NCBI RefSeq assembly: GCF_001677475.2
Contig: NZ_CP015229.1
Length of the DNA: 64,000 nt
Strand: one strand, 5' to 3'
Source of the DNA: Escherichia coli
Lineage (GTDB): Bacteria > Pseudomonadota > Gammaproteobacteria > Enterobacterales > Enterobacteriaceae
Shown here: in pieces, positions 1 to 64,000 of the stretch
Position numbering within the stretch: position 1 is the stretch's first letter
How the letters are laid out: each line of letters starts with the position of its first letter
Program-made: the position numbers and the translations under genes
Notes under the pieces: model-generated
Database searches by the model: none
What the model was told of the DNA's origin: nothing
The model's input: only the letters and a program-made list of their open reading frames with translations

Positions 1-560
1 AAGCCACGGGCGTCATCCGCCGCATGTTCCTTTAAGACCGCCGGATTGATAATGGATGCACCGTCATTCGCCAGCGTGTAGAGGAACGGTGCGAATGGTT
101 GGCTAAGGGTAAACTTCACCGTATGTTCGTCGGGAGCATCAATCTTTAAATCTTTGGGAAATGCTTCTGCTGGCCCCTGGCCGATTTTTAGTAGCCGCTC
201 AAAAGAGAGTTTTACTGCTTCGGCAGTGACCGGTGTGCCATCGGCAAATTTAGCATTATCCTTCAGGGTAAACGTCCACTCTTTTTGATCGTCAGACGCT
301 TTCCAGCTACTTGCCAGATCGCCTTCAACGTCGGTTGAGCCTTTATCACCGTCCGTTTTGTACTGAACCAGTCGCTGATAAGACGGGTAGGTCACTGTCC
401 AGTCGTTATTATCAATTGTCACCGCTGGGTCGAGGGTTTGTGGGTCGGCAGCTTTACCGATCACCAGCATATCTTTCGGTACGGCGGCGTGCGCAACCGG
501 CATTGTTGTGGCAAGGACGATCGCGAGCAATGTAGGACGAAACAAAATCGATCTCTTCAT
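1..560 (-). CDS. ddpA: D,D-dipeptide ABC transporter periplasmic binding protein, N-terminal part (gene runs off the window start)
   Basis: Reverse complement of 541..560 gives ATG AAG AGA TCG ATT TTG (MKRSILF...), a signal-peptide-like N-terminus; gene sits immediately downstream of ddpX as in the E. coli ddpXABCDF operon. Recognised from memory. Confidence 0.8.
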   Translation of the reverse strand, partial: MKRSILFRPTLLAIVLATTMPVAHAAVPKDMLVIGKAADPQTLDPAVTIDNNDWTVTYPSYQRLVQYKTDGDKGSTDVEGDLASSWKASDDQKEWTFTLKDNAKFADGTPVTAEAVKLSFERLLKIGQGPAEAFPKDLKIDAPDEHTVKFTLSQPFAPFLYTLANDGASIINPAVLKEHAADDARG

Positions 561-573
561 GACAGTTTCCTGA

Positions 574-1155
574 TTAACTGGCGTGCTGTGTGCCAGGGGA
601 TATAAAACAGGTGAATTGATCAGCGAGTAGTGGGTAACTCGCTGCCTGGGGTAATTCGAAGTGCCACCATTCGCTCGGGATACCGACAAAGCCACCGCCA
701 GTCATAATCGCATTCAGCAACAGCCGATTGCGCTGAGCGGCTGGCGGGACGGAAGGGTGATAAGCATGGGAACGTTCGTGCATTTCATCGAACTCTGCAC
801 CCATATCCAGTATGTTCCCGTGCTCATCACGAAGCGTCAGGTCGATCGCCGTGCCACGGCTGTGATTAGAACCGACCGCCACATCAACAACATATTGCGG
901 GTCTGGGCAGGCTTGCCACAACATCGCCTGTGCTTGTTGTGGGCGATACGCATCGTAAATCACCAGTTGTAAGCCTGACAGCTGGGCGATACTGATACTT
1001 TTCGCCAGCGCAGTAATCGCATCCTTGTGTAACAGACAACGCGCTTGCTGGTAAATAGCTTTACCTGTGATGTTATCAGCGCAGGCATATTTCAATTCGA
1101 TCTCCAGATCAGGGAAGATCACGGCTAAATCAACCAGTTCGGTGGTATCCGACAT
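574..1155 (-). CDS. ddpX: D-Ala-D-Ala dipeptidase (VanX homolog)
   Basis: 193-aa ORF MSDTTELVDLAVIFPDLEIELKYACADN... recognised as E. coli DdpX. Confidence 0.9.
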   Translation of the reverse strand: MSDTTELVDLAVIFPDLEIELKYACADNITGKAIYQQARCLLHKDAITALAKSISIAQLSGLQLVIYDAYRPQQAQAMLWQACPDPQYVVDVAVGSNHSRGTAIDLTLRDEHGNILDMGAEFDEMHERSHAYHPSVPPAAQRNRLLLNAIMTGGGFVGIPSEWWHFELPQAASYPLLADQFTCFISPGTQHAS

Positions 1156-1379
1156 AAACGGTTCCTGTATAAGACAAAAATTGCTGCGCTTTCCGCTTAT
1201 GCAGATCTCATGCCATGCCGGGATAAGCGCCAGAATGCTGGCTTAAAGTTATATTTTTTAACTTTTGATCAACATTTGTGCAGCGTAGTGCAGTTTTGGT
1301 GCAAGAGGGGAAGTTAAGGAAGGAATCTCCCGGAATCGTAGCTGAAATCACAGTATTTAAGTGACAGTGTCACGTTAAA

Positions 1380-1399
1380 TGAAAACCCGCGAGTGCGGG
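1380..1399 (-). terminator. Putative intrinsic terminator downstream of dosP
   Basis: Hairpin cccgc-gagt-gcggg at 1386..1399 followed on the minus strand by a U-rich tract (plus 1381..1385 gaaaa). Confidence 0.5.
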
Positions 1400-1412
1400 C
1401 GAGAGGAATTTG

Positions 1413-3812
1413 TCAGATGTTCAGCGGTAACACGCTGCTCATCCAGCCTGGAATTTCTTCGGCGGGCAGGGGGCGGGAAAAGAAATATCCCTGAATAACG
1501 CGACAGTGGATCTTGCGTAGCATCTCAAATTGCTCTTTGGTTTCGACGCCTTCCGCTACGACGGTTAAATTGAGGCTTTGCCCAATGCTGGTAATGGCTT
1601 CGAGTAAGGCAAGGATGCGTTTTTCGGTCAGACAACGATCGACAAAACTTTTGTCAATTTTGATTTCCGTTACCGGAAGACTGACTAAGCGGGATAACCC
1701 GGAAAAGCCCGTGCCAAAATCATCTACCGATAAACCCACGCCCATATCACGCAGGATCTGAATGCGCTTAAAGATTTCGGTATCGTGTTCCATCATCATG
1801 CTTTCTGTGATTTCCACCGTCAGCTGGTGGCCGTCAATACCCCAGGCGTGCATTGCATCAGATACCTGATTAGGCAGCTGATTACTGCGAAAGTGCAGCG
1901 CCGACAAGTTAACGGATAACGCCGGGATATGAATATTCTGGCTACGCCATTCTGCTAACTGACGGCAAGCTTCCGCGATGACCCAGCGCCCAATATTTTC
2001 GATTTCACCAATCTCTTCTGCGAGAGGAATAAATCGTGAAGGGGGCACATGACCATGCAGGGGATCGTGCCAGCGAGCAAGGGCTTCGATGCCGTACAGT
2101 TCACCCGTTTCTGCGAAGATTTGTGGCTGGTAAACCAGTTTCAGTTGGTTATTGCTAATCGCTTCTTTCAGCGCTGCGCCTAAAACCAAACGCTCTTTTA
2201 CCATTTCGTTCATCGCCGGGCTGAAGAACTGCCAGCCGTTACCGCCATTCTTGCGAATATAATCCATTGCATTGTGAGCAGTGGAGAGCAGGTAATCGCG
2301 GTTTTTACCCACGTCGTAGCTGATGCCAATACTCAAGGTAAGCGGGAAGGGTTTATCGTCAATCATTATCGGCTTGCTGACCACATTCCGTAGCTCATCG
2401 GCGATTTGGGTAATGTTACTGACGTCGTTTTCCAGGCTCACGAGGACAAACTGCGTACCTTCGATACGACAGAGATACTGATCCGGTTTGAGTTTTTCAC
2501 GAAAGCGATTGACCACTTCCAGCAATGCCTGATCGGCCCACGCATAGCCAAGGCTATCAATCACATCCTGAATATGGTCAACACCGATGAGATACACCAC
2601 CGGAGAGACGGCTTTGTCGACAAGGTCATCGAGGTAATTGTGCAGGTTATTGCGATTTGGCAGACCGGTCATCGGATCAAATTGGATGAGTTGTTCAATA
2701 TGCTGACGGCTTTTTTCCTGTTCCAGCGCCAGCGCGGCCATATGCTGGCTGATATCTGCCACGCGTTCGATAAAGGCGCTGGTTTCTGCTCCTGACGAGG
2801 TTTTAATTTGCAGGATCCCCGCAGGCGCGCCATCACGCTGACGAATGGTCGCTGACCAGCTTTGCGCATTTTGAACTTCTGCACCGTGCGAAGATGACGC
2901 CCAGTGTATCGGCATCCCGTTGCGCAGTGCGAACAGCGAAACATGCGATTCGTTGAGAACAGATTCGATGTTACGACAAATGATTTCCCCCATTTCATGA
3001 AATGGCGGGCTGCTGCACATGGCGGCGAGAATATTGCCTTCAAGCTGGCGTATTTGTCGTTCTTCGGTGATATCCGAGAAGGTCATTACCAGGTTCTGCA
3101 GATGCGCGAGCACGTCATAAACCGGGCTGATAGAGGCTTTAATCCAGATTTTTTCACCGGTGCGCGTCAACAGCAGAAATTCGTCCTGATCGCGGGCGGT
3201 TTTCCATAGCAACTGTTGTAAACGAATGCGGTTATCGGCAGGGAATTCAGGAATGTTCAGGAGTGTATCGGGCTGCATACCGCTGGCTTCGCTAATGCAG
3301 TAACCAAACATTTCGGTAAATGCGCGATTGCACTGCACAATATGACGTTCCGGATCGAGGACAATCACCGGTCGGTCGAGATGGTCAACGGCAATAATCA
3401 ATTGTCGGGTCTGTTCTTTTTGCGCCATTTCTACGCTGGCATCCCGTACCAGCGCCAGGTAATAAACTTTCCCCTCGGCGCTCACTTTCGATAGCGCAAA
3501 ACGGGTCCAGATTTTACTGCCGTCTTTTTTCTCCAGCTGCAGCTCCCGACTCATCCCCTCAACGCGCGCTTTACCGCCTTCACGGTTATGACGAATGTAT
3601 TCAGGATGCGCGGGACGCAAATCCTGCGGAATCAGCATATCAATGTTATTGCCAATGACTTCTTCACGTTTGTATCCCCAGAGCTTCTCTGCGGCGGGGT
3701 TGAAAAACATCACTTCATCATTTTCGTTAATTAACACCGCACCCATCATATTTTGCTCAAGGGCGGGGAAAAAAATGCCATCGGCGGCATTATCCGCATC
3801 GGTTAGCTTCAT
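1413..3812 (-). CDS. dosP: Oxygen-sensing c-di-GMP phosphodiesterase (haem PAS, GGDEF-EAL)
   Basis: ORF 1413..3836; start trimmed to MKLTDADNAADGIFFPALEQN... (799 aa) as in E. coli DosP; EAL-type C-terminus. Confidence 0.9.
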   Translation of the reverse strand: MKLTDADNAADGIFFPALEQNMMGAVLINENDEVMFFNPAAEKLWGYKREEVIGNNIDMLIPQDLRPAHPEYIRHNREGGKARVEGMSRELQLEKKDGSKIWTRFALSKVSAEGKVYYLALVRDASVEMAQKEQTRQLIIAVDHLDRPVIVLDPERHIVQCNRAFTEMFGYCISEASGMQPDTLLNIPEFPADNRIRLQQLLWKTARDQDEFLLLTRTGEKIWIKASISPVYDVLAHLQNLVMTFSDITEERQIRQLEGNILAAMCSSPPFHEMGEIICRNIESVLNESHVSLFALRNGMPIHWASSSHGAEVQNAQSWSATIRQRDGAPAGILQIKTSSGAETSAFIERVADISQHMAALALEQEKSRQHIEQLIQFDPMTGLPNRNNLHNYLDDLVDKAVSPVVYLIGVDHIQDVIDSLGYAWADQALLEVVNRFREKLKPDQYLCRIEGTQFVLVSLENDVSNITQIADELRNVVSKPIMIDDKPFPLTLSIGISYDVGKNRDYLLSTAHNAMDYIRKNGGNGWQFFSPAMNEMVKERLVLGAALKEAISNNQLKLVYQPQIFAETGELYGIEALARWHDPLHGHVPPSRFIPLAEEIGEIENIGRWVIAEACRQLAEWRSQNIHIPALSVNLSALHFRSNQLPNQVSDAMHAWGIDGHQLTVEITESMMMEHDTEIFKRIQILRDMGVGLSVDDFGTGFSGLSRLVSLPVTEIKIDKSFVDRCLTEKRILALLEAITSIGQSLNLTVVAEGVETKEQFEMLRKIHCRVIQGYFFSRPLPAEEIPGWMSSVLPLNI

Positions 3813-3836
3813 GATTACCTCTGCATCCTGGCGCAT

Positions 3837-5219
3837 CTAAAGACTGGCTTTCCAGAGTTCAACACGGTTTCTACCTCGTCTTTTGGCGATATACAGAGCT
3901 TCATCGGCTATTTGAATGAGGCGCTCATAGTCAGGATGACCATTAAACATGGCGGCACCGATGGAAAGTGAGAGGGCAATATCCTCGCCGTTTGCGGCTT
4001 TCAGTTTGGTTTTCTCCACCCGACTGCGAATACGTTCTGCGGTACGTAACGTTTCGTTTTCCGAAGCTTCAGTCAAAACAATGATAAATTCATCGCCCCC
4101 GTAGCGGAAAACATAATCACTACTGCGGACGTTGTCATAAAAGGCCTGAGAGACTTTACGCAGAATTTCATCGCCAGTGTTATGGCCCCACGTATCGTTG
4201 ATCTCTTTGAATTTATCAACGTCAATAATCAGCACTGACAGCGGTGTACCGGTCCGGTTGGCATGGGCAATTTCGCGTTTGAAAATAGTCGGCAGGAAAC
4301 GGCGGTTAAGTAATTTCGTCAGTACATCCATACCGACTTCGTGGCGCGATACTTCTTCAAACAATTCACGCAGCAAGGTAATAATTTGCGATACGGTATT
4401 TCTTATCTGTAATAAAAATTTCACCCGCAGACTTCTGTTATTCAAATTCCTGGTGTTACGCATGGTTTGATTGAAAATACCGTCGAAATCCTGAATCAGA
4501 CGGGAGATATGGCCCACTTCGGCAATGCCGCTAAAATAATGTCGACCTTTATGGTTAAACCACAGGCCAAAATCAGCCTGGCTTAAAGGCAAACTACTGC
4601 CTAAATCAGAATCCAGCAGGACTTTATAGATAATATCTATTTCCCATGAAAGTAATGAGGCTATTTGCCGTTCTTTTTCTTCTTCGGCATTTTCCAGTAA
4701 CGAGAAGATACGATAGTTTTCATCTTCTTTTGAGGCACTACTGTCACTAAAGGTAAACGCGCGGGTCATCACTTCCATAGCGATATCAATACTGTTAATA
4801 GAGAAATGGTAGACCTGAAGTTTTTCTGCGGCGGAATAATCCGAAGAGAAGATGACCGGATAGAGGATTTTTTTCAGCACCCGAAACCCCATCTCGACAA
4901 TTTCTACCGGAATTCCTATGCGGGCATGCACTTCCGCGACGGTATGCTGGATTTGTATTAGCCTTTCGACATCGTCAACCTGGGCAGAAAGCACGTTAAT
5001 AATCCAGCGTTCCATCGCACTTTTCAACTGCCGCTCAACTTGTTCATTACTCAAGAATTCTTCGGCATGCGGGTCGATACGGACAATTCGGTAAAACTCA
5101 ATACTCAGATAATGGGCATGCGCAACGGCAATTTCCGCGGCTTTAGCACGAATGAGCGGATCTGCTTGTTCGACAAGCCCGGTCCACTCATCTTTCATTC
5201 TTTTAAAATACATCTCCAT
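3837..5219 (-). CDS. dosC: Globin-coupled diguanylate cyclase
   Basis: 460-aa ORF MEMYFKRMKDEWTGLVEQ...; GGDEF motif (YGGDEF) near the C-terminus; directly upstream of dosP (dosCP operon). Confidence 0.9.
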   Translation of the reverse strand: MEMYFKRMKDEWTGLVEQADPLIRAKAAEIAVAHAHYLSIEFYRIVRIDPHAEEFLSNEQVERQLKSAMERWIINVLSAQVDDVERLIQIQHTVAEVHARIGIPVEIVEMGFRVLKKILYPVIFSSDYSAAEKLQVYHFSINSIDIAMEVMTRAFTFSDSSASKEDENYRIFSLLENAEEEKERQIASLLSWEIDIIYKVLLDSDLGSSLPLSQADFGLWFNHKGRHYFSGIAEVGHISRLIQDFDGIFNQTMRNTRNLNNRSLRVKFLLQIRNTVSQIITLLRELFEEVSRHEVGMDVLTKLLNRRFLPTIFKREIAHANRTGTPLSVLIIDVDKFKEINDTWGHNTGDEILRKVSQAFYDNVRSSDYVFRYGGDEFIIVLTEASENETLRTAERIRSRVEKTKLKAANGEDIALSLSIGAAMFNGHPDYERLIQIADEALYIAKRRGRNRVELWKASL

Positions 5220-5595
5220 AATTCACACCCTTATAAGGCTGGGAAAGCAGACGGAATCAAAACGAAACGCAACGTGCGAGATCGACTAACTGCACCATAT
5301 TCTCCTGAAATATGAAGATATACTGAAAACAAATAAGCGACTTAGGACAGTTTCAATCTACGCTACTGTTCTTCAGAAGAGTATAGCCCATCGTAATTAT
5401 TTTTCGGTGACAGCGAATATCGTATGTTTTTTCATATTCATACATTTTTATTAGGGGATTTATGGCTATTTAACTAAGTGTGGTTAATTGCGTGGTGAAT
5501 TTGACTTAAGTAAGCATGATTACTAGTGGGATATTTCAAGAGGGTAGCAAGCCGGTGGGTAAACCACCGGCTTGTCACAAAGTATGAATGGGAGT

Positions 5596-6915
5596 TTAAC
5601 TGCCCCAACGACTTTGCAGATAGCTGACCGCTTGTTGAGTCTGCGGTTTATTCAGATAGTCCTCACGGAACAAGATGGTGCCGCTAATTTCTGGTACCGC
5701 ATCGTTAAGATCGAGCTGCTTTTTCAGTTCCGGTACGCCGCCGTTAATCATCCAGTCTGGCTCTATCTTTGAAGGTTCACCCACTTTATAGAAGGCGATA
5801 CCGATATACAGGCGGGTCCTGGTCGGTTTAACGACATCCGCCCACCATTTTGCCAACACGTCATAACGCGCGGCACTCCGTGAGAACGGCCAGTAAATTT
5901 GGGGAGCAATGTAATCCAGCAATCCTTGTTCCACCCATCGACGGGTGTCAGCGTAGGATTCGTCATAGGCTGCCGCGCCTCGGGTATCGGAACCGAGCGG
6001 ATCGTGTGATCGGTTACGCCACACGCCTGCCGGGCTAACACCAAATTCGACTCCCGGCTTAATGCTTTTAATGGTGTGCGATACCTTTGCAATTAACTGC
6101 TGAGTATTGTTGCGCCGCCAGTCTGCTTTTGACGCAAATGCGCCTCCGTATTTACGGTACGTTTCGTTATCATTTAGCCGTGAACCCGGTGATTCAGTAT
6201 AGAAATAGTCGTCAAACTGCACGCCATCTACCGGATAGCGGGAAACCACTTCCGCGACTATTGATGTGATCCAGTCCTGAACCTCAGGGATGCCCGGGTC
6301 GAGGACAAAGCGATCGCCGGACGTTCTGATCCAGTCGCGGTGTTGCACATAGACGCTCGCCGGTTGTTGAGACAGAGTGCTATTCAGTTCCCTGATAGTA
6401 CCGGGCTTCGTATTAACCGATACGCGATAGGGGTTAAACCAGGCGTGTACTTTCATCCCACGCTTGTGAGCTTCGTCGAGAATAAATTGCAGCGGATCGT
6501 AACCTGGATTTTCACCAATCTTTCCGGTCATAAGATCGGACCACGGCAAAATTTTCGATGGCCACAGGGCGGTACCGTCCGGCTTGACCTGGAAAAAGAC
6601 CGTGTTTATGCCGAGACGTTGCAGATGATCCAGTTTGTCGATCATCGCCTGTTGTTGTACACGTGCCCGGCTGGTGGGGTTACTAATGTTAACCGAGGAA
6701 ACCGGTGGCCAGTCGAGGCGAGACACCGTGGCCAGCCAGATGCCACGCATCGGTTGTGACGATTGTTGCGTCGTGGCTGGTGGCTTCGAACCTGTTGGTG
6801 GTGTCACCATTGACTCTGGGGGCGTGCTTTTGCAACTACACAGTAAAAGTGCCAGTGCAACCAGTACCGCGGGTCTTCTAATCGCTAATTTCTCGTTTCG
6901 GGAGCAGATATCCAT
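5596..6915 (-). CDS. yddW: Lipoprotein glycoside hydrolase YddW/DigH
   Basis: 439-aa ORF with lipoprotein signal (…LLLCSCKS) recognised as E. coli YddW. Confidence 0.85.
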   Translation of the reverse strand: MDICSRNEKLAIRRPAVLVALALLLCSCKSTPPESMVTPPTGSKPPATTQQSSQPMRGIWLATVSRLDWPPVSSVNISNPTSRARVQQQAMIDKLDHLQRLGINTVFFQVKPDGTALWPSKILPWSDLMTGKIGENPGYDPLQFILDEAHKRGMKVHAWFNPYRVSVNTKPGTIRELNSTLSQQPASVYVQHRDWIRTSGDRFVLDPGIPEVQDWITSIVAEVVSRYPVDGVQFDDYFYTESPGSRLNDNETYRKYGGAFASKADWRRNNTQQLIAKVSHTIKSIKPGVEFGVSPAGVWRNRSHDPLGSDTRGAAAYDESYADTRRWVEQGLLDYIAPQIYWPFSRSAARYDVLAKWWADVVKPTRTRLYIGIAFYKVGEPSKIEPDWMINGGVPELKKQLDLNDAVPEISGTILFREDYLNKPQTQQAVSYLQSRWGS

Positions 6916-6990
6916 ATATGCTGGTTTCCGGTAAACAGATGTGCGCTCATTCTCGTACTTATCCCGGTTAAGTCAATACGACAGCGAGCA

Positions 6991-7020
6991 CGAAAAAGGG
7001 AGCGATTAATTATCGCTCCC
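6991..7020 (-). terminator. Intrinsic terminator downstream of gadC
   Basis: Hairpin gggagcgat-taat-tatcgctccc at 6998..7020 preceded on the plus strand by aaaaa (T5 on the transcript). Confidence 0.65.
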
Positions 7021-7045
7021 TTGTCTTATAACCATTCAGACATGG

Positions 7046-8581
7046 TTAGTGTTTCTTGTCATTCATCACAATATAGTGTGGTGAACGTGCACGCGGGTGC
7101 AGGAAGAAGTGACCTTTTGGTGCGTTCTGACTGTTGATTGGCTCCAGAGTGACGCCGGTATTCGCTTTGCCTTTACGATCATGAACAGCATAGAGAATAA
7201 AGGGCAGGGCAAGTACCACCAGGAAACTAACGACCAGTAATTCAACATACATATCGGTAGAGTCACCCTGGATGTTATCCGGCGGCAGGAAGGAAACAAT
7301 AAACGCCATAATTGAAGTCAGCAGACCGACAATAGCCACGACCAGTTTCACCCCTTTACCACCAGGGATATTAAATGTGCGTTTTAAGTCAGGATGTTTA
7401 AGAACCAACACAATGTAGCCAATAAACAGCATGAAATAAGCACACAGATAAATCACCACCGTCAGCGCCAGTGCGATCAGGAAGGACATGTTGTTACCGC
7501 CACCGGTATTGGTGAGGATGATCAACGCGATAGAAGTAATCACCAGCTGCGAAATGACCAGCGTTACCGGTACGCCATTTTTGTTCATTTTAGCGAATGC
7601 CGCTGGCAGCAGGTTTTTCTGCGCTGTGACATACATCCCGCGAGAAGGACCAACAATCCAGGAGGCGATTTCCGCCAAAACACCCAGCAACAACAGTGCG
7701 GAGATCACGCGAACCGTCCACTCAATTTCCGGTGCCACATGGGACATCAGAACGGTAAAGGTTTGCATTACCCCTGCGGAGAGGTTGATTTCATTACCCG
7801 GAATGACCATCGCAATAGACAAACCGCCAACAGAGCTTAAGCAGATTGCCGCCACCATCAGCAGTAACATAGCCAGTGGATAGTCGCGCCCGGGGTTGCT
7901 CATTTCATTGACGTGAGTTGCGGAAGCTTCTACGCCCATATAACTCAAAATGAAGGCAACAAATACAACCAGGGTGCCCACTTTAGAGAAGTCAGGGAAG
8001 AAGGTCTTCGAATCCATTTCGATAGCAACGGGGGCACCGGAGTGCAGATAAATAGCCGCTAATGCGATCAAAATAAATGCAGGTAACAGGATACCGGCGA
8101 AGAAGCCAACTTTAGCAATTCGTGCCGTGTATTTCGTGCCACCAAACTGCGTTAATGCCAGCGCCCAAAGAATGATGAGTGCTGCAATAGTTTTGGTAAT
8201 GGGGTCTTCATTCAGCGCTGGCCATTTCAGGATGTAGGAGAGTGCCCCTAACACGAAATAGAGCATCGGAATAAAACCAATGGCGATTTGCAGATAGCCA
8301 AATGAGATCGCTGCAAATCCCCATCTCGGCCCCAGAGTATTTGATACCCAGGCGAAGACACCACCTTCTTCCCAGCCGTCGACGGTGGCCATTTCCGCAG
8401 CACAAAGTCCCACGGGAATAAACCATAAAATCCCGCCTAATAGCAGGAAGAAGACTAATGAAAAGCCCGATGTTGCGAAGGTAGGGTATTCATAAACAGC
8501 CATTACCATCGATGCCGTTATGGCAAAAAAGCCGAGTAATGTGAGCTGCTTAGCTTTACCTGTCTGTACTGATGTAGCCAT
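7046..8581 (-). CDS. gadC: Glutamate:GABA antiporter
   Basis: 511-aa polytopic membrane [39 protein letters not shown]... recognised as GadC. Confidence 0.92.
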
Positions 8582-8690
8582 ATTATCCCCCTAAAACGGT
8601 ATTCCTGTCGGAACCGCACCTGTTTTGTTCTGAAGCGTATTCAGAACAATATTTTCCGTTGCTAATGCCAGTGAACAGACTTTGGAGATT

Positions 8691-8716
8691 GTCCCGAAAC
8701 GGGTTCGTTTCGGGAC
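8691..8716 (-). other. 11-bp perfect stem-loop in the gadB-gadC intergenic region
   Basis: gtcccgaaacg-ggtt-cgtttcgggac; no U-tract follows, so more likely a processing or stability element than a terminator. Confidence 0.5.
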
Positions 8717-8736
8717 ACCGTTACCGTTAAACGTTA

Positions 8737-10137
8737 TCAGGTATGTTTAAAGCTGTTCTGCTGGGCAATACCCTGCAGTTTCGGGTGATCGCTGAGATAT
8801 TTCAGGGAGGCTTTGTAGTCTTCCAGCAACAGTTCAGCAAAGTCCATTTCGAAGCCACGACGACACATAATGCGCATCACCACGATGTCAGTGGCTTCAC
8901 CGCCGAGAGTGAAGGCCGGAACCTGCCAGCCGCGCAGACGCAGACGTTCAGAGAGGTCGTAGAGGGTGTATCCCGGATCTTCACCATCTTTCAGTTTGAA
9001 GCAGACCGCCGGGATGCCTTCGTCCGGACGACCGGTACAGATGAACTCATACGGCCCCAGTTTGGCGATCTCATCCGCCAGATAGGTAGCGACCTGATAA
9101 GAGGCGTTCTGTACTTTGGTATAGCCTTCACGACCGAGGCGCAGGAATTCATAGTACTGTGCAATTACCTGACCCGCCGGGCGGGAGAAGTTGATGGCGA
9201 AAGTACCAATCTGACCACCGAGGTAGTCAACGTTGAACACCAGTTCCTGCGGCAGCGCTTCTTCGTCACGCCAGATAACCCAGCCGCAGCCCAGCGGAGC
9301 CAGACCGAATTTATGGCCTGAAGCACTGATCGATTTCACCCGCGGCAGGCGGAAGTCCCAGACGATATCCGGGGCAACGAACGGCGCCAGGAAGCCACCG
9401 CTGGCAGCGTCGATGTGCATGTCGATGTCGATACCGGTGTCGGCCTGGAATTTATCCAGCGCATCGTGCAGCGGTTGCGGGAACTCATAGTTACCGGTGT
9501 AGGTCACGCCGAAAGTCGGCACCACGCCGATGGTGTTTTCGTCGCAGGCTTCAATCATGCGTTTCGGGTCCATAAACAACTGACCGGGGCGCATAGGGAT
9601 CTCACGCAGCTCCACATCCCAGTAGCGGGCGAATTTATGCCAGCAGATTTGTACCGGACCGCACACCAGGTTTGGTTTATCCGTTGGTTTGCCTGCAGCT
9701 TCCATACGCTTGCGCCAACGCCATTTCATCGCCATCCCGCCGAGCATACAGGCCTCGGAAGAACCAATGGTGTTGGTGCCAACGGCCTGACCATTTTTCG
9801 GCGCAGGCGCATGCCACAGATCGGCAACCATATTTACGCAACGCAGGTCAATGGCTGCGGATTGCGGATATTCTTCTTTGTCGATCCAGTTTTTGTTAAT
9901 GGATAAATCCATCAATTTGTGGACATTTTCGTCGTCCCAGGTCTGGCAGAAAGTGGCCAGGTTCTGACGAGCGTTGCCATCAAGATATAATTCGTCATTG
10001 ATAATCTGGAATGCGACATCGTCGCGCATTTCGTGCAGCGGAAAACGTTTTGATTCTGCGATAGTGGAAATAGACTTCGCACCAAAACGTGAATCGAGTA
10101 GTTCCGACCTTAAATCCGTTACTTGCTTCTTATCCAT
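8737..10137 (-). CDS. gadB: Glutamate decarboxylase beta
   Basis: ORF 8737..10206; start trimmed to [24 protein letters not shown]... (466 aa) as in E. coli GadB; gadA is excluded by the gadC neighbour. Confidence 0.92.
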
Positions 10138-10216
10138 TTTAAACTCCTTAAAATGATTGGATCGCATTAAAAAAGTAGGATTTATCGATAAAGTAAGCAA
10201 GTGCAAAGGACTCGTG

Positions 10217-10236
10217 TTTAAATAACAAAATCCTAA
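10217..10236 (-). promoter_or_regulatory. GAD box (GadE/GadX-type binding site) upstream of gadB
   Basis: Minus strand reads TTAGGATTTTGTTATTTAAA, the 20-bp GAD-box consensus known from gadA/gadBC promoters (recalled from literature). Confidence 0.8.
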
Positions 10237-10454
10237 TGTTATTTATCGTGAGATATTACACGAATAATATTTTTTCATTGAAAAACAATATAATATGGAA
10301 TTCCTGGGTGGTGGTAAGGTGTTTTATGCTGTTATTTTTATGCGCATTATGTGCCTCCTGAATTATCACGTAAAAATCAGACCTTAAAATATCACTATTA
10401 GTACTTGGTTATTATTTTGAACGCATTTATAAAATTATTACATAAAAATAGCGA

Positions 10455-10492
10455 ATATTGATAAAATCCCCGCCAACGATGTGTTGACGGGG
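10455..10492 (-). terminator. Putative intrinsic terminator downstream of pqqL
   Basis: Imperfect hairpin ccccgccaac-gatgtg-ttgacgggg (10468..10492) followed on the transcript by attttatcaatat. Confidence 0.45.
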
Positions 10493-10498
10493 CTGTTA

Positions 10499-13294
10499 TT
10501 ATTTTGGCAATAATATTCCAGTATAAGTATTTACCGGATGAGAAAGATATTGTTTAACGGCAGTGTTAACATTCTCTACCGTCATTTGTTTCAACAATTG
10601 CTCCTGCTCAGTCCATGCTGCAGGATCGTCATATTGAATAAGACTATTTACAATAGTGTTCGCTAATTGTTGAACGCTACGCTGTTGGATATCGAGGCTG
10701 CGCTGAACGTTTTGCTGGTATTCATTCAGTTCTTGCTCACTGATCCCTTTAGCCAGACGCTTAACCATCACTTCATTCGCTAACGTTAACAGTTCATCAT
10801 GTCGTTCTGGTTGACAAGTAAAAGCCAGCAAATGACTGATATCTTTGGCCTCAGGATCAACCGAGAGGCGAGAAGAAACGCTGTATGCTCCAGATGCCTG
10901 TTCACGAATATTAACGCGTAGATCTTTTGCCAGTGCGACGTTAAAAGCATCGAGCGCCATACGCGTCTCCAGATTTACAGGTGTCCGGGAATCATAACGT
11001 TTCCACTGTGAAACCTGTGCCACAGGTTCATTTTGTTCTTTTACAGTAACCGATGCGTTGTCCGTCGCGCGAGTTAATGGTTTACCTGCGGCTAATGGCG
11101 AATCAGAGTGTTTGATTGATCCTAAGTAACGCGTAATTAACGCCACGAGTTTGTCTTCTGCGACATTACCGACAATGACAAACGTGATATCCGCTGGAGA
11201 TGAAAACAACTGGCGATCGGCAGCCAGCGCATCTGCGGCAGTAAACTGTGCAATCTGATTTTCTTGCAGTAATTTCGTGCGGTCATCAGCATAGCGCGTC
11301 TCATACATCTGCTGGGCGAATTTCTCCGCTGGACGCTGGTCGAGCGTTTTCAACGCCTGAATTTGAGCATTTTGTAGCGATGCCCAAATATTATCGTTAA
11401 TCGTGCTGTGGGTGATTCGCTGGTTAATCAACTGGAAACCAGGTTCAGGGTTATTAGTCCGCGTGCTAACAGAGAGCAATGTATTCATGCCACTGACTTT
11501 ACTGCTCATGGTTACCGAGTTTTCCGCACTCCAGCGTTTCAGGCTGGAAGAGGAGAGTTCACCAACGCCGCTTCCGCTTACTGCTTTATTTGCCAGCGCG
11601 ATAAGTGATTTTTGCTGCGCAGGGAAACTTAAATCGCCTTTATTAGATACGGCAGTAATTTGTAGCTTTTGCTCTTCACCCGCGGATTTTGCCAGAATAA
11701 CCCTGGCACCATTGGAAAGTGTTAATGATGTCAGATTCTCAGCCAGCGTTTCTTTGCTGCTAATTTCCGCCAGTGGGTCAGCGTCTACTGTTAACGATAA
11801 ATTTCTGCCTGGGAAGATGTAAGCCGCCAGCTTTTTGTTGGCGTACTCTTTTTCCAGCGCCAGGATAGCCGCAGGAGACAATGCTTTTTTGGCAGCAACC
11901 TCATTGTTTACCATTTGCTCCCAAAATGCATCCTGGTTCTTTCTTAACTGCTGCCATTTTTCCGCCAGACTTTGCACGGTAATTTGCTGCCACAGACGTT
12001 TCGAAAGTTGATATGTCTCTTCCGGCGACAAGAACGGCGTATTATTTAATGAGCTGGATGCCAGGCGACTGGTCAGCATACGTAAATCACGTTCAGCTTG
12101 CTGATCAACCGCATTTTTCAGCCAGGTGAGGCGGGTAGATTTGACATCATCGAGTTCTTCAGCAGAAAAACCATGCTGATCAATGGTTGCCAACTCTGCC
12201 ATTAATGCATTCGCAGCATCCTGCATATTATCGTCTCGTGCATTTACACGGAAAAACAGCGACTGATAATCGGGTGCAATTTTAACGCTGCGCGCAGTGC
12301 CGCCAGAAATAGTCTTCAACTCGCCCGACTGTATGCGTTCCTGCAGACGTTGATTGAACAGCTGAACTAACATGCTCCATTCCGCTTGTTCGATAAAGCT
12401 TTGCTCATCGTTCACTTGTACCATTGGCAGGCGATAATAGAGTGCGATGCCGTTCACCCGGTTTTCTTTATCATTAATGATATTAAAGCGCAGGTGATTT
12501 TCGGCTTTTGTCGGCCAGACGCGATTTTCAGCTGCTTTGTTAGCCGGAAGCTTACTTAAATTATCCTTTATCAGCGCCAGCGCTTCTTTACTGTCGATAT
12601 CGCCGACCACGATAAAGGTCATATTATTTGGTTGATACCAGCGTTGATAAAATTGGCGCAATTGTGCCGGTGTGACCGTGGCGACAGTATCCATCAGGCC
12701 GATAGGTTCACGGTCTAAATTACGGGTATTAGCCAGCAGGAAAGGGCGGCGCGCCTGAGAGGTGCGCCATTTCGCATCCTGATGGGCACGCCATTCCTCA
12801 GTAATTACGCCACGTTCAGCGTCAACTTCGAGTTTTTCAAAGGTTGCGGCATTACTCCATTCACTGAAGATTGCCATCACTTGTTGCAGATTTTGTTTCT
12901 GCGTAGTCGGCAAACTCACCTGATACACCGTTTCGTCATAGCTGGTATAGGCATTAACATCGCGACCAAAACGCAGGCCCATTGACTCAAATGTTTCGAT
13001 GACTTTATTACCCGGCCATGTTTTTGTGCCGTTAAACATCATATGTTCTACAAAATGAGCCACGCCGCGCTCATTGTCTTCTTCCTGCAATGAACCGGTA
13101 TGAATTTGCAGCCATAAATTTATCTGATCCTTTGGATGAGCATGCGGATAAATCATATATCGCAAGCCATTGTCCAGTTGCCCGGTAATTAACTTTTCAT
13201 CCTGCGGTAAGGCGGCGGCAATCAGCCGCCCGGGGAGCAACAGAGTTGCCACTAACGTCAGTAAGAAACAGAGGTTTCTCATAATTATCTCCAT
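10499..13294 (-). CDS. pqqL: Periplasmic M16-family zinc peptidase
   Basis: 931-aa ORF with signal peptide and HFVEH (inverted HXXEH) zinc motif; recognised as E. coli PqqL. Confidence 0.9.
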   Translation of the reverse strand: MEIIMRNLCFLLTLVATLLLPGRLIAAALPQDEKLITGQLDNGLRYMIYPHAHPKDQINLWLQIHTGSLQEEDNERGVAHFVEHMMFNGTKTWPGNKVIETFESMGLRFGRDVNAYTSYDETVYQVSLPTTQKQNLQQVMAIFSEWSNAATFEKLEVDAERGVITEEWRAHQDAKWRTSQARRPFLLANTRNLDREPIGLMDTVATVTPAQLRQFYQRWYQPNNMTFIVVGDIDSKEALALIKDNLSKLPANKAAENRVWPTKAENHLRFNIINDKENRVNGIALYYRLPMVQVNDEQSFIEQAEWSMLVQLFNQRLQERIQSGELKTISGGTARSVKIAPDYQSLFFRVNARDDNMQDAANALMAELATIDQHGFSAEELDDVKSTRLTWLKNAVDQQAERDLRMLTSRLASSSLNNTPFLSPEETYQLSKRLWQQITVQSLAEKWQQLRKNQDAFWEQMVNNEVAAKKALSPAAILALEKEYANKKLAAYIFPGRNLSLTVDADPLAEISSKETLAENLTSLTLSNGARVILAKSAGEEQKLQITAVSNKGDLSFPAQQKSLIALANKAVSGSGVGELSSSSLKRWSAENSVTMSSKVSGMNTLLSVSTRTNNPEPGFQLINQRITHSTINDNIWASLQNAQIQALKTLDQRPAEKFAQQMYETRYADDRTKLLQENQIAQFTAADALAADRQLFSSPADITFVIVGNVAEDKLVALITRYLGSIKHSDSPLAAGKPLTRATDNASVTVKEQNEPVAQVSQWKRYDSRTPVNLETRMALDAFNVALAKDLRVNIREQASGAYSVSSRLSVDPEAKDISHLLAFTCQPERHDELLTLANEVMVKRLAKGISEQELNEYQQNVQRSLDIQQRSVQQLANTIVNSLIQYDDPAAWTEQEQLLKQMTVENVNTAVKQYLSHPVNTYTGILLPK

Positions 13295-13338
13295 GCGAAA
13301 ACCGGGCGAATTTACCCGGTTAAGTAAAATCCGAACTA

Positions 13339-15711
13339 TTAAAATTTCATGCTGACATCAAGCCAGAAAGTACGGCCACTGGCGTAGGTCGCCACACCGG
13401 TATTCGTTGTATCAACAGCGGTTTTGCTATCCAGTACATTGAGAATATCGGCACTGATCGTCAGGTTTTGTTGTTTCAGAAATTGTGGCGTCCAGGACAA
13501 GCGGGTGTCCCAGGTCAGGCTGCTATCCAGTTTTTCGTCAACATACTGCTTGTAATCTGAATATTCGCTGTTGTATTGCGCATTCGTCTTACCCAGGATA
13601 ATGCGAGCTTTACGCGCTTCTTGCCAGGCCAGCGTATTCGCCCACACCAACCCGCTCGGTTGATGCGTGAAATCCATGTTTAAGGAGATCTTTAATGGGT
13701 TATTAAAATCCGCCACTGGAACGCTATCGTAAGAAACCAGATTACCGTTATAAACCACCTGGTTATCACCGGTATTGCTCTCCTCATAACCATTGTTTAA
13801 CGACAAGTTGCCCTTGCTCTTGATATAGCTAAAGACAATTTGCGGGTTAATATCTACCTGGCTGATATGCAGGGGTTCGGCCAGTTCAAGACTGAGGTTA
13901 AACGAATGCGTTTTGGTTTTGCCGTCGTTGTTATATTCAGTAATGGTGGTTTTAGTCGCGCTGTCGGTACGACTGCTTTTGCTGATTTGATCATGCGCTT
14001 CACGGTAAACATAGTTTGCGCGCGCAATAACGTTCTTACCGAATTTTTGCTGCAATCCCATTGCCAGTTCATCGTTATAAGGCGTTTTCAAATCCTGATA
14101 ACGCGTCAGGGTTTTATTGCCTGATACAGATTCCGTCCAGCTATTGCGGATATCACGTAATCCCATATCAAGAATATTCCCGCCATAGTAACGGTTATAA
14201 CCTGCGGTAATCATTGAGGTTTGATCAGCAAAAATATCCCATTCCGTCATAAAGCGTGGGGAAATATTGTGGTTTGACAGATAGTTGTCATAGTCATACC
14301 GCACGCCGGGCATTAACGACACATTACGCCAGCTAATGCGATCCGCCATATACAGCGTGTAGTTGTCAATTCCCAGGCTGCCTTTACCTTTATGGTAAAT
14401 GGTATGGTTAGTTTTCTTTCCGGCAGCATTAATCACATAGGATTCAGACTGGTTATGGCGTTCGGTCCATGCATCGGAATAGATGTATTCCGCGCCGAAG
14501 TAGGGTTGATGAGAAACATTACCCACGGTGAATTTTTGCCAGTCCAGGCGTGTTTTGAAGGTGTAATTATCTACAGCCTGGGAAATGTGTCCTAATCCGC
14601 CACGGGTGCAACGCCCTGTAATATCACCATATGTACATGAAAGTTCGGTGTACCAGATGTCATGATCGTGACGGGTATAATCACTAATATGATCCCAACC
14701 AACGGTGGTACGTAGTTTGGCCCATGCGAGATGCGTATCCATATCCCATGCCAGACCGTAGGATTTATTACCCATTTCGCGATCAGACTGCGGGAAGGTG
14801 CTGGTATTATAATCACGGCTGGAGCCGGTATATTTTAAGGTTAAATCGTGGGTAAAGCGGTCGCTGGCAAACCAGGTAAATTTGCTCACTGCGGTATCGA
14901 TAACGTTTTTGTACTGTGCCCGACCGGCGACAATGCCGTCATTCGAAACATAATCCGCGCGGGTGATATCAGACTGGCGGCGCGATAAACCGGCGGTAAC
15001 GCCGAAGTTATGAGCGAGTTCCTGATTAAATGACAAAGTATAAAAGTTCTTTTTAAAATCTGGAGAGTAATAAGTACTTCCTGAAGAACCTTGATTAAAT
15101 GCGCTCTTGTTATTCTCATCGATATGCGATGTTAACCAGTCCGAACGCGTAGTGCGGTAACCCAGTTTCACGCTGCTATCATCAGCGTTGAAGCGTTTGA
15201 TCTTTGCATCAATTACCCCGCCATTGAAGCGACCAAATTCAACCGGCACAAAACTGTCATAAAGCGTCACATTGTCCAGTAAGCTGACATCAAGATAATA
15301 CCCCTGTGACATCCCGCTAATATTGGTTGCACTACTGGCATCGGACTCATTCGCTGGGTTCAGGTTATTAGTTGCACTAATACCGTCAATCAAATAGGCA
15401 TTCTGGTAGGGCGACGCACCGTGAATAGAGATTTTCTCCGGGCGAATATCTCCCTGGTTCAACGAGGTACTTTGCGTTGAATCCATGCGTACCGCAGGGT
15501 TGGTTCTCAGCAGATCGCTGATATTGCCATTCCCGGTCGGTAAACGCTCGATGCTTTCACTGGTGTAATGCGTGTTGCCGTTTACGGGTACAGGGACAGG
15601 AGCATAGACCGTCATCTCTTCAAAAAAATGCATGTACATGTTTTTGTCATCGACGGCCTGCGCCACATCAGCGCCACATAAAATGACGCCAGGAATAAGA
15701 ACTCGCTTCAT
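13339..15711 (-). CDS. yddB: TonB-dependent outer-membrane receptor
   Basis: 790-aa ORF with signal peptide and C-terminal aromatic residue (…VSMKF); recognised as YddB, partner of PqqL. Confidence 0.85.
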   Translation of the reverse strand: MKRVLIPGVILCGADVAQAVDDKNMYMHFFEEMTVYAPVPVPVNGNTHYTSESIERLPTGNGNISDLLRTNPAVRMDSTQSTSLNQGDIRPEKISIHGASPYQNAYLIDGISATNNLNPANESDASSATNISGMSQGYYLDVSLLDNVTLYDSFVPVEFGRFNGGVIDAKIKRFNADDSSVKLGYRTTRSDWLTSHIDENNKSAFNQGSSGSTYYSPDFKKNFYTLSFNQELAHNFGVTAGLSRRQSDITRADYVSNDGIVAGRAQYKNVIDTAVSKFTWFASDRFTHDLTLKYTGSSRDYNTSTFPQSDREMGNKSYGLAWDMDTHLAWAKLRTTVGWDHISDYTRHDHDIWYTELSCTYGDITGRCTRGGLGHISQAVDNYTFKTRLDWQKFTVGNVSHQPYFGAEYIYSDAWTERHNQSESYVINAAGKKTNHTIYHKGKGSLGIDNYTLYMADRISWRNVSLMPGVRYDYDNYLSNHNISPRFMTEWDIFADQTSMITAGYNRYYGGNILDMGLRDIRNSWTESVSGNKTLTRYQDLKTPYNDELAMGLQQKFGKNVIARANYVYREAHDQISKSSRTDSATKTTITEYNNDGKTKTHSFNLSLELAEPLHISQVDINPQIVFSYIKSKGNLSLNNGYEESNTGDNQVVYNGNLVSYDSVPVADFNNPLKISLNMDFTHQPSGLVWANTLAWQEARKARIILGKTNAQYNSEYSDYKQYVDEKLDSSLTWDTRLSWTPQFLKQQNLTISADILNVLDSKTAVDTTNTGVATYASGRTFWLDVSMKF

Positions 15712-15748
15712 TTATTTATATCTCCGTACAGCAGGGCTTTTATTGTTT

Positions 15749-17434
15749 TTATAAAACCGCGCTAATGTCACAAATATCATCAGCCAGGTTCCAGACACCG
15801 GGTTGATGTGTAACCATAATGACGCCGCTTGTGGGTAGTTTTTCACGCACTAAACGCAGTAAGCGGATAGCCTCTTGTTCCTCAAGATGAGAGGTAGTTT
15901 CGTCAAGAAATATCCATTTCGGACGTCGTAAAATTAATCGTGCCAGGGCGATACGTTGTTTTTCGCCGCTGGAAAGAATATCTCCCCAGCGATCGTGGTC
16001 ATGAATACGCGCAGCCAATTTCCCCAGACCAACCTGATGCAGTACTTCGCTCAACGATTTATCGTCTACGGGCAGGGGAAGTGCTTTACAAATAATCTCT
16101 TTCAGTAAGCCGGTTTTGATTAACGGTGTTTGTGACACATACCAACTGTCAGCAGGAGAAGAAATATAACCTTTAAACCACGGCCAGCAGTGAGATAATG
16201 TTTTAAGCAGTGTGGTTTTTCCCGCACCAGAGTAACCTTTCAGTAATAGCCATTTGCCTGGCGGAACATGAAAGTTCAGGTTCTCTAATATGATCTTATT
16301 ATCAGGGGTACGAATACTCGCGTCAGCCACTTGTACCGCATGTTGGCAATTTTTAGGCTTATTCGTAGGGCGCTGTTCGGTGAGTTGATGGAACTCATAC
16401 AAGCGATCGATAACCGCAGCCAGTTCAGCAATTTCATCATATTTATAAATAAACCAGCTTAAATTGTTCGATACCAGCATAAATGCCTGGCGCGATTTCA
16501 TAAGTCCGCCCAGATTGATCTGTCCGCTAATAAACTGCGGCAATAACAGAAAGTAGGGAAGAACGCTAAGCGAACGCGAATAAATATTCTGCCAGTAATC
16601 AAGCCACCGCTGACGATTCATTAAACGATGCCAGTTCTCTTTAATGGTATGAAAATTGTCGCTCAACTCCTGGCGTTGTAGAGACTCAGCATTGCTTAGC
16701 GCAATCAGTTCTGCCTGTTTATTATGCTGCACAAGATTAGTTCGAAATGTCGCTTCGCTACGTTGTTTTTCCACATTAAGCGGACGAATACGTTTACCCA
16801 CCTTATGGGTAAATAAAGTTCCACCGATCACAATGAGCACGACGGTATAGACCATATACCCCTGGATATTCCATTCTGTTCCACCAACAGTGAATGAGAG
16901 CGTACCCGCACTTTGCCAAAGAATAACGGTAAAGGTGATCAGCATGCTAAGCGACTGGATGAAGCCAAATGAAAGGCTGAGCGTTTTACTGATCAGTAAG
17001 AGAATGTCCTCAGCGATACGTTGGTCAGGGTTATCTGTATTTTTATGCTCGCCGTAGATTTGCGTGAAGTAGTAGTTTTTATCTGCAAACCAGCGATTAA
17101 GATAGTAATCTGTTAACCATTCGCGCCAGCGAATAGTCAGTAGTTTAATTAACCATGTTTTGTTTACGGATATTAATACAAAGATCCCCAGCAGGGCAGG
17201 GAACCAAAGAACAAGCTGCCAAAGCTTATCGGTTTCTTTCTGGCTTAGCGCATTGAAAAAATCATTATTCCAGTCGTTTAACCAGACCTGAATTTTAACA
17301 ACGCCAAGGATCATGGCGAGGATAATAATGATTAACAGCACTGAAGTTTTATTATTCTTACGCAGCCAAAAGGGCTTCAGCAGACAGAGATACTTTGCTA
17401 TCAACATACAAAACGTAATGGGAATGGTTATCAT
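15749..17434 (-). CDS. yddA: Fused ABC transporter permease/ATP-binding protein
   Basis: 561-aa ORF; N-terminal transmembrane region, C-terminal Walker A (GYSGAGKTT) and signature LSSGEKQR. Confidence 0.85.
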   Translation of the reverse strand: MITIPITFCMLIAKYLCLLKPFWLRKNNKTSVLLIIIILAMILGVVKIQVWLNDWNNDFFNALSQKETDKLWQLVLWFPALLGIFVLISVNKTWLIKLLTIRWREWLTDYYLNRWFADKNYYFTQIYGEHKNTDNPDQRIAEDILLLISKTLSLSFGFIQSLSMLITFTVILWQSAGTLSFTVGGTEWNIQGYMVYTVVLIVIGGTLFTHKVGKRIRPLNVEKQRSEATFRTNLVQHNKQAELIALSNAESLQRQELSDNFHTIKENWHRLMNRQRWLDYWQNIYSRSLSVLPYFLLLPQFISGQINLGGLMKSRQAFMLVSNNLSWFIYKYDEIAELAAVIDRLYEFHQLTEQRPTNKPKNCQHAVQVADASIRTPDNKIILENLNFHVPPGKWLLLKGYSGAGKTTLLKTLSHCWPWFKGYISSPADSWYVSQTPLIKTGLLKEIICKALPLPVDDKSLSEVLHQVGLGKLAARIHDHDRWGDILSSGEKQRIALARLILRRPKWIFLDETTSHLEEQEAIRLLRLVREKLPTSGVIMVTHQPGVWNLADDICDISAVL

Positions 17435-17730
17435 TAGCGAAAATTGATTGTGCCATCCAATGATTGTCTATGGCAATGATTTACTGATGAAATTTATTTA
17501 AGTGTCATTTAACAATATGAAATATAAAGGAATATTTCATTTTCAGTGGTTATGGTTATGCTATTGATAATCAAGGATATTGCTAATGCTAATGCCCTGA
17601 CGCATACCACGTAAGCCAGGATTTTCGCAAGGGAAGATGATGATGACGAAACACCCGACAGGAATATGTGTCGGGTGCATTGTTAAGGTCATAAGAAGGA
17701 GGCTAAGACTGGAGCTAAGAGGGAGCGTTA

Positions 17731-18888
17731 TTAATTATTCTCCATTTGTCTTGCAACATCCATGATGTGGTAAAGCGGTACTCTGTTCTTAGCTAACTCC
17801 ACCATGGCGTTCAAATAAGGCACCATGGTTGAAAAAAGGATTTTATAACCTTCACAAAAATAGGAAACAGTCTCATTGTTTACTTTAGTAATACGATGCT
17901 TAGGACAACCGCCATTGCAGATAGGTTTATATGCACATTGCTGACATTTCGCTGAAATCCGTTTTTTTTGCGCTGTCAGTTGAACACTGTTCATCGTTTT
18001 GAGTTCAGATTTATTAATGTTTCCAATTTTGTACTGTGGATAGACAAAATGGTCGCATTCGTAAATGTCTCCATTACTTTCAACAACCAGATTATCCTTG
18101 CAGGACTCCTGGAAAATACAACTGGTATGCCCATTCCCCAAAAAACGGCTGACAAAGCTTTCAAACTGACGGATGAAAATTTCACCCACATCGTTTTTAA
18201 CCCATTGCATAAAAATGGTCGACATAAACTTGCCATAAGCCGTAGGAGGCACAGAAAAATCAATGATACGGAATGTGTTCTCACTATGACCACTGAAATC
18301 AATATTCGGCGTCCCGGTTTCGAGCAATTCGATAAATTGCATATGTTTACTGCCGATAGATTTTAAAAAATGATAAACCTCAAGAGGGTAATGGACATTA
18401 ACGTTATTAATGACGGTTAACGTATTAAACTCTACTTGATATGATTTCAGACGCTCGATGGCTGCTATCACTTTTGTAAAAGTACCGTTACCTGAATTAC
18501 TGCGTCTGTAACGGTCATGTAGCTCCTGGGGTCCATCGATCGAGATACCAACCAGAAACTCATGTTCTTTGAGAAAGGCACACCATTCATTATTCAATAA
18601 AATGCCATTCGTTTGTAATGCATTAAAAATACGTTTTTGGCCTGCATAGCGTTGTTGATAGTGAATAACTTTACGGAAAAAATCCAGGCCAGCCAGAGTG
18701 GGTTCACCGCCTTGCCAGGTAAAATAGACCTGATTGCCAGACGCTGCGATATATTGTTTGATGAACTCTTTCAGAGTGCTGTCATCCATCCATTTTTCAT
18801 GAGTAAACTGCGACTCTTTTTCAAGGTAAAAACAGTAATCACATTTGAGATTACATTGAAAACTGGAGGGCTTGGCTGTAACGTGCAT
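17731..18888 (-). CDS. ydeM: Radical-SAM anaerobic sulfatase-maturating enzyme homolog
   Basis: ORF 17731..18903 trimmed to [21 protein letters not shown]... (385 aa); CxxxCxxC radical-SAM motif. Confidence 0.85.
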
Positions 18889-18939
18889 CGCTATCTCGCT
18901 CAATAAGGCGGCGGAAAATTCCGCCGCATGAAGGTTTAG

Positions 18940-20622
18940 TTATTTCGCTTCGCTTAGTGCTTTCTTGATATTGTTAAACTTCTCCTGATTTACCTCGCTA
19001 AGCGGTGGCTGGCTGCTGTCGATAAACTCTCTTACCACGCCTTGCATCTCTTTAACGACCTGCGGATTGGCGGCGGCAAGGTTATCTTTTTGCTGTAGAT
19101 CCGTCAGTTTGTATAGACCTAACTGATTGTTTTCTACTGTATAGACAAGCGAATAATCGTTATTTCTCACCGTATAAGAGAATTGGCTTAAGTCCTCAGT
19201 GTTGGGGTTATGCGGGTAATCGTCTGACTGATGACGGACAAATTTGTGGTAATTATCCCAGAATGGAATATTTTCCTCGTCAAACCAGTGAGAATAAGAG
19301 GTTATCCAGGTCAGATTTTTATGTGGCTCGCCTTGTTTCTTATCTTGCAACCAGGGCAGCAAGGAAACGCCATCCAGCTTAAGGTCTTTTGGAATGCTGA
19401 TATCGGCTGCATCAAGAGCTGTCGGGTAGAAATCCATTGCGGAAATCAGCTTGTCATAATTACCGGGTTGAAGTTTTCCTTTCCACCACATAAACATTGG
19501 GGTGTGAGTACCGCCAGGATAGGTCTGACTCTTATAGCCTTTTTGCGCCCCGTTCAGCGGCAGAGGACCATCGATAACCGCACCATTATCGGAGGTAAAG
19601 AGAATAATTGTATTGTCATACTGTCCGTTTTTCTTCAGTTGTTCGAGAATGCGTTTTACACCCTGATCAACAGAATAAACGGAAGCGTAGTAGTTATCTG
19701 CCGTTTGACTACCGGTATTAAATTGCTTCTGATATTGCTCCGGTGCAGGATTATCATTTGGCAGGTGCGGAGCATTATAAGCCAGGTAAAGCATAAAAGG
19801 CTGGTCAAGTGTTTTGGCACGATCAACAACGCCAATTGCCTCATCGGTTAACTGATCGCTGATATAACCTTTTGCGGGGACGCGTTCACGATTTTTGAAC
19901 AGTGAAGGGGAGTTGTAATATGCCGTTCCTGCAGCGTGGAATCCCATAAAGTAATCAAAGCCACGGTTTTGCGGTTGCCATTCTTCCGCAGAAAATGTGG
20001 TGAAGTTGTCATGATAGTCACGCGTTTGTTTATCTTCCGGTACCGGCACATTACTGATTTTTGACAAGTGCCATTTACCTACTGCTGCAGTGTAATAACC
20101 ATGATTCTGGAATAATTCAGGCAAGAAAGTTTCTGTTAGCGGAATACCATCCTGAGCATCAGTATTGGAATAGACACCAAAGCGGGCGGGTGCTCGACCG
20201 GTCATTATTGCGGCGCGGGAGGGGCCGGAAACACCGTGCGCCACATAGCCGTTAGTAAAACGTACGCCTTCATCCATTAATGAAAGGAGCGTCGGCGTTG
20301 ATTTTTGCGCAGCTTCAATGGCTTTATCTATCCCTATTTTGTAGGTATCGACAACTTCACGATTTTCCATTGTTTTTGGGTCAAAAGATCCCTTATCAAA
20401 AGGAAGTTGTCCATAACCAAGATCATCCATGGTCAGTACGATAATATTTGGCTTTCCTTTGGTACTGTATTCAGTCGGCGTAAAGTCTGAGAAAGCAACG
20501 TTTGTTTTGGTTGCTTTCAGCTTTACATCATCTGCCGCATGAGCAGCAAATGCAGTCATACCAGATGCCAGTATCAAAGATATCGAGGTACTTACGACAC
20601 TTTTCTTTAATGCAGACTTCAT
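18940..20622 (-). CDS. ydeN: Putative sulfatase (secreted)
   Basis: ORF 18940..20655 trimmed to MKSALKKSVVSTSISLILASG... (560 aa); adjacent to its putative maturase ydeM. Confidence 0.85.
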   Translation of the reverse strand: MKSALKKSVVSTSISLILASGMTAFAAHAADDVKLKATKTNVAFSDFTPTEYSTKGKPNIIVLTMDDLGYGQLPFDKGSFDPKTMENREVVDTYKIGIDKAIEAAQKSTPTLLSLMDEGVRFTNGYVAHGVSGPSRAAIMTGRAPARFGVYSNTDAQDGIPLTETFLPELFQNHGYYTAAVGKWHLSKISNVPVPEDKQTRDYHDNFTTFSAEEWQPQNRGFDYFMGFHAAGTAYYNSPSLFKNRERVPAKGYISDQLTDEAIGVVDRAKTLDQPFMLYLAYNAPHLPNDNPAPEQYQKQFNTGSQTADNYYASVYSVDQGVKRILEQLKKNGQYDNTIILFTSDNGAVIDGPLPLNGAQKGYKSQTYPGGTHTPMFMWWKGKLQPGNYDKLISAMDFYPTALDAADISIPKDLKLDGVSLLPWLQDKKQGEPHKNLTWITSYSHWFDEENIPFWDNYHKFVRHQSDDYPHNPNTEDLSQFSYTVRNNDYSLVYTVENNQLGLYKLTDLQQKDNLAAANPQVVKEMQGVVREFIDSSQPPLSEVNQEKFNNIKKALSEAK

Positions 20623-20954
20623 AAATGTTCCTCTTCTTATTGTACTTAATTCCAAAGTAATTTTACGAAGAGAAATAAGTGGATGTAAGTGAAGTTAGTC
20701 ACATAAAGAGATAGCAGATTTAGCTAAAAAAAGGGAAATAACAGTCCATAAAGCGTTGACATTACTTTTTGTTCTACTAAGTAATTTCTCGACGATAAAC
20801 AACTAATCTATTGATATTTAATAAATTATTGTATTTTACTGACAAAATGCCGAATTAAGATCATAAATAATCATGCAACAGGTTATGCAAATGCATAAAT
20901 ATGTGATGAATGTCACTTATTTATTTCAATAAATATATCGCCTAAAAACAACGC

Positions 20955-20975
20955 GGGGCAGGAAATGGCTGCCCC
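20955..20975 (-). terminator. Putative intrinsic terminator downstream of ydeO
   Basis: Hairpin ggggcag-gaaatgg-ctgcccc followed on the transcript by gcgttgttttt. Confidence 0.5.
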
Positions 20976-21023
20976 ATTTAATTCTTACGTAGCGTGTGTG
21001 GTTGACTACTCGTTAGCAAATAA

Positions 21024-21785
21024 TCAAATAGCTAAAGCATTCATCGTGTTGCCCTTATTCATACCCGTGTGCCTTTGACAACGGTACTCCTTAGAAACTC
21101 TCTTTGGACTGTTGCCAAAATGTTTGCGGAACGCATAAATAAAATAAGATGTACTGGCATAACCACATTGTTCGGCAATTTTATTGACTGAACCTTCTAC
21201 GCGTATCAAATTTTTTGCGTGCTGCATTCTGGCATCTAAAAGAATCTGTGAGAATGTCGTTTGCTCTTGCTTAAGTTTTTTCTTCAACAGGCTTTCACTG
21301 ATGTACAGGCAGTCACAAATATCTTTCAGCTTCCATGGGTGCGCCAGCTTCATGTTGACAATATTTCTCACTTTCCCGGAAACGGATAGCACACCGTTAG
21401 TTAATAGTGTAATGAAACCTTTGCATGCGGCAAAAATAGACAGGCAAGAAAAAAGCAAAAGTTCTGAAAAATTATGATGATTGCGTTCTTCCGAGTTGAG
21501 ATAAGCAATCATTTCATTAAGCAATCCAGTCGGTACATTTGAAGCACGTAAAAACTTCGCAGGAACAGGCACCGTCACTGTCTGGATGTTAGTGCATTGT
21601 AGATATTTTTTAATGGTATTTTCATTAAATCCGATTTCTTTAAAATGCCGCTCATAAGGTTCAAAATGCGTACGAACAGCGTTATCTACCATCAAGATCT
21701 CGCCGTCAGAGAAGGCGTAATCTTTATCTAAAATGTTAGCGTTGAAGGCATGATGAATAAATATAACAGAACAAACGAGCGACAT
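21024..21785 (-). CDS. ydeO: AraC-family acid-resistance transcriptional activator
   Basis: 253-aa ORF MSLVCSVIFIHHAFNANILDKDYAFSDG... with C-terminal AraC HTH; recognised as YdeO. Confidence 0.92.
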   Translation of the reverse strand: MSLVCSVIFIHHAFNANILDKDYAFSDGEILMVDNAVRTHFEPYERHFKEIGFNENTIKKYLQCTNIQTVTVPVPAKFLRASNVPTGLLNEMIAYLNSEERNHHNFSELLLFSCLSIFAACKGFITLLTNGVLSVSGKVRNIVNMKLAHPWKLKDICDCLYISESLLKKKLKQEQTTFSQILLDARMQHAKNLIRVEGSVNKIAEQCGYASTSYFIYAFRKHFGNSPKRVSKEYRCQRHTGMNKGNTMNALAI

Positions 21786-21859
21786 TTTATCTCCTTAAAA
21801 CAATAAAGTTTTTATCGATACTTTTTTAACATTTCATATTTATAATTTGCTGTTTATTT

Positions 21860-22057
21860 TCAGTCTTGCAAACTATTGATAATGAAATGTGTAATATCTC
21901 TTGCAATGCGACCCATTTCTGAAATACCCAGCTGATCAATTGCCGAAAAAATGGCTATCAACGTAAGTGTCAGTAATAAGACAACCACAATTACAGACAT
22001 GATTTCTTTATAGTTGTCTCTTTGCGTGATTTTGTTTTTCACTGTGGTCGCATGCAT
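21860..22057 (-). CDS. safA: Small membrane connector protein linking EvgS/EvgA to PhoQ/PhoP
   Basis: 65-aa ORF with a single transmembrane segment (IMSVIVVVLLLTLTLIAIFSAI); position between ydeO and ydeP as for safA. Confidence 0.85.
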   Translation of the reverse strand: MHATTVKNKITQRDNYKEIMSVIVVVLLLTLTLIAIFSAIDQLGISEMGRIARDITHFIINSLQD

Positions 22058-22168
22058 TTCAAATATGTTTATTTAGCGGATAACGTTAAAAATCGTTAAT
22101 CAGTATGCTTAATATAACAGGCTGGAGAAAAGAGGAAATAGGACTGGTGCTTCAGTACTGAGCGGAGT

Positions 22169-22186
22169 TTCTTACAGCTGTAGGCA
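22169..22186. promoter_or_regulatory. EvgA box upstream of safA-ydeO
   Basis: TTCTTACA-GC-TGTAGGCA, matching the inverted-repeat EvgA consensus TTCYTACA-N2-TGTARGAA (recalled), about 110 bp upstream of safA. Confidence 0.7.
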
Positions 22187-22304
22187 GAAGTTTATATCTT
22201 ATAGTATGTAGTTTAATTTAATCCATGTGAGCAAATTGCGCGATAATAGTCAATGAGGAATTCTTCTGCTGTGCGGATGACAGCAGAAGAAATGAGAAGA
22301 GGCA

Positions 22305-24584
22305 TTAATTTGATGGTTCTAATTCAACCGGAATACTTTTATAGCCAGGAATGCCACTTAATGGATCGTGGTTATCAAGTGTTAGCATGTGATTCGATTC
22401 TGGAAAATAGGTCACCAGTGAGCGGTCAGCCATAGGGTAAATGACCACTTTTAATCTATCCATGCGGCGTGAGCTGCGCTTACCGTCTGGCGTAAGCGCA
22501 ATAAGATTAACTCTTTCGCCGTTTTTTACACGGCAAATTTTAGCTTGTTTAGCACTCATAAAGACCACATCTCGTTGACCGAATACCCCTCGATAGCGAT
22601 CATCCATACCATAAATCGTCGTGTTGTACTGATCGTGGCTGCGTACTGTCGCCATGACCAGCTTACTATTAAACGCTGAAGAGGGATCTTCTAACAGCCC
22701 TTTGCTGGTAATGAAATTAGCCTTACCTGACGGCGTCATCCAGCGCCTTTCAGCAGCTGCATTTATCAGGTGAAAACCACCGGGATGACGGATGCGCTGG
22801 TTATAGTCGGCGAACTCTGGCAGCACAGCTTCAATGTCATTGCGAATGCGATCATAATCTTCCACCAGATACTCCCAGGCTACCACGCTCTGAGGTAGTG
22901 CTGCCTGCGCGATTCCCGCGACCACTGCACACTCTGATTTCAGCATTACACCGGCGGGTTTTAACACGCCACGCGAGGCATGAATCATCGACATTGAATC
23001 CTCAACGGTTACCGCCTGCGCACCGCTTTTTTGCATATCAATCTCGCTACGTCCCAGAACCGGCAGAATATAGCTATGCCGTGCGGTCAGCAGATGAGAG
23101 CGGTTAAGCTTAGTGGCTACGTGTACCGTCAGATCTAATTGCGTTAACGGTACAGCGCTCGCTTCCCGATCTGGCATTGCAAGTGCAAAGTTGCCCCCCA
23201 TGCAGATCAATGCTCGAGCTTGCCCCGTACATATAGCTTGCATGCTGGCAATTGCAGCATGTCCAGGTGCATGAGGTGGGGTGAAGCCATAGCGCTCACC
23301 AAGGCGAGCCAGAAACTCTGCAGACGGTTTCTCGGTGATACCGACGGTTCGGTCGCCCTGTACATTAGAGTGACCTCGTAGTGGGCAGATACCCGCACCA
23401 GGCTTGCCAATGTTACCTTTCATCAACAGCAGATTGACCAGTTGCTGTACATTCTGGGTACCATGTTCGTGCTGAGTGATCCCCATTCCGTAACAGATAA
23501 TGGTGCGTTCGGCAGCGACATATGCATCAGCCAGTTCGGCGATTTGAGTCTGACTTAATCCAGAAATACGTTCGATATCTTTCCACTCGGAATTGAGAAC
23601 GTCACGGCGTAGCTCGTCAAAGCCGACGGTATGCGTTTGAATAAATTCGTCATCCAGCAATGAGGGCCGACCTGCGGCGCTTGCAGCATCATCGCGCTCA
23701 ATTAACAGGCGCATCATCCCCTTGAGCAACGCCATATCGCCACCAATGCGCACGTTATAGTAGGCACTAGCCAACTGAGTCTCAGAGTTCGTCAGCATTT
23801 CAAACGGGTTTTGCGGTGCGGTAAATCGCTCCAGGCCACGTTCCTGTAGAGGATTGATGGCGATCATTTTCGCTCCCCGTTTCACTAAAGCGCGCAACGA
23901 AGTCAACATGCGAGGGTGGTTTGTACCAGGGTTATGCCCAATGCAAATGACTAAATCGCACTTCTCAAAGTCTTCCAGCAACACGGTCCCTTTACCCACA
24001 CCGATACTCGCTGCCAAACCCACACTGGTCGGTTCATGGCACATGTTGGAGCAGTCGGGAAAGTTATTGCTCCCGTATTCACGGGCAAAAAGCTGATAAA
24101 GAAAGGCAGCTTCATTGGAAGTGCGCCCCGAAGTATAGAATTCAACCTGATTGGGATCACTATAGCTTTGAAGGCGAGCGCCAATTTCGTCGAAAGCTTG
24201 TTGCCAGCTTAATGGCTTGTAACAGTCGCTGACGGCATCATATTTCAAAGGCTGAGTGAGACGCCCGGCAGCCTCAAGCTCGTGGTCTCCCCAGGTAAGT
24301 AATGATTGAACCGTATTCTCAGCAAAGAAAGAGGCGTTTACCTGCTTATCCGTGACTTCCCAGGCGATTGCTTTTGCGCCGTTTTCACAAATGTCGAATG
24401 ACGCACTGTGCTTAGGATCTGGCCATGCACAACCCGGACAGTCAAAGCCCTCTGGCTTATTCATGTCAAACATGGCAATAACATCCTGGCGTATATCCAT
24501 CTGCTTACGTACTGCATTCGCTACGGATTTAACAGCACCCCAACCACCGGCAGCTCCCTGGTAGGATTCAATTTTTTTCTTCAT
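22305..24584 (-). CDS. ydeP: Molybdopterin-type oxidoreductase, acid-resistance protein
   Basis: 759-aa ORF recognised as YdeP (formate-dehydrogenase-like family). Confidence 0.9.
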
Positions 24585-24824
24585 CTGCTTATCCTGTGTG
24601 GAAATGAATTATTAGGATTTGTAATAGCGATGATGCACAGTATATACAAAGGGATTATCGTCAACATGGATATAAGAGTAGGGGACTACTCTCTTTCTAT
24701 TTTAATCTATTATCGTTAAACAAAAGATTAAATACGATAAATTAAGCATCATCTCTCGTAGTGTTTAAATTAACATATTTTTCAATATAAAAAATAAGAC
24801 TCTGGCGTTAATTGTGCGCGGATT

Positions 24825-24842
24825 TTCTTACAGGTGTAGGAT
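24825..24842. promoter_or_regulatory. EvgA box upstream of ydeP
   Basis: TTCTTACA-GG-TGTAGGAT; same inverted-repeat pattern as the safA box, about 240 bp upstream of ydeP. Confidence 0.7.
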
Positions 24843-24914
24843 AATAGCCTTCACAAAATAATTATCCGCGCAATTTTCGCGAATGGAGCGCATAGACTAA
24901 GGTCAAAATCACAA

Positions 24915-25829
24915 TTATTCATAGATAAAAGTGACACCAATGACTGACTGGACGGTTCCGGCTGAAACTTTGTTTCCTGTTTGTCCATAGGTTGCGCTTA
25001 AACCCAGAGGTACTTTGCTTTTATTTACTGTCCCCAGGGAGACGTTTTCTCCCGTAGCCAGTATTTTTCCATTACGCATCAGAGAGACACCCACTCCCGA
25101 TGCTTTTGTTGCATCTGGTGCTGTGTTAGCAAACACTTGTCGGGCACTGTCAGTGGTGGCACCCGAAAGATAAAATGAGAGCTTTTGTTCACTTGAGCAA
25201 TATACGCCAAGTGGTATTTCTGCGCTTCCAGGAAAGTCCGGGAGATTCACGTTGACATTACGACTATCAACGGTGCAGCCGCCTGTTGGCATAACAACAC
25301 TGTTATTTGAAATAATATTCCACGTAAAATTACGCGGATTTCCGCTTCCTAACGTGGCAATTTTATACATATGAATACGGGCAATAACTTCCCCGGCTTT
25401 TATGACAACTCCACCGGCCGCACCGACTGGGGTAATATAGAGTTTTAACGGTAATGGCATCGGTGTCTTATCACCAATATCTAATACATTAGTATTTGTC
25501 GTCAACGGGAAGGGGTAGGTCACACTATTCCAGTACAGCGATCCTTTATATGACTGTAGGGAGCCTGCGAAAGCTGAGCCTTGTACCAGGTTTATATGAT
25601 CAGTATCGTACCAGCCGCCGTAATCATTCCAGCAACTTATATGCTGAGACAAGTCTACAACCAGATTCTGTCCCGGTTGTATTACAGGGTCGAGATTAAC
25701 ATAAACAGAGGTTGTACCTGCTCCAATACTTGCCCCGCCATCGACATTACAACTGAAGGCAAAAACTTTGCCTGCCATTAATAGAAGATAAATACCGAAC
25801 AGGACCTTTATACTGATTGTTTTACCCAT
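24915..25829 (-). CDS. ydeQ: F9/Yde-type fimbrial tip adhesin (FimH-like)
   Basis: ORF 24915..25871 trimmed to [24 protein letters not shown]... (304 aa); last gene of a chaperone-usher operon. Confidence 0.85.
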
Positions 25830-25889
25830 GATATATCCTAAGGTTAAAAAATTGATTAAAAAAGGAGGCAAAAAAAAATCGAATCGACG

Positions 25890-26393
25890 TTATTGCCAGG
25901 TGTAGATCACATTGATTAGCGCCTCGATCGTTCCCTGGCTTGCGTTTCCATTCACCGTGATAGCTCTTGCCTTAAGTGGAAACTGTGCATTACGAGTGAT
26001 CTCATCAACAATAACCGTTTTGCTATCGCCATTTTTTAACGTCGCATCCTGGTCATCCCTTAGCTCTATCTGAATATTTTCGGCAGTACCTTCATTTTTG
26101 TAATAACCCGTATTGTCAGTTGAACCTGTCACGATTGCCGTCACTGCACTTGTTTCAACCGGACAATCGGTTAATGACAAAGTAATATTGTGCCAGCCTG
26201 ATGCAGAACCAGGTTGTTGCAGATTGCGCGTATAAAGATCCCCGAGATTAACGTTAGCTTCTTTGGTTTGAATAGTGCAGGGTTTAGCGACTACCCGACC
26301 ATTAACAGTGATAGTGACATCGGCGGCCTGGAGAGTTGCTGTGAATAACGCGCAAAACGTAGCTAACAGGAACCTCTTGTGAAGTCTTTTCAT
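25890..26393 (-). CDS. ydeR: Fimbrial minor subunit
   Basis: 167-aa ORF with signal peptide and pilin-like C-terminus. Confidence 0.85.
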   Translation of the reverse strand: MKRLHKRFLLATFCALFTATLQAADVTITVNGRVVAKPCTIQTKEANVNLGDLYTRNLQQPGSASGWHNITLSLTDCPVETSAVTAIVTGSTDNTGYYKNEGTAENIQIELRDDQDATLKNGDSKTVIVDEITRNAQFPLKARAITVNGNASQGTIEALINVIYTWQ

Positions 26394-26405
26394 ATCTGAC
26401 TCTGA

Positions 26406-26936
26406 TTATTGAAATTCAAGGGTAAAGGTTGCCGAAGCCCTCACCAGTCCCGGATTGACGGAATTCTGCGTTGACTTCAAACGAGCGGAATAAGGCAAAA
26501 TATTGTTCTGTTCTGGTACCAGTGGGATCCACTGCATCCCGGCATGAAGGTCATTCAATTTCACCGGACGCATATTTCCGTCCAGTATTTCTATACCCAA
26601 ACCGGAGGCCGTATTGCTTCCTTCATCCAGTTTCAACAGAGTATTATTTTCTGCATCCTCAATCCCGTTAAATGCAACCCGAACCCCCGTTGTTCCTTTA
26701 CTGCATTCACTTAACGTAATCTGAAAAGGGACGGCTGGACCTGTGCTACCGGTCGTTGGAAATTGTCTGGCACTGTTTTTTTGGAGATCTACGGTAAAAT
26801 TAAGCGAATCCGATGAGACTGTGCAGCCATAATCGAGGACGCGCCCGCTAATTTTAATAACGCTATCTGCGGATAAAGCAGAATAGGTGGTTAACCCCAG
26901 ACATAAACCGAGGAAAATAATGTTATTGTATTTCAT
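26406..26936 (-). CDS. ydeS: Fimbrial minor subunit
   Basis: 176-aa ORF with signal peptide; pilin-like. Confidence 0.85.
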   Translation of the reverse strand: MKYNNIIFLGLCLGLTTYSALSADSVIKISGRVLDYGCTVSSDSLNFTVDLQKNSARQFPTTGSTGPAVPFQITLSECSKGTTGVRVAFNGIEDAENNTLLKLDEGSNTASGLGIEILDGNMRPVKLNDLHAGMQWIPLVPEQNNILPYSARLKSTQNSVNPGLVRASATFTLEFQ

Positions 26937-26949
26937 AATCTATTGTTCC

Positions 26950-29601
26950 TTAGCGACAGATTGCTGTCTGCTGGTTCAGTAAGGTACCAGGAGAAACTTC
27001 AGGAAGCTTGTACTCGACAATACAGTTTGAGTTTTTATCTTTGCCCCATGAAACCTGTAATTTCCCTGACTGTGGAAGTCCAGTCAGATAAACCTGACCG
27101 TTTTCCGCGACAATGCTGCCATTTTTATTCTCTCCATGTGTGACAATTGCACCGAATGGAACGCTCTTATTACCGTACTTCAACGTCATTAATACTTTCC
27201 CGCCGATTTGTGCATTAAATGTTGCTCTGGCAATAGCACCGTGAGTTGGGATGACAGTGACCACGGTTTCATCCAGTTCAACATTATCTGCAAGGGAATT
27301 CGCGTTAAGAGCGACACGATTTTCTCTATATTCTGTCGCAAATGGTAATATGGCATAGCCACGCCAGTCGGTATGAATTCCGGTCTGGTTCTCTATTTTG
27401 ACATTATCAGCGCCAGGAGCCTTAACCAGAACCATTGTGTCGCCCAGCGGCTGACCAAAGGTGATGCCATCAGCATGAGCAATAATCCCACCACTCATTC
27501 CGTAATAAATCTGGCTGCTGTCCCCACTCCGACTGTAACCGACATTAGTATTACCGTAAGCTCCACGATAATTAAGAGAACTGTAACCACTGGTGGCAGA
27601 CGATGTATTACCTCCGTGGGTGTTACCTACCTGAACGCTATAATTCAGGTTATTATCCGGCAGCAGAGTGCCATAAACCCCCGATAGATTGGTCATGCCG
27701 CCTTTCAAATCGTTTGACATACTGTAACTGGCGTTTGAATTACGAAATGCCGACTGACTGTCTGTACGCATCCAATGACTGAAGGGAACATTAAGCGTAA
27801 AAGCAAGTAAATGATCCCGATCGTTTTGCCATATATTATTGGAATAGCTGTAATTCAGCGAAGTCGTAATATCACCAAACGGCACATTTAATCCAAATGA
27901 TATTTGCTGGTCGCTGCGTGACGTGTTCCAGTAACTTTGGCGACTGGCACTGAAAAATGTCGTACCGTAATTTCCAAGCTGCTGAGAGATGCTTATTTGT
28001 TCCTGACCACGCTTACTGTAGAACAGATTAAAATAATCAATAAATTGTGTCTGCTCATTGCTGTCTCCGGTAGGAGGCTTGACGGTGTAACCACTCATTC
28101 GACTGTAGGCACTGTCGGATAAGTTATAAAAACCTTGCGTAGAATAGCGATATCCTGCGACCTGGATATTGGTTCCCGTCTGGTAGAAGGATTTGCTGTA
28201 GACGGATTTAATCGATTGCCCGCTGTGACGGGTGCCATCTGCAAGTGTCGTATTGGCCTGCGTGATATCGAAAGAAAAGGCACCAAAAAGTCCTAAATCT
28301 TTACCAATACCAAGGTTGAAGGCCTGATAATCTTCTGCAATTTGCATTCCGCCATAAGGTGTCCAGTTTCCTTCCAGTCCATGCATCAAGCTACCTTGTA
28401 TGAACTTGGGGGAGCTTTGCAGGTTATTTCCACTACGATATTCCCCCATGGCAAGCGCATAACGCGTATATCCAGCACGTTGGAGAACCGGAACAGACGA
28501 ATAAGGAACATATAATGTCTGAATACTGCCGTCTGCCTCTTTTATGGTTACTTGCAGATCACCACCATTGGCCGCAGAGTTGATATCATCAATAGTAAAA
28601 GGGCCGGGTGGAACAGTAGTCTGATAAACATCGTATCCGTTCTGTTTTACACTCACTTGTGCGGTGCCACGGGCAATACCATGAATCACCGGAGCGAAAC
28701 CATGTTGGCTATCGGGCAACATCGCTTCTGTTGAATTTATTTTGAGGCCACGAAAGTTCACACTATCAAAAATATCGCCATCGGTATAACTATCACCTAC
28801 CGTTAACCGTGAGCGTAAGGGAATAATGTCACGTTCAGCCGACGTATTGATATGCTGCCATTTATTGCTGTCAGATGAATTGCTACTCCCACTGTTATAA
28901 CTCCACGTTGAGTTATCGCGCAGTCGCCAACTACCAATGTTGATGCCACTCTGTAAATTCAAATATGCATAGTTGGATTTTCCTGCATTATGGTTACTAC
29001 GATTATTAATAGAATTACCATTAAAACTATAGTTTAGAAGCCCAGCATTTATTCCTTCTTCCCACAGATCAGGAGAAACATAGCCGCTAGCCATTCTGCC
29101 AACATAAATTTGCGGAACGGAGAGTGACAGATGTTGCTGACCAACATCAAACTCAGTTGATGCGTCGGCCAAACGATCCTGAAGTGGTGTGCATGCGCTG
29201 TTGTCCGGCACATGTTTTTCTGCCGAATGTTCCTTATTGCCTAATAATGCAGATTTTTTTATGCCAAGACTGACAAGAAGATCTGTACTCAGGCATGGGA
29301 TGAGATCTGCGTTATTATCATCTGCAATAAAAGTAATATCCCGACTAGTCATAAATTCGTCGTTCAAATAAATGTCGACCCGATATGTACCAGGTGGTGC
29401 CTCGCGTCCCTTAGTAAAGGCGGATAAATCGACAGATTCAGCAAGATCATTGCTTAAAAACCGTGGATTAAAATAATACTCTGCGTCAACGGGAAAAACC
29501 GCAGTTGCTAAGCCAAGGGCAATGGTAAGCCGTGCAAAGCGAGGCAGTAGTAACACCTGATGCATACGATATGCCTTAAATGCGGCACGAAAGGCTGTCA
29601 T
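26950..29601 (-). CDS. ydeT: Fimbrial outer-membrane usher, full length
   Basis: 883-aa ORF at usher size and position; in K-12 ydeT is only a fragment (recalled), whereas here it is intact. Start codon choice (MTAF vs MHQV) not resolved. Confidence 0.85.
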   Translation of the reverse strand: MTAFRAAFKAYRMHQVLLLPRFARLTIALGLATAVFPVDAEYYFNPRFLSNDLAESVDLSAFTKGREAPPGTYRVDIYLNDEFMTSRDITFIADDNNADLIPCLSTDLLVSLGIKKSALLGNKEHSAEKHVPDNSACTPLQDRLADASTEFDVGQQHLSLSVPQIYVGRMASGYVSPDLWEEGINAGLLNYSFNGNSINNRSNHNAGKSNYAYLNLQSGINIGSWRLRDNSTWSYNSGSSNSSDSNKWQHINTSAERDIIPLRSRLTVGDSYTDGDIFDSVNFRGLKINSTEAMLPDSQHGFAPVIHGIARGTAQVSVKQNGYDVYQTTVPPGPFTIDDINSAANGGDLQVTIKEADGSIQTLYVPYSSVPVLQRAGYTRYALAMGEYRSGNNLQSSPKFIQGSLMHGLEGNWTPYGGMQIAEDYQAFNLGIGKDLGLFGAFSFDITQANTTLADGTRHSGQSIKSVYSKSFYQTGTNIQVAGYRYSTQGFYNLSDSAYSRMSGYTVKPPTGDSNEQTQFIDYFNLFYSKRGQEQISISQQLGNYGTTFFSASRQSYWNTSRSDQQISFGLNVPFGDITTSLNYSYSNNIWQNDRDHLLAFTLNVPFSHWMRTDSQSAFRNSNASYSMSNDLKGGMTNLSGVYGTLLPDNNLNYSVQVGNTHGGNTSSATSGYSSLNYRGAYGNTNVGYSRSGDSSQIYYGMSGGIIAHADGITFGQPLGDTMVLVKAPGADNVKIENQTGIHTDWRGYAILPFATEYRENRVALNANSLADNVELDETVVTVIPTHGAIARATFNAQIGGKVLMTLKYGNKSVPFGAIVTHGENKNGSIVAENGQVYLTGLPQSGKLQVSWGKDKNSNCIVEYKLPEVSPGTLLNQQTAICR

Positions 29602-29642
29602 TATTAATTCCGATTGAGTTTATTATTAATTAGGTCACTGGC

Positions 29643-30362
29643 TTACTGCATGGTTGCCTTAATACGCGGAGTTAATGCACCGTAATCATTGATCGTCTGA
29701 AAACTGATGTCCCCGGTTGCAGCATGCGGGATATCCACCGATACTTCACCTTTTGGCGGCACCATGGTGTTTGGGAGATTGCTATTTCCTGCTTTCATAT
29801 TTGTTACGGTAATGAAGTAGGGCGTTGGATTAATAAGAGTGAGTTTGCTACCGCTGCGACGAAACCGAAGCATTGCAGGCGCTTCTTCAGGTGCCATTGC
29901 CAGGTTCGTGGGGCGATAAAACATTTTTATGCGGCTAATAATTGCCAGCTGTAATGTATTCTCATTCTTCTGGTCTTTTTCCATAGCAGGAATAGCTTTA
30001 ACATTAACCCAGAACAGGCTTTCACGGTCGCCTGGTAACTGATGATTAGTGGCGTTGATTATCCGCAGCGTATTCTCTTTTTTACCTTGCATGGAAAAAA
30101 GCGGTGGGGTAATGACAAACTGGGTGTCTTTTTGGTCACCTGCATTTTCTATCCATGACTGAATGAGATAGACACTGGCAGGATCATTATTCGTGACAGG
30201 CAATAAAACCTGTTTCTGGTTTGCCGGATAAATTACCCGCGTCGCACCCAGTGCGACAGCTGCGTTGGCAACGGTGCTATGGCAAGCAAAGAGCAATAAA
30301 AGTAACACTGTCGCCATAAAGGAAATAGAGTAGGGGGTACGCGTAGTTTGCATCTGATGCAT
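29643..30362 (-). CDS. Periplasmic fimbrial chaperone (PapD/FimC family)
   Basis: 239-aa ORF with signal peptide, immediately upstream of the usher. Confidence 0.85.
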   Translation of the reverse strand: MHQMQTTRTPYSISFMATVLLLLLFACHSTVANAAVALGATRVIYPANQKQVLLPVTNNDPASVYLIQSWIENAGDQKDTQFVITPPLFSMQGKKENTLRIINATNHQLPGDRESLFWVNVKAIPAMEKDQKNENTLQLAIISRIKMFYRPTNLAMAPEEAPAMLRFRRSGSKLTLINPTPYFITVTNMKAGNSNLPNTMVPPKGEVSVDIPHAATGDISFQTINDYGALTPRIKATMQ

Positions 30363-30714
30363 TCTCCATGTGTTAAGAGGATAAGCGGGGAAACCGTTAC
30401 ATCAGACAATCGGTAAATGTTGCTAATACATTGGCGACTCGCTGGGTTTCCATACTTAATGCGTTTGTAATAAATGTTGGTTCTCTTTTAATAGGAAAAC
30501 CTTGCTACAAAGTAAATTTTTTAAATAACAGTAAATTTAACTACTGTTGTTTATTGATCGTTTAGATATTATGTGATTTTTCATAGTGCTCCCAAATAAA
30601 AACCATTTCTCATTAAAAATGAGATGAACATTGGTGAGTTGCTCGGGTGTGCGTAGCCATGCCACACACACCCTGTTTCAATTTCAGATGACGTATAGCC
30701 ACCTTAAGATTGAA

Positions 30715-31278
30715 TTATAGATATTGAACTTTGAAGGTCGCATCTGCGTTTGCAGTACCAGCTACTGACTGCCCGAGAGCAATATAACGAGCCTGGAATG
30801 GCAGTATATTCGTGCCATCAATCAAGTCAGTTTTAGCGCTAAAAGTGGTACCATCAAGTATTAATACCTCCCCCGTACGGTCCAAAATTTGAATACCAAC
30901 ATTTTGGGCAGAGCCTGCCGCTGAACTCTGCAGCGCTAACGTGTCGTCATTACTGGTGACAGTAGTACCCAGGAATGCAACAGCTGCATTACTGGAAACA
31001 TTGGTATCACAATCATTCAGCTTGATATTGAAGCCAACGGCGGAGCTGAGGTCACCCGCTTTAGCCAGACGAGAAGAACGGACCTGACCCAGCTCAACCG
31101 TTTGGTTCATTGATTCTGAATCAATCGCACAAGCGGCATTTACCACTTCACCTTTAAAATGAATAACACCGCCATTAACAGTGGTCGTTACTGATTCATC
31201 ACCCTCGGCTGCGCTTACCGCAGCAGACGACATCGCCAACACAGAAACGACAATCATACCGACATGTTTGAGTTTCAT
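30715..31278 (-). CDS. Major fimbrial subunit (FimA-like)
   Basis: ORF 30715..31326 trimmed to [23 protein letters not shown]... (187 aa), preceded by GGAG; first gene of the operon. Confidence 0.8.
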
Positions 31279-31711
31279 AATTCTCCAAAATCTATATTTA
31301 AGTAGCTGAATAAAGAGAGTTAACAATTAAGTCATTCTGTTATTGCTTATAAAACAAGAATCATTCTTGATTGGTTGTTGCCCTGAGAATATAGTTTCCA
31401 GGGTTATTACATTTCACGAAGAACGATAATATCTTTAAATCACAAGGACACCTAATCACAACAAGTTTATTGCTGCACTTGTTGGAGAGAGTATTTGCAA
31501 AAACATTTTATGGCGCTAAATAACATGACGATTTCATTATGCATGTTATTTATAAACCGTGACTAAACAGAATATTATTGCGGACAAGGGAAGTGTCAGG
31601 AAAGGTCAAGAGATACTAATGGTTTATATGGCTATAAATCATTAGTTATGGTTAATGTTTGCCTGGTGTAACTAACACGGAATTGCTCTAAACAGATAAG
31701 TGCAGGGTTTA

Positions 31712-32062
31712 TTAAAGCTGACCGACAGACTTTCTTAACCTGGTAATATCTCTCTTAGGTGACTCTCCAAACATCCGCGAATATTCCCGACTGAAATGGG
31801 ATAAGCTTTCGTAACCGACAGCATAGGCTGCAGTGGTGACATCGTAATGTTCATTCAGCATCGGTCGCCTGGCTTCATTGAGGCGTAGCCATTTCTGATA
31901 CCGGAGTGGACTCATTCCCGCAAGCTGTCTGAAGTGTTGATGGAAAGAGGGGGGTTCATTTGCACGCGGTTTGCCAGCCTGACTCTTCAACGCAGGGAAG
32001 ATGCGGCAAACGGCAAACCTGCATACCAGCCAGCCTATATCCGGTATGCACAGGCTAATCAT
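31712..32062 (-). pseudogene. yneL: AraC-family regulator fragment (HTH domain only)
   Basis: 116-aa ORF carrying only an AraC-type HTH (…LSHFSREYSRMFGESPKRD…) with no sensing domain; corresponds to the yneL remnant that flanks dif in K-12. Confidence 0.6.
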
Positions 32063-32141
32063 GAAAGAGGAGAGGCTTTATGTTCTTGAACCCTGAAGTA
32101 ATAACGACGACCGGAAAATCGCTTCGCATCACTCAAACTCA

Positions 32142-32169
32142 ATTTAACATAATATACATTATGCGCACT
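32142..32169. other. dif-like site, left junction (attL): host-like XerD arm, phage-like XerC arm
   Basis: ATTTAACATAA-TATACA-TTATGCGCACT; 27 of 28 identical to the reverse complement of E. coli dif (GGTGCGCATAATGTATATTATGTTAAAT, recalled); the single mismatch is the outermost base of the XerC arm. Confidence 0.85.
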
Positions 32170-32181
32170 AAGGTGCGCATA
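32160..32181 (+). repeat. 9-bp perfect inverted repeat of the XerC-binding arm
   Basis: TATGCGCAC-TAAG-GTGCGCATA; the left half is the XerC arm of attL, the right half an inverted copy; overlaps a 10-bp palindrome CGCATATGCG (32176..32185). Confidence 0.8.
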
Positions 32182-32202
32182 TGCGTATTCTGGAGGTGTG
32201 TC

Positions 32203-33066
32203 ATGGCTTGTACTCGTCCTTTGAACGCGTACCAAATGCCATCGGGGAAGATTTTTTTCACGCCGTCACGTGGCGCTAAATTCATTCAGTTGCCCTGTGG
32301 TCAGTGCATCGGTTGCCGTCTTGCTCATTCTCGTGACTGGGCGACCCGCTGCGTTCATGAAGCCCACATGCACGATCACAATTGTTTTATCACTCTGACT
32401 TATTCGCCTGAGAATTTACCTGAAGGCGGTACTCTCGTTCGTAAACATTTCACCGATTTTATGAAGCGTTTGCGTAAGGAATTAGATAAGGATGATGTGA
32501 AAATTCGTTATTTTGGCTGTGGTGAATATGGCTCTAAATTAGAGCGACCGCATTATCATGCGATTATTTTTGGTTATGATTTTCCGGATAAGACACTTTA
32601 TAAAGCGGGAAGATTTAATTTATTTAATTCCCCGCTTCTTTCGAGATGTTGGAATCTTGGTTGGGCTGTTATTGCTGGTTTTAGTTTTGAGTCGGCTGCT
32701 TATGTGGCGCGATACTGTGTTAAAAAAATCAACGGTTTCCGTGCAGATGAGCATTATGGACATCGCCTACCCGAGTTTTCGGCTATGAGTAATCGCCCAG
32801 GTATTGGGTATGATTTTTTTATGACCTATTACGAGGATATTGTTAATGCAGATGCGTGTATTGGTCGTGGCGGTCGTCAGATAAAACCGCCCCGCTATTA
32901 TGACAAGTTATTATCAGGCTGTGATTTGGAAAAGTTGCAGCAGAATAAAGAAAAGCGCCAGTTAAATGCCCGTGTATTAGACCCGTGGCGTTTGCAGGAT
33001 TTGGATAAGTTTAATCTGGTTAAATTCCAGCGAATGATGAGGAAATTAGAAGATGGCTCACTCTGA
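32203..33066 (+). CDS. Replication initiation protein (VP4, rolling-circle HUH endonuclease)
   Basis: Track ORF 32080..33066 trimmed to MACTRPLNAYQ… (287 aa) with GGAGG 6 nt upstream. Rolling-circle motifs: FITLTY, HYHAIIF (HUH), AAYVARYCVKK (catalytic Tyr pair), plus CGQCIGC. Confidence 0.9.
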   Translation: MACTRPLNAYQMPSGKIFFTPSRGAKFIQLPCGQCIGCRLAHSRDWATRCVHEAHMHDHNCFITLTYSPENLPEGGTLVRKHFTDFMKRLRKELDKDDVKIRYFGCGEYGSKLERPHYHAIIFGYDFPDKTLYKAGRFNLFNSPLLSRCWNLGWAVIAGFSFESAAYVARYCVKKINGFRADEHYGHRLPEFSAMSNRPGIGYDFFMTYYEDIVNADACIGRGGRQIKPPRYYDKLLSGCDLEKLQQNKEKRQLNARVLDPWRLQDLDKFNLVKFQRMMRKLEDGSL

Positions 33067-33322
33067 TGCAGTTTATGTAATTCATGACAAGCTGATTGCG
33101 GCTGATGTTTTTATGTTTATGGCCCAGCATGATGGTATTGCGAAAGGCAATTTGCACGCGTTCTGTAACCGTATGCAGCGCACTGACTTTGTGCTGTACC
33201 GTGTGACGGCTTATGACTTTGAAGACCAGCAGCTCGTCCCCGTGGACATTGACCGCGTTTATATTTGCACCGCTTTCCCTGCCATGCTGGAGAATGCCCA
33301 AGATGAAATCCTTGAAGCGTAA
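33053..33322 (+). CDS. Small phage protein, VP5-like
   Basis: 89-aa ORF overlapping the VP4 3' end and the VP3 start; assigned by size and position in the gokushovirus gene order, not by motif. Confidence 0.6.
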   Translation: MAHSDAVYVIHDKLIAADVFMFMAQHDGIAKGNLHAFCNRMQRTDFVLYRVTAYDFEDQQLVPVDIDRVYICTAFPAMLENAQDEILEA

Positions 33323-33815
33323 GTTCCATACCCGCTATGACCCGCCGCCGTCGCCCGGCATCGAGTTCAAAGAACCCACGATGACCCAGCAGCATTTCCG
33401 CGATGAGTGCGACATCAACAAGATTGTTGAGCGTGCGATAAGAACGGGAGATACGACAGTCTTTACCAGTGCTCAACGTGCTGATTTCTACGATGCATCT
33501 TCGATTACTGACTACGTGGACGCAATGGCTTTAATTGACGACGTTAACGACGACTTTAACAGCCTGCCGTCCACGATTCGCTCGATGTTTGGTAATAACG
33601 TTAAGCAGTACGTTGAGTGGATGAGTAATCCCGCGAACTGGAATAAAGCCCGTGAGCTTGGATTGTTGAGCGGCGGAGAGGAGTCGGCGACCGAACGCGC
33701 CAGCGTTCGCGAGTCGAGTCCTGCTCCGGCGTCCCCGCGGGAGCGTGAGCGGACTTCGGAGAGTTCCCCGAAGGGGGAGTCGGAGAAGTCTGCGAATAAT
33801 GATGCAGGCTCATGA
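33303..33815 (+). CDS. Internal scaffolding protein, VP3-like
   Basis: ORF 33213..33815; likely start MKSLKRKFHTRYDPPPSPGIEF… (33303, or 33294); acidic Ser/Glu-rich C-terminus. Assigned by position and size. Confidence 0.6.
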   Translation: MKSLKRKFHTRYDPPPSPGIEFKEPTMTQQHFRDECDINKIVERAIRTGDTTVFTSAQRADFYDASSITDYVDAMALIDDVNDDFNSLPSTIRSMFGNNVKQYVEWMSNPANWNKARELGLLSGGEESATERASVRESSPAPASPRERERTSESSPKGESEKSANNDAGS

Positions 33816-33855
33816 GCTGCATGAAAAAAACCTGAAGACGGCTCCGGCCCTTCAG

Positions 33856-33892
33856 CCTGGCACAGTGGCCCTCTTGATGTAACTGTGCCAGG
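33856..33892 (+). repeat. 11-bp perfect stem-loop in the VP3-VP1 intergenic region
   Basis: cctggcacagt-(15 nt)-actgtgccagg. Confidence 0.8.
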
Positions 33893-33904
33893 TGACACCG
33901 AAAC

Positions 33905-33932
33905 TTACAGGCGGCTCCCACGAAGCCTGTAA
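33905..33932 (+). repeat. 8-bp stem-loop in the VP3-VP1 intergenic region
   Basis: ttacaggc-(12 nt)-gcctgtaa. Confidence 0.75.
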
Positions 33933-33992
33933 AAAGGTGTCAGTTTATACAGTAGTTTGTGTAGTATTTAAACAATTCCCTGAGGGGGGTTT

Positions 33993-35705
33993 ATGAGTAA
34001 ATTCGGTCGTAAAGTACCTAGTAATGCAAAAAGTCAGCATAATTTTTCAGTAATCCCGAGTGCCAATATTCAGCGTTCGGTCTTTAACCGCAGCTCTGGT
34101 TATAAAACCACTTTTGACGCTGGTTATTTGATTCCCGTGTTTCTGGATGAGGCTTTGCCGGGTGATACATTCCACCTGAAAACGTCCATACTGGCGCGTT
34201 TATCCACGCCAGTGGTGCCGTTTATGGATAACCTGCGACTGGACATCCAGTATTTTTCCGTGCCCTACCGTCTGGTCTGGGATAACTGGCAGAAATTCAA
34301 CGGTGAACAGAAGAATCCTGGCGATTCGACGGATTACCTTATTCCGCAGATTAAAGCCCCTGCTGGCGGCTTCCCTGTAGGCTCCCTTGCCGATTATTTT
34401 GGTGTTCCCACAGGTGTGGAGAATATCAGTGTAAGCGCCCTGCCGTTCCGCGCTTATAACCTGATTTATAACGAGTGGTATCGTGATGAAAACCTGATTA
34501 ATTCCGCCCCGCTTCCGCTTGGCGATGAGGAAGAAACAGGCCTCGCCAATTTCCCGCTGCGTAAGCGTGCCAAGCGTCACGATTACTTCACAAGTGCTCT
34601 GCCGTGGCCTCAGAAGGGTGAAGGCGTTGAGATTGGTTTAGGCGTTCCGCCGTCGTATACGCTCGATTTCCCGACCTATCCTGATGGTCTGCCGTTTGTT
34701 TCTTATGGCGTTGGTGTCGATGGAGATATGACTTCGCACAATCCGACTTATCTTGCCCGTAATAATGTTAACGAAGGCTCATCATACGAGGCCTATGGTA
34801 ATGCGGTTTATATGAGTGACGGCAGGAATCCCAGCAATCCGCTGGAATGGCCTCCTATGTCGCCCTCCACTGGACGTATTGATGTTATTGGTGGTTTTAG
34901 CAGAAACCAGCCTCCGGTTACGTTAAATAAGCAAGGTGGTGAAGTTGTCGATAATCTGACAATTAACTCGCTGCGTCAGGCGTTCCAGCTTCAGCGGCTG
35001 CTTGAGCGCGATGCTCGCGGTGGTACTCGCTATATTGAGATTATCCGCTCCCACTTTGGCGTTATTTCGCCTGATGCCCGTGTACAGCGTCCCGAGTATC
35101 TCGGCTCTGGTTCATTCGACATAAATATTAATCCTGTTCTTCAAAACTCCGCGACGACCGACGCAAGTCCGCAAGGCAACCTCGCGGCCTATGGTGTCTC
35201 CGGTGGTGTTAACCGTGGATTTTCTCATTCTTTTGTGGAGCACTGTTTTGTTATTGGCCTTGTTAGCGTTCGTGCTGACCTGACCTACCAGCAAGGCATC
35301 CCGCGCATGTTCTCCCGCCAGACCCGCTTTGATTTCTACTGGCCTGCACTGGCTCACCTGGGCGAACAGGCTATCCTTAACAAGGAGATTTACGCGCAAG
35401 GCAACGACAAGGATGATGAAGTATTTGGCTACCAGGAACGTTACGCGGAGTACCGCTACCGACCGTCTCAGATTACTGGTAAATTGCGTTCTACCGACCC
35501 GCAATCCCTCGATGTGTGGCATTTAGCCCAGCGGTTCGACTCTCTGCCCGCACTGAATCAGGAGTTTATCGAGGAGAATCCACCGATGAAGCGCGTCCTC
35601 GCCGTACAGGACGAGCCTCAGTTCATCATGGATGCGTTCTTCGACCTGAAGTGTGTGCGGCCTATGCCTGTTTACTCAGTACCAGGTCTTATCGATCATT
35701 TCTAA
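33993..35705 (+). CDS. Major capsid protein (VP1, Microviridae F-protein family)
   Basis: 570-aa ORF MSKFGRKVPSNAKSQHNFSVIPSANIQRSVFNRSSGYKTTFDAGYLIPVFLDEALPGDTF…, closely resembling the conserved N-terminal block of gokushovirus VP1 (recalled Chlamydia-phage pattern …IQRS.F.RS.G.KTTFDAGYLIP…PGDTF…); RBS GAGGGGGG. Confidence 0.9.
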   Translation: MSKFGRKVPSNAKSQHNFSVIPSANIQRSVFNRSSGYKTTFDAGYLIPVFLDEALPGDTFHLKTSILARLSTPVVPFMDNLRLDIQYFSVPYRLVWDNWQKFNGEQKNPGDSTDYLIPQIKAPAGGFPVGSLADYFGVPTGVENISVSALPFRAYNLIYNEWYRDENLINSAPLPLGDEEETGLANFPLRKRAKRHDYFTSALPWPQKGEGVEIGLGVPPSYTLDFPTYPDGLPFVSYGVGVDGDMTSHNPTYLARNNVNEGSSYEAYGNAVYMSDGRNPSNPLEWPPMSPSTGRIDVIGGFSRNQPPVTLNKQGGEVVDNLTINSLRQAFQLQRLLERDARGGTRYIEIIRSHFGVISPDARVQRPEYLGSGSFDININPVLQNSATTDASPQGNLAAYGVSGGVNRGFSHSFVEHCFVIGLVSVRADLTYQQGIPRMFSRQTRFDFYWPALAHLGEQAILNKEIYAQGNDKDDEVFGYQERYAEYRYRPSQITGKLRSTDPQSLDVWHLAQRFDSLPALNQEFIEENPPMKRVLAVQDEPQFIMDAFFDLKCVRPMPVYSVPGLIDHF

Positions 35706-35722
35706 GTTACATTGTCACTTTT

Positions 35723-35745
35723 GGCCTCTGCGGAGGCCTTTTTTT
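35723..35745 (+). terminator. Intrinsic terminator/attenuator after the capsid gene
   Basis: ggcctc-tgcg-gaggcc followed by TTTTTTT. Confidence 0.7.
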
Positions 35746-35759
35746 CATGAGGTGAAATT

Positions 35760-36542
35760 ATGGGCTTTTTATCATCTGCCATTGGTGCCGCTGGTTCTAT
35801 TGCCGGCTCCCTGCTTGGTGCGAACTCTGCGAAGGATTCAGCTAACCGTGCCAATAAGTTAACGATGGATTTGGCCAAAAACGGCATCCAGTACCGTGTG
35901 CAGGATTTACGGAAAGCTGGCCTTAACCCCATTCTGGCCGTTACTGGTTCCGGTGGTCTTGGTTCCGTCAGTTCGTCAGGTATTCAGGCCGCCCAGCCTG
36001 CCGATTTTTCTGGTGTGGTTAATTCTGCGGTCAGCGTATTTGACGCATTAACGAAGCGTCAGCAGCAGGAAGTCGCTAAGGAAGGCATCATGTCCCAGAT
36101 TGCGTTACAACGTAACCAGATTGCGAATAGCGCGGCTGATGTGAAGCTCAAAGAGGCTCAGGCTGCGCAAGCCTTATCTTCCATTTCTACTGGTAATGCC
36201 CAGACTAATTTGATTAATCAGCAGGCTTTGACCGAGGCTTCCCGCCGTGCCAATATTGAAGCACAGACGGGCCTTAGTTCTGCGCAGCGGATTAGAACAC
36301 AGTATCAAACTGTACAGGACAAGGTTTTGGCTGATTATTTGAATACACCGATTGGAGCTGAAAGTGCACGTGTCAATATGGATGCTTCTCGCGGTGGTAT
36401 CGTTGGCGGCGTTAATACTTTTCTGCGTTCTTTGCAACGTGATTACCCGTCTAACTCGAACTCTGCGAAGAAAGTAAACAAGGGGGGAACCTTCCCCCCT
36501 TCACAGTTCCAACAGCAATTGATTAATAACTATCGGAGGTAA
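35760..36542 (+). CDS. Minor capsid / DNA pilot protein (VP2-like)
   Basis: 260-aa ORF with Gly/Ala/Ser-rich N-terminus (MGFLSSAIGAAGSIAGSLLGANSA…) and Gln/Ala-rich predicted coiled region; RBS GAGGTG; position after VP1. Confidence 0.7.
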   Translation: MGFLSSAIGAAGSIAGSLLGANSAKDSANRANKLTMDLAKNGIQYRVQDLRKAGLNPILAVTGSGGLGSVSSSGIQAAQPADFSGVVNSAVSVFDALTKRQQQEVAKEGIMSQIALQRNQIANSAADVKLKEAQAAQALSSISTGNAQTNLINQQALTEASRRANIEAQTGLSSAQRIRTQYQTVQDKVLADYLNTPIGAESARVNMDASRGGIVGGVNTFLRSLQRDYPSNSNSAKKVNKGGTFPPSQFQQQLINNYRR

Positions 36543-36543
36543 T

Positions 36544-36663
36544 ATGGCTCGTTCTCGCCGTCGTATGTCCAAGCGTTCTTCCCGTCGTTCGTTCCGTAAG
36601 TACGCAAAGACGCATAAACGTAACTTTAAAGCCCGCTCTATGCGTGGTGGAATTCGTCTTTGA
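36544..36663 (+). CDS. Small basic DNA-binding protein (VP8 / J-like), absent from the ORF track
   Basis: ATG at 36544, stop TGA 36661..36663; translation MARSRRRMSKRSSRRSFRKYAKTHKRNFKARSMRGGIRL (39 aa, roughly 40% Arg/Lys). Confidence 0.7.
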   Translation: MARSRRRMSKRSSRRSFRKYAKTHKRNFKARSMRGGIRL

Positions 36664-36693
36664 TTGACAAAGTTGATCGTAACGATCTATGAT
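36664..36693 (+). promoter_or_regulatory. Putative sigma70 promoter at the prophage right end
   Basis: TTGACA (36664..36669), 18-bp spacer, TATGAT (36688..36693); the spacer contains GATCGTAACGATC with two GATC sites. Pattern match only. Confidence 0.35.
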
Positions 36694-36716
36694 AATTATC
36701 GTAAGTCGTTGTTTTT

Positions 36717-36744
36717 GTTAAACTAAATATACATTATGCGCACC
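36717..36744. other. dif-like site, right junction (attR): phage-like degenerate XerD arm, host-like XerC arm
   Basis: GTTAAACTAAA-TATACA-TTATGCGCACC; XerD arm 7 of 11, central region 6 of 6, XerC arm 11 of 11 versus dif. Confidence 0.8.
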
Positions 36745-36820
36745 AACATAAACCAAGGGAGAATCCAGTCGTTGGCGGTCATGATTGTCCTGCTCATTAA
36801 CAACGGCCAAACCCCATATC

Positions 36821-38143
36821 TTACTTAATACCGTATTCTCGGCTTAACCGACGGTGCAACCTCAACACATTGGTTTCAACTGCCGTCACCACGTTCTTCG
36901 GAAAATCTGTCGGTAATGAAGTCTTCACGTTATCCAGTGCTGCCGGAATCATTCTGGCAAAGTCACTCAGGATTTCATGCATCTGCACTTCCGGAAATTT
37001 CAGCACCTTTGCTGTCGCCAGAAAATGTCGCGGATAAATTTTATCGATTGCCGTTTTTTTGCCTTTGGATGAGTTAAGCCCCATTGCCAGTTTGAGATCG
37101 CTAATGTGTATTCCTGCGCCACCCAATACCGGAAATGCTGAAATGATGTCGTAAAATGGCGTGAGTCGATAACTGCCGCCAGCCTGAATAAATACGGAGA
37201 AGTTTTTTGCATGGCCATCCGTTGCGCCAATCAACCACTGGAACACCTGAAACTTCATAAAATCATAGCGATCTTTCAGCGCCTCGCTGGACCCCATCAA
37301 AAAAGCCATGATCCGCGCGATACCTGGGCCTCCATCTGATTCATATTTCACCGATGAAGGTAAACCGAATGTCTGACACATATCCTCCTGTGGCAAGCGA
37401 AGTAAAACCGTTCGCTCAGCATTCCAACGCCTGTCAAAACGTTCGACCGCTAACGCACGCACATTTCCCGCTTTAATGATTTCTGCGTCCGGCACATTCA
37501 ACCCAAGTTCTTTCGCCAGCAGCAGACAGTAATACTCATTATCAACGCTTTGGCTGAGATCGAGCGTCGCATTGGGCTGCCTGATTTCGCCAATCGGTAA
37601 TTTAATGATGTGTGTCGTCGGCGTTATTCCTTTCGGAATGCACCAGTCATTGCCTATTCTGAGCAGCGCTGTCTTCTCCTGCGCGCCAGCAACCGAGATG
37701 CGAAAGTCATTTTCTTCTCTAATCATGCCTAGAGGGATATCTGCTTTATAAGCCGTTAATACTTCTTCAAGCCTGGCTTCAGTGAGCTGCTCCCATGCCA
37801 TTATCGGGCGCGTTATGGTTTCATTTTCGGGTAATAACGTTACGGCACCAACGCTGTCTCGCCCTATTTCTGACAATAAATCAAACGGTTGTCTGGATTT
37901 AGCATGATAACGTTTAACGATCCGGTCACGTACAATCGGGCTATCGGGTAGCAGGTTATCGAAGAAGTTAAATACGGCATCAGAGGTGATATTCCCCCTC
38001 TGCAATGGCAGCGAAAGTGACAACGGTCTGGCATAACGGTTAGCTAACCACTCCGGTGCATACTTAAAGGTGTGCGCGCCATTGGCTAACTTCGTTAACT
38101 CGCCTACCCGCTGGTTGTTCATCCAAGTGACAAGTTTAGGCAT
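36821..38143 (-). CDS. hipA: Ser/Thr kinase toxin HipA
   Basis: ORF 36821..38200 trimmed to MPKLVTWMNNQRVGELTKLANGAHTFKYAPEWL… (440 aa); start overlaps the hipB stop by 1 nt. Confidence 0.92.
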   Translation of the reverse strand: MPKLVTWMNNQRVGELTKLANGAHTFKYAPEWLANRYARPLSLSLPLQRGNITSDAVFNFFDNLLPDSPIVRDRIVKRYHAKSRQPFDLLSEIGRDSVGAVTLLPENETITRPIMAWEQLTEARLEEVLTAYKADIPLGMIREENDFRISVAGAQEKTALLRIGNDWCIPKGITPTTHIIKLPIGEIRQPNATLDLSQSVDNEYYCLLLAKELGLNVPDAEIIKAGNVRALAVERFDRRWNAERTVLLRLPQEDMCQTFGLPSSVKYESDGGPGIARIMAFLMGSSEALKDRYDFMKFQVFQWLIGATDGHAKNFSVFIQAGGSYRLTPFYDIISAFPVLGGAGIHISDLKLAMGLNSSKGKKTAIDKIYPRHFLATAKVLKFPEVQMHEILSDFARMIPAALDNVKTSLPTDFPKNVVTAVETNVLRLHRRLSREYGIK

Positions 38144-38409
38144 TACCACTCCAGATCTTGCTGTTCTGTTGATTCTGGCGAGGCATTTTTCGTGTCGCAT
38201 AGCGTCATTGAGAGTTCAAGCGACTGTAAAATCTTAAAAAATGTCGTGAGCGTGGTATTGTCAGGGTTGTTTTCGAAATTGGAAATTGTCGCCTGCTTAA
38301 TACCGATTTTTTTCGCCAGCTCGCTCTGCGTCCAGCCATTTTGCTGACGAACCAGTTTCATTGCATTCGCTAATTGCGTTGGGCTATAAATCTTCTGAAA
38401 GCTCATCAT
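38143..38409 (-). CDS. hipB: Antitoxin and HTH repressor HipB
   Basis: ORF 38143..38427 trimmed to MMSFQKIYSPTQLANAMKLVRQQNGWTQSELAKKIGIKQATISNFENN… (88 aa). Confidence 0.9.
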   Translation of the reverse strand: MMSFQKIYSPTQLANAMKLVRQQNGWTQSELAKKIGIKQATISNFENNPDNTTLTTFFKILQSLELSMTLCDTKNASPESTEQQDLEW

Positions 38410-38430
38410 GTCATACGTCCATAGCAAATT

Positions 38431-38544
38431 TATCCGCTCAAGGGGATATTATCAGTTTTATCCTTTAGTGGGGATAAAGTCAATCAGGAAACACATTTTA
38501 TCCGCTCTACGGGATAAACGCTGCGATATCCGCGATCGCGGATA
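38431..38544. promoter_or_regulatory. Four HipB operators upstream of hipBA
   Basis: TATCC-N8-GGATA at 38431..38448 (TATCCGCTCAAGGGGATA), 38459..38476 (TATCCTTTAGTGGGGATA), 38499..38516 (TATCCGCTCTACGGGATA) and 38527..38544 (TATCCGCGATCGCGGATA). Confidence 0.9.
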
Positions 38545-38619
38545 AAAAGGAGAATTTAAAAGTCGTTTGAAGTCGGCAATATTAAGCCGCATGCCATCTC
38601 TACATGCGGCTTATACGGT

Positions 38620-41600
38620 TTACCAGCTATATTTAACACCCAGCATGCCCTGAGTATCGCTATAGCCTTTATCACCTAGTTGCACACCGACATTCCCCCA
38701 CAGGCTAAGGTTGTTATTTACTTTCGCCTCAACCCCGGTACGTACTTCACCGAGATTACGCGCACCATCACGGCTTACGGTTTGACCATTCATCTTCACG
38801 GCGTAGACTTTGCTGTTGTTGATCCAGTTCGCTTCAATGTAAGGCTGGAACTCACGCTGTTTACCATTGTCACGCTGGTGATGACTGTTCAGGTAGGTTT
38901 TCACCCCAAGCCGCGTTTGCACGTTTCCGTCACCTTCCGTTTCAATGCGTGTTCCGTCTTTCCGGGTATGGTCAGAATTTTTCACACCCATCCAGGTGAT
39001 TTGCACCTGTGGCTGGACGTACCAGGTATTCAGCGTCCCTTCGCTGCCGCTAAATATTCCCGCTTCAAAGGTATACCCACCCTCAACAGAGGCCGTCAGA
39101 CCGCGAGAATCATAGTCGTCAGCAGAACGGTTATCGGAACTGACGCTGTTATCAAACCAGTTATACAGCGCCCAGCTGTCAACATAAGCGCCGGTCTTAT
39201 TCGCATCGTTCTGATACCAGGTCGCGTAAATCCCAGCGCTGTACCCGCTGATGCGCCCATCCGATTTATAACCCACACGATTACTCTGAGTATTACTGTG
39301 CTGATTGGCATAGCCTGCCATAATGCCGAGGTGCCAGCGATCCTGCGCGTTGCTACTCCACTGCGCCAAATCGCCGCCTAGATGCAATACATAGCGGTTA
39401 GCCTGAGTATTTAGCTGACCGTCACCGGTCCTGAAACGTTCGTGCCCCCCGACATGACGCATCCACATACTGCTTGCTGCACCCTGAGAATGCAGTGAAT
39501 CTGCATACTGTGGCTCACCCAGACGGTCGTGTAAGCGATGGCTAAACAGCGAGTTAGCTGCGGCAATGTTGCTGATATAGCTTCCGGCCTCCGGGCGATA
39601 AACTGATGGGCCTTCCGGATCCACAACAGGGGGATTATTAATGGGATCGGGTGTATCCGGTGGCGTTACGCCGTCCCATTTACTGGTCAGATACCAGTTT
39701 TTCTCGTCATTCCCCTTCCCTTTAGCCAGCGTGTAGACGTATGCCCCAGCTTCGACAGTTCCGGTGGTCAGCGCGAAGTTACCTGCAGAATTACCGCCAA
39801 CCTCAATGAGTTCAATACCGTTGACCGTATGTGCACCGACGCCGCCAATGTTATCAACCCGAACGCGAGTGCTTCCTTGTGTATCGCCTTTCACGTTCAT
39901 CTTATCGGTGGGCGAATTATCGCCGCCCAGCGTCGCGTTGAACGTTATCAGGCCATTGTTTCCGGTATCGTTGCCGTTAACGGTCAGTACATTCCCCGGT
40001 TTTCCTCCTTCACTATTCATTTGAACCGTGCCGCCATTCTCCAGATTGCCGCCGATAGTGGTTTTGGCGACACGCAGTGTCCCCCCAGACATAACGTTCA
40101 CATCACCTGCAGTGGTGACATTTCCCGACATCACACCGCTGTTGTGGATATTAATGTGCTGACTTGCCATATTAATGGCAGAGTCGGAACCGAAAGCAAT
40201 TTCACCACCCACGATATCCGTCGTACCCTTATACGTCGCGGAATCGTTGTTAAGAGTCAGGATCCCGGTCCCCAGTTTTGTCACATCACCGCTACCGCTG
40301 ATACTGTGCGTCATCGCCCAGCTACGCTCAGTGGAGATGGTGAGCAGGCCATTATTGATAACGGAAGCATCACCCAGGTTTTTCTGCTCGTTGACGCTGA
40401 GCGCGCTACCTGCATCGATGTTGAATTGCCCCACAAAGCGGCTATTATCGCCATCCAGCTCTACATCTGTCCTGGCGGTTGCGCTCACGATACCCTTCCC
40501 GCTTATGCTATTACGCAGTTCGCCAGTCACGTTTTTTAGCGTTAACAGACCGTCATTGGCAATATTTCCTCTGCCTAACCCCTGCGTATTATCGAGGCTG
40601 ACTTCCGCATTTGGGCTAACGCTGGTTAACGCATTGTAGCGTGCATTAAGCCCCTCGATAGCCAGCGTTCCCCCTGTAACATTCAGATTACCGCCACCTG
40701 TCAGTTCACCCTGACTGATCCCACCTTTATTTACCGTCAGCGCCCCCTCTTTGAACAAAACAGTCGAACCCATCTGCCCGGTGAATGTCTCTACCGTCTG
40801 CGTCGATCCATTAAGATCGACGATGGCCGCGTTGCGGATGTTCAGTTCCCGGGTGTTGCCCAGCGCGCCATCCGCATCGGTACGTAATGTCCCCATCTGA
40901 ACATAGGTTGCCCCCTGATAGTCGTTCTGACCGTTGGAAAGCGAAACCTGTCGCACCGTATTGATTGCCAGATCCCCTTCACCACCGATTTTTGCCGACA
41001 TATCGGCCGTTGCGCCATAGGCTCCGCCATGTTCGGCTAACGTCAGCTTTTGCCCACCATGGATGTTCAGCGCTTTCAGCCCATAGTTAACATACAAACC
41101 ATCACCAGGTACGGTCGTGAGGCGGAATCCATAATCACCCTCGGCGACCACTGTTCCGTTTTGTGCAATGTGTAACGTTTTGTCCGCTTCCACCTCGTCG
41201 CCCTGTAAATCACGTAACGTTAATGAGCCACCCGACCCAATAACCGTTTGCGCCTTCACCAGTTGAACGCCGACATGGCTATCATCGTGTTCCAGCAAAT
41301 TGAGCGTCGTCAGAGGGTTATTCGCCATGGGATCATTCCACGGTTTAGGCACGTCGATAAGCACGTCGCCCGTCCCGTTTACCTGATAGTTACGGCCTTT
41401 CCAGGTGTAGTCACCCGCGCCGACAACCAGCGTATCGACGCTGATATATCCCTCCGCAAGCGTCGCAGCAGGTATATCCGTATCGAAAGTGAGCGTACCG
41501 CCATTCATGGCTAGTCCACCAATGGATTGCTCTCCCACTTTTACCGATGTGGTATTTTCACTGTCAGACTGAAGCATCGCGTGAGTAAGCGCAGCGGTGT

Positions 41601-44040
41601 TGTCGCGTTCCAGTGTGAAGGTACTGTCTTTCAGTTGGGCAACACCGGCGAATTCAGTTCCTGTTGCATGGGTAAAGCCAAACATTTTGTCGGAGGATGA
41701 CAGCTGCACTCGCATCAAGCCATCGCCTTTGAGCGCATTGGTCAGCGTGTAATCTCCTGCGCTGTTCGTTGATGCGAGAATGTCTAGCGTACCGGGGCTT
41801 GCAATGGTTACTTCACTCGAACCCATGCCTGTTACCCCATCTGCCGTATGTGACGCAATAGTCAGGAGGCCGTCATTGACCAGCGTTTTACCGCTATAAG
41901 TATTCCCTGCATTGAACACCGTATGGCCTGCATCATGCATCACTTTTCCGCCTTTATCGTCACCCGTAATCAGCATATCGACCTGGTAGCCGGCATCACT
42001 GTTATTAGTATGATTAAAGACAAAAACGCCTTCGCCATGACCAAACTCTACTTTCGTCGCGTTGGTGATAAATCCGGCATCTGCCGCCGCCTCACCGTGA
42101 GCAGCACCAATGTTTAGCGTTCCTACAGCAGGATCAAAAAGACCTAAGTAAACTTCGCCACCCTCAACATTTAGCGTGCCGTTATTCGTCAGGGTTAACG
42201 TACCCGTGCCAGTCGTCCCTACGTTCATATTGAATGTTTCAAGAAGAGAGTTCTGCCCATCCACCCTCACGTCGCCCTTACTTTTGTCATTGAGAGCTAT
42301 CTGTGTATCACGCGCTTTAACTATACCTCCGGTGGTAATATTCAGTTCACCCGAGCCTAATACACCGACCTGTAGCAATTGGGCGTTATTAGAAGACGTC
42401 TTTAAATTCCAAAGACTATCCGTTGAAATATTAACTATTCCCTTACCGGGGGAATTTCCTCCGATAAATCCATAGCCCGTTGAATTAAGTGTGGCACCAT
42501 TACTGACATTTACGATACCGCTACCAAAATTACCGACATTGATACCCACAGTATCGAACGATGATGTCGCATCCATCAGGTTCAGTGTGCCGATACTGCT
42601 TGCTTTATCGCCCAAAAAAGTAATATTTTGCGATACGAACTTACCGCCATCGCTAATATTGAGGTTTCCGACGCCCGCAACACCAATGGTGGTATAGACA
42701 TTCTTATTGACCTCCCATATCCCCCCCGTGGTGATGCTAACCTTCCCGACGCCGGTTTCGCCATAACCGAGTGAGCTTCCTCCGTTGCTGACAACAAGCC
42801 CCTCATTACTGATATTCATTTCGCCGTGGCCGTCATAACCAAGATTAGTTCCGAGATTAGTGATAACGGAGTTCTTATCCTTAACAGTAATGTTGCCAGT
42901 GCCTGTTTCTTTCATCCCCGCAGTGATAATTCCCGAATCTACTTTACCTGCACGCGAGACATTAAGTTCACCGTCGCCAGCATCACCGATATAGATATAG
43001 CGGAAAGCTTCGCCTGTTCCGAGGAAATTCCAATGCCCTTTATCGGTCACGTTGACGACACCGTGGGAACCGTCCTGAACGCCCACCAATGAATATTCTT
43101 TGTTATTAATTAGTCCATTATTGGAAATATTGACTGTGCCATTACCGAAATATCCATTATAGAGTCTGCGTACCGTGATGACAGAGTCTTGATCCTGCAC
43201 ATTCAGGGTTCCGATACCGGTAGCATTGCCACCGATAATCGTATTTTCAGCCGTAATCAGCCCACCCTCGCGAATAGTCGCTTCTCCCGTCCCTTGATTA
43301 CCAATTTGAAATTCAATTGAGGAGTCGTTATTTTTTATTAGCCACTCACCGCCCTTTTCAACGACAACCTGGCCATTACTGCCCGTCTGATAGCCTAAAA
43401 TGGCGACGATTGAACTCGTGACATAACCCTTATCTGTAATATTTAATGAACCTGTGCCATAGCTACCTATTTCGAATAACTCCGTCGTCAGAACCGAGTC
43501 CTCTCCCTCAACATTAATCATCCCGACGCCTGCAGCTTGAGTACCTAATCTTAAATAGCCTCCATCAACGTGACCTTTCTGTTTAATATTCAGCGTCCCC
43601 GTTCCGGATTGACCCACATTTAAAGGCCTTGCATTATTTCCGCTATCATACAATCGCCAGGTGCCACCCAAAACATTAACGGTGCCCTCTGAGTCCTCAT
43701 TAGCGCCAATGACACTGGTAGTAATAGTGGTTAAGGAGGCATTTCCGCCAGCCAAAATATTAAGCACTCCAGTGCCATACCAGCCAACCAGATAGGCATC
43801 ATAAGCAACATCAGTATCAATATTGGTAATCAGACCATTATCAACTTCAAGACTTGCACCAGACGCTGAACCGCTTAGTGCCAGCAAAACACCCAGCGTC
43901 AATCTACTGAATTTCGTTGTCAGCCCAGAGGATTTATGTAAATTAACCGTCGATGTTTTACCTACCCTGAGAGTTAATTCCGAGCAGACCTGAAATACCT
44001 GTAGGGTGCAATTCCATATCACGCGATAGATTCTATTCAT
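38620..44040 (-). CDS. Large AIDA-I-type autotransporter adhesin, intact
   Basis: 1806-aa ORF with extended signal peptide MNRIYRVIWNCTLQVFQVCSEL…, long Gly/Thr/Asn-rich repeat passenger, and C-terminal β-barrel ending …GMLGVKYSW; recalled as fragmented (yneO/ydeK/ydeU) in K-12. Confidence 0.85.
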   Translation of the reverse strand: MNRIYRVIWNCTLQVFQVCSELTLRVGKTSTVNLHKSSGLTTKFSRLTLGVLLALSGSASGASLEVDNGLITNIDTDVAYDAYLVGWYGTGVLNILAGGNASLTTITTSVIGANEDSEGTVNVLGGTWRLYDSGNNARPLNVGQSGTGTLNIKQKGHVDGGYLRLGTQAAGVGMINVEGEDSVLTTELFEIGSYGTGSLNITDKGYVTSSIVAILGYQTGSNGQVVVEKGGEWLIKNNDSSIEFQIGNQGTGEATIREGGLITAENTIIGGNATGIGTLNVQDQDSVITVRRLYNGYFGNGTVNISNNGLINNKEYSLVGVQDGSHGVVNVTDKGHWNFLGTGEAFRYIYIGDAGDGELNVSRAGKVDSGIITAGMKETGTGNITVKDKNSVITNLGTNLGYDGHGEMNISNEGLVVSNGGSSLGYGETGVGKVSITTGGIWEVNKNVYTTIGVAGVGNLNISDGGKFVSQNITFLGDKASSIGTLNLMDATSSFDTVGINVGNFGSGIVNVSNGATLNSTGYGFIGGNSPGKGIVNISTDSLWNLKTSSNNAQLLQVGVLGSGELNITTGGIVKARDTQIALNDKSKGDVRVDGQNSLLETFNMNVGTTGTGTLTLTNNGTLNVEGGEVYLGLFDPAVGTLNIGAAHGEAAADAGFITNATKVEFGHGEGVFVFNHTNNSDAGYQVDMLITGDDKGGKVMHDAGHTVFNAGNTYSGKTLVNDGLLTIASHTADGVTGMGSSEVTIASPGTLDILASTNSAGDYTLTNALKGDGLMRVQLSSSDKMFGFTHATGTEFAGVAQLKDSTFTLERDNTAALTHAMLQSDSENTTSVKVGEQSIGGLAMNGGTLTFDTDIPAATLAEGYISVDTLVVGAGDYTWKGRNYQVNGTGDVLIDVPKPWNDPMANNPLTTLNLLEHDDSHVGVQLVKAQTVIGSGGSLTLRDLQGDEVEADKTLHIAQNGTVVAEGDYGFRLTTVPGDGLYVNYGLKALNIHGGQKLTLAEHGGAYGATADMSAKIGGEGDLAINTVRQVSLSNGQNDYQGATYVQMGTLRTDADGALGNTRELNIRNAAIVDLNGSTQTVETFTGQMGSTVLFKEGALTVNKGGISQGELTGGGNLNVTGGTLAIEGLNARYNALTSVSPNAEVSLDNTQGLGRGNIANDGLLTLKNVTGELRNSISGKGIVSATARTDVELDGDNSRFVGQFNIDAGSALSVNEQKNLGDASVINNGLLTISTERSWAMTHSISGSGDVTKLGTGILTLNNDSATYKGTTDIVGGEIAFGSDSAINMASQHINIHNSGVMSGNVTTAGDVNVMSGGTLRVAKTTIGGNLENGGTVQMNSEGGKPGNVLTVNGNDTGNNGLITFNATLGGDNSPTDKMNVKGDTQGSTRVRVDNIGGVGAHTVNGIELIEVGGNSAGNFALTTGTVEAGAYVYTLAKGKGNDEKNWYLTSKWDGVTPPDTPDPINNPPVVDPEGPSVYRPEAGSYISNIAAANSLFSHRLHDRLGEPQYADSLHSQGAASSMWMRHVGGHERFRTGDGQLNTQANRYVLHLGGDLAQWSSNAQDRWHLGIMAGYANQHSNTQSNRVGYKSDGRISGYSAGIYATWYQNDANKTGAYVDSWALYNWFDNSVSSDNRSADDYDSRGLTASVEGGYTFEAGIFSGSEGTLNTWYVQPQVQITWMGVKNSDHTRKDGTRIETEGDGNVQTRLGVKTYLNSHHQRDNGKQREFQPYIEANWINNSKVYAVKMNGQTVSRDGARNLGEVRTGVEAKVNNNLSLWGNVGVQLGDKGYSDTQGMLGVKYSW

Positions 44041-44524
44041 ATAAACGCTCCATATACAAATAATACAGCCACGAAAGAGATGAGTCGTCAGACATTAAAA
44101 ATGAAACTTATTAAATTGTCAGAGGTCTGTATTGAGTGTTGGTTGGAGGTGGGAAGGTGTCAATTTGGCTAATTTGCTAATACTTTCGAATTGATAGATT
44201 AAAAATTGCATAGTTCTTATTTTATTTAAAAATGGACCATGAGTTATTGTTGCTTAATAAGAAAACTGTTTCTTTCAATAAGAAAACTATCATCATCATA
44301 TTTAACAAATAATAGCACTAATTGCTAAAAACCGAAGTTTATTAAACCCCTTTTGCATCCATTAATGTCTTTAGGAATATTCGCTATAAAATAAGGGTTA
44401 TGCTTAATGCTTTAAGGAAAATAGCAATTTTCCCTTGAATATAGTACTGGTGATGGAACGATGAATCTGCAAGCTGGCATTTAACAAGCCAGCTCTAAAA
44501 GAAGGGAAATAAGAATAACTATAC

Positions 44525-44562
44525 TCAAAAACTAACAGCCACGGTCATCATGATGTGGCTGT
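44525..44562 (-). terminator. Putative intrinsic terminator downstream of lsrK
   Basis: Stem acagccac/gtggctgt (44535..44562) followed on the transcript by tagtttttgag. Confidence 0.45.
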
Positions 44563-44570
44563 CAATGAAA

Positions 44571-46163
44571 CTATAACCCAGGCGCTTTCCATAACGACGT
44601 CGTCAGTCCATGATCAACCAGCCCCAGCTGATCCTGATAAACTGCCTGCCACTTATCGCGTGAATCCTGATAAAGTTCATGCTTTTTCGGGTCTGGTGTG
44701 TGCGTCCGTTCCCAGCGAACCAGGCGTTCTCCGGTTTCTGCCATTGATGAAAAAATTCCGGCACCGACGCCAGCTGCAATGGCACATCCTAATGCAGTGG
44801 CTTCTTTGACCACCGGAATATTGACGGGTAATCCCGAGACATCAGCGAGAATTTGACTCCATAATTTCCCTTTTGAACCTCCACCTGCAAAGACTAACGA
44901 TGAAGGATGAATATTCGAGAAATCAGCAATTTGCTGCAAGTTACACGCTGATACAATCGCCGCATTTTCTTCCAGCGCACGGAACAATGTCGCTTTGTTA
45001 CATTTATCCGGGTCAATAGACAAATTAATAAAGGAAGGTGCAGCGTGATACCAAGTTTTAAAGCGCATTCTGTCGGAGAATATCGGCATTACGCCCCACG
45101 ACCCAGGCGGCACACGACTGGCCATCTCTTCCAGCAACGTATAGGTGTCGATGCCTAAACGTTCGGCAATCAGTTTTTCTTCGGCACAGAAAGCATCGCG
45201 AAACCAGCGCATGGTGAGTCCGGTAAAAAAGCTTATAGATTCAGCTTGTACCATGCCAGGAATAACATGGGGATTAACGCGCACGTTCATTTCTGGGTCT
45301 GTCGCCGGCGCGGCTAAGTTTACAACTTGCTGCCAGAATGTGCCGCCAAGAACAGCGGTTTGTGCCGGACGCACAACGCCTAACCCCAGGCAACCAAGCT
45401 GCACGTCGCCTCCTCCAACGACCACAGGAGTGCCCACCTTCAGACCGCAGAGTTCCGCCGCTTGTGAACTTACCACGCCCAGCAATGTGCCGGTTTCTTT
45501 GACAGGAGAAAGAATATCGGCACGCAGGCCAGCCATATCCAGCAATGCAGGTTTCCAGTCACGGGTGGTTAGATCAAGAAGTCCCGTGGTGCCAGCGTTA
45601 GAGGGATCCACCGCAAGTTCGCCGCTGAGCATATAGGCCAGCCAGTCGCTGATCATGGTGATGGTTGATGCCTGACGGTAAATATCGGAACGATGGTGCG
45701 CCAGCCAAAGTAATCTGGGGATGGCACTTAAAGCCAGCGTTTGTCCGGTCGCGCGATAAACTTCGTTTTCAAAGGTATTGTTGTGCAGTTCTTTAAGTTC
45801 GCTAACTTCGCGCGCCGCTCTGGCATCCACATTGGCGCAGGCCCAGATCGGTGTTCCTTCATTGTTATATAAAACAATGCCTTCACGCATCGAACATGCC
45901 GAAACGGCAGCGATATACTCAGGGGCTATGCCGGCGTTGTGCAGCGCCTGGCGCATACACTCACACGCCAGTTTCCAGTTTTTGTTGAGATCAAATTCCA
46001 TAGAACCAGGAACGTCCGGTACTGCCAGATGCTGCCACTCCGCCTGTCCCACTGCTATTTGATTGCCTTCCAGGTCGAATATCACAGCCCGAATACTTCC
46101 GGTGCCTGCATCCAGCGCCATAAGGTAATACTTTGATTCTGAAGGGGTAAAGAGTCGAGCCAT
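44571..46163 (-). CDS. lsrK: Autoinducer-2 kinase
   Basis: 530-aa FGGY-family kinase [33 protein letters not shown]… recognised as LsrK. Confidence 0.92.
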
Positions 46164-46241
46164 TAGATTATCCTCGGCTTATGCGTTCTGTCTGTTCCTC
46201 TATACGTTCTCCATCATTCCCGGTAATAAGGTCATGCAAAT

Positions 46242-47195
46242 TTAACTACGTAAAATCGCCGCTGCTGTATCCTGATCGGTAACCAGTGCGTTGATATAAC
46301 CGCCTTTCATTGCAGCAGCAATTGCTTCGGCTTTATTTTCTCCCCCTGCCACGCCAACCCGGACGGGTATGGTCTTCAGCGCGCTTAAAGGTAAGCCAAT
46401 CAGTTCGTTATGTATTTTAATATCCGTGACAACGTCACCTTTTGCATCAAAAAAGTAGCCTAAAATGTCGCCAACTGCACCTTTTCGGCCAATCATTAAC
46501 TGTTCGCCCTGGCTGATATAGCCGGAGCGAATGATTGTCGCGTCGTCTTGTTGACTCACGGCCCCAATGCCGACAATCGCCACATCCGCTGCTTGCGCGG
46601 CTAACAGAACATCTTTGACGCAATTTTCATTTTTTAGCGTACGGGCAATATCAGCGGAGGATGCCCGCAGCGGAGCCGGAATAATATTCACACTGCACGC
46701 CGCGTTAAGCTGCCCGATACCCGTCATATAAGAACCGACGCCACCGGAGAGCGTGACCAGGCGAATTTGCTGTGACGAAATAAAACCACTTAAGCGTTGC
46801 AGCGTATTCATGGTTGCCTCGCCAAAACCAATCGCCAGCATCTGTTGTGGTTGAAGTAAACTCATCAACATATGCGCCGCGCCTATCCCTAGTCGCCCGC
46901 CGACATCAGCATCCGCAAGCCCAGGGATCACCCGGACATGTTGCAGCGAAAACTGACGACGTAATTGTGTTTCATGTTCCAGACAGCCTTCAAAGCGAGA
47001 ATTAATCTGCACGCGAATAATGCCGGACTGATGCCCTTTTTCCAGTAATCGCGACACTTTCAAGCGAGTCAGCCCGAGACGATCGCTGATCTCGCTCTGG
47101 GTCAGCCCGTCGTGGTAGTAAAACCACGCGATCCGCGCGACCTGTTCTTCTTCACACATTCCCTGTTCTGAAATTGCCGAATCGTTGATTGTCAT
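46242..47195 (-). CDS. lsrR: lsr operon repressor (SorC family)
   Basis: 317-aa ORF with N-terminal HTH; divergent from lsrA. Confidence 0.92.
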
Positions 47196-47211
47196 AATTC
47201 ATTCTTCACTT

Positions 47212-47244
47212 TGAACATATTTAAATCTTTAATGCAATTGTTCA
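47212..47244. promoter_or_regulatory. Palindrome TGAACA-N21-TGTTCA, lsrR-proximal; candidate LsrR operator
   Basis: tgaacatatttaaatctttaatgcaattgttca in the lsrR-lsrA intergenic region. Confidence 0.5.
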
Positions 47245-47379
47245 GTTCTTGCGCATTTATATCTGTGATAGCAACCACAGTTTGACTCTACGAGCATGAA
47301 CAAACGCAACCGTGAAAATCAAAATAGCATAAATTGTGATCTATTCGTCGGAAATATGTGCAATGTCCACCTAAGGTTA

Positions 47380-47412
47380 TGAACAAATTAAAAGCAGAAA
47401 TACATTTGTTCA
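47380..47412. promoter_or_regulatory. Palindrome TGAACA-N21-TGTTCA, lsrA-proximal; candidate LsrR operator
   Basis: tgaacaaattaaaagcagaaatacatttgttca, about 30 bp upstream of the lsrA start. Confidence 0.5.
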
Positions 47413-47443
47413 AAACTCACCTGCAAAACTGAACGGGGGAAAT

Positions 47444-48979
47444 ATGCAAACGAGTGATACCTGCGCGTTACCGCTACTTTGCGCCCGCTCGGTTTATAAA
47501 CAGTATTCAGGGGTCAATGTCCTGAAAGGCATCGATTTTACGTTGCACCAGGGGGAAGTCCACGCCCTGCTTGGCGGCAATGGTGCCGGTAAATCGACGT
47601 TAATGAAGATTATTGCCGGTATTACCCCTGCTGATAGCGGTACGCTGGAGATTGGGGGCAATAATTACACCAGATTAACGCCAGTTCATGCTCATCAGTT
47701 GGGCATTTATCTCGTTCCCCAGGAACCGCTGCTTTTCCCAAGCCTGTCGATAAAAGAAAACATCCTGTTTGGACTGGCAAAAAAACAGCTCTCCATGCAG
47801 AAAATGAAGAACTTGCTGGCGGCTCTGGGCTGCCAGTTTGATCTGCATAGTCTGGCAGGATCGCTGGATGTCGCCGATCGCCAAATGGTGGAAATCCTCC
47901 GCGGGCTGATGCGCGACTCGCGGATTCTGATCCTCGATGAACCTACCGCCTCGCTTACCCCTGCGGAAACCGAACGCTTGTTTAGTCGCTTGCAAGAGCT
48001 GCTTGCTACTGGCGTGGGTATTGTTTTTATCTCGCATAAGCTGCCGGAAATTCGCCAGATTGCCGATCGAATTAGCGTGATGCGCGACGGAACCATCGCC
48101 TTAAGCGGCAAAACCAGCGAACTGTCTACCGACGACATTATTCAGGCCATCACGCCAGTGGTACGGGAAAAATCGCTCTCTGCCAGCCAAAAATTATGGC
48201 TGGAGTTACCTGGTAACCGCCCACAACATGCCACCGGAACGCCGGTGCTGACACTGGAAAATCTGACCGGCGAAGGTTTCAGGAATGTCAGCATGACGCT
48301 CAATGCCGGAGAAATTCTGGGCCTGGCTGGGCTGGTGGGAGCCGGACGCACAGAACTGGCCGAGACGCTATATGGTCTACGTACTTTGCGTGGCGGACGC
48401 ATTATGCTGAATGGTAAAGAGATCAATAAATTATCCACTGGAGAACGTTTACTGCGCGGTCTGGTTTATCTGCCGGAAGATCGCCAGTCATCCGGACTGA
48501 ATCTCGATGCTTCGCTGGCCTGGAACGTCTGCGCCCTTACTCATAACCTTCGTGGATTCTGGGCGAAAACCGCGAAAGAAAATGCCACCCTGGAACGTTA
48601 TCGTCGGGCGCTGAATATTAAATTTAACCAACCGGAACAAGCTGCACGGACATTATCCGGTGGCAACCAGCAAAAAATCCTCATTGCCAAATGCCTGGAA
48701 GCTTCGCCGCAAGTATTGATTGTCGATGAGCCGACGCGCGGCGTGGATGTCTCGGCGCGTAATGATATCTACCAACTGTTGCGCAGCATCGCAGCACAGA
48801 ATGTGGCTGTGCTGCTTATCTCCTCTGATCTGGAAGAGATCGAACTGATGGCAGATCGCGTGTATGTGATGCATCAGGGCGAAATTGCCCACTCTGCACT
48901 GACCGGGCGCGATATTAATGTCGAGACCATTATGCGCGTTGCCTTCGGCGATAGTCAGCGTCAGGAGGCGTCATGCTGA
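47444..48979 (+). CDS. lsrA: AI-2 ABC transporter ATP-binding protein (tandem ATPase)
   Basis: 511-aa ORF with Walker [10 protein letters not shown] and a second nucleotide-binding domain. Confidence 0.92.
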
Positions 48980-50001
48980 AATTTATTCAGAACAATCGTG
49001 AAATCACGGCACTGCTGGCGGTGGTGCTGCTGTTTGTATTACCCGGTTTTCTCGACCGCCAGTATTTAAGTGTGCAAACGCTGACCATGGTTTATAGCAG
49101 CGCGCAAATCCTGATCCTGCTGGCAATGGGCGCGACGCTGGTAATGCTTACGCGCAATATTGATGTTTCAGTGGGTTCGATTACCGGAATGTGCGCGGTG
49201 CTGTTGGGGATGTTACTGAACGCGGGGTATTCACTACCTGTTGCTTGTGTCGCGACTTTACTGCTTGGTTTGCTTGCGGGATTTTTCAACGGTGTCCTGG
49301 TCGCGTGGCTAAAGATCCCTGCCATTGTTGCCACCCTTGGCACGTTAGGATTGTACAGAGGCATCATGTTGCTGTGGACTGGCGGTAAATGGATTGAGGG
49401 ATTACCCGCCGAACTGAAACAGCTCTCCGCCCCGCTGCTGCTTGGCGTTTCAGCAATTGGTTGGTTGACGATAATTCTGGTGGCATTTATGGCCTGGCTG
49501 CTGGCGAAGACAGCGTTTGGACGCAGTTTTTATGCCACGGGCGATAATTTACAGGGCGCTCGTCAACTGGGCGTTCGTACGGAAGCCATTCGCATTGTGG
49601 CATTTTCGTTGAACGGTTGCATGGCGGCACTGGCGGGGATTGTGTTTGCTTCGCAGATTGGTTTTATCCCCAACCAGACCGGTACCGGGCTGGAGATGAA
49701 AGCAATTGCAGCCTGCGTGCTGGGCGGCATTAGTTTGCTCGGCGGTTCCGGTGCGATCATCGGTGCGGTACTCGGCGCATGGTTCCTGACGCAGATCGAT
49801 AGTGTACTGGTGCTGTTGCGCATTCCGGCATGGTGGAACGATTTTATCGCGGGCCTCGTGCTGCTGGCGGTGCTGGTGTTTGATGGACGCCTGCGTTGCG
49901 CGCTGGAACGTAATCTGCGGCGGCAAAAATATGCCCGCTTTATGACGCCACCGCCATCCGTTAAAACCGCTTCGTCAGGTAAAAAACGGGAGGCTGCATA
50001 A
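48973..50001 (+). CDS. lsrC: AI-2 ABC transporter permease
   Basis: 342-aa polytopic membrane ORF overlapping the lsrA end. Confidence 0.9.
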
Positions 50002-50993
50002 TGCGTATTCGCTACGGTTGGGAACTGGCTCTTGCCGCACTGCTCGTTATTGAGATTGTCGCATTTGGTGCAATTAACCCGCGGATGTTAGATCTCAATA
50101 TGTTGCTGTTCAGCACCAGTGACTTTATCTGCATTGGCATTGTCGCCCTACCGCTGACGATGGTGATTGTCAGTGGCGGGATCGATATTTCGTTTGGTTC
50201 GACCATCGGCCTCTGCGCCATTGCATTGGGCGTACTGTTTCAAAGTGGTGTGCCGATGCCGCTGGCGATCCTCCTGACCTTATTGCTCGGCGCATTGTGC
50301 GGGCTTATCAACGCCGGATTAATTATCTATACCAAAGTTAACCCGCTGGTGATTACGCTTGGCACGCTGTATCTGTTTGCCGGAAGCGCCCTGCTGCTTT
50401 CCGGAATGGCCGGAGCGACGGGGTACGAAGGTATTGGTGGATTCCCGATGGCGTTTACAGATTTCGCTAACCTGGATGTGCTGGGACTCCCCGTTCCGCT
50501 GATTATCTTTCTGATATGTCTCCTCGTTTTCTGGCTCTGGCTGCATAAAACCCATGCCGGACGTAATGTGTTTTTGATTGGGCAAAGCCCGCGCGTGGCA
50601 CTTTATAGCGCGATTCCAGTTAACCGCACCTTATGTGCGCTCTATGCCATGACGGGGCTGGCGTCTGCGGTCGCCGCTGTGCTGCTGGTGTCGTATTTTG
50701 GTTCAGCACGTTCCGATCTCGGTGCGTCGTTTCTGATGCCCGCCATCACCGCCGTGGTGCTTGGCGGTGCCAATATTTATGGTGGTTCCGGTTCCATTAT
50801 CGGCACCGCCATTGCGGTTTTACTAGTGGGATATTTGCAACAAGGTTTGCAAATGGCAGGAGTGCCAAATCAGGTGTCCAGCGCCCTTTCCGGTGCGCTG
50901 CTTATCGTCGTTGTCGTAGGTCGTTCCGTTAGCCTGCATCGCCAGCAAATTAAAGAGTGGCTGGCGCGTCGGGCCAATAACCCATTGCCATAA
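50001..50993 (+). CDS. lsrD: AI-2 ABC transporter permease
   Basis: 330-aa membrane ORF; start overlaps the lsrC stop. Confidence 0.9.
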
Positions 50994-51004
50994 AGGATAT
51001 CTTC

Positions 51005-52027
51005 ATGACACTTCATCGCTTTAAGAAAATCGCCTTACTTAGCGCCCTTGGCATTGCCGCAATTTCTATGAATGTGCATGCCGCAGAGCGTATTGCATTT
51101 ATTCCCAAACTGGTTGGCGTGGGATTTTTTACCAGCGGTGGCAACGGCGCACAACAAGCGGGTAAAGAGCTGGGCGTTGATGTGACCTACGACGGGCCGA
51201 CAGAACCCAGTGTTTCTGGTCAGGTACAGTTGATTAATAACTTCGTCAATCAGGGTTATAACGCCATTATCGTTTCTGCGGTTTCGCCTGATGGCTTGTG
51301 TCCGGCACTGAAACGCGCCATGCAACGTGGTGTGAGAGTGCTGACCTGGGACTCGGATACTAAACCGGAGTGCCGCTCTTACTACATTAATCAGGGAACG
51401 CCCGCCCAGTTAGGAGGTATGTTGGTGGATATGGCGGCACGTCAGGTGAATAAAGACAAAGCCAAAGTCGCGTTTTTCTACTCCAGCCCCACCGTTACGG
51501 ACCAAAACCAGTGGGTGAAAGAAGCGAAAGCGAAAATCGCCAAAGAGCATCCAGGCTGGGAAATTGTCACTACGCAGTTTGGCTATAACGATGCCACTAA
51601 ATCGTTACAAACCGCAGAAGGAATATTAAAAGCGTATAGCGATCTCGACGCCATTATCGCTCCGGATGCCAACGCCCTGCCCGCTGCCGCACAAGCCGCA
51701 GAAAACCTGAAAAATGACAAAGTTGCGATTGTCGGATTCAGTACGCCAAATGTGATGCGCCCGTATGTAGAGCGCGGCACGGTGAAAGAATTTGGCCTGT
51801 GGGATGTGGTTCAGCAAGGCAAAATTTCAGTGTATGTCGCGGATGCATTATTGAAAAAAGGATCAATGAAAACGGGCGACAAGCTGGATATCCAGGGAGT
51901 AGGTCAGGTGGAAGTCTCGCCAAACAGCGTTCAGGGCTATGACTACGAAGCGGATGGTAATGGCATCGTACTGTTACCGGAGCGCGTGATATTCAACAAA
52001 GAGAATATCGGCAAATACGATTTCTGA
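51005..52027 (+). CDS. lsrB: Periplasmic AI-2-binding protein
   Basis: 340-aa ORF with signal peptide. Confidence 0.92.
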
Positions 52028-52053
52028 TGTGCATTACTTAACCGGAGTACGTT

Positions 52054-52929
52054 ATGGCAGATTTAGACGATATTAAAGATGGTAAAGATTTTCGTACCGA
52101 TCAACCGCAAAAAAATATCCCTTTTACCCTGAAAGGTTGCGGTGCGCTGGATTGGGGAATGCAGTCACGCTTATCGCGGATATTTAATCCGCAAACGGGT
52201 AAAACCGTGATGCTGGCCTTTGACCATGGTTATTTTCAGGGGCCGACTACCGGACTTGAACGCATTGATATAAATATCGCCCCGCTGTTTGAACATGCCG
52301 ATGTATTAATGTGTACGCGCGGCATTTTGCGCAGCGTAGTCCCCCCTGCGACCAATAAGCCGGTGGTACTGCGGGCGTCAGGTGCGAACTCTATTCTGGC
52401 GGAATTAAGTAATGAAGCCGTGGCGTTATCGATGGATGACGCCGTGCGCCTGAACAGTTGCGCGGTGGCGGCGCAGGTTTATATCGGCAGCGAATATGAA
52501 CATCAGTCGATCAAAAATATTATTCAGCTGGTCGATGCCGGAATGAAAGTGGGAATGCCGACCATGGCCGTGACTGGCGTGGGCAAAGATATGGTGCGCG
52601 ATCAGCGTTATTTCTCGCTCGCGACTCGAATCGCCGCTGAAATGGGGGCGCAAATTATCAAAACCTATTATGTTGAAAAAGGTTTTGAACGGATTGTTGC
52701 CGGATGTCCGGTACCCATTGTTATTGCTGGCGGTAAAAAATTACCGGAGCGCGAGGCGCTGGAAATGTGCTGGCAGGCTATCGATCAGGGTGCTTCTGGT
52801 GTGGATATGGGGCGTAATATTTTCCAGTCTGACCATCCGGTGGCGATGATGAAAGCCGTACAGGCGGTGGTTCACCATAACGAAACGGCTGATCGGGCAT
52901 ATGAACTCTATCTGAGTGAAAAACAGTAA
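52054..52929 (+). CDS. lsrF: Phospho-AI-2 processing thiolase (aldolase-fold)
   Basis: 291-aa ORF recognised as LsrF. Confidence 0.9.
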
Positions 52930-52951
52930 CTGCGGATTAAGGAGAAGAAAC

Positions 52952-53242
52952 ATGCACGTCACACTGGTTGAAATTAACGTTCATGAAGACAAGGTTGACG
53001 AGTTTATCGAAGTTTTTCGCCAAAACCATCTGGGCTCGGTACAGGAAGAAGGCAATTTGCGCTTCGATGTCTTACAGGACCCGGAAGTGAATTCGCGCTT
53101 TTATATTTACGAAGCCTATAAAGATGAAGACGCAGTGGCGTTCCATAAAACCACGCCCCACTACAAAACCTGTGTCGCGAAACTGGAATCTTTAATGACC
53201 GGGCCGCGTAAAAAACGTCTGTTCAATGGGTTGATGCCGTGA
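52952..53242 (+). CDS. lsrG: Phospho-AI-2 isomerase
   Basis: ORF 52916..53242 trimmed to [18 protein letters not shown]… (96 aa), preceded by AAGGAGAAG. Confidence 0.88.
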
Positions 53243-53298
53243 GGCGAATTTATCAGTTTTATCTACAATTGGGGTAACGCGCTGACGGGAGTAAATAA

Positions 53299-54057
53299 AT
53301 GTCTGACTGGAATCCCTCTTTATATCTGCACTTTGCCGCTGAACGATCGCGTCCGGCGGTGGAGCTGCTTGCCAGAGTGCCGCTGGAGAATATCAAATAC
53401 GTTGCCGATCTTGGCTGTGGCCCAGGTAACAGCACCGCCCTGCTGCATCAACGTTGGCCTGCTGCCAGGATAACGGGCATCGACTCGTCTCCGGCGATGA
53501 TTGCTGAAGCGCGCAGTGCTTTGCCAGACTGCCAGTTCGTGGAAGCAGACATCCGCAACTGGCAACCGGTACAGGCACTCGATCTGATTTTTGCTAATGC
53601 CTCACTGCAATGGCTGCCCGACCATTACGAATTGTTCCCTCATCTGGTTTCTTTACTTAATTCGCATGGTGTGTTGGCAGTACAGATGCCAGATAACTGG
53701 CTAGAGCCGACCCATGTGCTCATGCGCGAAGTCGCCTGGGAACAAAATTATCCGGATCGCGGGCGTGAGCCGCTGGATGGCGTTCATGCTTACTACGATA
53801 TTTTGAGCGAAGCCGGATGTGAGGTCGATATCTGGCGAACCACCTACTATCACCAGATGCCGTCGCACCAGGCGATTATCGATTGGGTGACCGCCACTGG
53901 ATTACGCCCGTGGTTACAGGATCTGACCGAGAGCGAACAGCAGCATTTTCTTACGCGCTACCATCAGATGCTGGAAGAGCAGTATCCCCTCCAGGAGAAC
54001 GGAGAGATACTGCTGGCATTTCCGCGTCTGTTTATTGTTGCCCAGCGTACGGAGTAA
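53299..54057 (+). CDS. tam: trans-Aconitate 2-methyltransferase
   Basis: 252-aa ORF with SAM-binding motif [10 protein letters not shown]. Confidence 0.9.
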
Positions 54058-54060
54058 ATA

Positions 54061-54975
54061 TTACGTCAGCTGGTAATGACGATCGGGAAGAATTTTTGCT
54101 GGAATTTCTGCTTCATCGTTCATCTGTAACAGGTCAATTTCAATAGCGTTGCAGATGGCATCCAGTGGTAAATCATTGTTTTCAGTACCGAAGGGATCTT
54201 CCAGTTCTTCCGCCAGACAATCCAGCGAAATAAAAGTGTAGGAAATCAGCACAGAGATAAAAGGCGTCATGTAATGCAGGTCCACGACCAGCGCGAACGG
54301 TAGCATGATACAAAACAGATAAACGGTACGATGCAAAATCAGGGTGTAGGCAAAGGGAATTGGCGTGTAGGCAATGCGCTCGCAACCTGCCAGAACCGCT
54401 GAAATATCGTTAAGCCGATCGTTGAGGCTAATAAACAGGATATCTGAAAGCTGTCCATTGCGTCGCTGAACCGCCAACCACTCCCCCATTATCAACAAAA
54501 TACGGTTAGCTGGAGTGTTTGAAGCCAGTACACGCTGAAGATCTTCAGTCTTGAGATAATGTGCCAGCACTTCCGCCTGTGGCTGTTTGCGTAATGTCAT
54601 GCGTAAACAGTGGGCGAAGGCGATTTGCAGCCGGGCAAACTCCCTTACACTTGCCGAATCCGGCAATGTCGTTTTTACCTCGCGCAGTAACGACCGTGAG
54701 GCAATCATCAACTGCCCCCAAAGTTTTCGCGCTTCAACGTAACGGGCGTACCCAGCATTATTACGAAAACCAAGAAAAATGGCGATGGCGACACCGAGAA
54801 TGCTGAACGGTGCGAGGGTGAATTTAATGCCCAAATGCGTGTACCAGGGCAGCATGAAAATAACAGCGATAGAAAAGAGAAAATTGAGTAGTAAGCGCGA
54901 GGATATCTTGGATAATACTGAACCGTGCCAGACAAAAATACGGCGCAGCCAGTGTTGTTGTGGACGAACAATCAT
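54061..54975 (-). CDS. yneE: Bestrophin-family membrane protein
   Basis: ORF 54061..55026 trimmed to MIVRPQQHWLRRIF… (304 aa); convergent with tam. Confidence 0.8.
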   Translation of the reverse strand: MIVRPQQHWLRRIFVWHGSVLSKISSRLLLNFLFSIAVIFMLPWYTHLGIKFTLAPFSILGVAIAIFLGFRNNAGYARYVEARKLWGQLMIASRSLLREVKTTLPDSASVREFARLQIAFAHCLRMTLRKQPQAEVLAHYLKTEDLQRVLASNTPANRILLIMGEWLAVQRRNGQLSDILFISLNDRLNDISAVLAGCERIAYTPIPFAYTLILHRTVYLFCIMLPFALVVDLHYMTPFISVLISYTFISLDCLAEELEDPFGTENNDLPLDAICNAIEIDLLQMNDEAEIPAKILPDRHYQLT

Positions 54976-55144
54976 GGTTATCTTCAGGCGTGGAAAAGTC
55001 GCACTATTAAACGTGATTCCGATCACATTCTCAAGACACTACTTACAAATTACCTACAAGCTTACAACATCAACAGGTGCTGCATGTGGCACCTGTTGAT
55101 GATAAAGGCACATAGGATGTTGTAACTAATATAGTCAAATAAGA

Positions 55145-55164
55145 AACCCGGTCGAAACCGGGTT
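55145..55164 (-). terminator. Intrinsic terminator downstream of uxaB
   Basis: aacccggt-cgaa-accgggtt followed on the transcript by tcttatttgac. Confidence 0.6.
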
Positions 55165-55171
55165 CAGAGTA

Positions 55172-56623
55172 TTAGCACAACGGACGTACAGCTTCGCGCA
55201 TTCCTTTTTCGAGAATCGCATCCAGGTCATTAGCAACCTGCTCGACCAGACCAGGCACTTGCGTCAGGTCCTGCTCCCAGTGGTCTTTTTCTGCCAACAC
55301 AATAGCAACCAGTTCCTGGGTGCCGATAACACGGTCATGATGCTGGCTCCAGAGTTGCTGATAACGTTCCAGCCAGTGGGCATCGTCCTGTACCGGATAT
55401 GTTTCTCCGTTACGCTCACCGCGATAAAACGCAATCAATGCCGCTAATGCGAAAGTAAGGCGCGCCGGAAGTGTGCCGTTTGCCTTCTGCCCTGCCAGCA
55501 GCTGCGGCAGGATACGGGTGCGGAACTTGGTCATACCGTTAAGCGCGATAGACAGAAGCTGATGCTTGATGTACGGATTACGGAAACGTCCGGTGACTGC
55601 ACTGGCGAAAGATTCCAGTTCATCACGAGGCAAATCCAGTACCGGAATAATCTCTTCGTAGATGGCTTTTTCAACGAATGCACAAATTTCAGCATCGTTC
55701 ATCGCTTCACCTACAGTATCCAGCCCTGCCTGGAACGCCACCGGCACCAGCGCCGTGTGTGCACCGTTGAGGATTGCCACTTTGCGCTCTTTATACGGTT
55801 TAATATCGTCAACAATCAGCACGTTGAGCGGATATTTGTCCAGACGCAGCTCAGTCGCTAAGGATTTCGGCCCCTGAATCACAAACAGGTAAAAGTGTTC
55901 AGCGGTGTCGAGGAAACCATCGTGATAACCCAGTTCTTCTTCCAGTTTAGCCACTTCATCACGCGGATAACCGGTGACGATACGGTCCACCAGCGTAGAA
56001 CAGAAGCTGTTAGCCTGATCCAGCCATTGAATAAATGCTTCTGGTAGTGCCCACTCTTGCGCGTAGCGCAGCACCAGTTCACGCAGTGCATCGCCGTTAT
56101 AGTCGATCAGTTCACATGGGATGATGATCCAACCTTTATCCTGCGCTCCGTTGAAATGGCTGAAACGTTCGAACAGCAGACGGGTCAGTTTTGCCGGATA
56201 ACTTACCGCTGGCGCGTCATCGAATTTATCGCCCGCATGGTAGCTGATACCTGCTTCGGTGGTGTTAGAGAAAACAAAGCGCATTTCCGGGTTGTGCGCC
56301 AGTTTCAGGAATTCATCGTATTCACTGTAGACGCTGATTTCACGATTAACAGAGCGAATCAGACGCGCGTCGCTGACCGCCTCCCCCTTCTCATTCAAAC
56401 CACGAATGATGGTGGTGTACAGACCATCCTGCGTGCTCAGTGACGGCGGGAATGAAGTTTCAATCGGACGAACAACGACCACGCCAGAATTCAGATCGGT
56501 GTGCTCATTCAGGAGATCGATTTGCCAGTCAACAAAGGCGCGCAGGAAGTTACCTTCACCAAACTGAATGATACGTTCTGGATACTGTGCACCGGGAAAA
56601 TCGCGACGATTTAGTGTTTTCAC
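55172..56623 (-). CDS. uxaB: Altronate oxidoreductase (tagaturonate reductase)
   Basis: 483-aa [33 protein letters not shown]… recognised as UxaB. Confidence 0.92.
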
Positions 56624-56850
56624 AATGGGTTCCCTTCTGATTAGTCATACAACCTGTTTGAATTGGTACGACAGGTTAGCAAACTTTAATACGCCGAACC
56701 CCTGTTTTGATCAACTCCTGATGATTAATGAGCAGTTTTATGAGAAAAGTGTGGCGCGGATCATGGTTTAATCAAGGAACTACGCCTTTTATTCGCTCAA
56801 TAAAGTGGTAGAACACATTCCGTTTAAATCGCTGTGAATGAATAAAGATG

Positions 56851-58269
56851 TCAGACAACTTCCTCACCGTAACGCATAGTGCTGGTACGGTTGCGCCCAT
56901 CTTTCTTCGAGCGATACAGACACGTATCGGCTTCGACCATCAATTTATTAAAGTCATCGGTCAGCGTTCGGTACGACGCGCATCCACTACCGACGCCAAT
57001 ACTTACCGTGAGATAAAGCGTTTTTTGTTGCCAGGTGAACGGTTGCAGTTCAACGCCTTTACGGATTTTTTCCGCCATTAGCAGACCATCGACAGGATTC
57101 ACCGATGGCACTGCAACAGCAAATTCTTCGCCGCCCATTCGTGCCACCAGCCCCTTATCACCGACAATCTTCTGAATATGCTGGGCAAACACGCTTAACA
57201 CTTTATCGCCACATTCATGTCCATAGTTATCGTTAATGCTTTTGAAATAGTCGATATCAAGCAGCATGACAGTCAGATGTTGTGTCTGTTTCAGCGATGG
57301 ACTTTTCAGCGCCTCATAAAGACCGGACCGTGAGTAAACCTGAGTCAGAAAATCAAAGTCGGCTCGCAGCGCAACTTGCTTCATTAGCGAATTGATCGCT
57401 GCCACGCTAAAAGAAACCATAATTGGGCATATCGCCATCGTGGCAATACCGAGACGTGCGGAGAACATTTCTGGAATGGAGAATGGCGAACCGACCGAGA
57501 TATCAATTACCGAATTTGCCACCAGTACGATTTCCACCGCACCGGTGACAAAGGTCAACAGACATGTTACCTGCGGCGTATAGCGCACTGCACACCAGAT
57601 TAATGCAGGCAGCGGGAACGCCAGACTCCCCGCTCCGCCAATGACTACCGAGGCAATAACCGACACAATAAGCGCGATAGCGGGCATCATCTGTTCTGCT
57701 TTAAAGCGCGGCAGCACTCCCGGAATAGCCAACGTCAGCATACAAGGCACGATCAACACGCCCGTTGAGAATTGCTCACTGAACCAGTCGGCAAGCAAAG
57801 GCCAGAAATCCAGACTATCAATACTGACCGAACCAATCGCCCCGACAATAGCGCATAATAATGCGGCAATCAGACAGTAATTAAATAGCCGTAAGGCACT
57901 TACTGGCTCATACTTATTTTTCCCCAAACGCTTATCCCGCACGACCAGTAAGGCGACGGTAACAATAAACATCATATTAGAGAAATTGATAGCCAGTGAA
58001 ACCAGCCCCCATTCGGTGGTTATGGCATCATAAACCAGCATTGCCACATAACTGATCGCATAGTAATGCAGTCGATTAAGCCAGACATAGCGGGCAAACA
58101 CCCCCGCCATTACGCCATTCAGCGGCCAGAAAAGAGAAAGTTCGTGAACCAGCCGTAACTCTGCACCAATAAAATAGAACAGCGTGGTTAGCGCAAAAAT
58201 AGCGATGCTATTACGTAGCAGATGACCTTCCTGGAACAAACGGAAAGTTGAAATGGGCTGTACATGCAT
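56851..58269 (-). CDS. dgcF: Membrane diguanylate cyclase (N-terminal membrane sensor domain plus GGDEF, GGEEF motif)
   Basis: 472-aa ORF; GGEEF active-site motif in the C-terminal domain; K-12 yneF/dgcF position. Start codon not verified. Confidence 0.75.
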   Translation of the reverse strand: MHVQPISTFRLFQEGHLLRNSIAIFALTTLFYFIGAELRLVHELSLFWPLNGVMAGVFARYVWLNRLHYYAISYVAMLVYDAITTEWGLVSLAINFSNMMFIVTVALLVVRDKRLGKNKYEPVSALRLFNYCLIAALLCAIVGAIGSVSIDSLDFWPLLADWFSEQFSTGVLIVPCMLTLAIPGVLPRFKAEQMMPAIALIVSVIASVVIGGAGSLAFPLPALIWCAVRYTPQVTCLLTFVTGAVEIVLVANSVIDISVGSPFSIPEMFSARLGIATMAICPIMVSFSVAAINSLMKQVALRADFDFLTQVYSRSGLYEALKSPSLKQTQHLTVMLLDIDYFKSINDNYGHECGDKVLSVFAQHIQKIVGDKGLVARMGGEEFAVAVPSVNPVDGLLMAEKIRKGVELQPFTWQQKTLYLTVSIGVGSGCASYRTLTDDFNKLMVEADTCLYRSKKDGRNRTSTMRYGEEVV

Positions 58270-58407
58270 TAATTATCTGTCCATACAATTGCGGGTGGCA
58301 ATTATCTCAACGTAATAAGTAAATTCTCATAAAGGATAGCATGTTCGCTGACAGCGGCGGCAAATAAAGATATCCTGGGAATGCTATTTTATCGTTTTCC
58401 GCAATTA

Positions 58408-58767
58408 TCATGGCTGATTCATCTGTATAACCAGCCAGTGATAGATTACCGCCACGATATAACGTTGTTGTTGCTCGCTTAGCGAAACACCCTGCGGAAT
58501 GTTATGCCACTTAGCCAGACAACCGCGACAACAGGTTGCAGTGGCGTGCTGAGCGATAAACACCGGATGCCCGCGCATGGGGGTTTGCTTACCGTCGTTA
58601 GCCGGTAATGCCGGAGCAAGACGTTTAGCGACAAAATCCGCCGCATGTTGTTCGATGACTGGCGCGCCTTTCTCCAGACAATACTGACGCTCTTTCATGC
58701 CCAAACGAAAGCGAGAGCGAAATTTTGAACGGGATAAACGCGCGAAGAGTGGATCGAGAGACTGCAT
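58408..58767 (-). CDS. yneG: Small conserved protein YneG
   Basis: 119-aa ORF immediately downstream of glsB. Confidence 0.75.
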   Translation of the reverse strand: MQSLDPLFARLSRSKFRSRFRLGMKERQYCLEKGAPVIEQHAADFVAKRLAPALPANDGKQTPMRGHPVFIAQHATATCCRGCLAKWHNIPQGVSLSEQQQRYIVAVIYHWLVIQMNQP

Positions 58768-59693
58768 TAATAAACCGAACGCCCTAACTGTTTCGTTAAT
58801 TGTTCAAGAACGGCAATGCCCGCAAGCGAGTTACCAGCATCATCCAGTTCCGGACTCCAGACTGCGATGGCCATTTCATGCGGAACAATCGCCACAATAC
58901 CGCCACCAACGCCAGATTTCGCTGGTAGTCCCACCCGCCAGGCAAACTCCCCCGCGTTCTGGTACATACCACTGGTCGCCATCAGTGCGTTAATTTGCCG
59001 CGCCTGCATTGGCGTCACCACAGGTTCATCAATATGAATAGCTTTCCCCTGATTAGCCAGAAAGACAAACGTCCGGGCCAGCTCTACACAGCTCATTTTC
59101 AGAGCGCAGTAATGAAAGTAGTTTTGCAGAACGGTTGTCACGTCATGATGGAAATTGCCAAACGACTTCATCAGCCAGGCGATAGCCGCATTTCGCGCGG
59201 AGTGTTCAAATTCGGAACGCGCTACCACCGTATCGTAGGAAATATCAGACACACCGCTTAAGCCGCGCACGACTTCCAGCATACGTTGCCGAGGAGCGCT
59301 TAATCGCCCTTGCAACATATCGCAGACCACCAGCGCACCGGCATTAATAAACGGATTACGCGGAATACCCTGCTCCATTTCCAGTTGCACTAAAGAATTG
59401 AACGGTGATCCAGACGGATCTTTGCCGACGCGTTGCCAGATTTCCTCTTCGGAGTAATGACGCATGGCGACAACGAGACTCAGCACTTTGGAAATAGACT
59501 GAATGGAAAAACGTTCTTGCGCGTCTCCGGCCTGAAAAAGCTGTCCGTCAACGGTACAGATAGCAATGCCCAATCGGGAACCGTCTACTGTAGCCAGCGC
59601 CGGAATATAATTCGCGACTTTACCCTGACCAATGAGCGGCCGTACTTGCCGCAAGATGTTTTCTAAAATTGCATTATCCATGGCGACTGCCAC
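58767..59693 (-). CDS. glsB: Glutaminase 2
   Basis: 308-aa [37 protein letters not shown]… recognised as GlsB/YneH. Confidence 0.92.
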
Positions 59694-59756
59694 TTTCTAC
59701 TCCTGGACCGCAGGTCTGAAAAGACCTGCGAGTATATCAGAGCTGAATATGTAGCG

Positions 59757-61145
59757 TCAGATCCGGTCTTTCCACACCGTCTGGATATTACAGAATTCGT
59801 GTAAGCCGAAATGGGAAAGCTCACGACCAAAGCCACTCTTTTTCACGCCACCAAAGGCCACTCGCGCGTCGCTGGCACAATAACCATTGATAAACACTCC
59901 ACCGCATTCCAGACGTGCCGCCATCTGTCTGGCCTGTGTTTCGTCAGTGGTAAAAATGGTCGCTGAAAGGCCGAACTCGCTATCATTAGCCAGTTCCAGT
60001 GCATGTTCTGCATCTTTCGCAATGGTGATTGCCGCAACGGGGCCAAACATTTCTTCCCGAAACGCGGTCATTTCTGGGGTAACATTCGCCAGAACCGTTG
60101 GCGGATAGTAGTTACCTGCCCCAGCCATCTTTTCCCCGCCCAGTATCAAACGCGCACCCTGCGCCAGGGTTTTCTCCACCTGATGATGCAGCTCATCACG
60201 TAAATCAAAACGAGCCATTGGTCCGAGAGTGTTCTCTTCGTCACGGGGATCGCCCATTTTCAAGGCTGCCGCAGCTGCCACAAAACGTTCGGTAAATGCA
60301 GAAGCAATTCCCTCTTCGATAATAAAGCGTTTTGCCGCTGCACATACCTGTCCGGTATTCTGATAACGTCCGGCTACCGCCGCTTTCACCGCCAGTTCCA
60401 GATCGGCATCGTTAAGCACAATAAAAGGATCCGAACCGCCCAGTTCCAGTACGCATTTTTTCAGTGCCGCTCCAGCCTGTGCGCCAATAGCAGCTCCAGC
60501 ACGAACACTTCCGGTCACCGTGACAGCAGCAATGCGCGAGTCTTTAATCATCTGACTGACACCGTCGTTGTCAGCATTCAGCCAGCCATATACGCCTTGC
60601 GGGATTCCCGCATCTTTAAACACCTGGGCAATGAGCTGAGCACACCCCATCACATTCGGCGCATGTTTAAGTAAGTAGCCGTTACCTGCAAGAATGATGG
60701 GAACAGCGCCACGCATCACCTGCCATAACGGAAAATTCCACGGCATAATCGCCAGAATCGTCCCCAACGGTCGATACTCAATAACTGCCTGCTGATTTTC
60801 CACCAGCGTAGGTTCCGCCTTCAGCATTGCCGGACCATGTTCTGCATACCAGTCACACAAATTCGCCGATTTCGCCACTTCAGCGCGCGCCTGATTGATT
60901 GGTTTGCCCATTTCACGGGTGATCATTTGCGCCATTTCTTCGCTACGGGCGCGCAGAGCCTTACCGATATCACGCAGTTTTTCAGCACGATAATCTATAT
61001 TTGTCTCGCGCCAGTCGCGAAAGCCTGCTGCCGCCAGCTGAAGTGCGTTTTCTATATCGTCAGCGCCAGCCCACGGCAGCACAGAAAGTTGTTCACCAGT
61101 GGCAGGATTTATCGAAATTGCATGGGTTGCCGGAGTAATGGTCAT
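59757..61145 (-). CDS. sad: NAD-dependent succinate-semialdehyde dehydrogenase
   Basis: 462-aa aldehyde dehydrogenase family ORF recognised as Sad/YneI. Confidence 0.9.
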
Positions 61146-61245
61146 CGGGGTATCTCCTTTATGGGTTATGGAAAAAAGATACGCAGATTTACTCTTGCTT
61201 GAAAATGAATAATATTAAGCCACTTATTCACGAATTGAGAATGCT

Positions 61246-62127
61246 ATGGATCTGACCCAACTGGAGATGTTCAACGCGGTTGCCGAAGCTGGCAGCATTA
61301 CCCAGGCTGCAGCAAAAGTGCATCGCGTGCCGTCGAATCTCACTACCCGTCTACGCCAGCTGGAAACAGAACTGGGGGTTGATCTGTTTATTCGCGAGAA
61401 TCAGCGTTTACGTCTCTCGCCTGCCGGGCATAACTTTTTACGCTATAGCCAACAAATTCTCGCGTTAGTGGATGAAGCGCGGAGCGTTGTCGCTGGCGAT
61501 GAGCCGCAAGGTTTATTTTCTCTTGGTTCGCTGGAAAGCACCGCTGCAGTGCGCATTCCGGCCACGCTGGCGGAATTCAACCGTCGATATCCCAAAATTC
61601 AGTTTTCACTTTCCACCGGCCCTTCCGGCACTATGCTGGAAGGGGTGCTGGAGGGAAAACTGAATGCGGCGTTTATTGATGGGCCCATTAACCATACTGC
61701 CATTGACGGGATACCGGTGTACCGCGAGGAGTTGATGATTGTCACGCCACAAGGACATGCGCCAGTAACCCGTGCCAGTCAGGTTAATGGCAGTAACATT
61801 TATGCCTTCCGCGCCAATTGTTCGTATCGTCGCCACTTCGAGAGCTGGTTTCATGCTGACGGTGCCGCTCCGGGAACTATTCACGAGATGGAGTCGTATC
61901 ACGGAATGTTGGCCTGTGTGGTCGCAGGAGCAGGCATTGCGCTTATTCCACGCTCTATGCTGGAAAGTATGCCGGGGCATCACCAGGTTGAAGCGTGGCC
62001 GTTAGCTGAGCAATGGCGTTGGTTAACAACCTGGCTGGTCTGGCGTCGTGGTGCGAAAACGCGTCCGCTTGAGGCATTTATTCAACTACTGGATGTGCCT
62101 GACTCAGCAAAACAGGGTTACCAATGA
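61246..62127 (+). CDS. yneJ: LysR-family transcriptional regulator
   Basis: 293-aa ORF with N-terminal LysR HTH; divergent from sad. Confidence 0.88.
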
Positions 62128-62204
62128 GCTATTTTTGATAGTTCTTGCAGCTCAAATGCCCTATATAGTGATGTTCCGATGACTTATGACTATATGGGGC
62201 AAAT

Positions 62205-63320
62205 ATGGTTACGCCAGTAAGCATCAGCAATTACATATCTCTTCCTGATGATTTTCCCGCTCGTAATATTGCACCTCAAGTAAAAGAAGTTTTAAAGGAT
62301 TTTATTGATGCACTCAGTACCATAATATGTGATGAAGAGTGGCGCACGTCTTTAAACACCAACTCAGCCACAAAAAAGATATTTAACAACCTTGATAACT
62401 TATCATATATTCAGAGGACTTCTTTTCGGGGTAACGACACACTATACAATGAAAAGGTTCAGTTTAAACTCACTTATCCTGCCAGGAATGGAAGACACAA
62501 AGAAAATATTGAATTTCAGGTAGTAATAAATTTAAGCCCTATTTATTTAGATAATTTTCGCCATGATGGAGAAATTAATATTTTTTGCGCCCCCAACCCA
62601 AAGCCTGTCACTATGGGGCGCGTATTTCAGACCGGCGTCGAGCGTGTGCTCTTTCTGTTTCTGAATGATTTTATTGAACAATTTCCAATGATCAACCCTG
62701 GCGTTCCTATCAAAAGAGCGCATACACCACATATTGAACCCCTGCCTCCGGATCACCATACCGCTGCAGATTACTTACGCCAGTTTGATTTGCTTGTCCT
62801 GAATTTTATCACCCGCGGTAATTTTGTCATACTCCCCCGATTATGGAATAGCTCTGAAGTTCACAGATGGTTCGTCAATAAAGAACCTAACTTGATCACC
62901 GCCATTCTCGACATAACGGACAGCGAATTAAAAGAGGATTTATTGCAAAGTCTGATGGATTCATTAGGTTCTAACAAACATGTACTACCCGAAGTCTGCA
63001 TCTGCTTTTTATCCCTTTTAGCAGAACAAGAATCCCCTCATTTTCAGGAGTTGTTTTTATTTTTCGCCAATATGTTGTTGCACTATCACCAATTTATGAA
63101 TCCCAATGAAAGTGATTTGAATGACGTGTTGATGCCAGCATCATTAAGTGATGATAAAATTATCAAACATTTGGCGCGCAGGACCCTCAAACTTTTTGTA
63201 AAAAATGAAACGCCGCCAAAAGTTACTCACGAAGACCTGGTTAAAAACAGGCCTCGCTCCCCTGTAAGACCACCTATACCCGCAACCGCCAAAACGCCAG
63301 ACCTCCCTGAACGTCATTAA
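62205..63320 (+). CDS. yneK: Uncharacterised protein YneK
   Basis: 371-aa ORF at the K-12 yneK position. Confidence 0.75.
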   Translation: MVTPVSISNYISLPDDFPARNIAPQVKEVLKDFIDALSTIICDEEWRTSLNTNSATKKIFNNLDNLSYIQRTSFRGNDTLYNEKVQFKLTYPARNGRHKENIEFQVVINLSPIYLDNFRHDGEINIFCAPNPKPVTMGRVFQTGVERVLFLFLNDFIEQFPMINPGVPIKRAHTPHIEPLPPDHHTAADYLRQFDLLVLNFITRGNFVILPRLWNSSEVHRWFVNKEPNLITAILDITDSELKEDLLQSLMDSLGSNKHVLPEVCICFLSLLAEQESPHFQELFLFFANMLLHYHQFMNPNESDLNDVLMPASLSDDKIIKHLARRTLKLFVKNETPPKVTHEDLVKNRPRSPVRPPIPATAKTPDLPERH

Positions 63321-63469
63321 ACCGTGATGTTACCGACTCTCTGACGCGGACCAGAATCAGCGTCAGAGAAACGGAAAACGCGATCCAGATCACAAATGCA
63401 TTGTATTCACATCATTAACCGTTTTAAGATCATTTCATCACTTTTTCGCAACTCACCCGATAATCTGTT

Positions 63470-64000
63470 ATGACAACAAACACTGTTTCCCGCAAAGTGG
63501 CGTGGCTACGGGTCGTTACGCTGGCAGTCGCCGCCTTCATCTTCAACACCACCGAATTTGTCCCTGTTGGCCTGCTCTCTGACATTGCGCAAAGTTTTCA
63601 CATGCAAACCGCTCAGGTCGGCATCATGTTGACGATTTATGCATGGGTAGTGGCGCTAATGTCATTGCCTTTTATGTTAATGACCAGCCAGGTTGAACGA
63701 CGCAAATTACTGATCTGCCTGTTTGTGGTATTTATTGCCAGCCACGTACTGTCGTTTTTGTCGTGGAGCTTTACCGTTCTGGTGATCAGTCGCATTGGTG
63801 TGGCTTTTGCACATGCGATTTTCTGGTCGATTACGGCGTCTCTGGCGATCCGTATGGCTCCGGCCGGGAAGCGAGCGCAGGCTTTGAGTTTAATTGCCAC
63901 TGGTACAGCACTGGCAATGGTATTAGGTTTACCTCTCGGGCGCATTGTGGGGCAGTATTTTGGCTGGCGAATGACCTTCTTCGCGATTGGTATCGGGGCG
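63470..64000 (+). CDS. sotB: Sugar efflux transporter (MFS), N-terminal part; runs off the window end
   Basis: ATG at 63470; [43 protein letters not shown]… recognised as YdeA/SotB; no stop within the window. Confidence 0.85.

Follow-up and report, generated by a model that had tools for sequence, protein, structure and literature searches.

The digH (yddW) gene in a 64,000-nucleotide stretch of Escherichia coli DNA (hereafter, the window) is followed by a conserved hairpin, at 5548–5574, that looks like an RNA element terminating or stabilising the digH message at its 3′ end, not like a regulator of the neighbouring dosCP genes. On the combined evidence of folding, conservation and flanking composition, we give a probability of about 0.5 to the reading that this hairpin acts as a barrier to exonucleases at the 3′ end of digH mRNA after Rho-dependent termination, possibly serving also as a weak intrinsic terminator. 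In this reading the hairpin is part of the digH transcript, on the - strand. All flanking genes lie on the - strand as well. These genes are dosP (1413–3836), dosC (3837–5219; Pfam Protoglobin, DosC_2nd and GGDEF domains), digH itself (5596–6915), which encodes a GHL10 glycosyl-hydrolase-like lipoprotein (Pfam PF02638, E = 1e-135), and gadC (7046–8581); the coordinates were taken from the list of open reading frames, and the identities follow the Pfam domains and the RefSeq annotation of homologous loci. No RefSeq feature lies beneath the hairpin.

Read directly on the + strand, positions 5548–5574 are CAAGCCGGTGG-GTAAA-CCACCGGCTTG, which gives 11 perfect pairs and a 5-nt loop; the sense RNA on the - strand is CAAGCCGGUGG-UUUAC-CCACCGGCUUG. 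The hairpin starts 21 nt past the digH stop codon (TAA at 5598–5596), after a spacer at 5575–5595 (- strand) that forms the body of the 3′ UTR, and 328 nt separate it from the dosC ATG (5219–5217). The 11-bp stem was recovered on both strands, in the MFE as well as the centroid fold, and in some alleles the + strand version of the palindrome folds equally well or better. RNAfold of all variants and the alifold consensus further delimited an extended stem at 5544–5578 (- strand), in which the outer pairs G5578-C5544, U5577-A5545 and G5576.U5546 are separated from the perfect stem by an A5575.C5547 mismatch. The predicted folding energy was -23.2 kcal/mol for the window allele and -23.9 kcal/mol for the K-12 allele, and the 121-nt sense region folded with z = -3.9. 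A second helix predicted across the digH stop codon (CAAAGU...ACUUUG) was discarded, being absent from the alifold consensus and showing no covariation.

Chance alone would hardly produce such a hairpin. First-order Markov simulations, matched to the dinucleotide transition frequencies of the window, produced a mean of 0.08 perfect hairpins (at least 11 bp, loop of 3–9 nt) per 64 kb, and the motif at up to 3 mismatches occurred once in the window and 0 times in 100 shuffles. Its dimensions and location are those of an intrinsic terminator stem (approx. 5–14 bp, GC-rich, loop of 3–8 nt, on the sense strand downstream of a gene). The tail is different: counted from the full stem, T occupies 2 of the next 8 positions on the - strand and 1 of 8 on the + strand; counted from the core stem, the figure is 3 of 8. 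A terminator scan of 5000–7200 returned 0 sites; its U-tract rule required that, of 8 nt beginning 0–2 nt past the stem, 5 or more be T. The sole promoter-like site in the consensus promoter/terminator scan lay at 6976–6949, upstream of digH, and an Rfam cmscan of 4800–7200 at E ≤ 10 gave nothing overlapping 5548–5574. The initial annotation had described an 11-bp perfect hairpin ~20 bp past the yddW stop and ~330 bp before dosC, lacking a U-tract, and on each of these points direct reading, the hairpin scan and the empty terminator scan agree with it.

A 43-nt query centred on the hairpin found matches in 5381 of 5426 complete E. coli genomes, at a median of 1 place per genome. The exact window allele is a minority form (266 of 5426 genomes). 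The majority form, carried by ~4,200 genomes, is the K-12-type allele, in which the top G-C pair is lost (C.C) and four more pairs at the bottom result in a perfect 14-bp stem, GUAACAAGCCGGUG/CACCGGCUUGUUAC, with a 7-nt loop. Other natural alleles include the O157-type CACUGGC, which forms a G-U pair, others with a single A.G or A.C mismatch, and one that lacks 1 nt at the top of the stem. Every E. coli variant that we fetched retained a stem of at least 12 bp and a folding energy of -20 kcal/mol or lower. In E. coli MS20673, an IS1 junction falls within the hairpin 3′ arm (...CCCACTGGC joined to IS1; 1400–1650 of that locus, homologous to window position ~5552), and a deletion at the same locus spans dosCP through sra. 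The window segment 5150–5700 had its best match among the 5,426 complete E. coli genomes in strain 7/2, at 98.5% identity over 551 nt, and the DigH protein of the window was closest (98%) to that of an Escherichia sp. MOD1-EC7003 contig. The window may derive from a lineage outside that genome collection, such as Shigella or an unusual E. coli, or may have recombined locally.

We then compared the element across the genus, searching GTDB species genomes with DigH, which supplied five more lineages of Escherichia and 75 Enterobacterales of other genera, and running a metagenome DNA-pattern scan, which added 20 contigs and was anchored on the digH C-terminus, not on the hairpin. The 7-bp core GCCGGUG/CACCGGC was invariant, and at the same place, in every Escherichia variant sampled, including cryptic clades, E. 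whittamii and metagenomes. The loops differed (CUUUACC, UUUAC, CUUUAAA, CUUUAAG, AUGCAAG and AUUAAAG). In an alignment of 10 sequences, 89.5% of the cells were paired, compared with 30–49% when the partners were slid. The spacer at 5575–5595 resembles the hairpin in its conservation, with a mean pairwise identity of 0.7–0.88 across Escherichia clades, and differs in this from the sequence immediately beyond the hairpin on its 3′ side. Among the 75 other Enterobacterales, no homologous hairpin was found, and unrelated hairpins follow digH there.

The RNAalifold consensus of 15 variants comprised the 7-bp core and an outer 5-bp helix, and one outer pair changed between A-U (7 variants), G-U (1) and G-C (3). 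Formal support from covariation was weak, given the close kinship of the sequences: the alifold covariation term was -0.6 and the shuffle controls were not significant. By our own count, ~8 apparently independent one-sided changes lead to G-U or U-G pairs on the digH sense strand and 2 lead to A.C, a ratio that would reverse if the changes were read on the + strand. This bias is suggestive of selection acting on the - strand RNA (one-sided binomial ~0.055). In addition, a U-to-C change at a position of the nominal U-tract was compensated by an A-to-G change, which suggests that selection favours pairing over uridines.

Two natural gene arrangements separate the hairpin from the genes on its other side. 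In the Escherichia sp. MOD1-EC7003 contig (2818–3400), the ddp-dosCP block is absent and the hairpin is kept; the order there is digH, hairpin, REP-like sequence and then the convergent osmC-bdm pair, and the synteny breakpoint lies ~10 nt past the hairpin stem. In E. coli AREA_492, the hairpin is likewise kept and dosC is largely deleted; the deleted segment begins at the end of yddY and reaches into dosC, so that a dosC remnant of 165 nt lies fused close to the dosC promoter, upstream of an intact dosP. Coverage of the 551-nt query falls below 80% in about 1,070 of the 5,413 E. coli records, and the sampled partial matches (H25–H29) lack the same dosC-proximal 111 nt. These partial-coverage genomes are consistent with the deletion type of AREA_492, the only one that we looked at directly. 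That E. coli often loses DosC has been noted previously (PMC5635171).

A conservation footprint built from nine sequences of several clades placed the hairpin on the digH side of the intergenic region. Identity was 0.67–0.93 from digH through the hairpin, 0.56 at the hairpin 3′ edge and 0.11–0.3 around 5507–5473, and it climbed again only from ~5466 to the dosC ATG (0.73–1.0), which delimits a dosC promoter/leader block at 5466–5220. Approximately 80 nt of poorly conserved sequence thus lie between the hairpin and this block. Neither by co-occurrence with dosCP nor by conservation within the promoter region did the hairpin behave as a dosCP operator. Because it is kept in both MOD1-EC7003 and AREA_492, and because the footprint drops at its 3′ edge, the hairpin is tied to digH and not to dosCP.

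The dosC block has features of its own. A conserved sigmaS-type extended -10 element, GGGCTATACTCTT, lies at 5380–5392 on the - strand; it includes the conserved CTATACT, and its hexamer is at 5385–5380. This element is probably the -10 of the dosCP promoter, in which case the leader would be ~150 nt; the hairpin is located ~160 bp upstream of CTATACT, outside the dosC control block. The leader contains the small ORF yddY (5257–5298, - strand), which is intact, has the Shine–Dalgarno sequence CAGGAG and lies 37 nt upstream of the dosC ATG. Its protein has been detected by tagging in K-12 (PMC6001520), and a FliX:::yddY chimera from RIL-seq (K-12 1567208–1567269) maps to the dosC leader (PMC10954441). 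The yddY Shine–Dalgarno sequence and ATG-GTG are 100% conserved across Escherichia, and in cryptic clades the frame stops after 3 codons (MVP*, MVL* or MVR*), which indicates that the conserved part is the start of an upstream ORF and not the yddY peptide. Further upstream, a tandem 12-mer at 5479–5502 (- strand; AATTCACCACGC followed by AATTAACCACAC) is present as one copy in K-12, constituting a 12-nt indel polymorphism, and falls in the least conserved stretch of the intergenic region.

The sequence that follows the hairpin is C-rich and G-poor, and by composition it is a candidate rut region. This tract (5563–5437, - strand) begins in the hairpin 3′ arm and extends ~110 nt downstream. In 78-nt windows over it, C accounted for 24–31% and G for 6–10% (C/G of 3.0–3.8), and a C/G of at least 3 was reached in only 0.3% of windows on the - strand. 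Sequence identity in the tract is low (0.11–0.58), and its composition is kept in the other alleles with dosC downstream (C/G of 1.4–5.5, with 5.5 in K-12). Dar & Sorek 2018 (PMC6061677) described E. coli Rho-dependent transcripts whose steady-state 3′ ends are precise and directly follow a stable stem-loop that has no U-rich tail; just downstream of such ends, C was enriched over G and rut sites were found, and the stem-loops protect against PNPase and RNase II. The digH hairpin shares two of these features, a stable stem-loop without a U-tract and a C-over-G sequence immediately downstream.

These features suggest the following sequence of events. RNA polymerase would transcribe first digH and then the 21-nt spacer, after which the hairpin would fold (~-23 kcal/mol). 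In the absence of a proper U-tract, most polymerases would pass into the untranslated C-rich, G-poor tract, where Rho could load and end transcription ahead of the dosC promoter. PNPase and RNase II, acting 3′ to 5′, would then trim the transcript back to the hairpin base, so that the mature digH 3′ end would be fixed and protected. A minor fraction of polymerases may terminate directly at the degenerate U-containing UUGYUAC on the 3′ side of the outer stem. As a by-product, the dosCP promoter would be insulated from upstream read-through. The structure, its position, the conserved pairing, the tie to digH and the C-over-G composition downstream are observed; the roles of Rho and of exonuclease trimming, and any influence on the half-life of the mRNA, are inferred.

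We also searched published transcript-end, Rho and RNA-interaction data for the locus. The Term-seq data of Adams et al. 2021 (supplementary file 1) contain no 3′ end with the digH hairpin sequence, which low digH expression could explain. Nearby 3′ ends in the same study are those of the gadC terminator (K-12 1568900(-)) and of the gadB-gadC hairpin (K-12 1570594(-)). The bicyclomycin table of that study (supplementary file 2) lists no - strand Rho region between adhP (1553668) and pqqL (1573502), and the TRS and TERMITe supplements have no entry at the digH hairpin. In a Rho review, the sole mention of dosC concerns protein complexes and not the digH-dosC locus. The RIL-seq supplements contain only the dosC coding sequence and the FliX:::yddY chimera, with nothing at the digH 3′ UTR, so that an Hfq-bound sRNA from this 3′ UTR is unsupported.

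Several other explanations of the hairpin were weighed against these results. The initial annotation had offered a weak terminator, an RNA-stability element or a protein-binding palindrome influencing dosCP. The first two stand as a class, given the position at the digH 3′ end, the conserved pairing, the G-U bias and the C-rich tract. The third would make the hairpin a DNA site at which a dimeric regulator controls dosCP transcription. The perfect dyad symmetry of the window allele, with conserved arms around a variable centre of 5–7 bp, would suit such a site, and a genomic SELEX study reported, at low resolution, peaks of RNAP holoenzyme between yddW and yddV (PMC5493296). The gene arrangements described above speak against it, however, since the palindrome persists where dosCP is absent or dosC is lost, and so does its place outside the block at 5466–5220, ~160 bp from the putative -10. 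Common alleles, moreover, break the symmetry through transitions that still pair as G-U in the sense RNA (the O157-type CACTGGC), the outer stem shows compensatory change and not base-specific conservation, and by inspection the palindrome has no likeness to CRP or FNR half-sites. We therefore consider an operator highly improbable. That the hairpin belongs to a dispersed repeat family, whether REP/BIME or some other kind of intergenic palindromic unit, has next to no chance of being correct: it is a GC-rich extragenic palindrome, and a REP-like sequence lies just downstream of it in MOD1-EC7003, but it is single-copy across the 5381 matching genomes and also in the window, where up to 3 mismatches were allowed, has no Rfam match and, by inspection, does not resemble the REP consensus.

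The two remaining alternatives keep the hairpin at the digH 3′ end. It could be a self-sufficient, weak intrinsic terminator, in which the GCCGGUG/CACCGGC core is followed by a degenerate U-tract that allows partial termination without Rho. Its position is right and the stem and loop are of typical size; the tail after the core, UUGCUACC in the window and UUGUUACC in K-12, opens with two uridines, K-12-type alleles have 4 of 8 U, and one further variant (L008) has 5 of 8 and passes the reimplemented scan rule. In K-12-type alleles the upstream A-rich GUAACAA mirrors the tail UUGUUAC, as in many intrinsic terminators, and 12 of the 75 digH homologues in other Enterobacterales have a canonical hairpin with a U-tract within 120 nt of the stop codon. 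The window allele nonetheless falls short in its tail, with 3 of 8 U past the core and 2 of 8 past the full stem, and yielded no scan site in 5000–7200, a U-to-C change in the tail is tolerated when pairing is compensated, and Adams et al. 2021 report no Term-seq 3′ end here. A terminator of this kind, working without Rho, is a tentative possibility that we place well below an even chance. It is also conceivable, and in our view rather unlikely, that the hairpin is a relic without current function, a former terminator or the junction of a ddp-dosCP insertion, kept only through the close kinship of Escherichia lineages. The weak covariation statistics, the lack of a reported transcript end in the published tables searched and the rearrangement junctions at or just past the hairpin (~10 nt after the stem in MOD1-EC7003, IS1 in the 3′ arm in MS20673) would fit a relic. 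Kinship alone is insufficient, however, as conservation falls sharply just 3′ of the hairpin, and all sampled variants, the most divergent clades included, keep a stable hairpin with substitutions biased towards G-U.

If the reading as an exonuclease barrier after Rho-dependent termination is correct, the hairpin would be one more unannotated U-tract-free 3′ stem-loop closing a Rho-dependent unit in E. coli, which is an ordinary feature. It would also mark where the digH transcript probably ends and set the dosCP control region apart, at ~5466–5220. This could be of use in drawing transcription-unit boundaries and in designing digH and dosC reporters; the hairpin should stay out of dosC promoter constructs. 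A more elaborate version would make the region a conditional Rho-dependent insulator, in which limited Rho or an occluded tract would let transcripts begun at the digH promoter, or residual read-through from gadBC, continue into yddY-dosCP. We regard this as a long shot. Were it true, a septal peptidoglycan hydrolase and acid-stress genes would be coupled to oxygen-sensing c-di-GMP signalling, and alleles differing in stem length (11 bp or 14 bp) or in G-U pairs would tune this coupling from one E. coli lineage to another.

Among known systems, the REP/BIME stabilisers of mRNA 3′ ends are comparable in being extragenic GC-rich palindromes that could block 3′ exonucleases; the digH hairpin differs from them in being single-copy, without a REP consensus, and specific to the Escherichia digH 3′ UTR. 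The gadC terminator (6996–7022, AAGGGAGCGAU...AUCGCUCCCUUUUUCG) is a canonical intrinsic terminator, and the digH hairpin is likewise GC-rich, placed after a stop codon and followed by U-U after its core. Canonical intrinsic terminators such as that of gadC have at least 5 of 8 U by the scan rule, whereas the digH hairpin has 3 of 8 after the core. A precedent nearby is the gadB-gadC intercistronic hairpin (8690–8717), which is also long, perfect, situated just after a - strand stop codon and devoid of a U-tract; in contrast to the digH hairpin it has a mapped 3′ end (K-12 1570594(-)), and the two sequences are unrelated. Perfect hairpins of 11–13 bp without a U-tract also occur just past - strand stop codons at 55068–55101, 22261–22291 and 38583–38613, and of these and the one at 8690–8717 only the latter has a published Term-seq 3′ end. 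This suggests that U-tract-free 3′ stem-loops are common in the window region. With respect to the class described by Dar & Sorek, the digH hairpin departs in that the flanks of K-12-type alleles are partly A-rich and U-rich, which is typically absent in the class. It resembles the class in having a stable stem-loop just past the gene, stem and loop sizes like those of intrinsic terminators, no U-rich tail and a C-over-G sequence downstream.

Follow-up and report, generated by a model that had tools for sequence, protein, structure and literature searches.

The uptake of a whole protein across the outer membrane, followed by its proteolysis in the periplasm, is an unusual way of acquiring nutrients. 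The Fus systems of Pectobacterium and Dickeya have in common a FusA-like TonB-dependent transporter (TBDT), a double-M16 protease with an HxxEH motif and an SbmA/BacA-type ABC protein, all in one cluster; in Pectobacterium, a dedicated TonB, FusB, is also mechanistically central (PMC7593965, PMC13253070). The Escherichia coli proteins YddB, PqqL and YddA were named homologues of FusA, FusC and FusD in 2016 (PMC5095587), and the structures of YddB and PqqL were solved in 2019 (6OFR and 6OFS; PMC6793856). The E. coli system adds to fitness in a mouse model of bacteraemia, in which yddB and pqqL mutants are less fit (PMC3855560). An earlier note on the DNA analysed here likened the locus to the ferredoxin-uptake cassette of Pectobacterium. 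This likeness is supported by our analysis and coincides with the published view (PMC5095587, PMC6793856); the note's proposals had all been published by 2016-2019 and, in particular, the interpretation as an import cassette is correct but already known, being in print in 2016 and 2019. Likewise, its statement that the E. coli substrate is not established agrees with the published view, and still holds in the 2026 literature (PMC13253070). Our additions are modest: the conservation of the triad of genes extends to gut-associated relatives without a plant-pathogen lifestyle, Orbaceae among them; a Fur-like box is conserved too in its closer relatives; the annotated start of yddA is probably nine codons too long; and roughly every seventh complete E. 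coli genome has lost the operon by a clean deletion.

In the window (the whole stretch of 64 kb that was analysed), three minus-strand ORFs span exactly positions 10499-17434, and the following features were identified in and around them:

10499..13294, minus strand: pqqL, ORF of 931 aa; periplasmic single-chain double M16 zinc protease, FusC-like
13339..15711, minus strand: yddB, ORF of 790 aa; FusA-like TonB-dependent outer-membrane transporter
15749..17434, minus strand: yddA, ORF of 561 aa; first gene of the operon
17420..17438, minus strand: Fur-like box GCTAATGATAACCATTCCC, matching 15/19 consensus positions and overlapping the annotated yddA ATG
17447..17476, minus strand: candidate sigma-70-like promoter from a consensus scan only; TTGCCA, 18-nt spacer, (TG)CACAAT
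10468..10492, minus strand: intrinsic terminator after pqqL (terminator scan); 10-bp G+C-rich stem, then AUUUUAU
17651..17678, minus strand: terminator-like hairpin after ydeM, then UUUCGUC

The locus can be identified, with near certainty, as the yddA-yddB-pqqL operon of the E. coli chromosome. The gene names come from the RefSeq annotation of matching E. coli regions, gene order is colinear with b1494-b1496 of K-12 MG1655, and the neighbours, deduced from ORFs and annotation, are gadB on one side and ydeM on the other. The description of protease, receptor and ABC genes as co-oriented and closely spaced proved correct to the base, with gaps of 37 nt (yddA-yddB) and 44 nt (yddB-pqqL) that are those of K-12. 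The frames of pqqL, yddB and yddA are all unbroken and show 98.0-98.9% nucleotide identity with K-12, with only 9, 13 and 6 amino acid changes, respectively, which fits the expectation for genes under purifying selection. The start of pqqL assigned by RefSeq PGAP, at 13282, is four codons downstream of the ORF start. We found no gene for a periplasmic binding protein between gadB and ydeM. The window has no identical copy among 5,426 complete RefSeq E. coli genomes, the best reaching 98.6%. The locus is an intact, ordinary copy of an already described iron-regulated operon.

The sequence, together with published work (PMC3855560, PMC4676285, PMC6793856), indicates that the three genes are transcribed as a single unit controlled by iron and Fur. 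The hairpin downstream of pqqL (-18.9 kcal/mol, z = -5.2) and that after ydeM (-19.2 kcal/mol, z = -5.6) were each equalled by 0/200 shuffles, and the latter sets ydeNM apart from the promoter region of yddA; a terminator scan and shuffled folds revealed no significant hairpin or terminator inside yddA-yddB-pqqL. Only two sites matching at least 15/19 positions of the Fur consensus exist in both strands of the 64-kb window, one of them being GCTAATGATAACCATTCCC, which is unchanged in K-12 and in an STEC strain and is identical to the putative Fur box of CFT073 (PMC3855560). The earlier note had proposed searching for a Fur box upstream of yddA, at 17435..17730; the box does exist, although the best one lies on the start codon, and not within that interval. 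The candidate promoter sits just upstream of this box, and its spacer includes the Fur-like core GACAATCATT; since sigma-70-like sites are no more frequent in this region than in shuffled sequence, it is a candidate rather than a mapped promoter. Fur reportedly binds upstream of yddAB-pqqL (PMC4676285), and the operon is up-regulated in a fur mutant and induced more than 30-fold in urine; neither dipyridyl nor extra iron by itself changed the transcript levels in CFT073 (PMC3855560). Bipyridyl induces PqqL in the periplasm (PMC6793856).

PqqL contains the Pfam pair Peptidase_M16 and Peptidase_M16_C twice, a zinc site formed by HFVEH (residues 80-84) and E167, and a hydrophobic N-terminus with a signal peptide. 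A PDB search retrieved PqqL itself (6OFS/6OFT) plus FusC (6B03/6B05/6BRS), with the FusC structures covering residues 9-930, i.e. the full length, at about 1e-58. PqqL is a periplasmic, iron-regulated and active protease (structure 6OFS), whose chamber, like that of FusC, has room for a small globular protein; it cuts short peptides with an F/Y-F/Y-V/A motif and none of the proteins tested, including human and plant ferredoxins and globins (PMC6793856). As plant and human ferredoxins are left uncleaved, its substrate would differ from that of Fus.

YddB begins with a signal peptide, carries a TonB-box-like EEMTVYA (residues 31-37) and ends in SMKF, and its only Pfam match is the Plug domain; there was no NCBIfam family at E<=1e-10. 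With phmmer against the PDB, at E<1e-5, the only matches were 6OFR, which is YddB itself (1719 bits, residues 29-790), and FusA (4ZGV, 7e-80), with no solved siderophore receptor. We thus discarded YddB as a classical siderophore receptor of the FepA/FhuA/CirA type, because it has no detectable similarity to the solved ones. The crystal structure of YddB (6OFR) has an extracellular pocket of roughly 28 Å that is protein-sized, like that of FusA (PMC6793856). Receptors typical of protein importers are taken as roughly 100-kDa, and YddB, with 790 aa, falls below that size (PMC6042079).

YddA is a fused TMD-NBD ABC half-transporter of the SbmA/BacA type, with Pfam matches to ABC_membrane_2 (1.4e-43), SbmA_BacA (1.9e-34) and ABC_tran (1.4e-18), and none to PF00664 (ABC_membrane, MsbA/Sav1866 type) at E<=0.001. 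Its NBD motifs are intact (Walker A GYSGAGKT, signature LSSGEKQ, Walker B WIFLDE and H-loop VTHQ). The closest solved relative is 6TQE (E=3.5e-67, residues 35-552), labelled in the PDB 'ABC transporter ATP-binding protein/permease' and which we take to be M. tuberculosis Rv1819c, an importer of hydrophilic compounds; ABCD transporters come next, and structures of the P-glycoprotein type align to the NBD only. Given the absence of PF00664 and these closest relatives, a multidrug exporter of the MsbA/Sav1866 type was rejected as an identity for YddA. The SbmA/BacA/Rv1819c family has an exporter-type fold, and its characterised members import hydrophilic compounds, peptides and cobalamin. The earlier description of YddA as an ABC exporter-type protein is thus right for the fold and needs refinement for the family, and YddA would most likely work as an importer, as favoured by its SbmA_BacA/ABC_membrane_2 domain and by 6TQE. 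In N-terminal alignments, homologues begin 8-17 residues later than the annotated protein, which suggests that translation may in fact begin at Met10 (17407).

The TBDT/M16/ABC triad was also found in six other loci, with unrelated flanks. One, in Dickeya (L013), is a fusBACD-type TonB-TBDT-M16-ABC cluster; this and a locus from Pseudomonas are the most distant triads. For the others and for Pseudomonas, identities to the E. coli products (TBDT/M16/ABC) are as follows:

L007: 61/46/53%
L008 and L009, Orbaceae: 45/40/50%
L012: 44/41/51%
L011, Muribacter: 27/25/34%, with the order rearranged
L014, Pseudomonas: 27/23/37%

L007, L008/L009 and L012 each contain a single Fur-like site matching 16/19 positions, located 63-90 nt ahead of the ABC gene. 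This recurrence of the triad among unrelated neighbours supports, from comparative evidence, that yddA, yddB and pqqL are functionally linked.

From these data, we consider it probable that the operon is a Fur-repressed relative of Fus, a 'protease-associated import system', working by a four-step mechanism. Under iron limitation, Fur would leave the box at the yddA start, giving the single mRNA for the three genes, a step that the literature documents. YddB, powered by the housekeeping TonB, would then bring a small iron-containing protein or peptide through the outer membrane by way of its unusually large extracellular pocket. PqqL, whose periplasmic location and protease activity have been demonstrated, would enclose and cut the substrate, yielding a cofactor or cofactor-bearing fragments, and a YddA homodimer would move the released product to the cytoplasm. 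Against this mechanism count the candidate proteins that PqqL left uncleaved, the lack of a dipyridyl response in CFT073, the absence of a FusB, the small size of YddB, the drug-efflux role assigned to YddA in one paper (PMC9728188), the dispensability of the operon and the normal growth of mutants; indeed, yddB and pqqL mutants grew like the wild type in iron-limited LB, also in the absence of all iron TBDTs (PMC6793856).

In an alternative reading, the cassette would handle no folded protein; its cargo would be a short peptide-like ligand, either a peptide itself or a metallophore or cofactor linked to one, which YddB would admit, PqqL trim and YddA import. The SbmA/BacA-like transmembrane domain of YddA fits such a role, as do the name 'vitamin B12/bleomycin/antimicrobial peptide transport system' given in sources to its close relatives, the siderophore-receptor size of YddB and the preference of PqqL for short F/Y-F/Y-V/A peptides over the proteins tested (PMC6793856); also, pqqL complemented PQQ-peptide processing genes of Methylobacterium, according to work cited in PMC3855560. 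Nevertheless, we regard it as unlikely, because the YddB pocket is protein-sized and FusA-like, the PqqL/FusC chamber fits a small globular protein (PMC6793856), and YddB is unrelated by sequence, at E<1e-5, to solved TBDTs for small ligands. The complementation of Methylobacterium pqqE/F mutants, as cited in PMC3855560, also gave pqqL its name, and PqqL does match weakly the PqqF model. However, a PqqF-type protease in a cluster for PQQ metabolism is effectively refuted, because PqqL reaches only 48.1 bits with the equivalog model TIGR02110, whose cut-off is 320. The receptor identified in a preprint on TonB-dependent PQQ uptake is reportedly YncD. Moreover, YddB is still a protein of unknown function in that preprint (10.1101/2022.06.07.495086), and E. 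coli makes no PQQ (PMC3855560).

Drug phenotypes point in another direction, with YddA as an ATP-driven multidrug efflux pump and YddB as a passive channel for drug entry, so that the operon would serve envelope and drug traffic and not nutrient import. Knockouts of yddA are more sensitive to norfloxacin, tetracyclines, ethidium and other compounds, and a vanadate-sensitive efflux was described in 2020 (PMC9728188); in addition, the novobiocin MIC is 8-fold higher in a yddB mutant, a phenotype that was complemented (PMC6503746). We find this role highly doubtful, because YddA belongs to ABC_membrane_2/SbmA_BacA and not to PF00664, its closest solved relative is not an MDR pump, and efflux would leave unexplained both the Fur control and the constant company of a TBDT and an M16 protease; furthermore, the yddA knockouts may have polar effects on yddB and pqqL, and the passage of drugs through a TBDT would be a common side effect rather than a function. 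Finally, the three genes could be separately transcribed, functionally unrelated neighbours by chance, a reading that the earlier note had named as the refutation of its own proposal. All that speaks for it is a weak hairpin between yddB and pqqL (13300-13321), with UUUUCGC after it, and this folds no better than shuffled sequence does (z = -1.1). RT-PCR amplicons across both junctions, demonstrating co-transcription (PMC3855560, 2013), already refute such a chance arrangement, which is also opposed by the short gaps and by the persistence of the triad at 25-61% identity in unrelated contexts.

The operon is dispensable, as 14.5% of complete E. coli genomes are without it, with yddB absent from 785 of the 5,426. 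Loss occurred through at least two clean deletions, which are independent alleles, one of them in JJ1887, and IS insertions were seen in each of yddA, yddB and pqqL. Pectocins M1 and M2 exploit FusA. Repeated clean loss might, in what we see as a long shot, reflect selection against YddB as an entry gate, and the selecting agent could be an undescribed protein toxin (a substrate-mimic bacteriocin), a phage or a drug such as novobiocin; if it were a toxin, its discovery would also reveal the natural protein substrate.

As a probable protease-associated import system, the operon combines, by homology, what appear to be a TBDT of the FusA lineage, a FusC-like M16 protease and a FusD-like ABC protein without a binding protein. 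As in Fus, a Fur-like box precedes the genes and the cluster is without a periplasmic binding protein (PMC5095587, PMC6042079). Compared with the Dickeya Fus-type cluster, identities are only 29% for the TBDT (over 93% of its length), 24% for the M16 protease and 37% for the ABC protein at the fusD position (98% of the length); the E. coli receptor is smaller (790 versus 856 aa), and gene order is ABC-TBDT-M16 instead of TonB-TBDT-M16-ABC. A FusB-type TonB, a trait of the Pectobacterium archetype that the 2019 definition does not require, is not part of the E. coli cluster, and tblastn of the Dickeya protein at the FusB position against the whole window gave nothing better than E=0.68. YddA shares the SbmA_BacA and ABC_membrane_2 domains with 6TQE and the SbmA/BacA family but, unlike these relatives, it shares its operon with an outer-membrane transporter and a protease, and its import role is predicted. 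The Pseudomonas cassette contains the same three transport and processing genes, adjoins genes for an ECF sigma factor and a FecR-like protein, and has a longer receptor of 963 aa, which together suggest control by cell-surface signalling; in contrast, the E. coli operon is without ECF sigma/FecR genes and appears to rely on Fur alone. Closest of all are the yddA-yddB-pqqL operons of K-12 and CFT073, which are identical to that in the window in order, gene lengths, both gaps and the Fur-like box, and from which it differs only in allelic changes, including a 6-bp tandem duplication (GCATTA) upstream of yddA.

The yddA-yddB-pqqL feature is real, was correctly read in the earlier note and has already been described in detail. 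The layout proposed there, three co-oriented genes at 10499-17434, has exact open reading frame limits, and the Pfam domains agree with the assigned functions:

10499-13294, minus strand: pqqL, intact ORF of 931 aa; Pfam Peptidase_M16 and Peptidase_M16_C, twice
13339-15711, minus strand: yddB, intact ORF of 790 aa; Pfam TonB-dependent receptor Plug domain
15749-17434, minus strand: yddA, intact ORF of 561 aa; Pfam ABC_membrane_2/SbmA_BacA and ABC_tran

NCBIfam gave no family above cut-off for PqqL, YddB or YddA. Megablast comparison of 9500-18500 with 5,426 complete E. coli genomes matched regions annotated as pqqL, yddB and yddA, with gadB and ydeM flanking. The operon region is colinear with K-12 MG1655 b1494-b1496, showing 98.9% (pqqL), 98.0% (yddB) and 98.1% (yddA) identity, with nine, 13 and six amino acid differences in PqqL, YddB and YddA, respectively, and no stop codons. 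The gaps inside the operon, of 44 nt (yddB-pqqL) and 37 nt (yddA-yddB), are both the same as in K-12, and an Rfam scan of 9500-19000 (E ≤ 1) matched no known RNA family.

Co-transcription of yddA, yddB and pqqL was demonstrated by RT-PCR (PMC3855560, 2013) in a study that also noted a Fur box at yddA identical to that at 17420-17438, de-repression of the operon genes in a fur mutant, their more than 30-fold induction in urine, and the outcompetition of yddB and pqqL mutants in mouse bacteraemia. Others reported Fur binding upstream of yddAB-pqqL (PMC4676285), as well as induction of the operon genes by serum and detection of a Fur box at yddA (PMC4145685). The interpretation as a protease-associated import system, similar to the Fus ferredoxin uptake of Pectobacterium and Dickeya, agrees with published work: YddB, PqqL and YddA were identified as homologues of FusA, FusC and FusD, with an integrated function being argued (PMC5095587, 2016), and the structures of YddB, with a pocket of ~28 Å, and PqqL were later solved (PMC6793856, 2019). 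The latter study located PqqL in the periplasm, found it to be inducible with an iron chelator and showed that it acts as a peptidase, with preference for F/Y-F/Y-V/A; human and plant ferredoxins, as well as globins, were not cleaved, and mutants grew normally in iron-limited LB. Likewise, the view that no substrate has been established in E. coli is in line with this study and with a 2026 paper, in which the substrate of distant Fus homologues was still unknown (PMC6793856, PMC13253070).

YddB contains a signal peptide, a TonB-box-like motif (EEMTVYA, 31-37) that is also present in homologues, and a C-terminal ...SMKF. Its only matches in a PDB sequence search were its own crystal structure (6OFR) and the plant-ferredoxin receptor FusA (4ZGV, 7e-80), with no siderophore receptor at E<1e-5. 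PqqL has a hydrophobic N-terminus, E167 and, at 80-84, an inverted zinc motif (HFVEH), and matched 6OFS and 6OFT as well as, end to end and at ~1e-58, the FusC structures 6B03, 6B05 and 6BRS. Another solved chain, 9LDY_A ('Peptidase, M16 family', 916 aa), is nearer to PqqL (2.9e-82) than FusC is; 9LDY is unmentioned in a 2025 review of M16 proteases. In YddA, a fused half-transporter, the Walker A (GYSGAGKT), signature (LSSGEKQ), Walker B (WIFLDE) and H-loop motifs are all intact. The best match to YddA among solved structures is 6TQE (3.5e-67), which we take to be the M. tuberculosis importer Rv1819c, whose fold is of the exporter type; ABCD transporters come next, and exporters of the P-glycoprotein type matched through the nucleotide-binding domain only.

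Two receptors related to YddB deserve separate mention. A paralogue with 69% identity, P0013, occurs in sequences labelled E. coli O146 (TPA assembly; L005, 8001-10364, and L006, 3687-6050), where it stands alone and adjoins IS66 and IS110 transposases and a Se_S_carrier gene. Neither its upstream flank nor the 513 bp on its downstream side contained M16 or ABC genes, so P0013 was rejected as an extension of the cassette. In turn, YddB from E. fergusonii is only 86% identical to that of the window.

The best supported interpretation, which we consider rather probable, is a four-step model of Fur-controlled protein import. Fur de-repression would lead to a single mRNA spanning all three genes, a step already shown; YddB, judging from structure and homology, would depend on TonB to bring in a small protein carrying iron; PqqL, shown to be an active peptidase and periplasmic, would cleave it there; and YddA, as its family suggests, would move the released product into the cytoplasm. 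The main competing explanation, that the ligand is instead a peptide or a peptide-linked cofactor, draws on the kinship of YddA with SbmA/BacA, the activity of PqqL on peptides and the modest size of YddB, and we regard it as rather unlikely.

Efflux as the primary role of YddA appears less likely still. It would account for the description of YddA as a vanadate-sensitive multidrug exporter (PMC9728188) and for the 8-fold higher novobiocin resistance of a yddB mutant (PMC6503746), but the knockouts behind this claim may have polar effects, and the family of YddA, its control by Fur and the conserved company of a TonB-dependent receptor and a protease all speak against it. That the three genes are independent and unrelated is effectively refuted, as is a role in PQQ metabolism: PqqL is ruled out as a PQQ-biosynthesis protease because it scores only 48 bits with the PqqF equivalog model, far below the cut-off of 320.

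The regions around and within the operon contain the following elements:

17651-17678: hairpin 3' of the upstream gene ydeM (-19.2 kcal/mol, z = -5.6)
17447-17476: sigma-70-like promoter candidate, with the Fur-like box just downstream
17420-17438: Fur-like box GCTAATGATAACCATTCCC, overlapping the annotated yddA ATG; 15/19 consensus positions
13300-13321, minus strand: 8-bp hairpin AACCGGGU...GCCCGGUU, then UUUCGC, in the yddB-pqqL gap; same in K-12
10468-10492: hairpin 3' of pqqL (-18.9 kcal/mol, z = -5.2), then a U-run

The earlier note had suggested looking for a Fur box upstream of yddA, at 17435-17730; a box was indeed found, but it overlaps the annotated start codon instead. In a Hamming scan with the 19-bp consensus, from which the published box departs by four mismatches, only one further site in the 64-kb window reached 15/19 on either strand, and a search for the exact 19-mer allowing up to three mismatches found nothing. 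The box is invariant in K-12 and in one STEC strain. Strong hairpins flank the unit on both sides. With a fold no stronger than that of shuffled sequence (z = -1.1), the only internal one, at 13300-13321, is probably not an attenuator and was dropped as such. A 6-bp tandem duplication (GCATTA GCATTA, 17584-17595), which is not present in K-12 or in the STEC strain, is located between the candidate promoter and the ydeM hairpin.

The annotated YddA start (ATG 17434) lacks a Shine-Dalgarno sequence, lies inside the Fur-like box and is ~13 nt from the candidate -10. YddA homologues from six loci begin 8-17 residues after it, aligned near Met10 (ATG 17407), and therefore Met10 may be the real start, the annotated one being nine codons too long. 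If so, the Fur-like box would fall in the 5' UTR.

Immediately upstream of yddA, and co-oriented with it, are ydeM (radical-SAM/SPASM anaerobic sulfatase maturase) and ydeN (sulfatase), at 17731-20655 on the minus strand. They were rejected as cassette members and are probably not part of the import system, because a strong hairpin separates them from it and none of the homologous cassettes contains them. The 40-codon ORF known in K-12 as yneP (17643-17765, plus strand) is intact, divergent from yddA and overlaps the 3' end of ydeM; its divergence from K-12, at five of 40 residues, far exceeds that of the adjacent genes and suggests weak constraint. In comparisons of 9500-18500 and 30000-50000, the window was identical to none of the 5,426 complete RefSeq genomes; the best match had 98.6% identity at the operon and ~96% over 30000-50000, where query coverage reached 80% or more in only six genomes. 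This latter segment includes lsr genes, hipA, an autotransporter and a capsid-protein gene. The window comes either from a divergent Escherichia lineage or from a genome not included in this set.

yddB is present in 4,641 of the 5,426 complete E. coli genomes and absent from 785, in which the 3' end of pqqL persists. Clean deletions, of at least two allelic types, have removed yddA and yddB together with two thirds of pqqL from its 5' end, so that 0.9-1.2 kb of pqqL adjoin ydeM. The allele of JJ1887 type (L003), a strain that presumably belongs to ST131, lacks window positions 11413-17720, and that of 23AR0762 type (L004), from a urine isolate, lacks ~11662-17620. No paper on deletion of the operon turned up when the literature was searched for pqqL together with ST131. 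Independent insertions were seen in other strains (genome matches H6/H11, H7, H41 and H44), with IS2 and IS1 in yddB, IS1B in yddA and IS5 in pqqL, and the three genes are also commonly called as fused or truncated products in protein databases.

Taking homologues of YddB and YddA in order of falling identity, we examined their genomic context and compared the neighbouring proteins with those of the window.

Related loci in other genomes (identities in the order YddB / PqqL / YddA)
L007: ABC-TBDT-M16, order as in the window; 61 / 46 / 53%
L008 and L009, Orbaceae: ABC-TBDT-M16, order as in the window; 45 / 40 / 50%
L012: ABC-TBDT-M16, order as in the window; 44 / 41 / 51%
L011, Muribacter muris: TBDT-M16, ABC gene convergent; 27 / 25 / 34%
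L013, Dickeya-type: TonB-TBDT-M16-ABC, the fusBACD arrangement; 29 / 24 / 37%
L014, Pseudomonas: ECF sigma-FecR-TBDT-M16-ABC; 27 / 23 / 37%
L010, Oryzisolibacter: TBDT and cytochrome c peroxidase, without M16 or ABC, an arrangement already described (PMC6793856); 30%, TBDT only

Across loci, divergence runs in parallel for the counterparts of all three proteins, which indicates that their genes are co-inherited. Flanking genes are wholly different in each of L007, L008/L009 and L012, and each of these carries, 63-90 nt ahead of its ABC gene, a 16/19 Fur-like site, the only such site per locus; upstream of the Dickeya cluster there is a site with 15/19. The synteny of the triad and these putative sites lend independent computational support to functional linkage and iron control. 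Compared with Fus, however, the E. coli system has a substrate other than ferredoxin and its cluster lacks a dedicated TonB of the FusB type, for which no match in the window was better than E=0.68; in Pectobacterium, FusB makes direct contact with the substrate (PMC7593965, PMC13253070). The E. coli gene order is also different, and the receptor is shorter.

Follow-up and report, generated by a model that had tools for sequence, protein, structure and literature searches.

The ydeN-ydeM locus and its conservation

The stretch of DNA analysed here (the window, 64,000 nucleotides) comes from an Escherichia coli-type genome and contains its chromosomal ydeN-ydeM operon, a previously catalogued locus (K-12 b1498-b1497) whose two genes have carried annotations ever since K-12 was sequenced. 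The operon is real and intact, yet ordinary, and the locus includes these features:

17731..18888, minus strand: ydeM coding sequence, 385 aa, radical-SAM/SPASM anaerobic sulfatase-maturating enzyme (anSME) (TIGR03942, 4K36 alignment, K-12 b1497)
18940..20622, minus strand: ydeN coding sequence, 560 aa, S1 formylglycine-dependent sulfatase, Ser-type (ORF, Pfam and annotation)
17643..17765, plus strand: yneP, a 40-aa small-protein gene convergent with ydeM (ORF; K-12 b4747)
20954..20976, minus strand: intrinsic terminator of ydeO (terminator scan)

The stop codon of ydeM ends at 17731, and the ATG of ydeN begins with the A at 20622: the interval 17731-20622, which the initial annotation had assigned to a sulfatase and radical-SAM maturase pair, is exact and its interpretation is supported, and the gene names, order, strand and boundaries proposed there agree with the annotation of K-12 and of other E. 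coli genomes. The gap from ydeN to ydeM is 51 nt. Upstream, the ydeNM transcription unit is bounded by the ydeO terminator, whose 8-bp stem contains 6 GC pairs and precedes CGTTGTTTTT. The pair has a GC content of 38-46%, compared with about 50% for the neighbouring ydeP.

K-12 carries b1498, “putative sulfatase YdeN”, and b1497, “putative anaerobic sulfatase maturation enzyme YdeM”, at the same lengths (560 and 385 aa) and in identical synteny (pqqL-yddB-yddA-yneP-ydeM-ydeN-ydeO-safA-ydeP). The two loci diverge by about 1-2% at the nucleotide level, with two amino acid differences in YdeN, four in YdeM and 5 among the 40 residues of YneP, and the motifs show no functional difference. They also differ by a 6-bp duplication, TGCTAA, in the spacer that separates yddA from yneP. 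Schirmer and Kolter reportedly discussed the ydeN-ydeM pair in 1998.

Among 5,426 complete E. coli genomes, ydeN and ydeM are annotated in 5,392, and 5,321 (about 98%) have a full-length match, while 34 have no match; strain WCHEC115106 has a ydeM pseudogene. Both genes are under purifying selection: dN/dS is 0.02-0.09 in most strain comparisons, as low as in neighbouring genes. A module of sulfatase followed by maturase, adjacent and on the same strand, is also present in Yersinia pestis, Aeromonas veronii and Anaerobiospirillum, with YdeM orthologues 53-66% and YdeN orthologues 70-80% identical and with unrelated flanks, which include IS elements near the modules in Aeromonas and Yersinia and an ABC importer adjoining the Yersinia pair. 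Because three further genera show the same order amid other surroundings, the adjacency of ydeN and ydeM is not due to chance. E. coli also has an accessory 565-aa paralogue of YdeN (77% identical) without an adjoining maturase gene, and tblastn returned no degraded maturase downstream of it; this paralogue would therefore need a maturase in trans.

Sequence features of YdeN and YdeM

The protein features of the pair map as follows:

20536..20622, minus strand: Sec-type signal peptide of YdeN, residues 1-29, predicted cleavage between AHA and AD (read by eye)
20194..20229, minus strand: formylglycine signature S132-G-P-S-R-A-A-I-M-T-G-R143 of YdeN (alignment to S1_19 structures)
18832..18855, minus strand: radical-SAM motif C12-N-L-K-C16-D-Y-C19 of YdeM (sequence; anSMEcpe alignment)
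17854..18120, minus strand: SPASM region of YdeM, with eight auxiliary [4Fe-4S] cysteines and D279 (4K36 alignment)

A domain search assigns YdeN to the Pfam Sulfatase family (PF00884, E=1.3e-70, residues 58-408, covering profile positions 1-301 of 301). Its start was placed at the ATG at 20622 rather than at the in-frame upstream TTG at 20655 because of an AAGAGGA Shine-Dalgarno sequence at 20629..20635 and the N-termini of orthologues. The resulting N-terminus, MKSALKKSVVSTSISLILASGMTAFAAHA followed by ADD, is Sec-like, with K2, K6 and K7, a hydrophobic core and A-H-A, after which cleavage would occur; sequence inspection found no twin-arginine motif in it. The description of ydeN as encoding a secreted sulfatase thus fits both its domain and its N-terminus as read from the sequence, and YdeN is given as periplasmic in PMC10746267.

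The initial annotation had staked its reading on a formylglycine motif in YdeN and a radical-SAM CxxxCxxC motif in YdeM. The former is present in the Ser form, S132-G-P-S-R, and Ser132 is predicted to be the formylglycine precursor. The motif aligns column for column with C/S-x-P-x-R of solved S1_19 sulfatases (9HH3, ahpfCgpsr, and its C-to-S variant 9HH2), the signature is unchanged in 6 orthologues, and SGPSR occurs in 118 of the 120 closest database homologues listed. Signature II (G175-YYTAAVGKWH185) and the metal ligands D66-D67 (DDLGYG) and D345-N346 (SDNG) are likewise invariant and align to sulfatase structures. YdeN and solved S1_19 sulfatases share the DDLGY, (C/S)GPSR, GKWHL, NAPH, SDNG and K-G-x-K motifs. 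The alkaline-phosphatase-like catalytic domain, signature I ((C/S)-x-(P/A)-x-R, then xxx-(L/M)-T-G), signature II (G-Y-x-(S/T)-x-x-x-G-K-x-x-H) and metal ligands of an S1 sulfatase are all found in YdeN. The motif peptide derived from YdeN reads …AHGVSGPSRAAIMTGR….

YdeN misses every NCBIfam equivalog cut-off by far, its best score being 124 bits against a cut-off of 481 for the arylsulfatase model, and a specific substrate is therefore not assignable. Its best-scoring solved relatives are SulfAtlas S1_19 enzymes (PDB 6B0J, 6BIA, 6PSM and 9HH2; 175-181 bits, E about 1e-50 to 1e-52, residues 109-436), ahead of S1_16 (138 bits), GALNS (123 bits) and the S1_11 structure 5G2V (109 bits) in the ranking of PDB matches. 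Those S1_19 members with solved structures are endo/exo galactose-4-sulfate carrageenan sulfatases of the Cys type from marine bacteria, whereas YdeN has a Ser nucleophile, is 80-110 residues longer and carries insertions, one of which (82-108, about 27 residues) follows the first metal-binding motif. The specificities of characterised S1_19 members are described in PMC5066984 and PMC6923384.

YdeM contains Radical_SAM (PF04055, 4.4e-22) and SPASM (PF13186, 3.5e-06) domains. It had been placed in the anaerobic sulfatase-maturating family, and it scores 504.2 bits against the TIGR03942 “anaerobic sulfatase maturase” equivalog (cut-off 349.45; model positions 1-362 of 363), while lying under the cut-offs of the narrower models NF010308 (358 vs 484) and NF010321 (256 vs 441). 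The ATG at 18888 was preferred over the TTG at 18903 as its start, since all orthologues begin MH(V/I/F)T.

Alignment of YdeM residues 4-360 with the Clostridium perfringens anSME, anSMEcpe (PDB 4K36; E=2.6e-63), matches 11 of 11 cluster cysteines as well as GGEP and D279. The CxxxCxxC cysteines are present as C12, C16 and C19, which align to C15, C19 and C22 of anSMEcpe and are invariant in 5 orthologues; the SAM-binding motif Q59-GGEP63 is also aligned and invariant. The auxiliary cysteines C257, C263, C278, C315, C318, C324, C328 and C345 are invariant in the same number of orthologues, as is D279, and each of these cysteines corresponds to one in anSMEcpe (ss-C-gmngt-C ... yp-CD; e-C-kk-C-kwfrl-C-kgg-C; yy-C). 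YdeM therefore combines the equivalog score, CX3CX2C with GGEP, the eight SPASM cysteines and linkage to a sulfatase with a formylglycine motif, all expected of an anSME. We also considered YdeM as a maturase of ribosomally derived (RiPP) peptides and rejected this, all RiPP models scoring far under their cut-offs.

Close parallels to the pair come from other bacteria. Dependence of a Ser-type sulfatase on an anSME is exemplified by AtsA/AtsB of Klebsiella, the paradigm for the mechanism (Szameit 1999, Marquordt 2003, Fang 2004). Klebsiella pneumoniae AtsA/AtsB share with YdeN/YdeM the Ser-type motif, a Sec-type export signal and an operonic radical-SAM maturase, but the order there is atsB-atsA whereas the sulfatase comes first in ydeN-ydeM; YdeN also scores far under the arylsulfatase model and is closer to carbohydrate sulfatases. 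The anSMEcpe structures (PDB 4K36-4K39) show the same CX3CX2C, GGEP, C-D catalytic pair and eight auxiliary cysteines as YdeM at roughly 40% identity (by eye from the alignment), although the natural substrate of anSMEcpe is a Cys-type sulfatase and the partner of YdeM is Ser-type. Bacteroides thetaiotaomicron, with its mucin and glycosaminoglycan sulfatases and the anSME BT0238, shares the gut habitat, anaerobic radical-SAM maturation and periplasmic carbohydrate sulfatases; Bacteroides sulfatases are mostly Cys-type and have one unlinked maturase common to all. BT4656 has been suggested as an analogue (PMC10878103).

Regulatory region and RNA structures

The following non-coding elements accompany the operon:

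20623..20943, minus strand: ydeN regulatory region, 30-36% GC (composition, promoter and CRP-site scans)
20689..20684 and 20665..20660, minus strand: promoter-like hexamers CTTACA and TAAAAT (promoter scan, candidate)
20688..20703 and 20902..20917: two CRP-like sites upstream of ydeN (sequence scan)
18908..18927, minus strand: stem-loop GCGGCGGA-AUUU-UCCGCCGC in the gap that separates the ydeN stop from the ydeM start (folding)
17652..17677, minus strand: 9-bp GC-rich hairpin, 54 nt past the ydeM stop (folding, z=-5.3)

The promoter scan returned 10 promoter-like matches, compared with 13.4 in shuffles, and because such matches are no commoner than in shuffles the ydeN -35/-10 hexamers are given as candidates only. 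AraC binds upstream of ydeN only when arabinose is present (PMC3738151), and repression of ydeNM is cited in PMC10878103. The 64-kb window was searched for the canonical site TAGC-N7-TCCATA, allowing 2 mismatches at most, and the intergenic region was scanned with relaxed settings; this found only weak half-sites, at 20712..20728 and 20734..20750 with a 22-bp spacing; since the half-sites are weak, we claim no AraC site. The gene is measurably expressed and regulated in K-12: published transcript and ribosome footprint data give a log2FC of -5.3 at pH 4.4, and ydeN co-varies with CRP-dependent sugar-catabolic genes in published E. coli data. In the mouse gut, ydeM was reported to be up in a gatC araC malI triple mutant relative to gatC alone, and in a Yersinia pseudotuberculosis iscR mutant ydeN was reported to rise 2.5-fold along with the cys regulon.

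The intercistronic stem-loop folds at -18 kcal/mol (z=-3.5; none among 200 shuffles gave as good a fold) and is also present in K-12. The ydeN-ydeM gaps of Yersinia (-18.6) and Aeromonas (-24.8) contain stem-loops too, of unrelated sequence, and in none of the three is the structure followed by a U-tract. It is a second hairpin of the operon, beyond the one noticed initially.

The hairpin previously noted downstream of ydeM lies exactly where it had been placed (CACCCGACA, an 8-nt loop and TGTCGGGTG at 17677..17652), and it has a free energy of -17.2 kcal/mol alone (centroid), or an MFE of -19.2 in a 71-nt fold with an extra outer 5-bp helix, none of 200 shuffles folding as well. Its stem of 9-10 bp with 6 GC pairs is the GC-rich stem-loop of an intrinsic terminator; its tail, UUUCGUCAUC, has 4 U in 8 (UGUCGUC in one strain) and is not a U-tract. 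A consensus intrinsic-terminator scan called the ydeO terminator and neither hairpin of the operon, the downstream one failing because it has no canonical U-tract. Across the 64-kb window, perfect stems of at least 9 bp with 3-10 nt loops gave 26 overlapping matches, representing about 16 separate hairpins, compared with about 1.6 in composition-preserving shuffles, and the place of this hairpin relative to the stop codon is that of the window's other perfect hairpins. A search of the whole window against Rfam at gathering thresholds returned no match, and neither operon hairpin therefore belongs to a described RNA family. The hairpin probably forms the 3' end of the ydeNM transcript or acts as its terminator.

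The validated small-protein gene yneP, not noticed initially, overlaps the last 35 nt of ydeM on the opposite strand, and the hairpin sits within its coding sequence. We wondered whether the structure belongs to yneP instead: it might simply result from the codon sequence, might form near the 5' end of the yneP mRNA and restrict its translation, or might be part of a convergent excludon overlap with yneP transcription acting against ydeM. Codons 4-12 of yneP cover the hairpin, YneP is among newly identified small proteins (PMC6001520), yneP-ydeM is among convergent excludons from RNA-seq coverage (PMC12288877), and the minus-strand tail UUUCGUCA drew no terminator call. However, YneP evolves almost neutrally (pN/pS about 0.69 in 9 strains), yet across 9 E. 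coli strains the stem is conserved and the loop variable, so coding for YneP is not the reason for its conservation. Both natural stem variants pair as G.U in minus-strand RNA and leave C.A mismatches in plus-strand RNA, an asymmetry that rests on two events and has a chance of about 0.25, and the form and position resemble those of other post-stop hairpins of minus-strand genes in the window. An origin in yneP is rather unlikely on this evidence, though the two readings are compatible and not exclusive.

Proposed function of the pair

Gene identities, intact motifs, operon anatomy, pair conservation, purifying selection and the hairpins are directly established. By analogy, the best explanation overall, which we hold with high confidence, is that YdeN would be a periplasmic sulfatase whose Ser132 is converted to formylglycine by YdeM, the two forming an operon-encoded pair. 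Every step of the chemistry, the cytoplasmic timing, export and substrate class are inferred from homology to Klebsiella AtsA/AtsB and Clostridium anSMEcpe. The transcript would begin past the ydeO terminator, in AT-rich sequence, and end at or near the hairpin at 17652..17677. The YdeN precursor would carry a Sec signal peptide, and since YdeN is probably Sec-exported its maturation would have to be cytoplasmic, before export: YdeM, presumably with one SAM-binding and two auxiliary [4Fe-4S] clusters, would recognise S132-G-P-S-R...TGR while YdeN is still unfolded. Cleavage of SAM would give a 5'-deoxyadenosyl radical that abstracts the C-beta hydrogen of Ser132, turning Ser into C-alpha-formylglycine with no need for oxygen; anaerobic maturation is proposed here on homology only. 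Once exported, YdeN would fold in the periplasm around a divalent cation held by D66/D67/D345/N346, and its hydrated formylglycine would hydrolyse a sulfate ester, with a sulfated sugar as the likeliest substrate.

The searchable literature contains no demonstration of formylglycine in YdeN, of YdeN sulfatase activity or substrate, or of YdeM activity. E. coli K-12 is not known to show arylsulfatase activity under standard conditions. The Ser-type AtsA of Klebsiella was reportedly inactive in E. coli unless atsB was co-expressed (Szameit et al., 1999), and Benjdia et al. (2007) are said to have deleted ydeM and to have found aslB and ydeM deletion without effect on maturation of a heterologous Cys-type sulfatase. 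These three points, the literature negative, the equivalog shortfall and the missing U-tract were counted against the best explanation.

The same silence of the literature, together with the arylsulfatase-negative phenotype, would suit a cryptic remnant of a horizontally acquired cassette, with intact genes that contribute no sulfatase in E. coli, as would the low GC content relative to ydeP, the IS elements beside the Aeromonas and Yersinia modules and the sporadic loss or truncation (the WCHEC115106 pseudogene and the 34 genomes without a match). We consider this improbable: dN/dS is mostly as low as in neighbouring genes, 5,321 of 5,426 genomes keep a full-length match, catalytic and cluster residues are all intact, the ydeN Shine-Dalgarno is strong, AraC regulation is specific, and transcript and ribosome footprints suffice for a 32-fold drop under acid stress. 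Still less credible is a YdeM that is not dedicated to YdeN, being a RiPP-type radical-SAM/SPASM peptide maturase or serving AslA, YidJ or accessory paralogues, with incidental adjacency. YdeM does score 219-154 bits against DynA, DarW/DarE, YhhB and other SPASM peptide maturases, and the 565-aa paralogue lacks a neighbouring maturase; but TIGR03942 is the sole cut-off passed (DynA reaches 219 against 450), the strict order of sulfatase then maturase holds in four genera while all other neighbours change, and no same-strand small precursor-peptide gene lies between or beside the pair.

A further question is what YdeN would be for. It could be an AtsA-type arylsulfatase that scavenges sulfur and is expressed when the cell is starved of sulfate, and not a carbohydrate sulfatase that serves to obtain carbon; the Klebsiella/Pseudomonas AtsA paradigm, the rise of ydeN with the cys regulon in the Yersinia iscR mutant and the ABC importer beside the Yersinia pair are in keeping with this. 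Against this, carbohydrate sulfatases are its nearest solved relatives (181 bits for the Gal-4-sulfate enzymes of S1_19, followed by S1_16 and GALNS-like enzymes), arylsulfatase and choline-sulfatase equivalogs score far under cut-off, and in E. coli the co-variation with CRP-dependent sugar genes, the CRP-like sites and AraC control all point away from sulfur scavenging, which we therefore regard as doubtful.

As a genome feature the ydeN-ydeM operon is nothing new, but the paired sulfatase and maturase are among the few enzyme pairs of the E. coli core for which a clear chemistry is predicted but no substrate or activity has been reported, and they bear on the use of sulfated host or dietary glycans by Enterobacteria in the gut. 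The Ser-type motif, the S1_19 galactose-4-sulfate relatives and the catabolite-type regulation make their function readily addressable. More speculatively, and with little confidence, the two genes may form a self-contained, horizontally mobile cassette with which gut facultative anaerobes (candidate hosts being Escherichia, Yersinia, Aeromonas and Anaerobiospirillum) remove galactose-type 4-O-sulfate anaerobically, from dietary carrageenan oligosaccharides or from GalNAc-4-sulfate of chondroitin or mucin. Such a cassette would be catabolite-controlled in E. coli, through a class II CRP site, arabinose-AraC repression and antisense opposition from yneP, and the intercistronic stem-loop would set YdeN above YdeM.

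The ydeN-ydeM locus and its conservation

The window is a chromosomal segment of E. coli type, and its gene order is collinear with K-12 pqqL-yddB-yddA-yneP-ydeM-ydeN-ydeO-safA-ydeP (b1494-b1501). The initial annotation had placed a sulfatase gene and a gene for its radical-SAM maturase at 17731-20622, and these limits are exact: the ydeM stop codon ends at 17731 and the ydeN start codon begins at 20622. The elements discussed here are as follows.

17643..17765 (+): yneP, a 40-aa small-protein gene
17652..17677: hairpin beyond the 3' end of ydeM
17731..18888 (-): ydeM, predicted maturase of 385 aa
18908..18927 (-): intercistronic stem-loop between ydeN and ydeM
18940..20622 (-): ydeN, sulfatase of 560 aa
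20049..20066 (-): PhoB site within ydeN, TGTCAAAAATCAGTAATG
20688..20703 and 20902..20917: two CRP-like sites
20954..20976: ydeO terminator, with a T-run after it, which closes the upstream unit
YdeN-derived 17-mer peptide: AHGVSGPSRAAIMTGRA

A mechanical ORF list lengthens both genes, ydeM to an in-frame TTG at 18903 and ydeN to an in-frame TTG at 20655. We favor the annotated ATG of ydeM because of the N-termini of its orthologues (all MH(V/I/F)T) and the RefSeq annotation, and that of ydeN because a strong Shine-Dalgarno sequence, AAGAGGA, lies 7 nt upstream of it, and also because of orthologue N-termini and the RefSeq annotation.

The locus was found in 5,392 of 5,426 complete E. coli genomes. 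The best identity in this collection is at most 98.4% over window positions 1..24000 and at most 98.8% over the locus (17300..21200), so the collection lacks the lineage, or Shigella-like relative, from which the window derives. Despite this unrepresented lineage the locus itself is standard, and the gene pair is an ordinary, already known feature. Both genes show dN/dS of 0.02-0.09 in most strain comparisons, similar to neighboring genes, the exceptions being K12-SCU113 pairs with only few substitutions; these low values speak against a decaying remnant. Single strains have a truncated ydeM (WCHEC115106) or deletions adjoining it. The segment 3' of ydeM is a rearrangement hotspot in other strains: a gad fragment abuts yneP in strain N17, and ydeM abuts pqqL in strains M70 and 875, which implies loss of yddA-yddB. 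The yddA-yneP spacer of the window (about 17581..17592) carries a 6-bp TGCTAA tandem duplication relative to K-12.

Pairing of the two genes extends beyond E. coli. Yersinia pestis, Aeromonas veronii and an Anaerobiospirillum metagenome contig encode YdeN orthologues that are 70-80% identical, each followed on the same strand, after a gap of 57-222 nt, by a YdeM orthologue (53-66% identical). All other neighbors differ in the three genera, and IS elements lie near the module in two of the three. The same pair among different neighbors makes the adjacency meaningful: the two-gene module is the unit of inheritance. A porin gene lies upstream of the Aeromonas module. Some E. coli also encode a second YdeN paralogue of 565 aa (77% identical, Ser-type; 3847..5544 of comparison locus L006, contig DANAZC020000064.1), which likewise adjoins a porin gene, as well as IS110-type transposase genes, and has no maturase gene downstream.

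Sulfatase and maturase motifs of YdeN and YdeM

YdeN contains a full-length Pfam Sulfatase domain (E=1.3e-70). Its formylglycine (FGly) signature is present in the serine form, S132-G-P-S-R136-A-A-I-M-T-G-R, and the SGPSR core occurs in 118 of its 120 closest database homologues. Signature II is likewise there (G175-YYTAAVGKWH185), as are the metal ligands (D66/D67, D345/N346), and in alignments both signatures and the ligands match solved sulfatases column for column. Judged by eye, the N-terminus (MKSALKKSVVSTSISLILASGMTAFAAHA followed by ADD) resembles a Sec signal peptide and lacks a twin-arginine motif; YdeN is listed among periplasmic proteins in PMC10746267.

No specific substrate name is justified for YdeN, as it scores below every NCBIfam equivalog cut-off, the best being arylsulfatase (124 bits vs 481). 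The best-scoring solved relatives are sulfatases of SulfAtlas subfamily S1_19 (175-181 bits, E about 1e-50 to 1e-52), followed by S1_16 (138 bits), GALNS (123) and the Bacteroides GlcNAc-6-sulfatase 5G2V (109). These matches make YdeN a candidate S1_19-like sulfatase. Members of S1_19 that have been characterized desulfate galactose at position 4 in kappa- and iota-carrageenan; compared with them, YdeN has an insertion of ~27 residues (82-108), further extra length, and Ser in place of Cys.

YdeM contains Radical_SAM and SPASM domains and passes the equivalog cut-off of TIGR03942, "anaerobic sulfatase maturase" (504 bits vs 349). It aligns at every functional residue with the solved Clostridium perfringens enzyme anSMEcpe (4K36; E=2.6e-63): C12, C16 and C19 correspond to the SAM-cluster cysteines, so that the radical-SAM motif is in place, Q59-GGEP63 to the SAM-binding motif, C257, C263, C278, C315, C318, C324, C328 and C345 to the eight auxiliary-cluster cysteines, and D279 to the aspartate beside C276. 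Orthologues from four genera keep all of these functional residues unchanged. We also considered YdeM as a peptide maturase and rejected this reading: the DynA, DarE/W, YhhB, PapB and other models all scored far under their cut-offs.

The identities of the two genes are thus firm and their motifs intact, which bears out the initial annotation's pairing of a sulfatase with its maturase. By analogy with Klebsiella AtsA/AtsB and anSMEcpe, we infer the chemistry: cytoplasmic YdeM would oxidize Ser132 of unfolded pre-YdeN to FGly using SAM and three [4Fe-4S] clusters, without oxygen, and Sec would export YdeN to the periplasm, where in a metal-dependent reaction it would hydrolyze sulfate esters, probably those of a sulfated sugar. 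The literature searched contains no report of FGly in YdeN, nor of YdeN or YdeM activity. To our knowledge, E. coli has no measurable arylsulfatase activity. Klebsiella AtsA requires atsB for its activation in E. coli, and a Cys-type sulfatase is said, in work of Benjdia from 2007, to be still matured in an aslB ydeM double mutant. These points count, indirectly, against activity of the pair in vivo.

Stem-loops, yneP and regulation of ydeN

The intercistronic stem-loop folds with -18 kcal/mol (z=-3.5), and in the Yersinia and Aeromonas comparison loci the corresponding gap also contains a stable stem-loop, unrelated in sequence (L003 8680..8706 and L004 8696..8719, respectively). None of the three is followed by a U-tract. 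The stem-loop may stabilize or partly terminate the ydeN segment, which would yield more sulfatase than maturase.

The hairpin that the initial annotation had reported downstream of ydeM lies exactly at 17652..17677 (CACCCGACA, an 8-nt loop, then TGTCGGGTG). Alone it folds with -17.2 kcal/mol (MFE -19.2 with an outer helix; z=-5.3). Perfect hairpins of such size are ~10 times commoner in the window than in shuffles, and most lie 20-55 nt past the stops of minus-strand genes; this one is 54 nt past the ydeM stop. It is not called by a consensus terminator scan, and its tail, UUUCGUCA, is a poor U-tract. In a comparison of nine E. coli strains, the loop varies and the stem is conserved. Both natural stem substitutions give G.U pairs in the ydeM-sense RNA and C.A mismatches in the opposite RNA; with just two events, this is only suggestive of pairing being kept in the ydeM-sense RNA.

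The hairpin also sits within yneP, which the initial annotation had overlooked. yneP is convergent with ydeM, the last 35 nt of which it overlaps, and on the basis of RNA-seq coverage the pair has been listed as a convergent "excludon". YneP evolves near-neutrally (pN/pS about 0.69, vs 0.02-0.09 for ydeN and ydeM), so RNA structure accounts for the conserved stem better than the peptide does. The yneP reading frame is open in 8 of 9 strains compared. In the window it begins with three ATGs in a row; in strain N17, AAG stands at the position of the K-12 start codon, and RefSeq places the start one codon further upstream.

GC content is 30-36% in the 320 bp that precede ydeN. Only four near-consensus CRP sites occur in the whole 64-kb window, and two of them lie in the 400-bp ydeO-ydeN spacer; both are kept in four strains. 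The proximal one overlaps the -35-like hexamer of the sole promoter-like match just upstream of ydeN, from a promoter scan that performed no better than chance. Relative to the candidate -10, CRP bound there would center near -41.5, in class II geometry. We know of no report of CRP control of ydeN. Expression of ydeN drops alongside lamB, glpFK and nagBA in envelope-stress experiments, which fits CRP control; at pH 4.4 it decreases about 32-fold, along with malE, malM, xylF and treC. We treat the CRP-like sites, the intercistronic hairpin and the yneP overlap as leads rather than findings.

Other regulatory inputs have been described. AraC binds upstream of ydeN only with arabinose (PMC3738151). 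PMC10878103, citing Stringer et al. 2014, describes ydeNM as AraC-repressed and strongly expressed when araC is mutated, and ydeM as up in a gatC araC malI triple mutant vs gatC alone in the mouse gut. FD&C Red 40, a sulfonated azo dye, induces ydeN alone, yet ydeN is dispensable for reducing the dye. In a Yersinia pseudotuberculosis iscR mutant the ydeN orthologue rises with the cys regulon. The intragenic PhoB site is conserved in the window; its K-12 counterpart is reported to be bound by PhoB and to be transcriptionally inert (PMC10294691).

A prophage and an autotransporter elsewhere in the window

An integrated Microviridae (gokushovirus) prophage (32080..36720, +), 91.9% identical to Escherichia phage EC6098 over 77%, separates the yde fimbrial cluster from hipA. 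Besides major capsid protein F (E=1.7e-184), it encodes a replication protein (PF23343) and a Chp2-type scaffold protein; a further ORF, of 260 aa, has no Pfam match. Enterogokushoviruses integrate by XerCD/dif, and the left edge, a dif-like site with one mismatch to E. coli dif (32142..32169, -), is consistent with this route.

The window also encodes an intact 1,806-aa autotransporter (38620..44040, -) of the ECSE_1600 family, with an ESPR signal, pertactin/autochaperone region and beta-domain, whose K-12 counterpart (yneO/ydeK) is a pseudogene.

Follow-up and report, generated by a model that had tools for sequence, protein, structure and literature searches.

The closest described counterpart of the locus analysed here is the orthologous region of Escherichia coli K-12 with the EvgA boxes of ydeP and safA (b1500)-ydeO. 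Direct regulation by EvgA has been reported for ydeP (PMC8174306) and direct EvgA binding for the safA-ydeO promoter (PMC9496106), while P_safA was found to be responsive to EvgS/EvgA (bioRxiv 10.64898/2026.05.06.723403). All directly regulated genes are described as having an EvgA binding site (PMC4283999), and the inverted repeats at yfdX and yfdWUVE are bound by EvgA (PMC3720670). Reviews credit the footprint- and reporter-type experiments on K-12 EvgA to Itou et al. 2009 (cited in PMC8174306 and PMC9496106). EvgAS has its nearest homologue in BvgAS (PMC8174306). The sites of BvgA, a NarL/FixJ-family regulator acting at Bordetella virulence promoters, are inverted heptad-like repeats of related sequence upstream of sigma-70 promoters. 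These repeats are of the TTTCCTA type. However, they belong to another genus and another regulon and carry several cooperative dimers reaching the -35 region, whereas the present promoters each show only a single clear palindrome, and the boxes described below are not claimed as members of the BvgA sites. The primary papers defining the EvgA box are reportedly those of Masuda and Church 2003 and of Itou, Eguchi and Utsumi 2009; the exact published box consensus and the transcription-start positions were not found in our literature search, which missed these primary papers.

The window, i.e. the whole stretch of 64,000 nucleotides that was analysed, contains full-length orthologues of YdeP, SafA and YdeO in the gene order and on the strand known from K-12 (Table 1). 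The three proteins are 95-99% identical to those of K-12, the NCBIfam scores of YdeO and YdeP are above cut-off, and the collinearity with K-12 across 25 kb amounts to 98.3%. RefSeq carries these genes as ydeO, safA and ydeP in over 5,300 E. coli genomes. With a probability of roughly 0.95 we regard the locus as the ydeP/safA-ydeO branch of the acid-resistance regulon under EvgS/EvgA, in an E. coli-type genome other than K-12 and with one box per unit. Position 21024 is the final base of the ydeO stop codon, behind which an intrinsic-terminator-like hairpin follows. The hairpin behind ydeP, whose loop is altered and whose stem is unchanged in the divergent relative L006, is probably a ydeP terminator or an RNA-stabilising hairpin that parts ydeP from the safA-ydeO unit.

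Table 1. Features of the acid-resistance genes, their putative control elements and the terminus in the window
Feature	Position	Strand	Details
gadBC operon	7046..10137	-	gadB 8737-10137; gadC 7046-8581
GAD box	10217..10236	-	TTAGGATTTTGTTATTTAAA; exact 20/20 match, 0.03 expected; 80 nt upstream of gadB ATG (10137)
Intrinsic-terminator-like hairpin with T run	20954..20976	-	3' of ydeO
ydeO	21024..21785	-	AraC/XylS-family activator of gadE; 253 aa; NCBIfam NF007407 equivalog, 604 bits; 249/253 identical to K-12
safA	21860..22057	-	Membrane connector, PhoQ activator; 65 aa; 61/64 identical to K-12 SafA; RefSeq annotation of matching loci
Putative EvgA box, safA-ydeO promoter	22169..22186	-	+ strand TTCTTACAGCTGTAGGCA; gene orientation TGCCTACAGCTGTAAGAA
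Hairpin with 12-bp perfect stem	22261..22291	-	Directly 3' of ydeP stop codon; RNA fold -17.6 kcal/mol, z -4.7
ydeP	22305..24584	-	Acid-resistance putative molybdopterin oxidoreductase, FdhF/YdeP family; 759 aa; NCBIfam NF007406 equivalog, 1832 bits; 756/759 identical to K-12
Best sigma-70-like ydeP promoter, predicted	24784..24811	-	-35 TTAACG, 16-nt spacer, -10 TATATT; starts 13 bp downstream of box
Putative EvgA box, ydeP promoter	24825..24842	-	+ strand TTCTTACAGGTGTAGGAT; gene orientation ATCCTACACCTGTAAGAA
dif site	32142-32169		27/28 match; 7.3 kb from ydeP box

The preliminary description had placed two matching inverted repeats upstream of safA-ydeO and ydeP, and direct reading found both at exactly these coordinates. 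They count as upstream because ydeP, safA and ydeO are all encoded on the minus strand. The boxes lie in the non-coding ydeP-safA and ydeQ-ydeP intergenic regions, each upstream of its transcription unit and in register with a downstream signature shared by four other regulon promoters (see below), 112-129 nt before the safA ATG (22057) and 241-258 nt before the ydeP ATG (24584), respectively. Each box has a single mismatch to the complete 18-bp palindrome TTCYTACANNTGTARGAA and, likewise, to the EvgA-box consensus TTCYTACA-NN-TGTARGAA, an 18-bp imperfect inverted repeat. The palindrome is imperfect overall, with arms CTTACA and CCTACA around a perfect core TACA-NN-TGTA; read in gene orientation, the promoter-proximal half-site matches TGTAAGAA perfectly, and the distal one departs from it at its two outer bases. 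The consensus used for the search is the one we presume for the EvgA box, and it is corroborated only by its presence at other regulon promoters.

Palindromes of this kind might also arise as chance matches in AT-rich intergenic DNA without a regulatory role, and at 2-3 mismatches 8 and 16 of 100 shuffles indeed gave 1-2 matches. However, the 14-base pattern TTCTTACANNTGTAGG common to both boxes has two exact matches in the 64 kb window, counted over both strands, against 0.01 expected, two or more matches appeared in none of 100 dinucleotide-preserving shuffles, and both boxes precede genes of one regulon. No third site for the shared pattern was found in the window when 2-3 mismatches were tolerated.

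The same motif occurs at other EvgA targets. In K-12 it was found upstream of emrK/evgA, frc and yfdX, the latter with two copies, which makes four matches in 19 kb against 0.28 expected, and also upstream of yegR. A position weight matrix (PWM) was trained only on these five sites from other parts of the regulon (emrK/evgA, frc, two at yfdX, yegR), with the boxes of the window excluded. When it was scanned over the approximately 64,000 positions of the window, the ydeP box ranked first with 22.3 bits and the safA box second with 21.0 bits, more than 10 bits over the next site (10.6 bits), and both scores exceeded those of all 200 shuffles. The cores of the boxes are, moreover, constant across lineages with diverged flanks. 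Given the exact-match statistics, the PWM ranking and the core conservation, the explanation by chance was rejected and is hardly credible. The boxes of emrK/evgA, frc, yfdX and yegR share the 18-bp TTCYTACA-NN-TGTARGAA design and a position 100-250 bp before the start codon, but they differ in the downstream genes, in the perfect palindrome at frc and in the two tandem boxes at yfdX, compared with one box each at ydeP and safA. The gene gadE is also reported to be activated by EvgA; a search of the region around K-12 gadE at up to 3 mismatches gave a single match, inside mdtE and at chance level, and none near gadE.

The safA box is identical to that of K-12 at 18/18 positions and the ydeP box at 17/18. 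The single difference concerns the outer base of the distal ydeP half-site, T in this genome versus G in K-12, such that the ydeP box has one mismatch to the palindromic consensus here and two in K-12. The ydeP leader differs from K-12 by few further substitutions and small indels. In eight Escherichia sequences the core of the safA box is unchanged, and the cores of the boxes stay the same among divergent strains of E. coli and in a divergent lineage of Escherichia, whereas the flanks directly upstream of them vary. The box-centred 60-mers were found in 5,370 and 5,322 of 5,426 complete E. coli genomes. Strain JML285 is a natural mutant in which the ydeP box is split by an element of the IS21 family. 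The box sites are under purifying selection. A scan of genome contigs with YdeP gave few Escherichia relatives, namely a divergent "E. coli", a contaminated MAG and a short contig; neither E. albertii nor E. fergusonii was among its matches. In Edwardsiella, no box accompanies ydeP (84% protein identity), and no match to safA or ydeO was seen alongside. Similarly, the distant YdeP homologues from Edwardsiella, Yersinia, Burkholderiaceae and others showed no box at up to two mismatches. The genes evgAS are located outside the window, about 0.9 Mb away in K-12. Since evgA is near-universal in E. coli (5,398 of the 5,426 complete genomes), evgAS is presumed to be present in this genome as well.

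Downstream of the boxes, a simple promoter scan returned one sigma-70-like site for ydeP (Table 1) and none for safA; a candidate extended -10 of safA, TGTTATATT (a TGnTATATT element at 22119-22111), was read by eye. The predicted distance from box to -10 is 35 bp for ydeP versus 52 bp for the TGnTATATT element of safA, and because the box-relative register differs between these two predictions no transcription start is assigned. In-register conservation suggests TATTTT at 24796-24791 as an alternative -10 of ydeP, and depending on the choice of -10 we infer that the box centre would lie at about -49.5 or about -56.5 from the transcription start.

The six promoters of ydeP and safA from this genome and of emrK, frc, yfdX and yegR from K-12 share an in-register module after the box, with CA at +9/+10, G at +19 and TCnTATT at +26 to +32 (sum-of-pairs z = 8.8), and in the divergent Escherichia lineage this module is kept as strictly as the box. 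In addition, the half-sites are unequal at the Y position in five sites, with the C-type distal and the T-type proximal to the promoter in 5/5 cases. EvgA-dependent promoters may consist of more than the 18-bp box, namely of the box together with a rigid downstream module, although we consider this reading unlikely. The module and the order of the half-sites could reflect EvgA acting from one fixed position in one fixed orientation. They could also reflect a second, half-site-like contact placed 42 bp, exactly four helical turns, downstream of the distal half-site. The module may equally be merely a shared core promoter. The architecture of box plus module is not spelled out in the literature searched and may already be shown in Itou et al. 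2009. The extended signature with its fixed register could guide promoter dissection.

The likeness of the ydeP and safA promoters might alternatively result from local duplication of one segment, i.e. from common descent instead of independent selection for two EvgA sites. The likeness does continue downstream of the box with 25/42 ungapped identities, and at least 27 identities occur in only 0.04% of the ungapped 42-mer pairings between both intergenic regions, pairings which overlap the box-anchored register. Yet the unlinked promoters of emrK, frc, yfdX and yegR bear the same in-register downstream signature; thus, functional constraint explains the likeness without duplication, which we consider unlikely. 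Both sites could be functional EvgA boxes under common descent as well, and the two explanations are not mutually exclusive.

A further possibility is that another NarL/FixJ/LuxR-family protein of the acid network, for example RcsB alone or as heterodimer or GadE, occupies the boxes predominantly or alongside EvgA, which would make the EvgA dependence partly indirect. The block TAAGAAA(A/C)TCCGC, which directly follows the box in both promoters and is kept in the divergent lineage, extends the conservation past the 18 bp, and several members of the family recognise related half-sites. This block loosely resembles the TAAGAAT...TCCTA type, which we take to be that of the RcsB box. Nevertheless, we consider the involvement of such a protein very unlikely, as the GAD box in the window has a quite different sequence, the motif specifically accompanies EvgA-induced operons beside evgAS itself, and direct EvgA binding has been reported (PMC8174306, PMC9496106).

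Nothing in the evidence gathered contradicts the explanation by EvgA. The direct activation by EvgA put forward in the preliminary description appears well supported by the motif at the other targets, the independent PWM, the box identity with K-12 and the K-12 literature. EvgA binding and EvgA-dependent induction at the present boxes are taken from the K-12 literature and would apply by analogy. Under mildly acidic pH, EvgS would phosphorylate EvgA, a NarL/FixJ-family response regulator, and an EvgA dimer on each palindrome would recruit sigma-70 RNA polymerase to otherwise near-silent promoters. YdeP would then provide a glutamate-independent acid-resistance function, while the AraC-family protein YdeO would activate gadE, and GadE would act at the gadBC GAD box, which also lies in the window. 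SafA would activate PhoQ/PhoP and thereby link the two two-component systems. This circuit, from EvgA to ydeP and from EvgA via safA-ydeO to GadE/gadBC and PhoQ, had been correctly recognised from sequence alone. The boxes are already characterised EvgA sites at ydeP and safA-ydeO and the finding is textbook biology, hence not a discovery; it is an independent computational validation of the motif, with little weight as a discovery, and indicates an intact and nearly constant EvgA wiring in this non-K-12 lineage and in about 5,300 E. coli genomes.

Finally, gadBC with its GAD box had been grouped with this locus as a second acid-fitness region near the terminus. The sequence used for the match, TTAGGATTTTGTTATTTAAA, is presumably the GAD box consensus, and an exact copy of this 20-bp box is indeed present upstream of gadB, as in a GadE-dependent gadBC promoter. 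Like the EvgA boxes, the GAD box of gadA and gadBC is part of the acid-resistance cascade and a site for a LuxR-family activator, but it is another 20-bp sequence for another regulator, acting downstream of YdeO and GadE and not directly under EvgA. The grouping as a single region calls for a caveat, since approximately 11 kb with the genes pqqL, yddB, yddA, ydeM and ydeN, without acid-related annotation in K-12, separate gadBC from ydeO. The expression "second acid-fitness region" is a descriptive label, and no evidence from this analysis unites the entire stretch into a single island. The position near the terminus was borne out, because the dif site in the window places the region literally at the replication terminus. 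A gokushovirus prophage integrated at dif (32142-36744) was the most notable by-product.

The two imperfect palindromes that the preliminary description had assigned to EvgA were read back exactly at the positions listed in the table. Their interpretation as EvgA sites is supported by the occurrence of the motif at other promoters of the K-12 regulon, by the ranking of a position weight matrix, by conservation and by the K-12 literature. EvgA boxes at ydeP and safA-ydeO are an already known feature; in K-12, ydeP is regulated directly by EvgA (PMC8174306), and the safA-ydeO promoter is bound by it (PMC9496106). The pattern common to both boxes, TTCTTACANNTGTAGG with 14 specified bases, was matched twice in total when both strands of the 64-kb window were searched, at an expectation of 0.01, and at least two matches occurred in none of 100 dinucleotide-preserving shuffles. 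No extra sites were found in the window with 2 or 3 mismatches allowed. Each box is one mismatch away from the 18-bp palindrome TTCYTACANNTGTARGAA, with a perfect TACA-NN-TGTA core. Read in the direction of the genes, both boxes have a perfect TGTAAGAA as their promoter-proximal half, and the promoter-distal half (TGCCTACA or ATCCTACA) departs from the palindrome at its outer bases.

The motif was tested independently by searching the 18-bp consensus around evgAS of K-12 as well as near yegR and gadE. The 19 kb surrounding evgAS contain four matches compared with 0.28 expected, namely one in the emrK-evgA intergenic region, one perfect palindrome 5' of frc and two sites 5' of yfdX. A further site is situated 107 nt upstream of yegR, and no convincing EvgA box was detected in the vicinity of gadE. 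A position weight matrix built from these five K-12 sites only, leaving out the window boxes, ranked the latter first and second among all positions (22.3 and 21.0 bits; third 10.6); over 200 shuffles, the top-scoring position reached at most 20.3 bits and the runner-up at most 17.1. A chance origin of both boxes is excluded, since it is contradicted by the shuffle counts and by this independent ranking. Occupation of the boxes by another NarL/LuxR-family protein represents a minor alternative, which is compatible with EvgA binding.

Features of the ydeO-ydeP locus and of the dif region (window coordinates)
Feature	Position	Strand	Remarks
ydeO	21024-21785	minus	253 aa; NCBIfam equivalog, 604 bits, far above cut-off; 249/253 identical to K-12
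safA	21860-22057	minus	65 aa; without NCBIfam model; 61/64 identical to K-12 SafA
ydeP	22305-24584	minus	759 aa; NCBIfam equivalog, 1832 bits, far above cut-off; 756/759 identical to K-12
Terminator	20976-20954		predicted hairpin 3' of ydeO
Perfect 12-bp stem-loop	22261-22291		directly 3' of ydeP stop; -17.6 kcal/mol, z -4.7
Terminator-like hairpin	24884-24864		3' of ydeQ
safA-ydeO EvgA box	22169-22186		+ strand reads TTCTTACAGCTGTAGGCA
ydeP EvgA box	24825-24842		+ strand reads TTCTTACAGGTGTAGGAT
Gokushovirus prophage	32142-36744		4.5 kb
dif, prophage flank	32142-32169		27/28 match
Second dif-like site, other prophage flank	36717-36744		24/28 match; every mismatch in XerD arm
Replication initiator, prophage ORF	32080-33066
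Scaffold protein, prophage ORF	33213-33815		Chlamy_scaf
Major capsid, prophage ORF	33993-35705		Phage_F
Pilot-like protein, prophage ORF	35760-36542

The three genes ydeO, safA and ydeP are co-oriented. The safA box is located in the ydeP-safA spacer, 112-129 nt before the safA ATG, and the ydeP box in the ydeQ-ydeP spacer, 241-258 nt before the ydeP ATG. Judged from the sequence, the three hairpins would delimit ydeP and safA-ydeO as two separate transcription units with one box each. The stem-loop behind ydeP, which has no more than a weak T tract on its 3' side and, in the divergent Escherichia lineage L006, an unchanged stem and an altered loop, is likely the ydeP terminator or an mRNA-stabilising hairpin. 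No terminator-like site was seen at the safA/ydeO junction, in agreement with the published safA-ydeO operon (PMC9496106; bioRxiv 10.64898/2026.05.06.723403).

Six promoters were aligned on the box, those of ydeP and safA from the window (24784-24824 and 22128-22168) and those of emrK, frc, yfdX and yegR from K-12. The 42 nt 3' of the box are conserved in register, with a sum-of-pairs identity of 269/630 compared with 175 ± 10.6 in shuffles (z 8.8). All six promoters share CA at +9/+10, TC at +26/+27 and T+31, and five of them A+12, A+13, G+19, A+30 and T+32, which can be summarised as CA at +9/+10 and TCnTATT at +26 to +32. The block CAG(A)GTCyTATTT is unchanged even in L006. Five boxes have halves that differ at the pyrimidine of TTCYTACA, and in each of them the C-type half is gene-distal and the T-type half gene-proximal. 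The simplest reading of the downstream signature is a core promoter at fixed spacing from the box, a second contact by EvgA being less likely; the signature may already have been described by Itou et al. (2009). The best predicted sigma-70-like promoter for ydeP (TTAACG, 16-nt spacer, TATATT; 24811-24784) starts 13 bp 3' of the box and would place the box centre near -56.5, whereas the in-register conservation favours TATTTT (24796-24791) as -10, which would put it near -49.5. The ydeP and safA downstream segments share 25 of 42 positions; a duplication origin of the two box regions is considered a minor explanation that does not exclude the others. In addition, the ydeP box is enclosed by a perfect inverted repeat of 9 nt, TGCGCGGAT / ATCCGCGCA, with arms at 24815-24823 and 24864-24872, 40 nt apart, the upstream arm being also part of the hairpin behind ydeQ. 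The repeat is conserved in K-12, and in L006 it is retained with a single substitution that would still permit a G-U pair, the arms being 12 bases further apart.

The window is collinear with 1,565-1,590 kb of K-12 MG1655 at 98.3% identity. The 3.9-kb locus (21024-24900) is nearly universal in E. coli: among 5,426 complete genomes of the species, 5,392 match it, with annotation as ydeP, safA and ydeO, 5,398 carry evgA, and 5,370 and 5,322 contain the 60-base segments centred on the boxes. Over its full length, the locus reaches no more than 98.6% identity to any complete E. coli genome in RefSeq, hence this collection contains no close representative of the window's lineage. The safA box is the same in K-12, whereas the ydeP box departs in a single position, the outer distal base, where K-12 has G and the window T; this brings the window strain nearer to the consensus. 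The E. coli variants with the greatest divergence among those retrieved, and likewise L006 with its 95% identical YdeP, keep the box cores unchanged except for the NN spacer, outer bases and one substitution, an A-to-G change in the ydeP box of L006 that makes it similar to the emrK box; directly 5' of the boxes, the sequence varies freely. The 84-85% identical YdeP of Edwardsiella is encoded in a different gene context, with no box at up to 3 mismatches and no safA or ydeO match seen beside ydeP, which suggests that ydeP alone has been transferred horizontally. The other fetched YdeP homologues had no box at up to 2 mismatches. Such box-free homologues fit the reported restriction of EvgAS and SafA to E. 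coli and Shigella (PMC8174306, PMC9496106). An E. coli-type ydeP with 100% amino acid identity and both EvgA boxes on contig JARKOR010000108.1, binned as 'Candidatus Nanosynbacter', is almost certainly bin contamination. In E. coli JML285 (NZ_AP024114.1, ~2,463,600), an IS21-like element of the IS100kyp family splits the ydeP EvgA box after ...CCTACACCTGT; this insertion parts the distal half-site from the promoter and would represent a natural box-disruption mutant.

The window supplies the cis elements for a circuit whose steps are taken from the K-12 literature. Mild acidity would be sensed by EvgS, which would phosphorylate the NarL-family regulator EvgA; YdeO would then activate gadE, GadE would drive gadA and gadBC, and SafA would activate PhoQ (for the steps from YdeO, GadE and SafA see PMC4283999; PMC9496106; bioRxiv 10.64898/2026.05.06.723403). 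The preliminary description had added gadBC with its GAD box as part of an acid-fitness region near the terminus. An exact GAD box is indeed present 80 nt upstream of gadB, and the dif site lies 7.3 kb from the ydeP box; treating the whole 7-25 kb as one region is only descriptive, because pqqL, yddB, yddA, ydeM and ydeN are situated in between.

At dif, the chromosome dimer-resolution site, a gokushovirus (Microviridae) prophage is integrated. It is bounded by two dif-like sites, whereas K-12 has a single dif without insert. Xer-integrated gokushoviruses of enterobacteria are an already described kind of element, and Escherichia phage EC6098 shows 92% nucleotide identity to the prophage. Moreover, the fimbrial usher gene ydeT (region 26950-31457) is intact in the window with 883 aa, in contrast to the shortened K-12 fragment adjoining the yneL pseudogene; approximately 3.3 kb (28176-31457) with two further ORFs of 239 and 203 aa are missing from K-12.

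Follow-up and report, generated by a model that had tools for sequence, protein, structure and literature searches.

The locus at 24915..31278 of the Escherichia coli DNA analysed here (a stretch of 64,000 nucleotides, hereafter the window) is an intact F9 (Fml/Yde) operon for chaperone-usher pili, found where this operon normally lies in the chromosome, and what is added to this known operon is small: a strongly conserved RNA hairpin just past the major subunit gene. The hairpin resembles a barrier to mRNA decay more than an intrinsic attenuator. The locus as a whole is very probably best explained as an intact F9 operon with its published promoter, in which the hairpin would act as a 3′ protective structure.

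Six intact genes lie co-oriented on the minus strand and encode, in order of transcription, the major subunit, the chaperone, the usher, YdeS, YdeR and YdeQ/FmlH (Table 1), which is the order that defines F9 (PMC3966885). None of the six ORFs contains an internal stop, and their lengths equal those of the genes annotated by RefSeq in strain VCSW5. The chromosomal position is also that of F9, the flanks of which have been described (PMC3966885): ydeP (22305..24584) lies downstream and the hipBA side upstream, so that the operon sits between ydeP and an AraC-like pseudogene adjoining dif and hipBA. At 36821..38200, beyond a prophage, lies an ORF that agrees with hipA in size and position, and the segment 36726..40287 aligns at 96% with the hipA-hipB region of K-12. 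The prophage itself, a gokushovirus integrated at dif between the AraC-like fragment and hipA, is rare and already published. A preliminary description of the window had recognized an F9/Yde operon with all six genes intact and co-oriented. Gene order, gene lengths, flanks, NCBIfam models, the match to FmlH and the promoter all agree with this identification, and the uninterrupted ORFs, equal in length to those of VCSW5, bear out the intactness. The span given for the operon, 24915-31326, is right at its start; its end is an upstream TTG, and the annotated ATG is at 31278. The start of YdeQ is placed at 25829, versus 25871 for the mechanical ORF. Intactness is read here from the ORFs, and intact ORFs are no proof that this strain makes pili.

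Table 1. Features of the F9 operon and its control regions, in window coordinates.
Feature	Coordinates	Strand	Size	Remarks
f9 sigma-70 promoter	31536..31565	-		promoter scan
AT-rich 5′ UTR of major subunit mRNA	31279..31529	-	251 nt	GC 0.33-0.40
Major subunit (fmlA; 'fimA' in RefSeq pipelines)	30715..31278	-	187 aa	
Small 7-bp hairpin	30686..30704	-		directly past major subunit stop; whole-gap fold
Conserved 13-bp hairpin	30645..30673	-		GGGUGUGUGUGGC-AUG-GCUACGCACACCC; begins 42 nt past major subunit stop
tctcatt/aatgaga stem-loop	30608..30624	-		named in the preliminary description
Untranslated AU-rich spacer	30354..30714	-	361 nt	352 nt if an upstream in-frame ATG is used
Periplasmic PapD-like chaperone	29643..30353	-	236 aa	
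Full-length outer-membrane usher	26950..29601	-	883 aa	no internal stops; length equal to the VCSW5 gene
YdeS, FimF-like adaptor subunit	26406..26936	-	176 aa	NCBIfam FimF, 237.9 bits (cut-off 200)
YdeR, FimG-like adaptor subunit	25890..26393	-	167 aa	NCBIfam FimG, 256.6 bits (cut-off 220)
YdeQ/FmlH, two-domain tip adhesin	24915..25829	-	304 aa	
Weak terminator-like hairpin, T-rich tail	24864..24884	-		terminator scan; 31 nt past ydeQ stop

The major subunit scored 172.7 bits against the NCBIfam FimA equivalog model (cut-off 140). The chaperone aligns over its full length with FimC structures (E = 1e-88); its score against the NCBIfam FimC model, 259.5 bits, falls below the cut-off of 327, and it is therefore a paralogue and not FimC itself. 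Similarly, residues 42-883 of the usher align with residues 2-833 of the solved FimD chain, and the score against the FimD subfamily model (847.7) is below the cut-off of 975. The lectin domain of YdeQ/FmlH is identical to that of crystallised FmlH (PDB 6AOW) at 158 of 160 residues, the two differences (mature positions 9 and 78) lying outside the pocket. The residues that define the galactoside-binding pocket, F1, Y46, D53, K132, N140 and R142 (PMC5866590), are all identical. The operon may end at the weak hairpin past ydeQ (-7.7 kcal/mol, z -0.28).

Upstream of the major subunit gene, the promoter consists of a -35 element TAGTCA (31565..31560), an 18-nt spacer and a -10 element CATAAT (31541..31536), with the transcription start, a G at 31529, 251 nt upstream of the ATG. 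In strain CFT073 the promoter was mapped by 5′ RACE to TAGTCG, 18 nt and CATAAT, with a start G at -251 (PMC3966885). The core was kept in all six aligned sequences, K-12 included. H-NS binds the 251-bp leader fragment of CFT073 in gel shift assays (PMC3966885), and in published work on the operon H-NS silences F9 transcription at 37 °C, with relief at ~20 °C. The base composition of the leader in the window would be consistent with H-NS repression and with expression at ~20 °C. In a CFT073 transcriptome f9 expression was low and showed no thermoregulation (PMC12890032), so regulation of F9 may depend on conditions. An RNA thermometer in the 5′ UTR was considered and rejected, as the leader fold is not unusually stable (z -0.44, global fold). 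A search for a fimS-like invertible switch revealed no suitable inverted repeats (the arms were 14-48 nt apart or overlapped as palindromes), and no recombinase ORF was found upstream of the operon.

The preliminary description had reported a gap of about 350 bp between the major subunit and chaperone genes, with two stem-loops that may attenuate transcription in favour of the major subunit. The gap is real, at 361 nt, and both stem-loops exist: tctcatt/aatgaga lies exactly where it had been placed, and ggtgtg/cacacc, put at 30636..30666, is the 13-bp hairpin of Table 1, 7-9 nt away. The two differ markedly in quality. The 13-bp hairpin folds with -23.8 kcal/mol (z -4.7), and none of 200 shuffled sequences folded as well. 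The antisense strand reaches only -16.0 kcal/mol; the mRNA strand is 7.8 kcal/mol more stable because two G-U pairs form on that strand only. Variable columns number 2 of 29 (7%) in the hairpin versus 101 of 326 (~31%) in the remainder of the gap (Fisher p = 0.005), 11 of its 13 pairs do not vary among 11 diverse E. coli, and the spacer of RMDEC465, which is 81% identical, retains the hairpin at -20 kcal/mol. The hairpin is single-copy in the genome. A comparison of 11 E. coli revealed no covariation in the F9 hairpins; within F9 covariation is impossible because the sequences are too similar, and since the 13-bp hairpin hardly varies, the evidence that bears on its structure is only that of energy, conservation and strand asymmetry. 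The tctcatt/aatgaga stem-loop folds with -5.4 kcal/mol (z -0.38), a stability that 60 of 200 shuffles attained. It has two G-C pairs, falls where the gap varies most and has 3 of its 7 pairs broken in some strains; in the UTI89-labelled record, A33, WP3, O157 and RMDEC465 the breaks are uncompensated. This stem-loop is probably not functional. Pairing in the small hairpin directly past the stop codon holds in 98.7% of cells, with one break and two one-sided changes (A-U to G-U and G-U to A-U); it is weak, and its meaning is uncertain.

Little else was detected in the spacer. Rfam gave no match there, and neither an E-value search of 24000..40000 nor a gathering-threshold search that took in six related loci returned a relevant family; the sole Rfam match, OxyS inside ydeQ, is at chance level. 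No conserved ORF was found, the longest being at most 44 aa. A 15-aa spacer ORF preceded by a GGGAG Shine-Dalgarno sequence was rejected, as an extra A frameshifts it in 3 of 11 strains.

A decay-barrier stem-loop is a stable, conserved hairpin immediately 3′ of a cistron, and this is what is found at 30645..30673. Published work on the same operon indicates that subunits reach the usher by way of the chaperone, that the usher assembles major subunits into a polymer beneath a tip of YdeS, YdeR and FmlH, and that the ligands of FmlH are glycans ending in Gal(β1-3)GalNAc or Gal(β1-3)GlcNAc. We propose that the 13-bp hairpin is a 3′ protective structure for the major subunit mRNA. Endonucleolytic cleavage would occur in the AU-rich untranslated spacer, and 3′-to-5′ exonucleases would then stall at the hairpin. 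The major subunit message would thereby outlive those of the chaperone, usher and tip proteins, and this longer-lived message would provide the excess of major subunit that a pilus requires. Some transcription termination in the untranslated spacer may contribute. For malE-malF and papA a decay barrier of this kind is the established model (PMC5927463). In many Enterobacterales, conserved hairpins that show compensatory GC to AU changes follow directly upon the major subunit gene of type-1-like operons.

The attenuation proposed in the preliminary description stands only in part. It holds that the stem-loops are partial terminators, polymerase stopping after the major subunit gene in some rounds so that less chaperone and usher mRNA is made. 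The 13-bp hairpin is indeed real, exceptional and conserved, and as a very stable, GC-rich structure directly past the first cistron it is what such a model would place there. The 330 nt of untranslated RNA beyond it could permit Rho-dependent termination, T runs accompany the major subunit hairpins of Proteus and Acinetobacter relatives (L057, L073 and L080), and the papA 3′ structure has been described as a terminator (PMC5927463). However, an intrinsic terminator has a GC-rich stem with a U tract within 0-2 nt, and neither stem-loop conforms. In the 8 nt past the 13-bp hairpin, GAGCAACU, the only U comes last, and the terminator scan called neither stem-loop terminator-like. The tctcatt/aatgaga stem-loop is at chance level and broken in several lineages, and its U run begins 6 nt later and is interrupted in most strains. 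Nor does the spacer, whose mRNA strand (A 0.34, U 0.31, C 0.19, G 0.17) is not rich in C, obviously favour Rho loading. Because the 13-bp hairpin has no U tract and is not terminator-like, differential mRNA stabilisation fits better, and we consider attenuation rather unlikely.

It is improbable that the spacer is a decayed fimI-like gene, or that it carries an internal promoter for the chaperone, usher and tip genes, with the hairpin merely ending the major subunit transcript. A fimI-like gene of ~179 aa is present at the position of the spacer in most of 37 related type-1-like loci inspected, and related operons of this type are nearly always so equipped. A promoter-like sequence (TTGGGA, 16 nt, CATAAT) is located at 30595..30568, and the block around its CATAAT is well conserved. 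However, two divergent F9 spacers gave only E > 3 for fimI similarity in any frame, whereas a frameshifted fimI used as positive control was found at E = 1.6e-31. These searches were tblastn runs whose queries were the fimbrial proteins of the window and 37 proteins from upstream ORFs, most of them FimI-like; six-frame translations scanned with an HMM of 32 FimI-like proteins likewise yielded nothing. As for the internal promoter, this sequence is the sole candidate and matches at only 9 of 12 positions, promoter-like matches numbered 16 versus 18.8 expected from shuffles, and the -35 element and spacing differ among strains. Least probable of all is that the palindrome is a DNA site for a dimeric regulator or nucleoid protein, or is conserved without function, for example through recent recombinational spread: the 13-bp element is an inverted repeat in DNA too, the RNA structure is without covariation proof and conservation among closely related E. 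coli strains is weak evidence, but the two G-U pairs would be mismatches in DNA and in antisense RNA, the same genomes vary freely in the flanking spacer columns, and the divergent RMDEC465 allele keeps the hairpin.

Returning to the protective hairpin, a bolder extension can be put forward only tentatively, and the odds are against it: the invariant hairpin and the spacer in the place of fimI may together form an F9-specific post-transcriptional module that sets the ratio of major subunit to assembly machinery. Such a module, which might also release a stable 3′ UTR-derived RNA or respond to temperature and in that way account for the translational and temperature effects reported for F9, would add to this known operon a level of regulation that is new to the literature.

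Of 5426 complete E. coli genomes, 3592 (about two thirds) carry at least 80% of the locus, a count consistent with the intact F9 reported for 60% of E. coli (PMC3966885). The operon is therefore already known, and because about two thirds of complete genomes carry a copy, one more intact copy adds nothing new; earlier papers cover not only the operon but also its promoter, its receptor, how H-NS and low temperature regulate it and how it is distributed in the population (PMC3966885, PMC5866590, PMC7766294). When genome contigs were searched with the chaperone, one E. coli-like contig, wrongly labelled as a Nanosynbacter MAG, was retrieved and all others were relatives at most 70% identical, which is consistent with F9 being specific to E. 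coli (see also PMC3966885). Alignment to K-12 MG1655 bears out the earlier statement that its usher is a fragment and its upstream genes are missing: MG1655 retains ydeQ, ydeR and ydeS, but of the usher gene it has just 1227 nt at the 3′ end, and it lacks 28177..31456 of the window. F9/Fml pili matter in chronic urinary tract infection, calf gut colonisation and plant attachment, and FmlH is a drug and vaccine target. The value of the present analysis is modest: a clean, checked annotation; a clearer view of the stem-loops, of which one is conserved and decay-barrier-like and the other is noise; and a spacer in the fimI position with no detectable fimI remnant.

Compared with the F9 loci of CFT073, UTI89 and O157:H7 (c1931-c1936; ECs2113 cluster), the six-gene order is identical and the flanks are alike, with ydeP on the downstream side and an AraC-like fragment and hipBA on the upstream side. 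Other E. coli F9 loci are 96.5-98.6% identical in nucleotide sequence. The promoter is like that mapped in CFT073, with TAGTCA in place of TAGTCG at -35. Nothing essential differs from known F9 loci; the window has the two lectin-domain substitutions outside the pocket, and its upstream neighbour is the gokushovirus prophage.

The type 1 fimbriae (fimAICDFGH), encoded by a paralogous gamma-1 chaperone-usher operon, have the same assembly machinery. The structures of FimD, FimC and FimH give full-length alignments with the F9 usher, chaperone and adhesin, the FimF- and FimG-like adaptors match, and both operons have a structured element past the major subunit gene. F9 differs in having a non-coding spacer instead of fimI, in lacking a fimS-like invertible switch and adjacent recombinase genes, in a chaperone and an usher that score under the curated FimC and FimD cut-offs, and in its receptor, a galactoside, whereas that of type 1 fimbriae is mannose (PMC5866590). 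Furthermore, where the spacers of type-1-like operons contain a pair of short hairpins whose loops include GGA, that of F9 contains a single long hairpin that lacks GGA. The closest functional parallel that we infer for the F9 hairpin, which is unrelated in sequence to REP elements and to pap, is with the malE-malF and papA 3′ stem-loops: in each case a very stable hairpin follows the promoter-proximal, most-needed cistron (PMC5927463), and an unstructured AU-rich stretch then follows the hairpin.

Six open reading frames without internal stops lie in one orientation between 24915 and 31278, and all six have the lengths found in VCSW5, the best-matching annotated E. coli genome, when RefSeq start codons are compared. 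The intact, co-oriented operon of the preliminary description is thus borne out; its end, earlier placed at 31326, is an upstream TTG of a mechanical ORF, whereas annotation starts the gene with the ATG at 31278. The intergenic distances are 60, 12, 13 and 41 nt, the outlier being the 361-nt gap (30354..30714) between the major subunit and chaperone genes.

Coordinates of the F9 genes, the neighboring genes and the dif sites
Feature	Position	Strand	Length	Remark
ydeP	22305..24584			flank of the F9 operon
YdeQ	24915..25829	minus	304 aa	
YdeR	25890..26393	minus	167 aa	
YdeS	26406..26936	minus	176 aa	
Usher	26950..29601	minus	883 aa	
Chaperone	29643..30353	minus	236 aa	
Major subunit	30715..31278	minus	187 aa	
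AraC-like fragment	31712..32062		116 codons	other flank of the F9 operon
dif site	32142..32169			differs from the E. coli dif consensus at one position; borders the prophage
dif-like site	36718..36745			half-diverged; other border of the prophage

The locus is an intact F9 operon, as had been proposed: the adhesin, the NCBIfam models and the mapped promoter all agree. The lectin domain of YdeQ matches FmlH, the crystallised F9 adhesin (PDB 6AOW), at 158 of 160 residues (E = 2e-106), with substitutions at mature positions 9 and 78 only, and the residues reported to form the galactoside pocket of FmlH (F1, Y46, D53, K132, N140 and R142; PMC5866590) are all kept. Scores against NCBIfam models passed the cut-off for the major subunit (FimA), YdeS (FimF) and YdeR (FimG). 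The chaperone and the usher narrowly missed those for FimC and FimD, which is what a type 1 fimbriae paralogue should give. The chaperone aligns with FimC over residues 13-235, and the usher with FimD over 42-883. The F9 operon is already known and common, and its assembly pathway and receptor have been published (PMC3966885, PMC5866590, PMC7766294).

In CFT073, the f9 promoter mapped by 5′ RACE consists of a -35 TAGTCG and a -10 CATAAT separated by 18 nt, and transcription begins at a G located 251 nt upstream of the ATG (PMC3966885). At 31565..31536 we found TAGTCA, 18 nt and CATAAT, and the G at 31529 is exactly 251 nt upstream of the ATG; this core is kept across strains. With a GC content of 0.33-0.40, the leader and promoter are AT-rich, in agreement with the H-NS binding published for F9. 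A perfect 11-bp inverted repeat at 31517..31552 (coding strand AAATAACATG... / ...CATGTTATTT, arms 14 nt apart) encloses the start site together with the -10 hexamer; it is mostly kept among strains, with one variable arm position, and might serve a dimeric regulator as its operator. No thermometer signal was found in the leader (5′ UTR), and no invertible switch at the F9 locus.

Some match to the locus was present in 5361 of 5426 complete E. coli genomes, and at least 80% of its 7.1 kb was covered at one place in 3592, an upper bound on intact copies since operons split by insertion sequences were joined into one place; this agrees with the 60% reported intact (PMC3966885). Alignment of K-12 MG1655 showed the truncation stated in the preliminary description to be correct: ydeQ, ydeR and ydeS are retained, the usher gene is reduced to its 3′ 1227 nt, and 28177..31456 (the usher 5′ 1425 nt, chaperone, spacer, major subunit and 178 nt of leader) is absent. 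The f9 promoter and about the first 72 nt of leader remain, fused to the 3′ usher part, so that the remnant ydeT'-ydeSRQ still lies behind its native promoter. A record labelled UTI89 (NZ_CP062985.1) has a 1.9-kb internal deletion (26187..28082) that takes out the usher 3′ part, ydeS and the ydeR 5′ part. A 25-kb contig (JARKOR010000214.1) labelled as a 'Candidatus Nanosynbacter sp.' MAG bears an E. coli F9 operon (chaperone 100%, DNA 98.1% identical to ours), and is almost certainly a binning contaminant. Among the 5426 genomes, identity to window 1..31711 peaked at 98.4-98.6% (20 kb of flank, or the F9 locus), so the source lineage is poorly represented among complete genomes; VCSW5 and VCSW7, both isolated from soil, gave the top F9 matches.

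A gokushovirus (Microviridae) prophage of about 4.5 kb (4.55 kb; 32170..36717) is integrated at dif, where it separates the AraC-like fragment from hipA and lies some 0.6 kb upstream of the f9 promoter. Over 87% of its length the prophage shares 92% identity with Escherichia phage EC6098, and PHROGs confirmed its replication initiator, structural protein, major capsid protein and pilot protein. A similar prophage was found in just 6 of 5426 complete genomes; such a prophage at dif is rare but already known (PMC7062461). In the UTI89-labelled record, the dif side of F9 bears genes of filamentous-phage type, coding for a zonular occludens toxin family protein and a GspD-like secretin; here too a mobile element at dif adjoins F9.

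The 367-nt stretch holding the spacer folds better than its shuffles (z -5.2), mainly because of one hairpin, GGGUGUGUGUGGC-AUG-GCUACGCACACCC, at 30645..30673, which begins 42 nt past the major subunit stop codon (13 pairs, -23.8 kcal/mol, z -4.7). Among 11 E. coli spacers picked across 81-98% identity, 2 of 29 hairpin columns vary, against 101 of 326 in the remaining gap (Fisher p = 0.005), where variability peaks just 3′ of the hairpin; both hairpin variants keep a fold of -20 kcal/mol. Owing to two G-U pairs the antisense strand folds at just -16.0 kcal/mol, and this asymmetry points to a sense-strand RNA. These spacers showed no covariation in the hairpin, since it hardly varies, and its support therefore comes from energy, conservation and strand asymmetry. 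The other stem-loop of the preliminary description, 30608..30624, is regarded as chance: it has -5.4 kcal/mol (z -0.38), its pairing is broken, uncompensated, in the UTI89-labelled record, A33, WP3, O157 and RMDEC465, and most strains have an interruption in its 3′ U run. Searches of the spacer found no Rfam family, no conserved small ORF and no supported internal promoter.

Species-representative genomes were scanned with the F9 chaperone. A single E. coli-like contig matched at 100%, and the type-1-like operons of other genera reached 70% identity at most. Of 37 loci inspected, the majority have a fimI-like gene (~179 aa) directly upstream of the chaperone gene, hence the F9 spacer stands where fimI would be. 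No remnant of fimI was detected in any frame of our spacer or the divergent RMDEC465 spacer (E > 3); the same profile recovered fimI from a Providencia locus in which the gene is frameshifted (1.6e-31). In the relatives, conserved hairpins that show compensatory changes from GC to AU lie within ~45 nt past the major subunit gene, which argues that a structured element there is a family trait. Their stability exceeds that of shuffles modestly (median z -1.9), whereas F9 scores z -6.4 in the same test and thus has its own, much stronger version.

In the fimA-fimI spacer of type-1-like operons (loci L013-L088, 1-70 nt past the fimA-like stop, alignment A2) we observed two conserved short hairpins with GGA in each loop, GC-ARGGAN-GC and GGGCC-AGGAN-GGCCC, in Klebsiella, Raoultella, Citrobacter, Kluyvera, Serratia, Erwinia and others. 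In the second hairpin, the outer pairs covary from GC to AU (10 and 5 of 39 sequences). Both hairpins resemble binding hairpins of the CsrA/RsmA type; no Rfam family matched. An Aeromonas cavernicola contig without fimI keeps both, so that they go with fimA.

The attenuation suggested earlier for the spacer stem-loops holds up by half, one of them being a genuine conserved hairpin and the other a chance stem. It would require partial transcription termination, which appears unlikely: no U tract follows the hairpin at 30645..30673, and a terminator scan did not list it. A role in mRNA stability is probable. In the best-supported reading, held with moderate confidence, cleavage would occur within the AU-rich untranslated spacer, an exonuclease would stall at the hairpin, and a long-lived major subunit message would remain. 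The F9 hairpin may thus be a 3′ protective structure for the upstream message, of the kind described for malE-malF and papA (PMC5927463).
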